This document shows positions 1-56,006 of a stretch of DNA of 56,006 nt, one piece after another. The DNA comes from Girardia tigrina. Lineage: Eukaryota. The stretch spans positions 1-56,006 of the forward strand of contig MQRK01222550.1 of assembly GCA_001938485.1 (NCBI GenBank), in the 5' to 3' direction. Below the pieces are notes generated by a model. That model was not told the origin of the DNA. It was given only the letters and a program-made list of their open reading frames with translations, and ran no database searches. The translations under genes and the position numbers were made by a program. Position 1 is the first letter of the stretch. Every line of letters begins with the position of its first letter.

Positions 1-509
1 ATATATTAAAAAAAACGAACTTACAGAATTTCAAAATAAATAATGATGAATTGTAAAAAATTCCTCTTTTATAGATTTGGTCAGTCGATTGTCGATGGAC
101 GGACAAAAAGTCGACTTTGGAGTCGCCGCAAAGGGATAGAATAAATAATCAAATAATGCGACATTGACGTCGCCGTATATGGAGGGACTCGGGGTTTTCC
201 CAAAACGCTAGAATTTCCCCATTAACTTGAATTGCAATAAAATATAAATAATTAGTGGGAACAATGGGGGGATTCGGGGTGCGTCGACAAAGGCGCATCA
301 CCCTTATAAAATAAAATAATTTTTTTAAAGGGGCAAAATATTTTTAATTAAAATATTTATTATTATTATTATTATTATCGTTGATATTAAAATTATTATT
401 AATATTTTTTTACAACAACTGTTATTACAATTATAATTATAATTGATATCTTTTAACGCCATTATTATTATTATTCTAGTTATTATTATATAGTTATTTT
501 ATCGCTATT

Positions 510-511
<2 letters not shown>

Positions 512-591
<80 letters not shown>
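512..591. repeat. (TAT)n microsatellite within a wider degenerate TAT-rich tract (~350-760)
   Basis: Uninterrupted TAT run of about 26 units, read directly. Confidence 0.95.
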
Positions 592-1532
592 GTACCATCA
601 GTGTCATAATTATTGCTATGATAGGTATTAGTATTAATATTATTATTTAATATGACTATTATTATTTACTTTTAATATGCACGATTATTATTTTGCTACT
701 ATAGTTATTATTATTCATATTATTATTATTATTAATCAGTTATTATTATTAAATGATGTCGTTGTTATCGCCTCTGTCGAACAGATCGATCAATATCTAA
801 AGTTACAAATCCATCTACCGGTCAATGATGACAAAGCCGCTAAAACAAATAGAAAGAGTCAATCAATGAGTTGAATGAAAGTGTAATAGTTATGACAAAT
901 CTCTCACAATAGTTTGATGAAACATTGATCTACGTTGGCCAAAGAAGCGACCAGCAGTCAATACTTACAGTGAAAACCTTTCAACTTTGAACACTACTGA
1001 CAAAAATCTTTCTATGTAAAAGTTTATCTCAAACCTTGGACTTAATTTTAAATAAAAAAAAACCAATTTTTGGAATCGTTGTTCAAAATCAAAAATACTC
1101 AACGGAAAGATACTCAAAGATTTTTAATAGCTTTTGAAAGAATCAAATCTTTCTGTGGATTAACACCGTTTTCAAAATTTTATATTGAATTTCGTTTTCA
1201 AAAAAATATTTTGACATTTATGAAGTTAAAAAAAAGAAAATTAATAAAAATTTAAATATTGTTTTGGATGTGAAGCTTTTGTGCTGATGTTTTATGAGAA
1301 ATTATTGTGTAATTAAAATGAACAAAAATAGTAAATATTAATTTCGGTTTGAAGGAGATTGGTGTGATTGATTCGAACTCTTTATATTAATTATCGTTTG
1401 TTTATTCGAATCAATTTAATTTAAAATTAGCGCAAAACAATTGTTTATAACGTTTTTGGATAAAAATAAATATTAATCAGTCAAAATTTGTGATCTTTTA
1501 TCTTCAATATCGATTTGAGTCGTGTGTTAAAT

Positions 1533-1805
1533 ATGATCGAAAAAGATAAATTGAATAAAGAAGATATTCGAACCAATTATGAGAAATATAAAATAATCGC
1601 GAAATTATCGTTCGATTTATACATCGATTACGAATACTACAGAGAGTTTTCGATCAAGAATCAATCAGACTTCAAAAATTGTTCTGAACAATTTAGAAGT
1701 CTCGGATACGAATTGAAAGAAAGTGATAAATGGATATTCTTGAGTCATTTGTGTCGATCGATAGTATCGAAATGTAAATACTGTGATTCAATCACTCTTG
1801 ATGAT
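1533..1805 (+). CDS. Possible 5' part of an unknown host gene running into an assembly gap
   Basis: ATG at 1533 opens a frame (MIEKDKLNKED...CKYCDSITLDD) up to the N-run; TCG/CGA-rich like other host genes here; no family recognised. Confidence 0.3.
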
Positions 1806-3098
1806 NNNNNNNNNNNNNNNNNNNNNNNNNNNNNNNNNNNNNNNNNNNNNNNNNNNNNNNNNNNNNNNNNNNNNNNNNNNNNNNNNNNNNNNNNNNNNNN
1901 NNNNNNNNNNNNNNNNNNNNNNNNNNNNNNNNNNNNNNNNNNNNNNNNNNNNNNNNNNNNNNNNNNNNNNNNNNNNNNNNNNNNNNNNNNNNNNNAGAAC
2001 GTGTTCATCTGTGACGCCTTTCAGGACGGCCATTCCGGAGTTATAAAATGTAAGATTAACATTTTAAATGTACCCCCCCCCGACCGGATGATTGCTCCTC
2101 GTTGCCCGTGCGCTGCGGCCACAAAATCGCTGCTCCTGCTCTTGCACCATCAACTTCTACCTCGAAATGTACAATAGTGTCAAAAAAAATTTATATAGAG
2201 TTTTACATGTTCACGAAAGTAAATCGGAAAAAAACATAAAAGCTTTACATACTAAAAAGAAAAGAAAGATGAGTGATACACTACAAATATTAGTTCCCCG
2301 GTCGTCGTCCGCGTCGCCAGTGGATATCTCGAGATGCAGGTCCATGTTATTCGAAAGAAATTCTAATTGGTAGTTAAATTTACAAATTTCCGAAGAGTTT
2401 CAAACCGTAGAGCGGTTTGTAGGGCGAACGTTGGACTATTCAAACAAATAAAATTTCCTGTGAATTAAAGTCCTATTGATTAACGGTTTTCTATAAAATT
2501 TTAATACTAAATAGAATTTTTATGATAATTGAGTTTTATCGGCGTGAATTATAAGGTAGAATTTTTATAAACATTGATTTTTACACTTAATTCTAATATA
2601 GTAATTTTATAGTAATAATGAGGTAATTTGGAGTTAATTTCTTTCCATTAGCTTTATAACGAATCAGTTTTATGATGAATTCATTTTAGTGAACTTACCA
2701 ATTTCGAATGATTATTAAAAACTATATTGTGAATAATGATTAGAATTTTTATAATGGATTTTATGAGATTAGAATTATTAGCGAAAATTACAAGTTGTTG
2801 ATAGAAGTTTTCACGAGTTTTACAACAGGGATTTTAACTAATTAATGAATAATGAATAATTTGACAAATAAGTAACGAACAATCGATGAGTTGAATGGAG
2901 TTTAGATAAATCAGTAAATGTAAATAAATTTGTAAACCTGTTGTTGGTAGAAACTTAGCGAAGGGTCAACATGAAACGAGCTGAGGTGGTGAGCTGAAAT
3001 AAAATAGATTGATGTAATATGAGGAACTCATGTAAATAAAGATAAGGTAACCGGGACTTAAAAGTGATAATGGTATAGCATATTATGATATTTATGAC

Positions 3099-4935
3099 TG
3101 ATAATAATATTTCAGAACTCCACAATGCCGCAAGTTGGTTAATATACAGCACTGCCACAAGTCATAAAAACTACACAACGGTGTTACAAGTCTTCCATTA
3201 CAATGAAAATCAGTTTACAGCTAAACACAACGTCACACAGGAACAATATACTACAGGCAATATCGTAACCTACATGAAATCGTCCCCTATCGATACTGAC
3301 CCAGGTGGGGGCCCATAGTTTATCCCATCTCGAACTGAACCCGAAGGCCCTTCGCGCTTGGCACTGCTGGGCAGATGTCTAGTGATAAGAGGCGTCCGAC
3401 CCACTTACAGACAGGAGTAAACAAATTTTTAAAATAACATTGGGTTGTGGTTGACTCTTAACAATCAATGGGGGCTCTTGAGCTATCAAAAATGTTTCAA
3501 CTCAAAGGGGTCGCAACATTACCTTGCAATATTCCAAATATGGGTATAGATCCTATCGATTTACTCATTTCCTTCTCGTCATATTCTATTAAATAGCCCT
3601 TCTTCATCCACTCCTCAAGCATTTTCATTGTGGCTTTGTCTTTCGATTTGTCATCATTAAAGGTCGAATGTCGAATTAGTAGATAACTCGGCGCCTTATC
3701 TTTCCACTTTCATTTAACAGTTCAATTATCCTTAAATTCAATCTCATAATTGTGTTTGTTCAGGCTAATACTTGGCACAACACCCGTGACACAACTCAGG
3801 TTGTCACCAGCCTCCTTTATTCCTTCTCCTACACACACACCAAATTCAATAACACCCTTATTAATTTTCACATCCCCAAGTTCACTTATAACATTCATAC
3901 CAATTAAAATTCCCAAATCATACGGTAAGTATTTCATGACAGAACATTCTAATTTTATAGTTCTATTGCCTATAGTTGATTCCACATCACTAATACCCAC
4001 ACATATATCATTGCCATTAGCCCCAACAATTCGTTGGCCATGCGACTGTAATGAGCTTCCATTGATCAATCCTTTCAAAACAACAGTTTTTGAGCAACCC
4101 CAATCTATCAACGCTGTAACCGACTTGTTGATAACAATGACAATCATGGTTGATAGCGCCGGAAATGTCAGACGGAGAGAGCCGGCGCCTACAAACTCCC
4201 CTGTCTGTTTCCCGGCTTGCAATATTTTGCTATATACCCAAGTTGCTTACATTTATAGTTAAGTATTTGTCTATTAGATTGCTGCTGAGAATTTTCCTAA
4301 CTGTTTACCCTTGTTTGTACCAGATTTCCGTTATGTGGAATACGGAGTTTTGTAAAGGAACTCCTACTGCCGTTGACTTCAACTCGTTATTTCGAAACGA
4401 TTTTGCCCTCACTACCGTTTTGTACCGCTGACATTGAACTTTGTGGCACGCACTTTTTAATGTCTAAATACCTGCGACTATTTTCAACCATTTCTGTTAA
4501 ATCTTGATCGCCGGTCTGCTCTAAATTCAATTGCAACTCGAACGGCAATCCAGCCATAAAGGCTGCCTTGGTCAGATCATCGATTTTTGATGCCAACATC
4601 TTTACTTGGGAAACGTAATCGTCAATAGTTTGTCCTTCGTAATATTTCAAATAAATCAGTTGGCTGTACGCAGATCGTCTGGTTAATCCGAATGAATTGT
4701 TCAAGATTTGCAGTACTTCTTCACAGTTGCTTTGTTTCTTTTCATCCAATTCCATGTTTATATTTAACGGAACATCCGTCAACAAAAAGGGTAGATATAG
4801 AAAAATCCCCGGGATTTTCATAATCATCTTGTGTTTCCGAATTATCCGGAAGAAGAGAGCATCTGGGTCCATAGAGATGCTCTGAGAGAGCGAATAATGT
4901 CTTTGATCGCACTCGAGCGCTTTTCATTCATCATA
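3099..4935 (-). mobile_element. Degenerate, internally deleted Ty3/Gypsy LTR retrotransposon (gag, aspartic protease, probable 3' LTR)
   Basis: Gag-like ORF 4387-4872 (YYEGQTIDDYVSQVKMLA...AFMAGLP); retropepsin ORF 3722-4222 (ALIDWGCSKTVV, ILIGMNVI); purine tract ATAGGGGACGA shortly before a TG-starting segment at 3274 ending ...ATCA near 3099. Confidence 0.7.
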
Positions 4936-4959
4936 TTGTCGTACTGATTAATGACAAAT

Positions 4960-5558
4960 CCCTTCGGACTCCAGGATACACAAAACGCATTCGATTTCTG
5001 ATTTATAATATCGATTTTGTTTTCTTTCACACAACACAGTGAGACAGTATAGTTCAAAACCACTAAAAACGACTCTTTCTCATTTGGATGCCACCGCAAA
5101 TCGACCAATTGGCTATCGGTATTCGGTTTATATTCACAAAAATTCGACTCTTCAATCTCCAGCAGCGACCTCTCGGCATGGAACAGCTCTACAGTTGCCA
5201 ATCGACCATCATCGGTCACTAAGGCAACCAGCAGAATCGATTCATTGCAATTGAACTCGATTCAGGCGACATTCAACTGGAATTTGATCGATAAAATCGG
5301 ATCTAAACTCACGAGTTTGTCTTTCAAGTCGACCGATTCAACACTCGCTCTCTCGTTCGAGGAGATTTTGCGGAAATTCACATCGTTGTTGGCGATCGAC
5401 GCCAATAATCCGGCCCGACAATCGAATGCATTATATCGAATGTTTTTCGTGCATTTAGTCGATGGCGGTTTGAATGGATGAAGTGCTTGAAAAATAACGT
5501 TTATCAAATTCGATTTGTCGTTAAATTTTTCGAATCTTTCACAGAATACTTTAACCAT
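4960..5558 (-). pseudogene. NUP214: NUP214/Nup159-like N-terminal beta-propeller fragment with an in-frame stop
   Basis: ORFs 5262-5558 and 4842-5219 are one frame broken by a single TGA (FQLNVA*IEFNCNESILLVAL). LVDLRWHP...FCVSWSPKG resembles NUP214 DMKWNP...VCWSPKG. The frame then runs into Gypsy gag-like sequence. Confidence 0.6.
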
Positions 5559-6392
5559 TTTTGTATCGATTTTCGAATTGATTGATTCACATTCCGCTTT
5601 GTAAAATCCAATCTAATTGGAACAATTCTCTATTCGCCGATCACACAGAAACACTGCGCCGTTTATTTGATTATTGTGATTTAATTATTTTTGTTTAAAT
5701 TGGTAATTCGCCAGTATTGTGAATAATTCAAAATACAGTTTGTCTATCTGTTAATTGTTTTATTTAACTCCAGTTTTCACAATTATTTTTATTCAAATTT
5801 CCATCTAAAATCTATTCGAGTTTGATAATATCGACGAGAAGAATCGGTGCATCGAAATTCGTATAATTCATTTTTTGTAATTTCAATATTTGCGGTTTTT
5901 CTCACGATTAGCACAATTCAGCATCCAGAAAAGAAATTCACTCTTTAATCAATTCAAAACGATATTAAGTCACGTATCGAATTTTATTTCAACAAGCAAA
6001 AACTCTGTCGTTTTTACAAGTGAATCAATTTACTCCAACAAAACAAAACTCATGGTAATTTTTTTGAGTTTTACAATTATCAAAAATATCATTTTTCAAT
6101 CTCAAAATAAAATATTACAATGAAACTGGATTTTTTCCAGAATCGAACGATTTTTTTACAATTTAATTTTTTTTTCTTTTTAATTACAATTATCAAAATA
6201 ATTTTATAAATATATATATAAATATTTTTTCTACTATACTTTTAACAACAAAAAATTTAAATATATACAAATATTCGATCAATTCTTAACATCTTGAACT
6301 TTTTCTTCCAAATTTCAAAACTGTCGCTTCCATTAAATTTCTACAAATTATCGAGTATGATTTTTAAATCGCTTTTCATTGCCCGGATAGCT

Positions 6393-6526
6393 TGTAACAA
6401 CGAATAAAAAATCTATAAAATTTATTTTTCAACACAATACTTTTTTAGAGATATTATTTAAACAAATAATTATCCTTATTTTTCATGTTAAACATTTCAT
6501 TTAATAAACAAATTAAACATCTAACA
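6393..6526 (-). repeat. Short LTR-like repeat, inverted copy of 8355-8502
   Basis: Reverse complement TGTTAGATGTTTAATTTGTTTATTAAATGAAATG...TTGTTACA aligns with 8355-8502; no target-site duplication seen. Confidence 0.7.
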
Positions 6527-7189
6527 TATACTTACTTAATTTACTTAATTCTAAATAAGTAATGAATTTAAAAATTTAAACAATAATTATTTATGATATT
6601 CTTACAACTCACAGTAGGTTTAAGTATTAAAAACCAAAGTTAATAAATAAGTAGTCTGAATCAAATTTACAGAAAATGATAGAATTTTAATTGGATGTAA
6701 CTCAAAATTAAAGATTTTTGATTTACTTTTTTATATTTTCTTGTTATTCACTATAAACGAACAAAGTATTCGGTGAATTATGTGTTGATTAGATTGTGGA
6801 ACGAATTCTTTATTCTTTTATATTATAAAAAATTTAATCATGACGAGCTGATTCCATTTCTGTAAAAAATCGCATTGTGGAACCATTACACCACCCTGTA
6901 TGTTATTGCAATTTAAAAACTAACTTGTGTTCATCAGCTTTCGAATAAACCTTTTTAAACTGTAATTTGTAATAAAAATGTGTTTGTCTCCTTATGTGTA
7001 ATTGTATTATTATTATTATAATTATAGTATTTGTATTATTATGCTATAATTATTAAGTTACTTAAAATTTAATGCGCAGTGCTTCTGAAAAATAAAAAAA
7101 GTATTTATTATTTTGATAAAATAACAGTTTTTGTTTAAATAAAGTCAAGGTTGGTGTACCGGTTCTCAAAAATCTGTGTACGCCCAGCC

Positions 7190-7227
<38 letters not shown>

Positions 7228-7282
7228 TTATAGATTCAGAAATATATTTTGAATTAAATAGTCGGGCTCACCAAATATATTA

Positions 7283-7889
7283 TGTTGGGTATTACAATTA
7301 AATCTTGTTTCTATCTTTATTTATATTGAACTACTAAGCTGACTCCAAATCGACTAAAAGATTTCTTCCAACAATAATATATGAAGAATGAACACAATTA
7401 TTTTTAATAAACTTTATTTGCAAATGACAACTTGAGCACAAAACTGAAATCGAAACTTTATCACTAAATCAAATGTTTGAAGCATACTCAATCAACACAA
7501 ATCAATATCAGTTTAGAACGAGCGATACCTGAAAGTCTAACTTCAATCTTTCTCCTTTACAGGATACTAGATTGGTTAACAAAAATTAAATAAAAAAGAT
7601 TACCGTAATACATGATGAAGTTTTAAAAATCTTTGGTAGGGTCTGCAAGTATAATTTTTTTTGTCCGATATTTTGTGTGAATAATAATAATTGTTTATAT
7701 ACTAGTTTTTTATAACCTTGAAAATTAGTTTGCTAAAACAAATCTAAAAATATTTACAAATTTTATACAAATTTTATTAAAATAATGTAAATCGAAAATT
7801 ATTGATTTTTTAACAGAATTATTTTTAATTAATTTTTTTTACAAAACTTTTTGATTAAAAATTTAAATTTATATTTTGAAACCCTTACA
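7283..7889. repeat. Dispersed LTR-like repeat family A (other copies 38406-38726 partial, 48245-48931)
   Basis: Copies start TGTT(G/T)GGTATTA and share blocks CTGACTC, ATGAACACA, GAACGA..A.C and TTGTTTATATACTAGTTTTTT.TAACCTTGAAAATT; no clear TSD. Confidence 0.6.
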
Positions 7890-8502
7890 CAATACACCGT
7901 CCGACGGAAAGGAGACATCTAGTTCAGCACTTTATAAGTACGTTCCAGTCGGTTTGTAGATAATCGAAAGAATTGAAAAGGAGCCGCTTTACAATAAGGT
8001 AAAGACAGACTTTGTAGAGCAACAGTTAGTCTGGGTAAAGCCTGAACATAATATGCCATGTACAAAGTAATGGACAAGAGGCGTTGTTAGAAAATTGGAT
8101 CAAAGAACGTACTTAATAAATTGTGATGGTTTTTGCGGTCCATGGCATATAGCAGATATTCGATCAAGACAACCAGACCTGCCGCGAAACTCTTACTCGG
8201 ATTACATGTTGGAAAATAACAACGAATCAGCTTGGGGTGTTAAGCAAAGTGAATCAGTAATTAGCAACAGACCCCAAAGAGAAAGATGAAAACCTAATTA
8301 TTTGAACGAGTATGTAGTAGATATAGATTCTTGTGACTAAGAATCTGGGGTGAGTGTTACATGTTGAATTTGTTTATTAAATGAAATATTTAACATGAAA
8401 AAATATGGATAATTATTTGTTTAAATAATATCTATTAAAAAGTATTATGCGTTGAAAAATAAATTTTATAGATTTGTTATTTGTAATTTGTTATTTGTTA
8501 CA
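7890..8502 (+). mobile_element. 3' end of a Gypsy element: integrase tail, purine tract and ~148-nt 3' LTR (8355-8502)
   Basis: Typical pol tail RPQRER*KPNYLNEYV, then GGGGTGAG directly before TGTTAC...GTTACA. Confidence 0.65.
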
Positions 8503-8637
8503 GTGTAATTGTTCTTAGCAACTAAATATCAAAAATATTAATTTTTAATAAGTCAAGTTTATTCATTGTAAGTATATTTAATAGTATTATTCTTTAATGA
8601 TAAAAAATATTAATAAAATATTTTTTAATTAGAAACC

Positions 8638-10348
8638 ATGTCAAACAATATGAGATCGTCAGTTTGGATTTTTTTACAAAGAAAAAAAGAAAGCAATTCA
8701 GTTGAGTGCAATAAATGTGGGAAAACATTTCTTGTGTCGCAAGGAAATACTTCAACACTTCACCGCCATTTAAGTAGTAAACATCAAATTGATGCAAACA
8801 ATGATGAAGCACAGCCACAGTCAAATGTTTTAAAAACGTTAGATAATTTTTAAATAAGATTTCACTTGAAGAAATTGTATCAAAAATTGCGACTGTAGGT
8901 GGATTTTCTATTCGGAGCATCACAGACGTTTTCTCAATATAAATCTTCACACTGTTTATTTAAAATGTATAAATCTTGGTCTTATAAGAATTGTAGGAAG
9001 TTGTAATGTGGAAAGAATGATGAACATTTCAGTTCATTTGGCATTTTTTTTGACCATGATATTGTTTGAAGCAAGTGTTATGATAAAATTCATGATAGAT
9101 CGCCTGCTTTATATCAAGCTTGTCTAGATCATGCATTACACTTGGCTGAAACGAAGACATTTTATAAAGAAAATATAAACCAAATTGAATTAAACGAAGA
9201 AAATGGTTCTGATGATGTATTTGTTGATGACTTAGATGAAATGGATGAGGAAACTATTGAAATGAAAAATGAATCTTTTAAAAAATACATTGATAATGTG
9301 AGAGAATTTGTAAACTTTTTCAAAGAATTAGGAATCAGTTCAGACGATTTCAAATCCAAAAGTCCTGAAAGATTTAATGTTGAAAAACAATTTTCACTTG
9401 ATTGCAAAACTCTTTGAAAAAAAGTGTTGAAAAATTATCAGCTCAAGATTCAGAAATCAGTTCGATTTTATTATCGAACATTAATCATTATATCAATTTA
9501 AGAATAAATCAACAGCTAATTGATCTCATGAATTCTTTATAAAACTTCGAATGATCTGGCAACAACACTATTGAAACGTCTTTTCCCTTTCACAAGCGAT
9601 TCACTTATTGACAATATCGAAGATAATAATAATTCATTTGAAAATGTCAATCAAAATATTTCAATAGACGAAGAAAATTGGTAGCAGTCGGTTCGCAAAA
9701 ATGTATTCAGTGATGTTAGAAGAAGTCGGAATTTCACTTGACAAACATTTATTAATAAGATAAAAATCTGTGATCTTCTTTTGCATTTGGGATCTTGAAT
9801 CTTCGATACATTTTCAATAATTGACTGCTTTTTAAAATAATTGCCAAATTTGATTATTTAAACAACTCTGCTTTAATTTTATTAATTACATTTAATTAAA
9901 TTTAACTTCTGTTAAATTTAATTAAATGTCATCGAACTATTTAAAAGTTATATTCGGCAATTACTTTTGGGAGAGACAACATACTTTAAAACATAAGACA
10001 CATCATACCAAACATTTCATACAAGTGAGAAAGAAAATGTCTAATAAAACTACAGCTTTGAAATGTTTATTCAAAGAAATGTCTGAAAACGTTACTGAAA
10101 GAGAATGCTGTCGACCAGCCCAATCAATCATTCCGGCTCGCCCCAGCAGAATACCGTGAGTGGCACTCTTATGGGCCCGAGTAATCTCAAAATCCTCCAC
10201 CATATCCGTACCATATCAAAAATAAAGAAATTAAATTAATTATTATTACTTTAAAACATGATTTTACTTATTTTCAATATTGGGAACAAGCCAGAAAGCC
10301 CGAAAAACTATTCGGGCTTGAAAATATCGGGTTTTTTTTCAAACTCTA
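8638..10348 (+). mobile_element. Decayed hAT transposon (BED zinc finger, CxxH motif, right terminus)
   Basis: RSSVWIF...CNKC...NTSTLHRHLSSKH BED finger (8638-8853); CLDHALHLA and LDCKT remnants at 9120-9417; AAGCCCGAA/TTCGGGCTT subterminal palindrome and ...CAAACTCTA end. Confidence 0.75.
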
Positions 10349-10454
10349 GTTATTATCCACATATTTGTTTCGAAAGTCTTTCTGACTGGTCCGCTCGACC
10401 CTCAGGTCGCCCCGAGAATCGGACGGAGGTAACAGGGTTGCACAGTGGCTTGGC

Positions 10455-11312
10455 TCATATTTGAATCAAAATTGTATTGTATTTCTTATTGAAACCGGAA
10501 GAAACTTTGAATGATTCAAAATTGATCACAGTTCTCGGAGACAGACTTTTGCCATTTGCAATATTGCATTCAGCTTCAAGAAGTAACCACTGTTTAGGAT
10601 CAAATGAGTGACAATGGAACCACATAATATGATCCAAAGAAATCATAAATCCAACTGATTCAAAACAATGAATGGTTAAGATCGGTTGAACATTCACATA
10701 ATCAGATATGAAACCCAAAAGAGCATGCTTTGAAGATTTTTTATTCAGATCAATTAAACTGTCATCTCGCAATTTCAATCATTTATAATTTTTATTTTTG
10801 GTGTTAGCTTTGCAAATCGATTGAACGTCAGGGTCGACCGGTTTAATGAACACTGGAAAATCATTGAGCCATTCAGCGCGACTTTGCAATCGGTTTATCA
10901 GAGTCTCTTCCTTGTGTGTTACAAGTTTCTATTCAATCACATCTGTGACTAATTGAAATTCATTGGAACCGATAATCTTGGAAAATTCTTGAATGTATAC
11001 GAATTGACTGGGTAGTTCATCTAATTTAAAAGAGAGATAGATTTTAGCTATAACTAAATCATTTTGTTTGACAGAAACCGATCTTTTGACGAATGATCGT
11101 CCATCCATGATTGACTCAACTACATAGTTGATTCTGTCATTAGCATTTCCGTTAATGAGAAAATACACTTGAAAGCTGTGCAAGTGCATATTCGAATCCA
11201 CGGTGTTAAAGGAAGCCAAATTCGATCGTCCTAAAATTGCTCGTTTATGATAACTACCACTGTCGTTACTGGAGAAGATATTATTGGAATATTTCGTCAA
11301 CTGCCGCATCAT
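10455..11312 (-). pseudogene. ACOT8: Acyl-CoA thioesterase II (ACOT8/TesB-like) pseudogene, intronless
   Basis: HLHSFQVYFL, DGRSFVKRSVSVKQ, FISDY and MISLDHIMWFH motifs. One reading frame with TAG (10929-10931) and TGA (10779-10781); the FGG motif appears deleted. Confidence 0.85.
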
Positions 11313-13452
11313 TTATGATCAAGTTAAAAAAAACTGATTGATTTGTCAGATAAAATAAATAATCGATCAGACAATTGTGAAAAAGACTTCGATGGTTTCA
11401 CTAATGAAACAAATTTAAATTCAACTTCGATTAATTAAACAATTGTCGTATTCAAAAGATGAGCGATATCACCAATGAAACATTTATTTTCACTAAAATT
11501 ACTGCAGTTAAACAACGACATTCTCTTAATAAGTTTTTTAACAATTAATTATCGCCCATAGAATAATTTTTCACAACAATCACTTGTTGGTGATTTATAC
11601 GTTTAATGTTGGGTATAATTAATTGAATTGTCGTTTGAATAATTCTGTTCAAAGAAAATATATAATTCTGAATTTAATCAACTTTAATCGAAGGCTACGT
11701 TGCTTGTTCGTAGCTCGAACCCAGCTCAATAATTGATACTGTTAAATTTATTGCAATTGAGATCAATAACAAATATAAAATTTATATTTGATAATCACAA
11801 AATTTGTACATGATTCTTTACTATAATACCTGAGGTTGAATTTATTGATGCTTGATGAAGTCTTACTTTATATTTGAATTTTGATTTTGATTGTGTTTGC
11901 TTATTTTTGCGTTGTCCCTTTTTTAAATTTTTTGAGGGTATTTATACCCGATTTTATTTATATATAAAAATATATATATATTAGAATATATTAAAATTTT
12001 AATTATTAAAATTATTTATTTTATATTTTATTATTTTTTTTGATTTGGGCCAACATGTGGCACTAATTAGTCAATTTGTTTTATAGATTTCGGATGACAT
12101 TCAATTTAAACGAATATGTCCACAATAGCTTTGTAGACGATGTAATTAAAGATATAATCAGCAAAGTTGATATTAGTGTCAAACGAATCATTTGCTATCC
12201 TGATGAAAAGTGGAAACCAGCAGTTGACATCAATCCAAACTGTGGAGTTCCATTTGTATCACCAAACCTATCAGATAATCATAATACTGAATCAAATTAT
12301 CAGACGGTTCGACAGTTGCTAGTTGCTGTCAGGTCCACAAATTTAATTTATGCATTCCTTTGGGCGATGTAATGACACCGATTGGTGAAACCGATCATCA
12401 TTCATCGCCCAAGAGGAAAATTTCCAATTTTCTTTTCATTTTTTAATTTATTTCAAAACTGGTAAGATTTTATTTTTTATAATAATAATATAATATTTTA
12501 ATAATAATAATGATAATAATAATAATATAATAGTACAATTTTTATCATTATAATAATAATAACATAATAATAATAATGATATTAATTTTAATGATACAAT
12601 TATAATAATAATTTATAAATAAATAATTGTAATAATAATAATAATGATAATTGTAAAAAATCACTTAAAGTCCTGATCCAAGAACTACAAGCAATTTTTC
12701 ACTTTTGCAAAATTAAATAAAAGATAATAAAAATAATATTAGAAATATATAATTTAGAATTAGTAAAATCGACAGAAAAAACNNNNNNNNNNNNNNNNNN
12801 NNNNNNNNNNNNNNNNNNNNNTGAGTGGAAAACAGAATATATCAATGAATAAATACTTTAGAACTCGTCACTGATCCGAGGATAACAATGTCACTATAAT
12901 TTCTTGTCAAATAAATAATTTCTTCTTCGTAATATAATAATGTTAGGTTGGGAGATCTTTACGATTTATTGAGGATAAATGATAACTGCAAGCAGGACAA
13001 TATCTGTCGAGTTAAGGAGGTCTGATAAATCGGCCGGCGACGATAATAATCTTCGTACAAGATAAAGAGATCTTGTTTCGGGAATATAGGAATATAATTT
13101 TTCAAAATTCGTAATAAAATGGTACTGCAAAATACNNNNNNNNNNNNNNNNNNNNNNNNNNNNNNNNNNNNNNNNNNNNNNNNNNNNNNNNNNNNNNNNN
13201 NNNNNNNNNNNNNNNNNNNNNNNNNNNNNNNNNNNNNNNNNNNNNNNNNNNNNNNNNNNNNNNNNNNNNNNNNNNNNNNNNNNNNNNNNNNNNNNNNNNN
13301 NNNNNNNNNNNNNNNNNNNNNNNNNNNNNNNNATTTTACATATATATAATAATAAAAAATTAAAAATAAAAAAATGTAAATAAGAAATAAGAATTAATAA
13401 TAGATAATAATAAATGATATAAATAATATAGTCAATTGGTTATACAATAATG

Positions 13453-13485
<33 letters not shown>

Positions 13486-14202
13486 TAATAATTATATAAA
13501 TTTTTATTAAGATAATCCTTTGGCGAACTTCTCCGCCTAAATCAGGAGTACCCTCATAATGAATGGGTCCCTGAGGAGGAAGGAAAAACTCGCCGTAAAG
13601 GAATATACTAATTTTAATTCTAATAATAATAGTAATTGTAGTGTGAACGCTCTCTAATTGGATGAATTTCTATAAGTATGTCCTTCACACTATATGTGCA
13701 GTCCTGCCCTCTTCTTTTTTTGTTGTTATCACATTTTTATTTCTTTTCTTGTCACTGATGTAACCTTTTATTATTTTATTATTTTTATCATTTTTATATC
13801 ATCAATGTGAGGAGTGTGTATAATATAATGATATTTTATTTTTTATAATTCTGTTATCTTTTATGGTGTATTGATATTTTTGGGTAGGGTGATGTTCCGC
13901 TCCGACATCTGTATTTGTGTGTATTTATTTATTTATGTCAAAGAATGATAATTAATTATAAAAGAAAAAGCAAATAGTCAATTGAAATAAAGAAAAATCA
14001 AGAAAAAGAAGAAACATTTTTATTCAGTCAAAGATGCGATAAACGCTAAAGAAAAAAGAAAAACAAGATAATTATATTTTATGTCATATTAATTTGGTTG
14101 TCGAAATAATTATAATTTGAATGTAATTCAAATTGTAATCGATGAATCGATAAACAAATTAATCACAATTATCCTAACTACGAAGTTAAAAATTATTAAA
14201 AC

Positions 14203-14348
14203 TTACTAGCCGACAATATTATTCTGATTAACTAACTGACGATATTATCCGACAATTATCAACGAACTGACGATATTACTCGACTACTATTGACGAGGTT
14301 ACTGATAATATTATTCTGATTAATTAGCCGATGATATTGTACAACTAT
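14203..14348. repeat. Degenerate short tandem repeat (~20-35 nt units, core (A/G)C(T/C)GA(C/T)(G/A)ATATT)
   Basis: Five related cores: GCCGACAATATT, ACTGACGATATT (x2), ACTGATAATATT, GCCGATGATATT. Confidence 0.6.
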
Positions 14349-14383
14349 TTTTAATGTTGTTATTATCATTATTGTTATTTTAA

Positions 14384-14616
14384 CCCTACAATGCGCCGTG
14401 ATTCATATTTGAATCAACCATATTTTACCTCAATATCTTTTAATCACGTGATATTTTTTGAGTGTTTACATACTGTGAACCAAAAACATTGTCTATGGAA
14501 TGATAACTGCCCATAAAGTCATAGATTCAATATATTTTGTCAACAAAAATGACAGTTCAGTTTGTAATACTGGCATATTTTTTTTATGATAATTAAAAAA
14601 ATTGCGCATTGTAGGG
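14384..14616. mobile_element. piggyBac-type MITE (233 nt)
   Basis: TTAA-CCCTACAATGCGC ... GCGCATTGTAGGG-TTAA: perfect 13-nt TIRs with TTAA target duplication. Confidence 0.9.
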
Positions 14617-15299
14617 TTAATTCAATTCATTAATTCGTTGAAGCCGTTTTTTTATATTTTATTATCTCTACGAATCAGAACAGATTCACCGAACAACATA
14701 TAAGTCCGGTTAATCTGGTTTGATTTTCTTTATTCAATCAACAGTAAAGTATTATATCCTAGTTAGGAATAGTGTTTTTAATTTCCCTTTAATTGTAGGT
14801 CGGAAGTTAAAACCATTATTTCTATAGTAATAATAATAATATAATAAAAATAAATAAAGGTAAAATTAATAATGTTATAACTTAATATTAAATTAATACT
14901 AATAATAAATATTTACTAAGATTTATATATATATTTATTTATTATTATTTACCGCCTCTCGTCCCTGAGCAACCTGCTCAAACAAAGGGAAGGTTAAAAT
15001 GGGATTATCCGTCATTTTTATTTGATTTATTTATTATTATTTTTTAATTTTTTTTATTTAGGACAACAGGTACACTCATTTTATATATTTTATATTTTTC
15101 TTATTTACAGAATCCTAACACACTGTCCTACATCCAAAAATTTAATTTTTCAACAAAACAAAAAATATTTTACATCAGAACAAACGTCATAACAAATTTT
15201 CGATTTTATAAATAACAACGATAATTAAATTTTGAAATATAACAGTTTAAATATTTGAATCCCGAACACTGACCAATATGGGCTATCAATGCATCAATT

Positions 15300-15870
15300 T
15301 CTGTTGACAAAAATCATTTGACAGTTTTCAATCATTTCTAACTGCTGTAGCAATTGTATTTAGTTTTCCAAACTCATTTTACATTCAACTGTTTGAATTT
15401 GTTCTAAAACTTTTATCGTCTGTGTTTGTTTTGATAATCCATCAATTAACATCATTTGGATAAAATCATCTTCTGATAATTGCGGGTTATCGATGTGATC
15501 TAATTTATCAAAATTGCAATGTTTAGCAGCATCTCTCAGTCGCTGATAATAACGCTGATCACTTTCATTAGGACTCTGTTTCATGCTCATAAATGTATCC
15601 CGTTTGACAATTATAATACTCTTCTTTGGTTGTATTTTTCCAGCGCCTTTCTCTTGATTTCTTCAAACACCATATCTCTCAAGTCATCGGGAATAACCAT
15701 AATTGAAATCTGAGGAATAGCATCCAGGCCAGCCGATGCGATGTATAAGTCCGTGATTGTTTTATCGCCTTTCTTATCATCTATTATATTTTCGTGTCTC
15801 GCTTTAACTGAGAACGTCTTTAACCATATTTCAGCAATTTCAGGCTCATCTAAAATTAATTCATTCGATC
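15300..15870 (-). mobile_element. Gypsy gag remnant
   Basis: AEIWLKTFSVKAR...AGLDAI...DLRDMVFEEIK and KQSPNESDQRYYQRLRDAAKHCNF match the Q..ES...Y..RLR..A..C.F gag pattern. Confidence 0.7.
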
Positions 15871-15910
15871 GTGACGACTGTTTCAGAGTGAATTAATAAA
15901 AAAGTAAATA

Positions 15911-17063
15911 TTAGGGGTACCCAAATGTTATGTCGTTTTTTTTTATATATTTTTCTAAATCGTTTAACTGCCGCCTACATTATTTTGACTCTACCATTTT
16001 TATTTATTAATTTCAGTTAGTGNNNNNNNNNNNNNNNNNNNNNNNNNNNNNNNNNNNNNNNNNNNNNNNNNNNNNNNNNNNNNNNNNNNNNNNNNNNNNN
16101 NNNNNNNNNNNNNNNNNNNNNNNNNNNNNNNNNNNNNNNNNNNNNNNNNNNNNNNNNNNNNNNNNNNNNNNNNNNNNNNNNNNNNNNNNNNNNNNNNNNN
16201 NNNNNNNNNNNNNNNNNNNNNNNNNNNNNNNNNNNNNNNNNNNNNNNNNNNNNNNNNNNNNNNNNNNNNNNNNNNNNNNNNNNNNNNNNNNNNNNNNNNN
16301 NNNNNNNNNNNNNNNNNNNNNNNNNNNNNNNNNNNNNNNNNNNNNNNNNNNNNNNNNNNNNNNNNNNNNNNNNNNNNNNNNNNNNNNNNNNNNNNNNNNN
16401 NNNNNNNNNNNNNNNNNNNNNNNNNNNNNNNNNNNNNNNNNNNNNNNNNNNNNNNNNNNNNNNNNNNNNNNNNNNNNNNNNNCCTACACACACACCTAAG
16501 CCTAATCTCCATGGGAAAAAAGTTCTTTTGTGCATTTGGTGGAATCACAGAGGAATTATCCACCATGAATTGATGCCACCCGGTGAAACCATAACTGCCG
16601 ACGTCTATTGCGAGCAATTAAACCGCTTGAGAGACGCAATGACTACTAAATGCCCGGGATTGCTCAACAGAAATCGCGTTATCCTACAGCATGATAACGC
16701 TAGACCACATGCTGCAAAGAAAACACAGCAAAAATTGAAAGAATTGGGATGGGAAGTTCTACCTCATACGACATACTCTCCTGACTTGGCCCCTTCGGAT
16801 TACCATCTCTTTAGATCTTTGCAACATTATCTTCAGGGTAAAAAATTCCTATCAATGGATGATGTCCAAAATGGACTGGTGAAGTTTTTCGAATCCAAGG
16901 ACGAATCCTTTTTTTCTAATGGCATAGATAAACTTATATCACGTTGGGAAAAGGTCATCGATTGCGATGGGGACTATTTTTCTGATTAAATAAATGTTTT
17001 ATATGGTTTTATTTTTGTTTCTAAAAATCAATAAAAAACGACATAACATTTGGGTACCCCTAA
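15911..17063 (+). mobile_element. Mariner (DD34D) transposon with intact TIRs; centre hidden by an N gap
   Basis: TA-TTAGGGGTACCCAAATGTTATGTCGTTTTT ... AAAAACGACATAACATTTGGGTACCCCTAA-TA: ~30-nt perfect TIRs with TA TSD. Confidence 0.95.
16483..16989 (+). CDS. Mariner transposase, C-terminal catalytic part
   Basis: LQHDNARPH and YSPDLAPSDYHLF motifs, open to the stop at 16989. Confidence 0.93.
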   Translation, partial: PTHTPKPNLHGKKVLLCIWWNHRGIIHHELMPPGETITADVYCEQLNRLRDAMTTKCPGLLNRNRVILQHDNARPHAAKKTQQKLKELGWEVLPHTTYSPDLAPSDYHLFRSLQHYLQGKKFLSMDDVQNGLVKFFESKDESFFSNGIDKLISRWEKVIDCDGDYFSD

Positions 17064-17126
17064 TAAATATATAACATTGAAATTTGAATTTTGTATTTTA
17101 ATATTTATTTTATGTTAATAAATTAT

Positions 17127-17764
17127 GGAATCAGGACTTTTTGGCGCAAGATACATACTTTTATTTAATTTTTTTATTTAAATTTTTTATTTAATAAAAT
17201 TGGGAACCGGTCTTTTTGGCGCAGAATTTTGTTGAAAAAATTTTAAGAATATATTTTTTGGTGCAGAATTTTTTGAATTTTTTTGAAAGATTTTTAATAA
17301 TATATTTTGACTCTGAATTTTTTTGCAGCTCAATTTTTTAAAATAAATAATTTTTAAAGCCATTATAATACAATATAAAAAAATTACAACATCCTAAGTT
17401 ATGTGACAAAAATAATCAGGTATAAATATCTTTAAACAACACAGTAATTCTTCAGAAATTAATAGAGTTTTTAGTTATAAACAGTTATTTATTATTTAAA
17501 CAGTTAGTTATAAAGTTAATTATTTATTTCCATAAATTTTGTTAAATATATCTCACAATACTTACAAAAATTATACTTACATTACAATCTTTATAAGAAA
17601 TAATTAAATTATTTCTAACATGAATTTTCTCTATTTTTTACAGATTTCATATTTAATTAATTAATTTAATAAAAAAATTAAAATAAAAAATTCTCTATAT
17701 ATTTCTTCTATAATTTTTTTCAAAAAAAATTCAAAAACATTCGGCGCCAAAAAGTCGCGTACTC
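17127..17764. mobile_element. Degenerate TIR element, Mutator-like MITE
   Basis: Left motifs GACTTTTTGGCGCA (17135) and GTCTTTTTGGCGCAGAAT (~17209) are inverted relative to ATTCGGCGCCAAAAAGTC (~17739-17756); TSD not found. Confidence 0.5.
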
Positions 17765-18319
17765 GTCGGGTATATTTCGAACGAAGTACGGATGTTAAAA
17801 TTGTTATATTTTTCTTTTTTGTCCAACAAAATTTCAATAATTTAAGCATATCGATAACTTTTATTAGATTCCACAACACTAGCAAACTTTTAAATTCGTT
17901 AAAACAATAATGACTTAAATTATTAATATAAAATAATTTATGAGTACGCGAATTTTTATATTGATAATTTATGGCCCTCATTAGAGTCATAAATTATGAT
18001 TGGAGGTGGTCGCTACACGATGTCGGAGAGCGAAAGTGGGCATCTAGATTGTCACGAAAATTAACTTTGGCAATAAAAACTCCATTGATATGATTTAAGA
18101 TATGATTCGATACATAATTTATATTATTTAAACAAAAAACATTATTACCATAATACTTCAGTGTTAAAATTACTTTGAAGTGTATTTAATGATATAAATT
18201 TTTTAATTTTAAACTTTTCGATTTTTTAACGGTAAATAAAAGATTATTTAAATAATCGAAATCTGCGAAATGATTATTCATTAAAGAAAAGTGAAACATT
18301 TGTTTCGATTTGTGTATAA

Positions 18320-18509
18320 GGGGTTGTCCATTAACGACGTCACGCAGGAGGGGGCAGAATTTTGTGAAGAAGTGTGACATTTTTGGGAAATGTGACGTCA
18401 ATTCGAAATGCTGTAGTATTTAGTGAAAGAATTCTGTGACAAAGTGTAACAAGGGGTAGGGGCATTGGAAATCTGCTAAAATCGTGTGACCTGATTTGTG
18501 GACAGCCCC
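18320..18509. mobile_element. PIF/Harbinger-like MITE (190 nt)
   Basis: TAA-GGGGTTGTCCA ... TGGACAGCCCC-TAA, with internal GTGACG/GTGTGAC repeats. Confidence 0.8.
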
Positions 18510-18881
18510 TAATGGAATATTATTATTTTACTGCTACTGACTTCAACTATTGATATAAATAACAAAACGTAATAATAAAAATAAACAACGAACACAATAA
18601 AACTCTTTAGATGTAATTTATTAATAAAATAAAAGCTTAAAATTTTAATAAGGCATCAATCATCACAATTTACTTTAACATACTTTGGCATTTGTAGAAC
18701 ATGAAAACAAAACTGTTAAAAGGAACATCAACGTTCGAATTCAGATTTACCGAAGTCAGAGGTGTCTAATCACTAATTAATAAATGAGACGGTCAATGAA
18801 TGGCAGATTACGTGCTAGGAAATAGAGTTAAATTATCATCAGTTCATATAAAATTCAAAGTTATTTAACAAAAAAAATCCT

Positions 18882-21800
18882 TTAGAAAATCCCACAGACC
18901 ATATTAGCAGGCACAGCTTTATCCATTTGTTTCGGATATGGCAGTTTCAATTCTTCCATTATTTTTATAAATTCATCTCTAGATTTCGTCAATCGTGGGT
19001 TATGTTCCAGTTCTTCCCTCACACTCGTTACAGTTTGCCCTGTGTAATCATGAGCTGGATAAAGAAGAAAGTGCGGCGGTAGACTTAAAATGTGTTTGTG
19101 GACGGAGTCATATAATCTTCCTGAATCACCTTGTTGAAAATCAGTTCGTCCACAACCTCGAATAAGAAGAGCATCACCAGTAAAAGCCATACCCTTCTCT
19201 TCCAAAATATACGTTAGACAACCATCGGTATGACCTATTAAAATAATATTTCAAAATTTTTAAATTATACATTTTCTTTAATTTATAAGGATTTTGAGAT
19301 AATGAAATGTTTTCATAGTAATAAATCTTGTACTAAAATATGATCAAAAAATTTAACTATATTGATATACATTCGTGGAGTGTTATAAATGAGTCACAAT
19401 TCATCACAAAGCTACCAAAGTTTTGAATTAATCACTAAACCGACTGATGTTCAACAACCTTAACCCTTAAAGACATGATGATGTATATGTACATCAGTTT
19501 TTTCTTCCTTGCATAATTTCTAAACGGTAATTCAAACACAGTATTTTTTTACTTTTAGTAGGTGCTTAAAATATCTATCTTAGTTTTTGAACGCAAACTT
19601 TTATGATATGGCAGTCCACTTCTTTAATTGTCAAAATTTGACAGTTTGGCGCAACACTTTCCTTTCACATTTATTGTAAAAACCTTACTTTGAGGGTTCT
19701 ACTTTTTACTAAATTTTATTACAATAAAACAGGTAGAAATTATGTGTCACAAAGGACCACAGAGAGAGGACAGCTATCGACTATAGCGTCATTAAGCGTC
19801 CATAGTTTGAGTTCGTTCCAGGATGGAGTTGACTGGTGTATTCTTGGAGCTCGAGCAGGGGTTATACCAGAGGATGTTATGTTTCGCCCAAGTTGATTCG
19901 CAGTGCTTGATATTGGATATCACATCTTCTTCGGAGATTATTGATTGCAGTATCGGATAGCTTCAGATCCTTGAGCACTTCGTCATTCTTTTCTGGCCAT
20001 GAGCCGAGACAGCCAACGACAATTGTGCCGAGTTGGATATTCCATCCTGGGTATTTGGCTTTAGCTCCAGCTTCAAGGGACTCGTATTTCGTTTTATTGA
20101 GCTCTCTGGCAGATTTGAGGTTCTCCGTCTCATCGTATGGGGTCTTTATATCGATCAGCCATAGAGTTCTTCCTCCAGTGTTTTTGGCCTGTATATCGAT
20201 TCTTCTGCTGTGAAATGGAGATCCAAAACATATATAATAACCAATTTCTTAAAAAAGGTTTAACCAAAATTATTTTTCCTAATTTTTTTGATTAATTTTA
20301 ACAATTTTTAAGAACTTCTCTACTTTGCTACTCCCAGTTTCCTAAATATGTATAACCTTACAACGGACATTGATATACATCCGAATTTAGTCGTTAAACA
20401 CAAGTAAAATAGCTTTATGGACCCTATTGGAATTAAAAAAAGCTATGTAAATAAGATTATTAATAAAGACTAATTTGGTAGGAACCAGAACGGTATGTAA
20501 ACTGCGGAGGAAAGATTCCGAAGCACATAAGCTTAGAGATGCACCTCCCTCGAAGACAATTTTCATTTAAAAGTTTCAGTGTTTTTCAGGACTTAGTGTT
20601 AAAGTGATCTTGTACGTGGTGCCAGTAGTGAAAGCTCTTTTCTACGGTATCAGCATCTATATCAATCCAGCGAACCAATTTCTCAGTTTCCTTGTTTATT
20701 CACGAAATATTTAAACGGGGGCATACTGTCGTGATATCATCAATGCTGATCGTTTATTTATGTTTAATTCTATATCACAAAATGCGCGATTTAATTTTTC
20801 ATCATGAGTCTAAACGTATCGAACGAATTCAACGAAATCGACGAAACCACCCTTGTTTACGTCGGCATTTTCCAAAAATAGTTCGGTTAATAATTTATCT
20901 TGGAGATTTTTATTATTCAAATTGCAAGTCCATAGACATTTAAACAAATAGACAAATCTGAATCCGACGATTAATCTCAATTTTAATTTAATGATAATCT
21001 GATCACTCGGTTCAATCGCATTCATGTATTCGACATTTTTACAGAAATTTGAAATCCGATTAGAAACAAAATTCAAAAGGAAGAACCAGTCCCGTACAAC
21101 TTGTATTTTTCTTTACAAATCAACTCAAATTCAAAGTCAAATCATTGATAATTTCAGATTATTTTGAAGCGTTTATAAAACGCAAAAAATAATATTTTTT
21201 ACAAAATATAATTTCCTTTTTTATATAAATTATACATTTAATTTTAATTTTATATCTACATTTTGTATTTACATAAAAATTTCGAATCCAGAACATACAT
21301 GTTTAATTATTTTTTGAAACTGGAGAAGGTAAAGTAGAAAAGTATCATTGTTTAGTCTTAAATGAAATTGCGATAAAACATCCAGGCTTATTCTCAAATT
21401 ATCAAGATTGCGGAGGACTACAACACTCAGCATTCAACAGGCTAAACACTATACACAGTACTTCAGATATTATCGACCTAAATTGTATCACAAAATATAC
21501 TTATAATAAATAATAAAAATTCAAATTTTCAAAAAATATAATTTAAATTTGTTGAGATTATGAAGAATTAGTTAAAATTTGCACATCGCCAAAATAATTT
21601 ATTAATTTTTTGAAAATTTTTAAAAATTAAATAAATACCAAAAATTTTAAAATTAAAAAAAGTTAAAAAGGATTTTTAAATGAAACCAAACGAAAATTAA
21701 ATTATTATATAAAACAAAAAATGTTTACATTCATAACAATTGATATATTTTATAAAAGTTTTAAAATAAGAATTTTAAAATAAATATGAACGATTTAAAA

Positions 21801-24800
21801 TTTATAATATTTTTAAGAAATTATTTTTTTTTAAAAAATACTCGTGGTAAATTTAAAATTAATAGTTTTATGATTAAATTTTATAAAAAAATTGTTAACT
21901 ATAATTTAAAAATAAATTTTATAATTATAAGTTAAATTTTACAAATTATGAAAGAAAAATGTAATAAATGGATTTTGGCAAAATGATTGAATTAACGGAA
22001 AGTTCTTTTATATATGTGTATTATTGTCATTAATTAATTGTTGAGATAAATAAGAGTTCTGAAATTTCGGATAACGAAAATGACATAAGTGCTACTAACA
22101 CAGATAAAAACTGTGTTCTGTTTAATATCAAAAGTTGTTATACTCTTACGATACATGAGAATGATTTATCTTAATACAATAATTATTTTTTTCAACTATT
22201 CGTTTTTTAAGAAAAAATACTCATAATAAAAAAAGATAAATCAGTCATTATTGTTATCACTGTGAGGGATAATTTGGAATGTTGTAAGTTTGTTGTTTGT
22301 GTGCTGTTTTGATTTGTGACTCTCCTACTCAGATGGGATTGATATGTTTATTGATTGATTATTTGAATCTAATGATATTAATTTCAAGTACTAATTAATT
22401 AAAGTTTTATAATTATGAATTTTAATAATATTTTTAGTAAACGATTTTAACTTATTAAATTTAATATATTTTAAAAATTAATGTTCATTTAAAAAATTAC
22501 GCAATGTCTTTTTATCCAATAAAATTTAAGAAATTAAAAATTAATATTAAAAACTTTCCCATTCATTGTTTTTGTAAATTTCAATACATAAACAACAATT
22601 ATATCAATCAAAGAAAGATGCTCTCTGAAAATTGTTGTGAAGAATCTGTTTGTGTTGTCTATAAATGTTTACAATCAAATTGTGATTTTGTTAATAATCA
22701 CCATTAACAATACAAAATGGTACTGAAGAACCTACATAAAAAGCTTTTGTTAAGTTCTATTAATAAATAGAAAATTACAAGTTTTGATTAAAACTTATAT
22801 ACATACTTTATGTTATTTTTAACAATGCATAAATGTATTTAACATTATAAATAACATTGAACTCTGTACATAAGTTTTAGTCAAAACTTGTGATTTTCTG
22901 TCTCTAATCCCTGGCAGTCAACCTTCTTACATTTGCGGAACCATACAACTTTAATGAAATTTTCATTGAATCTTTAAGCATAAAATGGCAATAATGGTAT
23001 CTAGGCTTTATAATGTTAAATTGTTTTACACGAAAGCAAAAAGATTCACTCGATACACAAAGTTCGTAATTCAATTGAGGAAAATAAAAATTTAACTTTA
23101 TAAATATAAATTCATTCACCTTTAGTAGCAATGATCTAAAAATGTCATCCATTAAATCGAGGTGATGCTATAAGTAAAGTCAGGAAAGCATTATGCTCAT
23201 TTATCCCTTCATGAAAAGTTATCACGACACTGTCACTTTATGCGCAAGTCAGAGCAGCGGTACACTGATGCGCAAACAATAAAAAAACATCACGGAACAC
23301 CTTAGAATCTTCGGGTTGAATAACATTGTTCCATACAAAAATGTTTTATTCGGAAATTGTAATTTTCTATTCATTAAAATAACTTTAATATATTTTCGGA
23401 CAGTTAATACTTATAAAAATAAGTTTTTATTCTTTTATAATTATTGATAGAAAAACAAACTTTAAATAACGAAACTAGTATGAAAGGGCAAGATAGAAGT
23501 ACAAAAATATTTTGGGAATTTTTATTGACTGTTAAAGTCATCTTTACCTACAAAAGCGAAGTAGAAATTACGACTAATGTTTTTATTAACAGTTTTTATT
23601 TAAGCAATAATATGTTACATGTTAAAATATACCATTTATACGAATTATTGAGTACTGAATTAAAAAAACATTCAATAAGGTTCTGGAACACGACTGATTT
23701 TACAGAAATAAAAACTTCTTTATTATTAAAAATTAAAATGATTCAAATTATGAGAAAATATATAAAATACTTACTAAAGTTAATTTTTGTTTTAATACTG
23801 TAAATTTTTTTTATTTGCTTTTGTCAGGAGACTAAGGATATATATTTTATTTATATAAATTTGTTAAAGCATTTTTTTTAAAAAAATCAACGTCATACAT
23901 GTTTTGATCACAATCTTTGATTATCTTTAGCAACTTTATTTGTGTTGTAATCTATTTTGTTTTGTTAATACATGTTTTTTTTGTTTTTGGTTTAATAATT
24001 TATGTAATTTTAAATATATAATGGTAATTGTAAAGGAAACTAAAATGTCAACATGGTGATTTTCGAATTTTCTTTAACTTTGTAAAAAAATAATAAAAGA
24101 AAAATTCGGTTAATTAGAATTATATCAATCAATAACAATTTAACGGAAAGATAATAAAGAAGATAAGTATGGATTGTTATAAGTAAACGAACTAACTGAA
24201 TTATATAGTTCAATGAATTCGTTTTTTAATAACGTGTAAAAGAGTTATAACGATAAAATTTTTGATACATATTCTAATTATGACAAAATAACTTAAAACC
24301 AAGGAGGACCCAAGGAAGATGTTAGTTTCAAAATCATAGTAAAAAAATTAGAAAATGAGTAGAGGAGTTCTGTATTTAGATTAATTACTTAATGAAATTG
24401 GTCTCCTTTAATCGTTCACTAAGATCTAAGACAGTAGTTTGGTAATGTGATTGCGTTGACTGGTGATCTTCAACCAACACGAATAGTTGTCTTTTTCGTA
24501 AGAAATTTGATTAGGCTTTAAATAATCTGTAGGAAGAGAATTTGTTTTGTTTTATAGTTTTAGGTATTCTAGGAAATTCGATTATTAATTGTTGTTTGAA
24601 GAGAGATTTATCTTCTCTTTTTGCCCCAGTCAGTCCGATCGCAATGTCTGTATTCAGGATCTTGTCGAGTTTGGTCTTCTTGAGAACCGTTATCGTGTTG
24701 CAATTATGGAAAGCTTGTAACTGTGCAACGTCCTTCTCAGGAGTTGTACAGCACTTACTCCCATAATAGACCACAGGGGAAATTCTAGTCTCAATCAGCT

Positions 24801-27800
24801 GCCTCTTCAATAATATTGGGACGATGTTAATCTGAATTGCATGTTGCAATTCTTTAAGCTTACACAGTCCATTTCGTATCCGTCGACTTTTATATCGGTT
24901 ATAACTACCACTAGTTTTCAATATACTTCCGAGATAGCAGAATTCATTCACCAATTCTATGACTTTCTCACCACATTTGACTTGCGATATTCCAAAGCGT
25001 AATTCATCAGTAAGGCCCATAACTTTTGTCTTATTGGCAATCATTGTTTGTCCAAACTCCGAAAAAAATATATATAACTGAAAAAACAAGATTAGCTTTT
25101 ACCAGAGATCCAAAACTCTCATATGTACGAATTTTTACACACATGAAAATTAAATTTGTAAACAAGATTAGCCTTCACTAAAATGTCACTTTTGGATTTC
25201 ACTGTAAGGTAATTTCTTACTTTGAATGTTACGGACACTATCTTGACATTATAGATATTTTAAAAAATGTTATACTTAAATCTTCTGAAAAAAGAATTTT
25301 TATAATTTTAAAGCGTCTCTATTCAATGTCCTTCTTGGTTTTGTTAGCATTGATTATATCTAGCATAAATTTAAAATTTTTTTCTACTTAAAATTATATG
25401 GACCATTGCAAATTTTTCAAATATTTTTTAAATGTAGGTTTTAATAAAACATTATCCTACATGATGTTTTCGTGTATATATTCTTCCTTTTCTATAAGAA
25501 AGGCATTAAAAATCATAAAAATTTAAATTTAGCATCAAATTACCATGCTAATAATGCAAATTATCAAGTTTTGAAATTGATTCAGTCCAAGCGTTGATTA
25601 AAATACTGATAATCAAGACAATCAGTGTTTCGAACAATGAGTGTTTGATGAAAGCTAACGATGAATATTGTAGTATACTTTTAAAACATTCTATAAAATG
25701 TGTCAGAACTTAATAATATACTGAATTAGTAATAATTTTAATAACATTTCTTGACAATAAATACTTTTGATTTTGAATTTGTTGTAACTTAAAAAAATTG
25801 TTTCCGTTTTGTGCAGTGGCTTTTAACAACAGAGACGCAAGTTACCAAAGGCAGTAGCGGATCCAGAATTTTGAAATGGGGGTTACCTAGAATTTCACAC
25901 AAGTTTTTATTCACATTTAAATATATCAGCATTTTACGAAATTAAGAATTCCCTGTTTCATAGATAAAAAAACTTCAAATCATACAATCTATTCATTTAA
26001 GCACATGTTAAATAGAAACTACAAAACTCAGTCATAAAAAGTGATTATGCTTGCATTTTACGTGGATGAACATATTATATATTTGATGAAATATTATAGT
26101 GCTTTCAAATCACACATAAATCAAACAGTTTGTAACTTGCCATCGTTGATCGTAGATATGACTGAATGCGACGTACACAAGAGAATGAATCTTCCACTTC
26201 AAAACTCCCAATTGGCAAAACTGCATGAATGAGGAATAGCTAACGAATATTTTGGAAGAATGCAGAGTCAATGTATTGTTGAAGAAGTTGAGTAATTGAA
26301 TTCCAGAAGTTTTATTCTCCTCACACATATGTTTCCATCGTTGCAACTCATTATTAAGAATAAAGAATAAGGAATAATATTAGAATAAAGAGAAGAACTT
26401 TGTGAAACCTTTTGAAAGGCCAGATAAACCTCGATTTACTCACTCTGAAGACATGATACAATTGGTTGCATTTGCTCCAAACCTTCCTTTACCACAAAAA
26501 AAATTGACAATGTGGTAGTAGTTACCAGGGCTGCGGAGTCGGACTAAAATTGTCCGACTCCGATTACAACTTCAACTTCGACTAAGCCTTCTTTTAAATT
26601 CATTTGTTATTCTATAAAATACATGTTGAAATGGTGTAGATAGAATGCCAAAAAATTGGATTTTTTTTATTTATTTGGTTATCAATTAGTAATTTAACTA
26701 ACTTCTTTTTTATAATAATAATTTTCATTCATATAAATTAATTTATAAACTAAATTATATTTAATAACACCTAAAAAATAGAGTTAAAGTTTAAACTATA
26801 ATTTTTAATAATAACAATCTAAATCAGTATTATAATTATAAATTATAGATATTTTTAAAATAATAGATAACATTCTAAAAAATTTAACAAATAGAACATG
26901 ATAATTAACGATAAGACTAAATTATAATTAATAAAACTAAATTAAAAACTAGTAAATCAAAAAATTAAATTTTTTATATCCATTCTTTATGCAGACAGTA
27001 CTCTACTTTGCCAACAAAGTTTTAATTAAAATAATAATTTCAAAAAAATATGATCATATTGGAACGCCCAAAAACTACAATTAATACACATTGAGTAGAA
27101 AAATTCTTTTATTTATTAACTATTGTTTGATTACCGCAAGCCAACAAAAATAGCGATAAACTCTCTTAGGCATACACACAGACAAACCTTTTATAAAAAT
27201 ATACATTAACACAAAAACACACAATGCGAAAATATACGTATATCTAACCTGATGCAGCGTTCAACATTTAAAAAATTAATATTAACTACTTATAATTTAT
27301 AAGTAAATATTTTTTAATTAATATATATTTTCTTTTATTCCGACTCCAAATCCGATTTCCTCATTAATCCTTAAACTCCTACTCATTCATAACATTGACT
27401 TCGACTCCGACTCCGCAGTATTAATAGTTAGTAAACGTATGTAGTAATCCATTTGCTTTAGAACGAGTTTGAGAATGACAATTCCATGCTTCTGCTTTGG
27501 ATTGTGGTCATCAGAAGGTGTTATGATTTCATCAAGAGCGCGAACAATGTAGATGTAAAGTTCTTCAATGGTATTAGAAGTGCTGTGACGCTCAAACTAT
27601 TGTGTTTTTCAAAGGCTCTTCAACTTTGTCTTATTTAACTATGGTGCTTGTAAGGAATAGTAGCTATATTTTAATATAGATATTTTAATTTCAATATATT
27701 TTAAAGTTGTAATTACAAAAAACAATAAATACACATTAAAAACACGCTTATTAAAATTCTATATATATTTACTATATACATATTTATAATACGGTTAAAT

Positions 27801-30800
27801 TTACAAAATTTTAAAATTAAAACTCCTAAAAAAGAACTTTGTTTAAATATTCAAAAATTTAAAAAAGCAACATTTTTTAATAGAATAAATAAATAGGTTT
27901 GCGCTGCAAACAGCTCTTCTAACATGGCGACCAAAGTCTCGCAGATCCTCCTATCGCGATCTGTCCCAGATCGATTCAAGAAAGGAGATGTCGAAATTTT
28001 CATTTCCAAATGCCATATATTCTTCGAGTAACGCAGACTAAAGAAAATGTAAAAACTATTTTGGTGAAAACTTTGCTAGACGACGAGACCATCAAAGATT
28101 ATGAGGAAGTAGATGACGGCGTGAAGAATTTTGAAGATAGATTGCGACAAGCGTTCACCAATAAGAGTTCCCGATTTAAAGTCCTGGCAGAAATTCTGGA
28201 ATACGGAAGAGGTTCTGAATCAGTTGAAGACTACTTTCAGACTGTGGCAAAATTGGTCAAGAAATTAGCCGCATACAATTGGGACGAAGCCGAATTAGAG
28301 AAGGAGATACTATTGAACTGTTCCAGTGATAAAGAGATCTTAAAGGAAGTTGAGATGAGAGATTTAAATGAAATTATGGATATAAAAAAACGATGACAAA
28401 AACGGACAAGATACAAAAGAAATATAATCATTTCAATGCAGTGAAAGATGATTGGATCCAGGTACAATCCCAAAGAAACAAGACATAATCTGGAATTAAA
28501 GGATTAGAAACGACATTGAATAACAACAACCAGAGAGGCCCACAACCGACAGTGAGAAATTTTAAAGCGGAAGATTTACAATACGGAAGGCGTATTGAAT
28601 CAAGACGATGCTGGTCTTGCAATTTAATGGGACACATAAGCAGGAACTGCAGCAAAAGATTGCCCGTCACCTGTCATGCTTGCGGAACACGGAGCCATAT
28701 CAGAAGAAATTGTCCGAATCTGAAATGTAACCGATGTGCAGCCAATGGCCATAGGAGTGAAGAATGCTATACGAATATGACGAGAAGGCACTGGGCAAAT
28801 AATCAAAGAGAAACCAGATGACCTGATGTCACTGCCACAGTTGGAAGAACTTGGAACAACAACAACTCAAACCGAGGAGATAACCGACAAATGCCGACCT
28901 AAAACAGACCCAAACAACCAAGATACTACGAGGAGACCGACTACGAAAGAGGAGTCCGGAAAGGTAAAGAAATAGCAGCGATGGAGATCGATGACGGTGA
29001 ATGCAGAGACTTCGAGCAAGGAACCCAAAACGAGAGAGGCCCGACCGTAGAGGAGTCGGTCGGAGCCTTACAGTAAGCAATTTTGAATTTAACCGTTATC
29101 GTAAAAGTAGTTTATTTTCTATCTATAATAATATTGTAGCCGATACCGATATTGTAGTACCAATCGATATGTATAATAAGTTATTTATCTAATAAAATTG
29201 ATACAGATAGTTTTAAAGATGTATTAAGTGATCAGAGATACAAATTAGTTCAGACAGATAAAACGATGATCAATAGTATTAAAATAGTAAAATTTTTAAA
29301 AAAAGAGAAAGAGGGAATTTGTGAAATAAGAGACCTGACAACTAAGGCGACCGGTGTAAATGAAAGAGAAAGCTAGATCTCATACAAAATAATGCAAGTT
29401 AGACCGAGCACAAGTGTCGACATCTTGGGAACGAAGATAGAATGATTACTCGACACGGGAACCAGAGTGAATGTCATGAGGTATAACACGTTAAGACAGA
29501 TCATCGACGTAAAATTAGAACCGTCAGAAGAAAAGTTGAAATGCGCAAATGATAGCCAATTGGAGGTCATGGGCAAGGTACATTTAGTTGTCACAATTGG
29601 TGCAAGGAAAGGGAAAGTGACTTTTATAGTTGTAAGAAGCATAAATCCTGAAGTGATCGGTGGAATAGATATGCAGAGGAAGTTAGGGTTAGAATTACAA
29701 TGGAAAGAGATCAATACAGAAGATAAAAAAATCGTATATATGTGAAATAGAAGCAAAATTTGGTAGACAAATATCGGACGAAGATTAAATGAAAAGAGCA
29801 ATAGAAATATTTGAAAATAAAGGAGTCATCAAACCTTTTCGAAATCGTTCAGAAGGACAAGCATGTTTTCATGGCGGATAAGTGGGATATAGGCTGCACT
29901 AAGCTCACTAAGCATAAGATCATAACCGCCAATAAACATTAAACCCCGCAGACAACCGATCCACTTGGAAAGCAAGTTAGCAGAAACTATAAAAAATTTA
30001 CACGATAACGGTATTATAAGACGATGCCAACTTCCAGTGGAACACACCGATAGTGTGTGTTTGGAAAAAAGAAACAGCAGAAGTTAGACTCTGTTTAGAT
30101 TTCAGACAATTGAACAATAATACAAAAAGACAAGCATTTCCGATGCCCAATGTGGAGGAAATGTTAGATTCATTACAAGGATCGAAATACTTCAGCACCA
30201 TAGATCTGGGTAACGCATTTTACCAGGTAAAGTTAGATGAAACCTCACAAGAAAAACGGCTTTTTCAACTAAGTCAGGCCAATTCTGCTTCACTAGGATG
30301 CCGTTCGGTGTTGCAGCAGCGCCCGGTACATTCCAGGAAGTTATGACTAAAGTATTGTCCACAATCGAGTCCGGCGCTTCCGTATATTTTGACGATATAT
30401 TGGTGACCACAGAAACGTTAGAGTAACATTATGAAATCTTCGGAAGGGTTATTCAGAGAATTGGTGAGGTTGGATTACGACTGAATCCTGAGAAATGCAA
30501 GTTCCTACGGAAGGAAATTAAATTTTTGGGGCATATTTTGAAGAAAAACGGAATTAGAACAGATCCTAGCAATGTAGAGGCGATAAGAACATTTACCAGA
30601 CCCAAATACATAAAAAACCTAAGGAGTTTCCTAGGTATTTGCAACTACTACCGTAGATTTATAAAGGACTACGTCAAGAAATCCAGATCGCTAGAAAGTA
30701 TGATTGGAAACAAGACGACAAAGTTAGTCTGGGCGGACACTTGCGAAGCTGCATTCGAAGATATGAAGAAAGCCCTGATGGAAGCACCAATACTTGCATT

Positions 30801-33800
30801 TCCTGATTTTATTTTAAAAGACTTTATCTTGGATACGGATGCCAGCTTCGATATAATTGGTGCAGTATTGTCTCAGAAGAATGACTCTGCACAAGACCAA
30901 GTTATAGCTTATGGCTCACACGCTATGAACAGCCACGAAAAAGGTTATTTCATCACCAGAAAGAAACTGCTTGCAGTATACAATTTCTGTGACCATTTCA
31001 AACATTATTTATATGGAAAAAGATTCATATTAAGAACAGACCACAAAGCCATAACGTTTATGATGAAAACGAAAAATCCAGTTACGGCACAATTTCAAAA
31101 TTGGCTGAATTATATCAGTAGTTTAGATATCAATATGGAATTCAGGAAAGAAACATTACACTCAAATTCAGATATGCTATCAAGAAATCAGTGTGGGACT
31201 TGCACGCAGTGCCTGATGGAACACGAGGATGCCAAGTGGGAAAAGATAAAAACAAGGATTTTAACAGTGAGCCCTCAAAATACAATCCCGGAATGGTAAA
31301 CGACTAATGAGGAAATACAAGAAATAAAAAGAAAGACATAAAACAGTAAATTCAAAGTCAGTGAAGAGATAGTATATACTGTGGATGGTAAAATATGGAT
31401 ACCACGAAATAGGAGAATCGAATTTATAAATCATGTACATCAATTATTATGTCATGCCGGTTCTGGAAAGACATACAAATATATCAGTAACAATTATGAT
31501 ATGACCGACAAAAACAGCATAGTAAAAGAAACTGTAGAAAAATTCTCTGTCAAAAATCAAAAACCTTAACTACTAAGACAAAAGAAATCCATGGAAAGAA
31601 ACACAACGAAGAGAGAAATACATTATTGCGATCATTGACCATTTCAGAAAATATGTCGTATTGATACCGAGCACAAAACAAGTTGAAAACACTATTACAG
31701 ATATACTCAAAAATAACTGGATCCTACGATTTGGATCACCCAAAGAAATTTATGCTGATCGTGGGAAATGTTTTGAATTGAGGAAAGTTGCAGATATAGT
31801 AAAAGAAGTAGGATCGGAGTTAAAATTGTCTAGCCCTTACCACCACAATACTAATGGCATGATCGAACGACAGTTCCGGACTATAAGAAAATATATTAAT
31901 GCGACATTGAAAGATAGCAATTTGTTCGCGCGCACAATACATGACGGCTTCGATGATTGTTGGAAGCAACTTTTGATTTTTTTCCATATTTTCAGCAATC
32001 ATTGAAATAATTGCTGAGTTGATACGCAATGCTGGATTAGCCAAGTGCTTTAGTAGTTAAAAATTGTTTCATGGTTGTGAGAAGTGGTTGCAACGTCTAT
32101 ATCAGAATTCATTTTTTTTAAAACACCAAAATTTATTAATATAACAATTCACATTTCTAAAACAAATTTTCCTGTTAATTTAATTTAATTATCTCGACCC
32201 AAATTAATCCATTAAATTCTTTTCGAAAATTTATTTCAAAAAAATATTTAAACTTTATTTTCAAAATCAATTTTTAAAATTGCTTATTAAAAATATTTTT
32301 ATTTATAAATAAATATTTAATATTTTTGTTTTCTTGACANNNNNNNNNNNNNNNNNNNNNNNNNNNNNNNNNNNNNNNNNNNNNNNNNNTTAAATAAATA
32401 TTTTATTTTTTATGATTTTCTTTTATTATATAATTTTTAATTTTTTAAAATATTTAATAAGCAAATTAACATAAAAATATTTTACCCTTTAAATTAAAAA
32501 ATAATAAATTATTCAGACGAGATAAAAATTTAAATTAACCCCTCATAATGGTCATTTGATGAAAATTTTTTGATTCGTGATCATTTAGAGGTTCCTTTGA
32601 TTTGTTGTAGTTTGAAAAGGGTATTTTAACAAAAACACCTACATTCTCTTTTCAGAAACGCTCAAGAATAATACGCACGAAAGACACCATCAACCTTTGT
32701 TGCCATTTTGATTGACAAGAAATACTTTTGTCTTACATTCGCCAATTTGAAAGTTCTTCTTTTCAAATTCAAAATTATCTGATGGTTTCCAACAATTGTT
32801 TAAGAAGTTCCCTTTTCTAAATCACTCAATTTTTGAAGAATACTTTCATCAAGATATGAAGCAATGTCAGTGCAATTAACAAAATCTAATGGCTATTTTG
32901 AGACAAATTCGACTAATTAAAACGAAAGAATTTTTAAATAAAAAATTTTTAAGTTTATAGATAATATTTTAATTAAACTGGGACGATTTTTTTATAAAAA
33001 TTATGTTTTAAAAATTGACAATTAAAATAACAGCTTTGGAGTTAAAGAATATTATAAAGAAGATTTTGATATATTTTGTATCACTATTTAAAATCATGTT
33101 TATTGAATTTAATTGTCGTTAAAAGTTTTAATTCGGTTTCTTTAATTTTTAAAGGACAAAATATTTTTGTCCAAAAAAACTTAATGATTTAATTTTTTAA
33201 AGAAAGTTGTTGAAATGTTTTAAATCGTAATATGAAAATTTCATTTTTTTTAAATAAAAATAAATTAGGTTATAGAATTTATAAATTTTCTTTTCATAAT
33301 ACTTTTTAATCAAGATTAAGTAAAATAAATTTTAAAAACTAAAAGTAATATTACTTAACAGAAAATAAACTTTAAAAAGAATGCAATTTCTATTAACCAT
33401 TTCTGTGGTCAACCTCTTGGAAAAAAGTGGGTCAAAAAAAGCCACCCTTTTTTTTCACTATTATGTTTTTTTATCATATTTGTGTTGGTGGGGGAATGAC
33501 CCGAGCTGGATTTGGGCAAATCACTATTCAAAGTTTCGTGTATGATTTGCCCGAATCCAGTTCGGGCAAATCACTGTGTCAGCAAAATACCTACCCGAAT
33601 GGTATTCGGGCAAATCACAGAAGTGGTTAAAACCAAATAAAGGGTTTTATTGAAAAATAATTTATCATCGAATGATTAAAAATCAAAAAAATATTTAAGA
33701 ATTGAATTTTTAAAAAAAAGTATTTTAATAAAGATCTAAATTTATAAACATTGTAAAAAAATTAATAAAACAGAAACAAAATAAGATTTATGCAAAATTG

Positions 33801-36123
33801 AATAAAATAACATATATTATTATATTAAATAACATATATTATTTATAACATATATATTTAGAATTTTTAGATCTGGATTATGTAATTAAAATTTTGTTCC
33901 TCATAAATTTGTTTCAATAATGAAAATTGTAGTAGAAATAAAGTTTACAAAATTATGAATTCCAATTTTAATCACGAACCTAATACTAATAAAACAAATT
34001 CATCTTTTTCACATAATCCAATTAATTTCTTAATAAAAAATAATTTTAATAATAATAGTTTTTACAAATAATAGTTTTTTTCCAATCTTTTCACATAAAC
34101 CCACNNNNNNNNNNNNNNNNNNNNNNNNNNNNNNNNNNNNNNNNNNNNNNNNNNATATATATATATATACAGTCCACCCTCGGTTTTGGGGCAAAAAATA
34201 TCAAATTTTGCCCCAAAAACCAAAAAACACCCAAAAAATTAAAAAACATCGAAAAAATAAATAAAATTTATTCCAATTTTTTAAAATAATCAGTTATTGT
34301 TTAACCAAATTTAAATTCCTTCCTTGAAAAATTATTAAATTGCATTATAAGGCATATATTCAATAACATTTTCCAATTCTTTAAGTTTTTCCCATCCCAG
34401 CTTTAGTTTATCATAACGAACTTTTTCACAAATTTCAGCTGTTCCTGTATCCTCCAGCGGTTCTGATAAATTTTCTTCATAGACCTCAACAATAACGTCC
34501 TCTATATCTTCCTCAAGCATATGAATTTTCATATTTTGGTTGGTTTCTTCTTTTTTGGAAAATGCCTTTTTGAAACAATTAATAATCGATTCTTTGGATA
34601 TTAACTCCCAGGCAATAGAAGTAAAAACAATAGCATTTTTAATATTAATGTTTTTAAATGGATCATTATTTAAATCATCTTCTTCAGTTGCCAAAAAATC
34701 AACAAGAGAATTATTGCAATGATCCTTGAATGTCTTTATCAAACCTATAGCCAATGGCTGTGTTATGGAAGTTGTGTTTTTTGGCAAATATATTAAATAT
34801 TAAATAATTAANNNNNNNNNNNNNNNNNNNNNNNNNNNNNNNNNNNNNNNNNNNNNNNNNNNNNNNNNNNNNNNNNNNNNNNNNNNNNNNNNNNNNNNNN
34901 NNNNNNNNNNNNNNNNNNNNNNNNNNNNNNNNNNNNNNNNNNNNNNNNNNNNNNNNAGGTTAAAAAATATGCCCCAAAAAACGAAACACAATTGTACTTT
35001 TGGAATAAAAACACAATATAAATAATATGTAATAGTGTGATTATCTTATAACTTGCCCCAAAATCCAAAATTTCCCCAGAAATCAAGGTGCCCCACCATA
35101 AAGAATGCCCCAGAAACGAGGGTGGACTGTTTATAGATAATTAATTTGTAATACAATAATTGTATCAATAAGTAAAATAATTGAATCCCGAACAATATAT
35201 ATATATATATATATATTTAATCGTTTTAATTATTCGTAAAATATTTCCTATAGTTCATATAAATCAATAAATGTACGAATAAGTTGTCGAAAGAATACAA
35301 AGCTCCAGACTCATCAAACAACTCGAATTATAATATACAATTATAAATTATTAAATCAATAAAATTTATTTAAATTCATTTATCGATAATTGATATAAAT
35401 TATTATTTCATCTCCACTTCAAATAGCTTCTGATAATTGTAAATATTGTTAATTAAATCCGCTCGAAATAAATTATATAATTTTTAAATTCGTTTACGAA
35501 AAAAAAAATCAAAAGACAAATGAAATTTATTTCCGATTAAAAAAAAACAATTCGAATAATCGCTTATAATGAAAACTCGATATTACCTGGAGTGTGTTTA
35601 CACTGCAATTTCAGACCGCCGAACTCGATGACATCGTCATGAGACACCGTGACATCCGCTTTACCGCCACTATACGAACTAAGGACACTGCGGCAGTGGG
35701 GAAATATCGCTTTGAGCTTCCCACTGCCCGTGATGTGGTCGGCGTGAACGTGTGTGTTGATGACGAATTTGAGATTGAGATTTAATTGTTCGATCTAGAA
35801 ATGAGATCGGATTTGTTGAAAAAAGTAAAGACAAAATATTTGAAAATTAATTAAGACCAGAGTTTGATCTCTGTGGACGGTTTCGTAGACGGGATCGATT
35901 ATGACGGCCTCGTGTTTTGAGGGGTCTGCCAGTAAGTAGGTGTAGGTGCATGAGACGGGCTCGAATAGCTGTCGAAAAAGAAAGACAGATTGACAAGATT
36001 GTGAATGATGGCAGCTGAATGTGGAGTGGAGACAGTCAAGAATTAAAGTGATTAAATTTACCGAAATTTATGAAGTGATTTTGCGCCAAATTGAGCGAAT
36101 TTAAAAATCGAAAAAATTTTCAT
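18882..36123 (-). CDS. ETHE1: Mitochondrial persulfide dioxygenase ETHE1; exons 36062-36123, 35858-36014, 35587-35794, 18882-19234 (780 nt, 259 aa)
   Basis: The spliced frame is continuous with GT-AG at all three introns: presequence-like N-terminus, [36 protein letters not shown]|[43 protein letters not shown]. Confidence 0.95.
19464..19680. mobile_element. Possible orphan piggyBac-like terminus
   Basis: TTAA-CCCTT start followed by the GATGTATATGTACATC near-palindrome; partner end not found. Confidence 0.3.
19700..20230 (-). mobile_element. 5'-truncated non-LTR retrotransposon with a restriction-like endonuclease (R2/NeSL/Utopia group)
   Basis: Hand translation RRIDIQAK...[11 protein letters not shown]...[10 protein letters not shown]...[18 protein letters not shown] gives the PD-(D/E)xK, KY and GxLGSW motifs, followed by a short 3' UTR with AATAAA. 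Confidence 0.85.
20600..20960 (-). pseudogene. EF-hand N-terminus of a calcium-binding mitochondrial carrier (SCaMC, SLC25A23/24/25-like), decayed
   Basis: [31 protein letters not shown]...[13 protein letters not shown] parallels SCaMC [29 protein letters not shown]...ILQSIDVD; stops present; no carrier domain follows. Confidence 0.7.
22261..22709 (+). repeat. LTR-like repeat family B (inverted copy ~46476-46913, diverged copy ~47619-47990)
   Basis: TGTGAG start, ...TAACA end; block GTGACTCTCCTACTCAGATGGGATTGATATG recurs reverse-complemented near 46828-46858. Confidence 0.75.
24511..25060 (-). mobile_element. RTE-like LINE reverse transcriptase C-terminal remnant
   Basis: [23 protein letters not shown] and [11 protein letters not shown] motifs. 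Confidence 0.8.
26526..27423. mobile_element. hAT-type MITE with (GACTCC)n subterminal repeats
   Basis: CAGGGCTGCGGAGTCGGA ... TCCGACTCCGCAGtatta; flanks GTAGTTAC / ATAGTTAG are a degenerate 8-nt TSD. Confidence 0.8.
27649..31915 (+). mobile_element. Ty3/Gypsy retrotransposon: 5' LTR (27649-27924), PBS, gag, PR, RT, RNase H, 3'-truncated integrase; many stops and frameshifts
   Basis: TG...AACA followed by PBS TGGCGACC; three CCHC knuckles (28516-28821); LLDTG protease; [10 protein letters not shown] and YFDDILV RT; DTDAS and TDHKA RNase H; [13 protein letters not shown] integrase, in Gypsy order. Confidence 0.95.
32076..32547. mobile_element. Solo LTR with a perfect 5-nt TSD (partial second copy from 48002)
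   Basis: ATGGT-TGTGAG ... CTCATA-ATGGT; start TGTGAGAAGTGGTTGCAAC repeated at 48002; contains an N gap. Confidence 0.85.
33397..33626. mobile_element. TTAA-flanked piggyBac-like MITE with internal palindromic repeats
   Basis: TTAA-CCATTTCTGTG ... CACAGAAGTGG-TTAA (10/11 match); three CCCGA-N6-TT(C/T)GGGCAAATCAC units. Confidence 0.75.
34170..35129 (-). mobile_element. Internally deleted pogo/Tigger transposon
   Basis: 24-nt TIRs CAGTCCACCCTCG..TGGGGCA (2 mismatches); DDE_1 C-terminus [21 protein letters not shown] with the conserved QPLD aspartate read as A. Confidence 0.9.
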
Positions 36124-37484
36124 GATAGAAAATTTATTTTTAGATATTAATTTTGAAATTTTAAAATGTAACTTATTATTCAATTTAACCGAGTGATTTA
36201 AATTACTTTAGATAAAGTATTGAGACATTTCAATGATTTTTTTCTTAGTTTTAATTAATGAAATATGTGTTTTTCTTTTCAATTTATTAAAAACGAAATG
36301 AAATTTTGTTTTGAAAAAAATTTGGGGTAATGATTTTTTTTAATTTAAAATTATTTTAGAATTGAAGTTGAATTAATTTACTATTTAATTTTAATATATG
36401 AAAGATTAGAAAAAAACTTTTTCATACTAATACCTTTTTTGAAGTTTTGTATTTTCACTTGATTGTGTTACATTATTATACTTGTTCTGATTTGGTAAAT
36501 ATTCTTTTCGCATTTAGTTTTGACAAAATGCTTGTAATTCATGAATAAAACACAAGAATGTAACTTAATGTGTAATTAATTTAATTATGTATTATTTTAT
36601 AATTTAATCAAAGAAAAATTAAGGGACTTTGAAAATCAATATTTTCTCATCTAATTATAACTTTAAGCTAAAGAGATAATAAAAGTAGCTTTCAGAATTT
36701 CCATGAAACCAATCATTGTGGTTTACAGTCTTAACCTTCCCTGTAATAAGTATTTAGTATGCATTGAATATATTAAGAACGCTAATCGGATTTTCAATAC
36801 ATTTATTTATATCACAATTTGAATTGCCATTAGGACAATTCTCCATTAAACTTTCATAGCTAGTCATAGTTCTTGATAGATAATTTAAATTATTTTAAAA
36901 ATATTTTAAATATATACAAAAGCCCAGAGTTTCAAAGCTTAATAAATTTTCCTAAAGAACTTTTGGTTCACCCTAATGATTTATACGAATTATTTTAAAT
37001 TGTTTTTTAAATTGTATTTTAAATTATTTTAAATTCAAATATTTTATAATTTAAAATTAAAACAGAAACTTTCAAAGAAGAAAATTCAGCTCTCCCGTTA
37101 TTTATGATGGGTCGTTTTATAGTTTTAGATATATTAATTTAATTTTAAAGTAGGTTATTTAAATTTTAAAATAGAAAAAAAATAAATTGACGATTTAAAA
37201 TATTTAAAATATCAATCTTCCATCTTGGTGGGAGAAAAACAATCCTAAAACAACAACTTTATATTTTTGAAATCAATATCGGCACGGGAATCGTTGATAA
37301 AGAAAGAAAACATTGCAAAAAAGAAGATCGATATATGGGTTCAGCAACATAAAGAACCGGAAACAAGAAAGAAGTTATGAGGAGGAATTAGATGGTAGAA
37401 TTTTGCTCAGAAATGTAGAATGGTTAAAGCCATTTAAATCGAGGGGGATATGAGGAATATTTTGAATGGTGTTTATTGTAGGTT

Positions 37485-37775
37485 GTTTGGACACTTTATC
37501 ATTAACTTGAAAAGTTCGATTTGTCTCTATCATATTATTGCTCTTTTCTTTCCTGACCTTTTCTTAATTGATATTTTTCCATAAATTTCTTAACTTTCTG
37601 CCAAATATTATTTCCACTGGCGTTACACTTGCGGTACCTCGAATTGTGCTATTTAACATAAATTCCACATCTGGCAAAATTTCTATCCAGTCTTTCCTTC
37701 GTATATTCACGTGCATCTCTAATTATTCTGGATTGTCGCTCCACAATCCCATTGGTATTGTGGTGGTAGGTATAA
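37485..37775 (-). mobile_element. Gypsy integrase remnant
   Basis: YHHNTNGIVERQ...DWIEILPDVEFMLNST...TPVEIIFGRKL, related to the integrase at 31661-31915. Confidence 0.75.
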
Positions 37776-38789
37776 AAACAACAAGTTCAACAAATTTACT
37801 GATGAGAGTTGAATTAGTTGTTTTTACTATAAACAAAACTGCTGATAAAAATAAAACAGAAAATTTGTTAATTAACACTTATAATGTAATAATAACAATT
37901 GTTACGATTGAAGGAATTGTTCTGAACAATATTTGGACGATTCTGGTAATTTTGGAATCTGTGATATTGTTTTAAATCTTCGTTAGAAATATTAACAGAA
38001 GCGATAATTTCTGTCAAATTGGTTTATCGATTATTTTATTCAAATTCGACTTTAAAATTTAAAAATCGTATTGCCAAGTTATGAAGAAATTATACAATAA
38101 ATAACGTTATGATTGAATGGATGGCTTTTTTTCTTTTATTTCTTGCTTTAAAAAAATATAAATAACAATACAAACGTAATTATAATAATATAGTCGTCAC
38201 ATTACCTTGAACTGGCATACAAAATAAAAAGAACAAAAAATCAAAAAAGATACAGACAAAAACACTAGTCACAGTAATAAAAATTACGAGAAAACAAAAA
38301 ATGTCATCAAATAATGTATAAAAAATGACAAATTTTTCACAAAAATAAAATAAAAAATGAAAAAGTACATGTGAGAGTTCGTCAATGGACTATTACAGTA
38401 GGGACTGTTTGGTATTAAAATCTTTAAATTTAAATATTTACTTTTTATAAACATAAATCGTTATTCTTATATCTTTATTCTTGAAATCTTTAATCTGACT
38501 CTATTTAATCAGTACATTCTACCAACATAAATATATAAATCAATGAACACAGATTCTTTTTAGAAACTTTTTTTTCAATAACACAAAATAACATGAAGCT
38601 TTATTTTGTTCAAATCAATAATATCAATAAACATATTCAAAAATGGTTTAACGATGAGAGTTTGTCAGATCACAGTTTATTAACGTCGAAACTATAAATC
38701 TTTTAAATCGAACGATAACCGTTAAATCAGAAGTCAAAAATGAATTCCTGTTCTCCTATACAGCAAATTAAATTGAGTTTAATGAGATT

Positions 38790-38940
38790 ACAGCAAACTT
38801 GCAGTACCACCTCTTCACAGTGCTCAAGGAAACAAAATCCCATCCATATGTGATACACAGCTCTTTCATAGCTTTCTTTGGGGATAGAGCATCGATAGAA
38901 GTAGTAGTTGATGTTTTTTTGCACGTCTTTGCGGTCCATC
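38790..38940 (-). mobile_element. Mariner transposase N-terminal HTH remnant
   Basis: MDRKDVQKNINYYF, frameshift, then SPKKAMKELCITYGWDFVSLSTVKRWYCKF. Confidence 0.65.
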
Positions 38941-39143
38941 GCCTTTGTTCTGCAAAATAATACAAAATAATGGAAAATCAATAAAATGAAAAACCGAAAC
39001 TCAAAATTAATCGATAAATCAGGAAAAAAACTAAATTTACCAAAAAAATCCAAAATCATCAAGGAATGTAATTCTTTTAAAATTATTAAAATCATCCAAA
39101 TCATAGTATGGCATTATTAATAATTAATAATAGAATGATTAAA

Positions 39144-39525
39144 TGTTATTACAGAAATTTAGATTAATAATTCATGTAATACTTTGTAAAATTTGTTTTA
39201 ATAATAATAAATAATTTGAGCACGCCTTTTGTCTTATAATACAACAATGGCGTCACGACCTTTCTCAATTCTCAATTTGAAGGACGAAGACGAAACGGAA
39301 TGTTAGATCATGGCTTTCGAGGCGAAAATGAGAGTGCAAGAAGCGACAGATAAAGATAAAAAAGGTAAAAAAGAATACGAAGTAACAAATCATTTTCTCA
39401 GCATGTGCGGTTTCGAAACCTTGAAAAAATTGAAACAAGCAGCCGCTCCTAAATCGCTACCGGAAATGAAGTTCGAGGATATTAAATGAACAATTATGGC
39501 ACTCATTCAACCAAAGGAACGTTTT
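39144..39525 (+). mobile_element. Gypsy 5' remnant: short LTR, PBS-like TGGCGTCACGA, gag N-terminus
   Basis: TGTT...CAACA then aTGGCGTCACGA; frame ...FLSMCGFETLKKLKQAAAPKSLPEMKFEDIK*TI...IQPKERF resembles the gag at 15300-15870. Confidence 0.6.
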
Positions 39526-40000
39526 ATAGAACTTGCTTGCTTCGCAAGGAGAATATTGGTGATTCCAGCAGCTTCCTCCAGCTCAAAACGAGTGTTTTCC
39601 ACAACTGGAAATATATGTGGTGAGAGAAGAACAAATTTGTCAGCATCCAAAGTTGAAAAACTTGTTTATATAAAGGAGAACTTAATACAGATGAAGAAAA
39701 TGAATGATGTGTCTTTTATAGTTTGATTCAATTTTCCAAAAATAAATTTGTAATTTTCTTGTTTTCTTTTTTGTCAATTTTCTTTGCCATTATTGTAGCA
39801 CAATAGCAAATATCAATGACTAAATAAAAATTTTAATTTGAATTTAGCTGCTTTATATTTTAATGTTATTATTCCGATGCATTGTTTAACGATGCAGGCT
39901 TTTGATGCATCGTTTAACGATGAAGGTTTTTCGATGCATCGAAATACTCACCATTAACGATGCATCGACTTATCATTAAACGATACAATGTCACTTCCTA
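39526..40000 (+). mobile_element. hAT 3' end: dimerisation domain plus subterminal repeats
   Basis: LACFARRILVIPAASSSSKRVFSTTGNI..ERRTNL..KVEKLVYIKEN; repeated GATGCATCG and TTAACGATG motifs at 39875-39985; ends ...CACTTCCTA. Confidence 0.85.
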
Positions 40001-40227
40001 GTAAAAAGCCTTCAGAAATAGATTTCTAAATTGTAAATATATATATATATATATACATATATATTTATGCTAATATTAAAAAAATTAGGGAAAATATTTA
40101 TTCTGTTTGAATTAAAAGAAACCTTTCAAACTTTCAATGTTATATGTGATGAGTTGATTTTAAAACTATAAAAATTCACTATGCTTACCCATTGAAGCAG
40201 TGTATATATTCATGGTTTATTAAAATA

Positions 40228-40880
40228 CTAGGGTTAACCTGTTTCGCCAGGTCTTGCGAATTTTCACTTAGAATACTTTTTTGATATAATTTTCAAAAAA
40301 ACATTCAAAAAATTTGTATTTAAATTATTGTTTTCAATATATTTATATAAATGTTTGCAGAATAAATTATTATTGACAAAAATCGTAAACAATTGAAAAA
40401 CATTATCATCTATTAATTCGTTATTATTTATTGAGAAATTTTCATTACAAAGATGATAACTTCTATCAATATCAACATTAAAATTATGTAATTCATTTAT
40501 CGATTTATTAAATGAGTTAATACTTTTATTGCCAAATTCCCCAACTTCTACCTCTCTAAACGGCGGTGGAGCTAAAATTTTGGACTCCTCGTCGAGGAGT
40601 GTCTAGGATTAATCGATTTTCCATCCAAATTCATAATATTTCCTTCTATGAATTTTGTTTTGTTGGCATTGATATATTTTATATTTATGTTGACCCTTTT
40701 CATCGTCGATTCATCGACTTCTCCTCATCAGATCGGCGGCCGAGGCAAATCGTTGGAATCGCCTCGTCACGTAGATTCCGCACCAATCGGTTGTTTTGTC
40801 ATTTTTAAAAAATAATTAAATCTATTTCACTGAACTCCGGGAACTTCACACAGACAGAAATATTAATTCTATTATAGTAT
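40228..40880 (-). mobile_element. Non-autonomous Helitron
   Basis: Minus strand ends ACCTG-GCGAAA-CAGGT-taacc-CTAG|T (hairpin plus CTAG before T) and begins near TACTATAATAG...CTGTCTGT; 5' boundary approximate. Confidence 0.7.
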
Positions 40881-41081
40881 TAATCTTAATCTGTTGTTTC
40901 TGAAAATGTTTAGACTTTGGATATAGTACACTCAAGGACAAAAAAAATACGCCTTTCGAACAAAACTCCATGCACATAAAAACCACATTTGACAATAGAA
41001 AATGACAAAAAATTGGAAAGACTTATACTAATATTTCCATAAAAATATATACAATAAAGTTTATCATGTTTAATTTTTCTT

Positions 41082-44000
41082 TTATTTCAAATGATCGTGT
41101 GACATATAATTGAGATTAACGAGGTACTGAATGATATTTGATTCCGGTGTCATCATAAGTTCTTCGGCAAAAATCACCACCGAACTGTAAGTAATGGTTG
41201 TCAAGTCTCTACAATGAATAAAATACAAAACAATGTTGCTAAAGTGATTTATCATATTCGTTTTTTCATATTTCAGCTCGAACTTTTGTTTAATTTCACT
41301 TAAAATCGGTTCATCATCAATTACCGGATTCTCGAAAATCAATGTCACAAAATACCCTATGCAAATATCAACTGGGATCTCTTTCCACGGACCTTGGTAA
41401 ATGATTTGCTTAGCCTTCACGATCACTAAATAGTCGGTCATGTTTTCTAAATTATTAATTTCTGTTGACGTTAAAACGACCGCACAGTTTTGAAGTTTCG
41501 CCAATTTTATCAAAGAAATAACACTCTTGCGACTAGTCGAATCGAGATTAGCGAGAGGATCGTCGAGGACGATCAAACTCGAGAAACCGATAAACGATAT
41601 ACCGATGGATATTTTTTTAATTGTCATCGGGGAAAGGTCTTTAATCACTCGAAAGCAATCTTTCCTCAGGTCTAACTCATCGATTATGAAGGACGACATA
41701 AGGTCGATTTCCGGATGCGAATGTGACATTAATTGCGACCAAAAGCAAAACATTTCTTCCACTGTTAATTCATCAAACAACGCACAAGATTGTCGACAAA
41801 ATGAAATACTCGGTAGCATTTGCTTGGACTTTGAAATGTCCAATTTGTGATTGATAAAAGTGATGACACCAGACTTCCTGTTTTTACAATTAGTTATATA
41901 TCTTGATAGGAGCGTCTTTCCGGAGTTATTCGACCCCAATATCACAGAAAGTGTACCCTTCTTTATTTTCCAATTAATGCCTTTGAAAGCTTTCGAATGA
42001 ATGTTCTTATTATAGAAAGACACGTTCTCAAAAATTAATAAATACGACTTTAATTCTTTATCGGTCATCGTGGGTTGATCAGGATTTTCAGTTTTGTTAT
42101 TACAACTGGGGTTTGACTTGGACTTCCTGAATAGGAATAACCAGTGCCAATAAAACGGACAATTGGAAATCATCAAAAGACTACAATATATGCCCCATTG
42201 TATCACAAGGATCTTAAACACAAATCCAAAAGTATAGCTTCGATTATAATCTAGAGAAGATCTGGAAACCAATTGATTGATACACAAATGATCGAAAAAA
42301 TCCCACGAAAGATTCTGTAAATACGACACTAAACCGCTATTGAAGTTTGTTGCAGGAATGAAAATAATAAACACCGTAAACCAAATAGAATGATCATTGT
42401 TGCATTTTGGTTTCAATTGATAACCGAGAGTTTTGAGATTTATTTTAAAAATTTTAAAAGATATTGCTGAACACAGAAACATTGAAGCCATATCGACGAT
42501 TATCGTACAAAGTATATTCGACGGAGTATAATGAAATTTTTCACCAAAAAACGTTTTGTAAGCCACATCCGACAATCCGTATACGCATAACAATAACGCT
42601 AAATAATAGACATTTTCGTCCTTTGACGTGAATCCAAAATCACTCATTAAGTATATCAATAGTGTCACAAAGGCAAAGTAGAGGAAAAGAAGTGCAACAT
42701 CAACTAAATATTTCGGAACAAACCGAAGACTGTAATGAACGACGACGAATTTCGTGAACTTATTTCTTTCTAAAATCCCAAATCGAAAATTTTGTACAAA
42801 TAAATGATTACTATAAACGATAATCGAAATGAAAATTATCCTCAACAGTAAGTTCTTTTCCATTAAATCCATTTCTTGTGGTTTTTCCTGAATTGTCGAA
42901 ACAGTGTCAAATATAATGTCCACAGAATTCTTAAAGTAACCTTCCAGTTGTTCAAAGGCTTTTGCAATAATGTTTTCGAAATTCGATAAGATGTTTATTT
43001 TCATGGAATCCGTTCCACTGACGATATTCGGAAAATAAATGGCGACTTTTGTTGTATTTTTATATATCGCTTCATTTCTCACAGCAGAACTGAATAACTG
43101 CCTTGTGAATTCGTCAAACGTCAGGTTCGAATAGAAAGCAAACACAGAACTGTTTTTTAATAACAAGTCAATGATATTTTGCATTGACTTGGAAATGTTT
43201 AAGGGAACACCGAAAACGATTTCGTCAATTACAGTTGGATACATGGAATAGTAGGCGGAGTTATGTCTTAAAGTGACTTCTAATACAACGAAAGACAAGA
43301 CAATTAGCAAAGGTGTCAAAATGGATAAAGTCGTTTTGTTGGAATAGCGATAGAGCATCTTCAGTCGATGAGAGAGTAACACTTTTAGTTGTTTCAAGTA
43401 TATCACTTCAAAGACTGGCTCTTCTTTCAGTTTTATTTCATTCCTTTTCCTTTGCCATTTATCAATGACGATGTGATGGTCTTGTTGAGAAGATTGTCTT
43501 TGGTCGGTCTTTTGTTGGTAAACATAATCAAAGTATTCTTGAAGATTGAAACGCTTGATGTAGATGTTTTTCAAACCACATCGACTTTCATTTGATAAAA
43601 GGGTTTCATAGATGCTGTCCAATTGATCCGTTAATGAATTTGGAATCTGAAATTGAATATTTTCGTTTAAAGAGGAAACAAAAATAATTTGTGGATAGAG
43701 GGTGCTGATATATTTTACAATGCTATACGTTCCAGCGTTCTTTTCCATTTGACAGATTAGCTTGAATCCTAAACGGTTTTCCATTCGAAGATTCACCGCA
43801 TAAGACTGAAAAACCACTCGTCCAGAAACCAGTAAAATGACTTTATCAACACATGTTTCAATATAGTCCGCACGACTTGTCGCAATGATGATCGATTGTT
43901 GACTCTTTCTTTCTTCGAAAAGGTTGTTGATATTTTGCTGTGACTTGAAATCCAGTCCGAGGTAAGGTTCGTCAAGAACAACAATCGAAGTATTTAGAAG

Positions 44001-45995
44001 AAAGACACTCAATAACTGTACGAGTCTTATAATAACCGGTGGGCACTTATAAAGTTTTATTTTCAAGAATTCGTTTATATTAAGAATTGTACTCAGTTTC
44101 TTAATCGTCGACTTCCTATTACTATCATCGTCTTTTTTCGCGAGGCTCGTTGAAATTATCAAATTGAAATATTCGAAAATCGTCAGGAAATTAAAATCTA
44201 ATTTATAATCGATAAAAAACGCGACTTGAGAAAACAATTTTTTGTTGGTTATATTGTTAATTTTGATATCGTTTATTTGGAAATATCCTTGACTTTGTTG
44301 AGTAAGACCGCAAAGGATTTTTATGATTGTTGACTTTCCGCATCCGTTCGGTCCGACAATTGCTGTTACTGCGTTTTTCGGAAACGACATGCTTAAGCCT
44401 TTTAAAGCGAAAATTGGCTCTCGAGTGTGGCTTTGGTAATATTTTGATAATCTTTTCACGCGTATACAAACGGGCCGTGATGGACTAGGATCAGAGAAAA
44501 TTCTTTTCATTCCTCTCGACAAACTATCGAATGGAGACGATTGTAACGTGTTCAGCATTCGTAAACTCAATCTTTGATTAGGACCTCTACGGATACTCTG
44601 TCTATTGGGCCGATGACTGCTTGAGTTATGAAATGATTTCTCTTCCATTGACAAAAAGCTACTGTTAGCCACAAGAGATAAATCGCTGTTGTCAAAGGTC
44701 CCCGTACTATCAATTGTACGTAATCTTTTCATTATCATTTGCTTGTTAAAACATTTAAATCTTTTATTAAGCTTTTTAAATAATAGTACAATCCAATTAT
44801 TGTTTCTCTCGATTATAATGAAAATGGAAACGAACCAATACGATAAATTTATAAGACCGAAAAATAAAAACGAAGAATTCGAATCTTTACTTCCGGAAAT
44901 GAATTCAAAATCCAGTCGATGTGTTTCGATCTCTTCCACCAATGCCATCAGAGATCCCATTAAAAATACTGGTGAAATTAGATTTTCGTATTGAAGAAAA
45001 AGAGATGTATTTAGAGAATTGCCTTTACAAAATATATAAAGTATTTGTGGTCCCATAATCATCGTTGATCCGAGTAAAACAACGTAAATGTCTATGGGAA
45101 TCAACGAAATTAAAGAAGCTGTAAAGAGACCGGTGTTATAAACTACTGTAAACATTGCAAACAGAAATAGCGAATGGAATTGGGTAATGATATTTCGTCC
45201 GGTAAACGATTTCATAGAACAAACAATCAAAATATTGACGAAAAATGCGTACATGTTATACGTTAGAAATAACGACACGAATTTCATATAGAGGTTTTTG
45301 TAAGCAACTATCGGATACTGATAGGACTTGGTGAGTTTATGAAAATTCACGACGAAACATCCGATAATTCCAAATAAAAATAATAAATAAACTCCCGGCC
45401 ACGATAAAGGCCGGTCGAAAATATCCGGCAAACGACCGATATATATTAGCGGTCTTTCTGTTTCGTTAAAGGTTGTATGGTTTATTAAGGCATCACAAAT
45501 CAAATGAATTCCTCGAATGAAATTCGCCTTCGGAGGAGACCCTAGAAATTTATCATTCTCGTTAACTGACAGAGAAAGATTAATTTTTTGAATATCTTTA
45601 ACGTCGATATTGAAACTACTCAGTTTGGTAGCGTTATTAATTGAATGAATCTGATAGATGTAAGCGAAGTCAGCGATATCTTTATTAATAATTTGGTCCC
45701 GAATCGAAGAAATATTCCGAAAACCTTTGCGAATCGTTTGTGGACGTATCAATTTAATTATTTTTGCAACAACTTTTTCATCCGGGTAATAGTAAAGGTA
45801 AACTTTCGAGAAATTGAATATTTTGTGACTTTCGATCAAATCCCATTGCGAAGTATCGGTGTTATTCAGTAAAGTGTAGCACTGGTATAAAAATACAACA
45901 TTTCCCATGAGAAATAAAAATGGAAAAATAAAATTATGGTACAAAAATAAAAAGTTAAATAGAATATATGCTTTTATTTCATGAATGAAATACAT
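41082..45995 (-). CDS. Divergent full-length ABCA-family transporter, intronless (1637 aa)
   Basis: TM1-ECD-5TM-NBD architecture twice; Walker A GPNGCGKS and GSNNSGKT; Walker B IVVLDEP and LIVLDDP; post-NBD GFKL, LQEYF and GYFV ABCA-like motifs. Confidence 0.9.
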   Translation of the reverse strand: MYFIHEIKAYILFNFLFLYHNFIFPFLFLMGNVVFLYQCYTLLNNTDTSQWDLIESHKIFNFSKVYLYYYPDEKVVAKIIKLIRPQTIRKGFRNISSIRDQIINKDIADFAYIYQIHSINNATKLSSFNIDVKDIQKINLSLSVNENDKFLGSPPKANFIRGIHLICDALINHTTFNETERPLIYIGRLPDIFDRPLSWPGVYLLFLFGIIGCFVVNFHKLTKSYQYPIVAYKNLYMKFVSLFLTYNMYAFFVNILIVCSMKSFTGRNIITQFHSLFLFAMFTVVYNTGLFTASLISLIPIDIYVVLLGSTMIMGPQILYIFCKGNSLNTSLFLQYENLISPVFLMGSLMALVEEIETHRLDFEFISGSKDSNSSFLFFGLINLSYWFVSIFIIIERNNNWIVLLFKKLNKRFKCFNKQMIMKRLRTIDSTGTFDNSDLSLVANSSFLSMEEKSFHNSSSHRPNRQSIRRGPNQRLSLRMLNTLQSSPFDSLSRGMKRIFSDPSPSRPVCIRVKRLSKYYQSHTREPIFALKGLSMSFPKNAVTAIVGPNGCGKSTIIKILCGLTQQSQGYFQINDIKINNITNKKLFSQVAFFIDYKLDFNFLTIFEYFNLIISTSLAKKDDDSNRKSTIKKLSTILNINEFLKIKLYKCPPVIIRLVQLLSVFLLNTSIVVLDEPYLGLDFKSQQNINNLFEERKSQQSIIIATSRADYIETCVDKVILLVSGRVVFQSYAVNLRMENRLGFKLICQMEKNAGTYSIVKYISTLYPQIIFVSSLNENIQFQIPNSLTDQLDSIYETLLSNESRCGLKNIYIKRFNLQEYFDYVYQQKTDQRQSSQQDHHIVIDKWQRKRNEIKLKEEPVFEVIYLKQLKVLLSHRLKMLYRYSNKTTLSILTPLLIVLSFVVLEVTLRHNSAYYSMYPTVIDEIVFGVPLNISKSMQNIIDLLLKNSSVFAFYSNLTFDEFTRQLFSSAVRNEAIYKNTTKVAIYFPNIVSGTDSMKINILSNFENIIAKAFEQLEGYFKNSVDIIFDTVSTIQEKPQEMDLMEKNLLLRIIFISIIVYSNHLFVQNFRFGILERNKFTKFVVVHYSLRFVPKYLVDVALLFLYFAFVTLLIYLMSDFGFTSKDENVYYLALLLCVYGLSDVAYKTFFGEKFHYTPSNILCTIIVDMASMFLCSAISFKIFKINLKTLGYQLKPKCNNDHSIWFTVFIIFIPATNFNSGLVSYLQNLSWDFFDHLCINQLVSRSSLDYNRSYTFGFVFKILVIQWGIYCSLLMISNCPFYWHWLFLFRKSKSNPSCNNKTENPDQPTMTDKELKSYLLIFENVSFYNKNIHSKAFKGINWKIKKGTLSVILGSNNSGKTLLSRYITNCKNRKSGVITFINHKLDISKSKQMLPSISFCRQSCALFDELTVEEMFCFWSQLMSHSHPEIDLMSSFIIDELDLRKDCFRVIKDLSPMTIKKISIGISFIGFSSLIVLDDPLANLDSTSRKSVISLIKLAKLQNCAVVLTSTEINNLENMTDYLVIVKAKQIIYQGPWKEIPVDICIGYFVTLIFENPVIDDEPILSEIKQKFELKYEKTNMINHFSNIVLYFIHCRDLTTITYSSVVIFAEELMMTPESNIIQYLVNLNYMSHDHLK

Positions 45996-48955
45996 TGTAA
46001 TATTTGAAATGATAATTGATAATTAATTGATTTATGTTACATTATATATGTTACATTACACGTCGTATTTGGATAAATTATACTACACTTGTTAACTTTT
46101 TCCTAGGATTGCCGGATTTTTTACTGACTGCTAGATGTCATCAGGAGAAAGTGGCCCTCCATCTGTTCTACGGACAAACTGATAACGTTGAACCTAGATA
46201 CATAACACATTGTTTAGAAATCTTTCGTTGACTCATACTTATATACTTAGATAATGTTATAACCTTATTACGAGTTACCAAGGGTACATCCATAACTTTA
46301 AATATCTAACTACAATTTAACCTAAAATAAACAAAAATACAAATAAATATTTAGAATTCAAACAATCAAGAAATAGATCAATTAAACCATTGATTTTGTT
46401 AAACGTAACAAGTACTTATATAAAATACTTATTCTTAACTTTTAAATAAAGCATATGATGAGAAAATTAAACAAATGATAAAAAATGAACAGTATTAGCA
46501 ACATCACAATTTGAGTGTAAACATTAATTAACAACACAAACATTTTCAGTAAAAATTTCTGCTGGAAGCATTGTTCGTGACTAATATGTTTTTTTTCTAT
46601 ATTCAAATCTTTGATTTAATTAATGAGTTAAAATAATATTAACTTTTAATTTCTCAAAAATTTATTGAATAAAAATACATTAAGTAAATTTTAAAATAAA
46701 CACAATAAAATCCTTTTACTAAAAAATATTATTAAAATTTATAATAATAAAACTTTTTAATTAATTAGTATTTAAACATTAATCTCATTAAATTAATTTC
46801 ATTAGATTCAAATAATCAATCAAATAACATATCAATCCCATCTGAGTAGGAGAGTCACCAATCTAAACAGTATACAAACAACAAACTTACAACATTCAGA
46901 ATTTTACCTCACAAACAGTGTTCAGATTAATTTTCACAAGGGTGTATGTCATTTATTCTACAATATAAAGATTAAAAAATATTTTCAAATTTTATAAATT
47001 TATGAATAAAAGATAAACTTTCAAATATTAAAATATAGCTTTCCCGTCATACATTACGAGTCCTTTCCTAGTAGATTATATTCAGGCATAATAAATTTGA
47101 TAATTCTTTCTTTACAATTTTCTTTTCACAGAGATTTGATAAATTCATCTAATTTTTGAAAGATAATGTCCTGATCCTGAGATTAATAAATTCATTCATT
47201 ATATCCAATAAAGTTTTTGGTTTTGAGTAATCTGCTTTTAATTTCTCATAGAATAGAACTCCCAGTGCTTTATCACCTTTTAAAACGACTACAACAATAA
47301 CCTTTTGTTCTTCTGCAAGGCCAATAATTTGAGTAGTACGATCAAAGTTTTTTTTATAAATTCGTCAAATTTTGATTTCGTTCCCTCAATTTTTTTGGAT
47401 CTTCGGTGCCGCAATGGTTGTGGTTCAAAGACGCTTTCATAAAACATTTTCATGACTAAAATTTATTTTTCAATCAACAATCTACAAATTTAAAACTTTT
47501 TCTCTTTCTCTAAATTTTATTTGAAAGATTTACAAAACGATCAGTTATTTTAAAATATACATAATATAAAAATATAATAAATGCATTCACAGAGAGTCAT
47601 AAAACATTCAATCGTTATTGTGAGGAGTATTTTGAATGTTTGATGTTTTGTGTTTGAATGTTGTATGTTTATTTGGAATTGTGTCTTTCCTACCCAGATG
47701 GATGATTAATATTTGAATTCTTATTATCTAAAAATATGTAATGTTTAAATTTATTTTTAAATTCAAATATTGGTAAAATTTTAAATAAGTTAATTAATTT
47801 TTACAATTTTAATAAATAAATCAAATTAATATTTTTTAAATAATTAATAATCATTTTAATTTTTATCCAATAAGTTTTGAGTAAATATTTTAATAAATTA
47901 TTTATGGCTCCGTTTGCTAAAAATAATAAAAATTAATTCATTAATCAATTTAGTTTTGAATGCAATCGTACTAAAGCTTTGACAAAGATTGTCTTAAGGA
48001 CTGTGAGAAGTGGTTGCAACCTCAATATCTGAATTCATTTTTTAACACCAAACTTTATTTATATAACAACAATTCACATATTTAAACAATTTTTTCTGTT
48101 AATTTAATTTTCTCGTCACAAATAAATCTATTAAATTCTTTTCGATTCAATTTTTAAAATCTTGCAAATTTATTAATTACATTTCACATAAAACTAAAAA
48201 TTTATTTTAAAATTTATTTAAAATCGTTTCATAACTTATATTATTGTTGGGTATTACAAATCTTTAATTTTAAATATTTACTTTTTTACACAAATCTTTA
48301 TTCTTTAAACTTTAATCTGAAATCTTTAATCTGACTCCAATTAATCAGAAAGGACTTCCAACATAAATATATAAATGATTGAACACAAAATTCTTTTTCA
48401 AAACTTTATTTTTCAATAACACAAAATAGGACACAGCTTATATTGTTCAATACAATAATATCAATAGACTTATTCACAAACGGATATAAAATGCGAGTTT
48501 ATCAGATCACAGTTTGTTAATTTTCAAACTCTAAATCTTCTAAACGAACGATAACCGTTAAACCCTTAAAGTTAAAATGAACTTTCTTCTCCTATCCAGG
48601 ATACTTAGTTCGACTTCAACTTCAAGTAAAGAAATAAAAATAAAGAATTTAAATAAATTTACTCTACGTGGATTCTTCTTAAAAATTTGTTGCAGGAAAT
48701 TGTTTGTGTCGATTATGACTGAATTCGTTGTTGTTTATATACTAGTTTTTTCTAACCTTGAAAATTGATCGAATAAAACAAACACTAAAATATTTTTAAT
48801 TTTCAATTCCAAATTTTGCTAAACTAAATATTATTTTGTTTGAAATTAATAATTTTATCAAAAGATTTATTTTAAATTTTTTCTACATAAAATTTTATCA
48901 CAAGTGCTTATATTTATATTTCGGAACCAATGACTTGGAGAAGATCCAACCTGGA

Positions 48956-50111
48956 TTAGCACTGGACCCTACGAACAAAATCCTGTCGCGATTTTTCCTC
49001 AAATAATTGCCACCAATTACTCAAGCTATCTTGGTTGGCATGGAAAATCAGGAGCTTCCGACTCTGGCACTCGTAGCCGACAATATCTGGCTTACTCAAC
49101 AATCGAATGAGAGCAGTTGTTCTCAGGTCACCACCCAGCTTGTTCCGATCCCTGTCACAGTACGCGCACCTGACACACAAAATGCAGATATGCTCACGCA
49201 TATTGTGAGTATTACTTCAATATTATCCAGTTAATTAGTTAATAATTAGTCGAACATTATTTTTAATTGTGGGAGAGTGACAGAAATACTAGGTAAAAGA
49301 CCGGAAATAATAGAAGAAATCATCAAGAGAAGGAAGCTGAAAGCAGCATCAGTCAAATGAATTAACAGAGAGAAGAATAAGAACAGTGCGAGATATGTTT
49401 GTTACTTCTAATATAGGAGAAAATTCTAAAAAATAGTGGACTAGCTGGATACCAAAGATCGAATTCTACATTAATGCAACAAATCAAAGTTACACTGGAC
49501 GATCACCGTTTGATATTATTTGTGGGCGCAAATTATTACTACATGGACAATTCCAGGACTCCTAGATAGACCACGGTGGTAATATTTCAAATAATTTTCA
49601 AATAAGAATACTGCAGACAAGTTGCGGTTGTTGGATAGATCCAAGAGGAGAGAGAGAGCTTTTCATGTTGGAGAAGAAGTTATGGTATAAATGGAGCCTC
49701 ATAAGGCAAAGAAAAACGGGTTCAGATACGAGGGACCTTATAAAATTTTAGAATTTTTAAGTCACATCAGGTATTAATAGATTTCCTGGGTCATCCGAAA
49801 CCGAGAAGAATAGATTGGCTTAAGAAGAAGCAAAAAGATTAAAAAAGTGGAAGTTAGAATATATTGAATATGTTCCACAATTGCGTAACAAGAATTAGCG
49901 ATTACGCAAAGAGATGTTATGTAATTGAAATTGACCTCACCCATTGGCGGGTCAGATCTTATTGCGTAATTACGTCCTACTTTGTAATATTGTATTTTTG
50001 TATTTAAATATAGTTTTATTTAACCGATGTCTTTTAGTTCTTTTACTTGTTATATTAACGCTCTCTCTTCCTCTTCCAGATTAATATCGTGTTTGTGGAT
50101 TCTGATCAACA
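48956..50111 (+). mobile_element. Gypsy debris: gag fragment, integrase tail with GPY motif, purine tract, probable 3' LTR (~49852-50111)
   Basis: PPITQAILVG...LALVADNIW (gag-like); TGRSPFDIICGR and FRYEGPYKILE; AAAAAAGTGGAAG tract; segment ending ...TCAACA. Confidence 0.65.
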
Positions 50112-50770
50112 TTTATCTTAATATAAAAATCAACAAAAATACTAAGAAGGATGAAGTGGATAATATTCAGAATAAAAAAGCCCAATAGAGATGCAGTTTA
50201 TCTTCACTATGTTTTGACATTTTATCTATTTCTAAATTGAAGTTATTATAGATTACATGGATGAAAATGATTTAAGAAGAGAAATATATAGCTCTGATAT
50301 CGAAAAGAATTATAGATAAAAAATATTAATTTATTTTTGAGATGCAGACTGTAAGTTACAGTCTGTAACGGCTTACTAATCTAAGTCATATTTTTGAAAA
50401 AAAAATAAAATTTAAGATTAATAATCTGAATAATTACAACTAACTGAAAGAAAAAATAAAAATATATACATTTAGTGGTTTCTATAAGGGTTACCGTTTT
50501 TAAAATACTGAAGTAACAAACTGACATTTAAAAGAAACTTAAATATATGTTTATATTACTTTCCTCAAAGTTGTTCCGCCTAATTTGATATAGACCCTGA
50601 TGTTTTGTTTCAATGTCTTATCAGTATCAATTTTCTTAAATTAATTTATAAAACAAAAAATGAACAAAAAATACATATTAAACAATTAATAATTGTTCTT
50701 ATTATAAATTAATTAATTAATAGAAAAATAATTATCGAGTTTATTTTTGATCCATAATGATAATCAATTC

Positions 50771-53700
50771 ATGTCTTATAAAATTTTAATTACTAAGCGA
50801 TATCTTAACACCTACAAAGTGTTCCTTTATTTCAACTTTTTCTTCTTGTGTAAGTGTTCGATTATTCTTTTTATCTGTATATTTGGATATATGAATGTCT
50901 TGAGTCACATTCGATTTATGTTAAACAATTTAAAATATCCAAATTGGCAAATGAGAGATGTTAGAGATTTACTGACGGAAGAAGAAGTAAACATATACTA
51001 TTATCCCGACTTTCCAATAGTTAATAAAATAGTGAATTTAATACAAGGTAAGAAAGTAATTCGACCGATTTTATTAAATAAAACCTTAGATCCGGATATC
51101 ATATTCTCTTCGCGAGTGTCTTTGATATTTATCTTTGGATTTTTGTCCATCAATAACGAATCGAATTTCACGAATTTACAACTTGAACTTCCTAACGTTA
51201 CAAGCGTTAGTGTGTCGATTTTAGTGAAAAATAACTATGAAATAATCGAAGGAAAAAGCCACCCAAATTATTTAAATGCGATTAATTTAATAGATTCTGC
51301 ATTTTCCAACGAAATCACGTATAATGATACAATACCACATAAAATTTTTGTCGGAGGATTACCAGATAATTATAATCGACCTTTAGTTTGGCCGGCAATT
51401 TATATGCTATTTCTATTTGGTATCATGGGTTGTTTCATAATAAATTTCCGTAAACTAAATAAGGCATATCAGTCTCCGATGTTGAAAAACGCGAAAATCT
51501 ACTTGAAAATAATATCTTTATTTATTTTGTATAATATATGTGGATTCGTTATACACATTTTGTTTATAACTTATATGACAGTTATGAAAGATATCAATAT
51601 TCTTTCTGCTTGGCCATTCATATTTATACTGTCAATGTTTACACTTGTGTATAATACAGGATTACTTATCGCTACTTTAATATCAAGTATCAATTACAAC
51701 GTAAAATATATCGTTTTTGGGACAACAATTTTCATCATTCCTCAAATTCTTTATATTTTCTGCAATGGAGGCAAGGTGAATTTGTTATTCACCTTTCATG
51801 CTTTTACTAATATTTCACCGATTTTTCAAATTGGATGGATTTTGATGGCATTTGAAAAATATGAAACATATGAAAAGTATGGTCTAAATGAATATGATTT
51901 AGTATATTGGCGTTTTCATATAAAAATTGTCATTCAATTAATATTTTGGATAATTTCTTGCTTGATAATTTATTGTGTAAATAGTCCAACAATTTTAATG
52001 TTCTACGATCGGATTCTTGGCAACTTGAAATGTTGTAATTGTGAACAAAAAAAGAAAATAACCAGTGCTGATGGTTATATAAGCACAATAGATGATAGTG
52101 AGGTTGGAAGTATTTATCATACAGAAACACCAGATATTTTTAATGAAAATAACGACACTAAAGTTTTATCAAATAGACTAAGCCTCAGAATTGCTCGCAG
52201 TTATTCGACTCATTCAAGCAATCCTTTATATCCTGGAACGAAAACGATGAATAAACAATTTTTAGATCAATATACAAATCATCCGAAATGTATTGCTGTT
52301 AAAAAAATATTTAAATATTATAAAACTGAACTTCAAGAAATTTATGCTTTAAATGGTTTTTCTATGACAGCCCATAAAAATTGTTTGACAGCTGTTGTTG
52401 GACCAAGAAGTTCAGGAAAATCAACATTAATAAGAATACTCAGTGGGATGATTCGACCGTCACAAGGATATTTTACTGTTAATAAAATGAAAGTTATATC
52501 GAAACATGATAAAATATTGTCTCAGATTGCTGTTTTAAGTAGCAGTAAGTTAATATTTGACTTTTTAACAACGTTAGAATATATAAATTTATATGTATCA
52601 TTAAAAATACTCAAAAATGTTGATACACATTTAATAGAAGAATTGACAACACTCCTACAAATACAAGATTATTTGAATAAAAAATTGTGTATATGTCCTC
52701 CTGTTGTTATAAGACTAGTTCAGATATTAACTACTTTCCTTGCTGACACACCAATCGTTCTTTTGGATGATCCTTATTTTAATTTAGATTACGAAAGTCA
52801 ATGTAGTATCAACAACCTCTTTCAACAAAGAAAACAGCAACAGACGATTATTGTTACAACATCTTTAGCCAACAACATAGAAACATGTGCTGACAAAGTA
52901 GTCTTAATTGTTTCTGGAAAAGCTGCATTTAACGGTCGATTATTAAATATTAGAAAAGAAATCAGATTTGGTTATAAACTAACATGTTATATGGAAAATG
53001 ACACAGGTTTTTATATTGATACGTTAATCAGATCGAAATTTCCCGACGTAAATTACAAATCATCGAATCGTAAAATGATTGAATTTAAAATACCGAGCTG
53101 CTTAAAAGACGATTTAGAAAAGATATAACAACATTTAATAAAAAATTCCCAAAAATATGGAATACTGAAAATCAAAATCAACCGAATAAATTTACAATGG
53201 TATTTCTATCAGACTTGTAAAAAAAACCGAACCTATTCGACAACATTTGACGATCAATTAACAAGTACTTCGACGGTTTTTTATGACAATTATCCCGAAC
53301 ATAAAACGTTTTTACAGATCTATATTAAACAATTCGTTTTGATGCTATTCAATCAATTTGTTATACTGTATCGATTTCATCATCAAACGACCTTGACGTT
53401 TTTGATTCCACTTTTTACTGTCGTTTGTTCGATCGTCATTACTTCTTTTGTGCGTAGTGATTCGATTTCTTTTAATGAATTTCCGAAAACTGTTGACGAA
53501 ATTATATTCGGAATTTCGAAACGAATTCCGCCGGGTATCAATATCGACAAGATCATTCACGACATATCGCCCAACAGTTCTGTCGGGAAAATCAATCATA
53601 ATTGTTCTTTTCGGAGTTTTATTGATCTGTTATTATTGATGAGCAATAATGACCCGATTGATTATAAAAACAACACAAAAGTCGCAATTTATTTCACAAT

Positions 53701-55585
53701 TACCAAATCTAATTTTCTGAAAATAATAATTCTTTCGAATTTCGAAAATATTTTAACGAAATTATTTGAAACGATAAAAAACTCATTGATTAAATCTGTG
53801 GATATTGAATTTCCGGATGTGAAAATGCGAAAGGGATTGTTTCAATATTCTGCTGAACATGAAAAAATGTTTTTCCTACAACTAATGTTCATGTCGATAA
53901 TCGTTTTCGTTAATACGAGATTTTATTTGTCCCATTATAAAGAACGAAATCGATTTTTCAAAATCGCAGCGATTCATTATACGATTTGTTTCTTACCGAA
54001 ATATTGCATCGATATTTTGGTGGTGTTTTTGTTCAATTGTTTTATCGTTTTGATTATTTACACTTTACAAGACTTGAAACTCAACAAACCCAACGATAAT
54101 ATGTTCTATTTACTTTTACTTTTATTTATTTACGGTATGGCAGATTTGACGTTTAAAACTTTGATTGGTCATTTTTTCAATTTTGGAGCGATCACAATAT
54201 TCTTTTTTATAATTTGTGATTTATTTTCTTCATATGTTACTTCAGTGATTTTTCTTAATTATTACACTTTTTTAATGAACAAATACGGTTATTCTTTTCA
54301 AGAACAATGCCTACACGAATTGTTTGTTGATATGATTTTGTTGATATTGTTTTTTCCCTCGGAAAATCTTAATAACGGGTTTCAATCTTATGTATCTAAT
54401 CCTATAATACAGACTTATAATGAAGAATGTGGCAATCCATTGCTTTCTATATCAATGACTGGATCATACATTGGATTCACATTAGGGTTTTCAATTTTAT
54501 TACTCTTTTTGCAATGGATTGTGTATTTTTGTCTCCTTCTATTTGTAAATCATCCTTACATTCAATACTTGTTTGGGTTCTTGAATTTTTCAAGAGTGGA
54601 AAAATTTAGTAAAATAAATGAATCAGCTGAGAAATCAGATCATCCGATTATTGTTCTTAAGGACGTTTCTTATATTAAAAATAATTGTTGGAAAAAACTG
54701 AAAAAAATCAACTGGACCATTACAAAAGGAACAATTTCCTTAATTTTAGGGCCTAATAGTTCCGGTAAAACTTTACTCACAGAATTAATAATCGGTTTCA
54801 AGAAACCGACATCCGGTTCGATATTTCGGAGGAAAACAAAGACCAGAAGATCTAAATTTGAGAATGAATTTAAAAGAGTATCGTATTGTCCACAATTTCC
54901 AGTTTTATTTGAGGAGTTAACGGTTAATGAATTCTTTTCATTGTGGGCGAATATTCGTTGTATTCCAGCAAAGAATATCAACTCAATTATAAATTTAATA
55001 ATGAATGAATTAGATTTATTGAAAGACTCTCAAAAGTTAATTCAAAATCTTTCCCAGTTGACAAAAAAAGTCATTGGTTTGGGAGTATCTGTTGTCGGTT
55101 TCCCTAGTTTAATCATTGCTGATAATCCTTTAGCAAATATTGATATTTCGTCTCAAAGAAGCATCATTTCTCTTTTAAAAATTGCCAAGTTTCACGAATG
55201 TTCTGTAATAATTACGGCAACAGAAGTGAACGATTTACATGGGTCCATTGACAATATTCTTATATTGAAGAATTATGAAGTTCTTTATCAAGGTGAATGG
55301 TGTAATATTCCAAGTGATATTTATGTAGGATATTATTTGACAATAGTTTTTGAATTTCCGATGAATAGTTTTGACTTGGAAGAATGTGAAATTGTTAATA
55401 AACTAGAAACAAAGTTCAAGAAATCGCGATTGATAAACCACTATCAAAATATTGTGATTTTTTTCATTCCGTGTAAAAACACAGAGGAAACTGAGTACCA
55501 CTCAATTGTTATGTACATTGAAAAAATTATATCGCCAATTCCGAAAATTATTCATTACTTTATAAACTTTAATATTTTATTATGA
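50771..55585 (+). CDS. Second intronless ABCA paralogue; one reading frame with a single internal TAA at 53126-53128 (young pseudogene, split gene or base error)
   Basis: ORFs ending 53128 and starting 53339 are in frame with 70 open codons between them; aligns with the 1637-aa paralogue (YYYPD, RPL.WP, VYNTGL, PQILYIFC, NTKVAIYF, ILSNFENI). Confidence 0.88.
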
Positions 55586-55748
55586 TCTTTTGATAATTAT
55601 GTAACTTCTATTGTTACTATTAATAAAATAAAAAATACGATTTTATAGATGTATTATAATGGAAATTAAAACTCCTACAGCGCAAAGAACTTTCTGTTCT
55701 GTGTGTAATATTTTAGTATGATATATTTTCAATCTATTAACCGGGAAA

Positions 55749-56006
55749 TCAGCTATTGTTCAACTCGTTTCTGAATGGGGACTTTTTGTCGCATCGACTA
55801 CATGATGAATTATATATAACCACTCTAAGATTGAATAAATAAGAACAACTTAGAATGTAAAAGGTTAAACTGGAGATTTTCATTGAAATTGTTTTCGACT
55901 CCAACTCATTTTCGATCAAATGATCATTCATTTTCGTTAAATAATCGATATTCATAAACTCGTCATTATTGTCAAACCGACTCAACAACCAGATCGGTAA
56001 TCCATT
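55749..56006 (-). CDS. Possible 3' end of an unknown gene cut by the window edge
   Basis: Open frame from the window edge to a stop at 55749; no recognisable motif. Confidence 0.25.
   Translation of the reverse strand, partial: NGLPIWLLSRFDNNDEFMNIDYLTKMNDHLIENELESKTISMKISSLTFYILSCSYLFNLRVVIYNSSCSRCDKKSPFRNELNNS

Follow-up and report, generated by a model that had tools for sequence, protein, structure and literature searches.

A conserved ABCA subfamily with two degenerate ATP sites, predicted to bind nucleotide without efficient hydrolysis

The common view holds that an ABC transporter cannot do without at least one competent ATP site. According to the available text of PMC7756269, an ABC site in which aspartate takes the place of the catalytic glutamate retains slow hydrolysis, and the available text of PMC5940251 describes how a regulatory switch in SUR1 can be driven by nucleotide that is bound but not hydrolysed. 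For ABCA4, the accessible part of PMC8219669 reports that a protein with both glutamates changed to glutamine binds ATP but does not hydrolyse it, and that binding may suffice for extrusion, with hydrolysis only resetting the cycle. Here I describe two ABCA-like genes, A and B, in a 56,006-nucleotide stretch of DNA (hereafter the window), and the family to which they belong. The best reading of these sequences is that they represent a conserved, doubly degenerate ABCA subfamily, predicted to bind nucleotide without hydrolysing it, that exists beside normal ABCA genes in the same genome. Literature searches, in which subscription journals were thinly covered, returned no description of this subfamily or of any doubly degenerate ABCA.

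The window is AT-rich, and the two genes (Table 1) are divergent, with an ATG-to-ATG distance of ∼4.8 kb, in the head-to-head arrangement described in the original prediction. The PF00005 (ABC_tran) profile is found in every piece of A and B, at 106.9, 39.3 and 67.8 bits (Pfam curated cut-off 25); Pfam ABC2_membrane_3 was not matched in these pieces. Two TMD-NBD halves are present, each NBD is followed by an R domain, and R2 aligns to ABCA3, which is the ABCA architecture. The extracellular domain between TM1 and TM2 is small in half 2, as read from the structural model described below, and in half 1 is predicted from hydropathy.

Table 1. Features of genes A and B, in window coordinates
Feature	Position	Strand	Basis
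Gene A, full-length ABCA-like ORF of 1637 aa, intact and without introns, TMD1-NBD1-R1-TMD2-NBD2-R2	41082..45995	-	one open frame; domain order partly from fold model
Gene A NBD1 Walker A GPNGCGKS, Lys present	44331..44354	-	motif alignment
Gene A NBD1 signature position CPPVI; Cys651 family-invariant	44031..44045	-	motif alignment
Gene A NBD1 Walker B VLDEP; sole catalytic Glu among the window's four NBDs	43965..43979	-	motif alignment
Gene A NBD1 H-loop IATSR; Ser replaces His	43872..43886	-	motif alignment
Gene A NBD2 Walker A GSNNSGKT	41913..41936	-	motif alignment
Gene A NBD2 signature position LSPMT; Ser retained, both Gly gone	41622..41636	-	motif alignment
Gene A NBD2 Walker B VLDDP; Asp replaces Glu	41556..41570	-	motif alignment
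Gene A NBD2 H-loop LTSTE; Thr replaces His; adjoining Glu1512 family-invariant	41460..41474	-	motif alignment
Gene B, paralogue of A (36% identity) without introns, one in-frame stop	50771..55585	+	ORF and paralogue comparison
Gene B segment in dispersed solo-LTR-like elements, often joined to 53057-53175	51885..52526	+	at least 40 matches elsewhere (93-98% identity)
Gene B NBD1 motifs: GPRSSGKS 52400-52423, CPPVV 52694-52708, LLDDP 52760-52774, VTTSL 52853-52867	52400..52867	+	motif readout
Premature TAA in gene B R1 domain, codon 786 from ATG 50771	53126..53128	+	reading frame
Gene B NBD2 motifs: GPNSSGKT 54749-54772, LSQLT 55049-55063, IADNP 55115-55129, ITATE 55211-55225	54749..55225	+	motif readout
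Gene B 3' segment, second dispersed set	55099..55637	+	35 further matches, about 92-94% identical (L053-L056)

An AlphaFold2 model of gene A residues 500-1637, built from a 68-row alignment (pLDDT 84.9, pTM 0.80), shows the order NBD1-R1-TMD2-NBD2-R2, and its 19 best PDB matches in Foldseek are all ABCA3, ABCA4, ABCA7 or ABCA1 (best E 2e-48). Because the alignment consists mostly of canonical ABCAs, this likeness is partly inherited, and the model confirms the register of the motifs rather than their function. A single-sequence model of residues 1-850 reached a pLDDT of 33, and the first 499 residues therefore lie outside the useful model.

The original prediction had read a Walker A, signature, Walker B and H-loop motif in each of the four NBDs of the window, and all sixteen readings are correct letter for letter. 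Alignment with canonical ABCA NBDs and the secondary structure of the model agree that these motifs are at their true positions. In the model the signature helix is capped by the Cys-Pro-Pro stretch, and the H-loop substitutes both come after the strand expected there. No intact LSGG or histidine is found elsewhere in register when the domains are aligned to canonical ABCA NBDs. The Walker A Lys-Ser/Thr pair and the Walker B aspartate are present in all four domains, and a further loss, overlooked at first, is that of the Q-loop glutamine from NBD1 of both genes.

The subfamily of ABCA proteins that includes A and B is old, conserved and lineage-restricted, and extends beyond the window. The assembly (1.43 Gb, split into 255,254 contigs, of which many are redundant) contains three further full-length, intact paralogues, C (L031, 1619 codons), D (L032, 1587 codons, with copies on two redundant contigs) and E (L033, 1577 codons). 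There are thus at least five paralogues in the genome, four of the five with intact frames of 1577-1637 codons, and the earlier notion of a two-gene system is not borne out: A and B are two members among these, and nothing shows that they act jointly. A possible sixth paralogue (L064, 6050-6893) was rejected, as it is a decayed, frameshifted fragment of the TMD1 region of C, with 79-92% amino-acid identity.

A search with gene A alone gave 99 matches, all canonical ABC proteins, the best ABCA being 20-29% identical, and the protein atlas returned generic ABCA clusters only. A profile was then built from A, C, D and E and searched against 1.84 billion protein representatives, and it is only with this profile that five relatives outside the genome emerged, spanning 306-1366 bits. 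Three are full-length (P0123, P0100 and P0124, 1008-1366 bits) and two are partial (P0126 and P0127, ∼300 amino acids each). The best match outside the family scored 336 bits, and, of the non-family matches, those that were looked up are arthropod and nematode proteins with ABCA names. Pairwise identity among the eight full-length members is 22-58%. A quick tree, which omits a non-ABCA outgroup and four proteins whose second Walker A was missed by the search pattern, separates A, B, C, P0100 and P0124 from D, E and P0123, such that each sub-clade has members outside the genome. In this tree NBD1 and NBD2 of the family each form a long-branch clade, and the long branches blur their placement within ABCA.

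I next tabulated the motifs in the 18 NBDs of the family (nine NBD1 and nine NBD2). The Walker A lysine, the Ser/Thr that follows it, the first Walker B aspartate and the D-loop aspartate are present in 18/18. In contrast, the H-loop histidine and the LSGG signature are found in none, and the catalytic glutamate in four, all of them NBD1, where this position is Glu in four sequences and Asp in five. In 16/18 domains the position after the first Walker B aspartate is acidic. The Q-loop glutamine is absent from all NBD1 and retained in five of the nine NBD2, and the signature serine of NBD2 is retained in 9/9. The Walker A of NBD2 is itself deviant, having lost the fourth glycine in 8/9 sequences and showing alanine for the first glycine in 2/9. 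Across the NBDs of the eight full-length members, the invariant columns are as few as 27/220 and 24/229 (10-12%); despite this, the glycine, lysine, Walker B aspartate and D-loop aspartate are invariant in both NBDs.

Two residues have become newly fixed, a cysteine at the first signature position of NBD1 and a glutamate immediately after the H-loop histidine position of NBD2 (9/9 each), and both map to composite site 2. The replacement motif that had been noted as shared between the paralogues, CPPV, is indeed common to A and B, but in full it is specific to this pair, and only its cysteine extends to the whole family.

Residues for binding are therefore kept, and those for hydrolysis lost at both sites, in 8/8 full-length members. 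The family does not follow the pattern of one degenerate and one consensus site: both composite sites are degenerate, site 2 more so. A complete site, defined as catalytic Glu, H-loop His and partner signature, occurs in 0/8 members, versus at least one in 224 of 232 other two-NBD proteins; this comparison set required two fully aligned NBDs and, having been collected in part with a degenerate profile, is not a random sample.

Gene B requires separate consideration. It had been counted among genes keeping long frames, which is correct for gene A; in gene B an in-frame TAA, overlooked in the original prediction, splits the frame into 785 and 818 codons. An intron excising this stop was considered and rejected, as there is no intron-sized gap against the paralogues. 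The same TAA occurs on two redundant contigs, making three contigs in all, which are identical in sequence and from one assembly, and so do not count as independent.

Copies of parts of gene B are scattered through the genome, and mobile elements seem to have picked up this gene on three or more occasions. Among 63 loci, five complete element copies have TG...CA ends and 5-bp target duplications, and are solo-LTR-like. These elements with a captured piece of gene B measure 1.0-1.3 kb and come in two length variants (L012 841-2122, L013 1242-2232, L015, L016, L025). A third dispersed piece corresponds to window positions 53196-53653 (L065, L066; about 82-86% identity). Seventeen matches were found to the segment near the stop, and the nine that cover the codon (two of them on redundant contigs) all read Tyr, so the TAA most likely arose after capture by the mobile elements. 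The repeated capture may reflect gene B mRNA having been abundant where these elements replicate. Four sequencing runs presumed to be RNA contained 48-67% of the words sampled from gene B, a figure that weighs neither for nor against its expression.

The rest of the frame is clean, and a single stop with no frameshift implies a very short neutral history. Gene B as represented in this assembly is thus probably a young pseudogene or null allele. It is possible, though on the unlikely side, that gene B is alive, the TAA being an assembly error, a polymorphic allele, a site of readthrough, or the point at which the gene is split into two half-transporters. The clean remaining frame would suit this, as would the position of the stop late in R1, with the next methionine (53342) just ahead of the second TMD, so that the pieces resemble natural halves. 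However, the TAA is shared by three contigs, albeit identical ones from one assembly, and it is the usual terminator here, ending 6/9 of the other ORFs checked. Re-initiation after 785 codons is moreover unusual in animals, which counts against a gene B in two halves.

What could such proteins do? I consider it moderately likely that this is an old ABCA subfamily in which Mg-nucleotide is bound and efficient hydrolysis is absent at both sites, with gene A intact and the stop in gene B probably recent. Each NBD would hold on to ATP or ADP by its Walker A Lys-Ser/Thr pair together with the Walker B aspartate that binds Mg, while the partner signature glycines are replaced by proline or bulky residues and the glutamate, the histidine and the NBD1 glutamine are missing. 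Since the signature glycines and these residues are lost, the NBDs should not normally close into a hydrolysing sandwich, and the protein would therefore remain close to the open ABCA state that is accessible to lipid, or switch by binding alone. It would then serve as a membrane sensor or scaffold that binds lipid and is tuned by nucleotide, and not as a pump, with pumping left to the canonical ABCA genes of the same genome. I lean, with similar moderate confidence, towards this bias to the open state and a sensor or scaffold role, with nucleotide binding but no efficient hydrolysis. Binding at NBD2 may be weak, because the fourth Walker A glycine is lost in nearly all sequences.

The main alternative is a slow or rewired ATPase that still moves lipid. 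Hydrolysis would take place at site 1 or at site 2 in a remodelled form, the invariant glutamate next to the NBD2 H-loop possibly serving as base in place of that of Walker B. That this glutamate and the invariant NBD1 cysteine share one composite site is consistent with such remodelling, as is the prevalence of an acidic residue after the first Walker B aspartate; site 1 for its part keeps the lysine, the signature serine and, in 4/9, the glutamate, and the available text of PMC7756269 indicates that slow hydrolysis persists after a Glu-to-Asp change. Against this, the NBD1 position drifts between Glu and Asp, which is unexpected for a catalytic base, and no NBD of the family has the histidine or either signature glycine. 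Ordinary ABC ATPases, too, commonly have an acidic residue behind the H-loop histidine. A rewired ATPase thus seems unlikely.

It is improbable that the family is a nucleotide-independent scaffold or receptor, in which the NBDs are retained as folded domains and nucleotide binding is incidental. The deviant NBD2 Walker A glycines and the loss of the NBD1 Q-loop glutamine in 9/9 would be in line with this, but the Walker A lysine persists in all 18 NBDs of proteins so divergent overall, and it has no known folding role.

The remaining question is whether the motifs reflect selection. In all ten pairs of the five paralogues, synonymous differences are saturated (pS 0.71-0.80) and non-synonymous differences are lower (pN 0.32-0.54), with dN/dS of 0.24-0.35 in the three pairs for which dS is defined, and the NBDs are the most conserved regions. 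Simulated neutral change in gene A had introduced a mean of 3.3 stops by 0.01 changes per site, and none of 200 frames remained open by 0.02. Synonymous sites are saturated and the frames are still open; the family is therefore under purifying selection. Decay, in which the odd motifs would be neutral damage to pseudogenes, can point to the premature stop in gene B and to the fragment of paralogue C, but it is highly improbable and, for the family as a whole, appears largely refuted by four intact frames with saturated dS, by the identical motif pattern in relatives outside the genome, and by the damage to gene B itself, which fits only ∼0.01 changes per site of neutral time and so cannot explain motifs shared by the family. 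The earlier suggestion of selection rather than decay consequently stands for the family and for gene A, but not for gene B, which is broken in the assembly.

The same genome encodes canonical ABCA proteins with LSGG, DEP and His, including ABCA1-like genes with long open frames (L038-L040, L047, L049-L051) and an intron-bearing ABCA3/5-like gene (L061). The canonical ABCA1-like genes (L040, L047, L050, L058) are expanded and nearly intronless, two of them on one contig. As canonical ABCA1-like frames reach 2321 codons, intronlessness was rejected as a special trait of A and B. A canonical ABCG gene of the genome has an unnamed match at 76%, while the best of the named single-domain matches, at 40%, comes from the flatworm Macrostomum lignano; the host is thus probably a flatworm of free-living type. 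Intronless, divergent ABCG-like frames were also seen on small contigs (L048 3454-5015 and L052 1647-2411), unlike the white-like ABCG L037; I take these to resemble microsporidian ABCG. Elsewhere in the window are exons that I presume to be Nup214-type propeller-like (4842-5612), acyl-CoA thioesterase-like (10929-11312) and persulfide dioxygenase (ETHE1)-like (18882-19250), together with what are presumably a mariner-like transposase remnant (16021-16989), a broken Ty3/gypsy-like element (27923-32005) and, between A and B, gypsy-like remnants (about 49400-49800).

A selected family that has no competent site is a natural test of ABCA function by nucleotide binding alone, and automatic names of the type "ABCA3-like ATPase" conceal probable pseudoenzymes. 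Knock-down and mapping of expression are standard techniques should the host be a flatworm of planarian type. The available text of PMC6467871 mentions an ABCA5-labelled, sexual-biased transcript of a planarian; from that text it cannot be tied to the family, as the canonical L061 also exists, and a germ-line role for the family is speculation.

Compared to known systems, the closest in architecture are the ABCA lipid transporters, human ABCA3 (PDB 7w01), ABCA4 and ABCA1, which share the TMD-NBD-R repeat and ABC_tran domains (best PDB sequence match E 7e-32). The family differs from these in being only ∼20-28% identical, in its apparently small extracellular domains, and in the absence of LSGG and His at both composite sites, and mostly of Glu. 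Individually, the same changes (Glu to Asp, an altered signature, loss of the H-loop) are described in the available text of PMC7756269 for singly degenerate proteins, namely ABCC/MRP1, CFTR, SUR1, ABCB11, TAP and some human ABCA. In the human full-length proteins covered there, it is always NBS1 that is degenerate, the other site being canonical, whereas in the family both are degenerate. SUR1 is a precedent for switching by binding alone, yet it keeps one competent site, as described in the available part of PMC5940251.

The nearest parallels in degeneracy come from the comparison set. Of its eight proteins that lack a complete site, four are strongly degenerate at both sites, and these are ABCA-named arthropod proteins, from the beetle Onthophagus taurus (P0266), the spider Trichonephila clavata (P0235), the fly Teleopsis dalmanni (P0202) and the mite Dinothrombium tinctorium (P0131). 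The mite protein also lacks the NBD2 Walker A lysine. Like the family, they are full-length ABCAs with no canonical site, named ABCA3-like or ABCA1-like, but they carry other replacement residues, lack the Cys/Glu pair and score 224-282 bits against the family profile. Since these four proteins reached it with other substitutions, double degeneracy recurs in animals, and it is probably convergent between the arthropod proteins and the family. A bolder proposal, on which I am nearly evenly divided and slightly doubtful, is that both ATP sites have been repurposed in this animal full-length ABC subfamily, with site 2 rebuilt on the cysteine and glutamate to give a pseudo-ATPase lipid receptor or a new catalysis, and that, the arthropod double loss being independent, pseudo-ABCAs would form a recurring and overlooked class.
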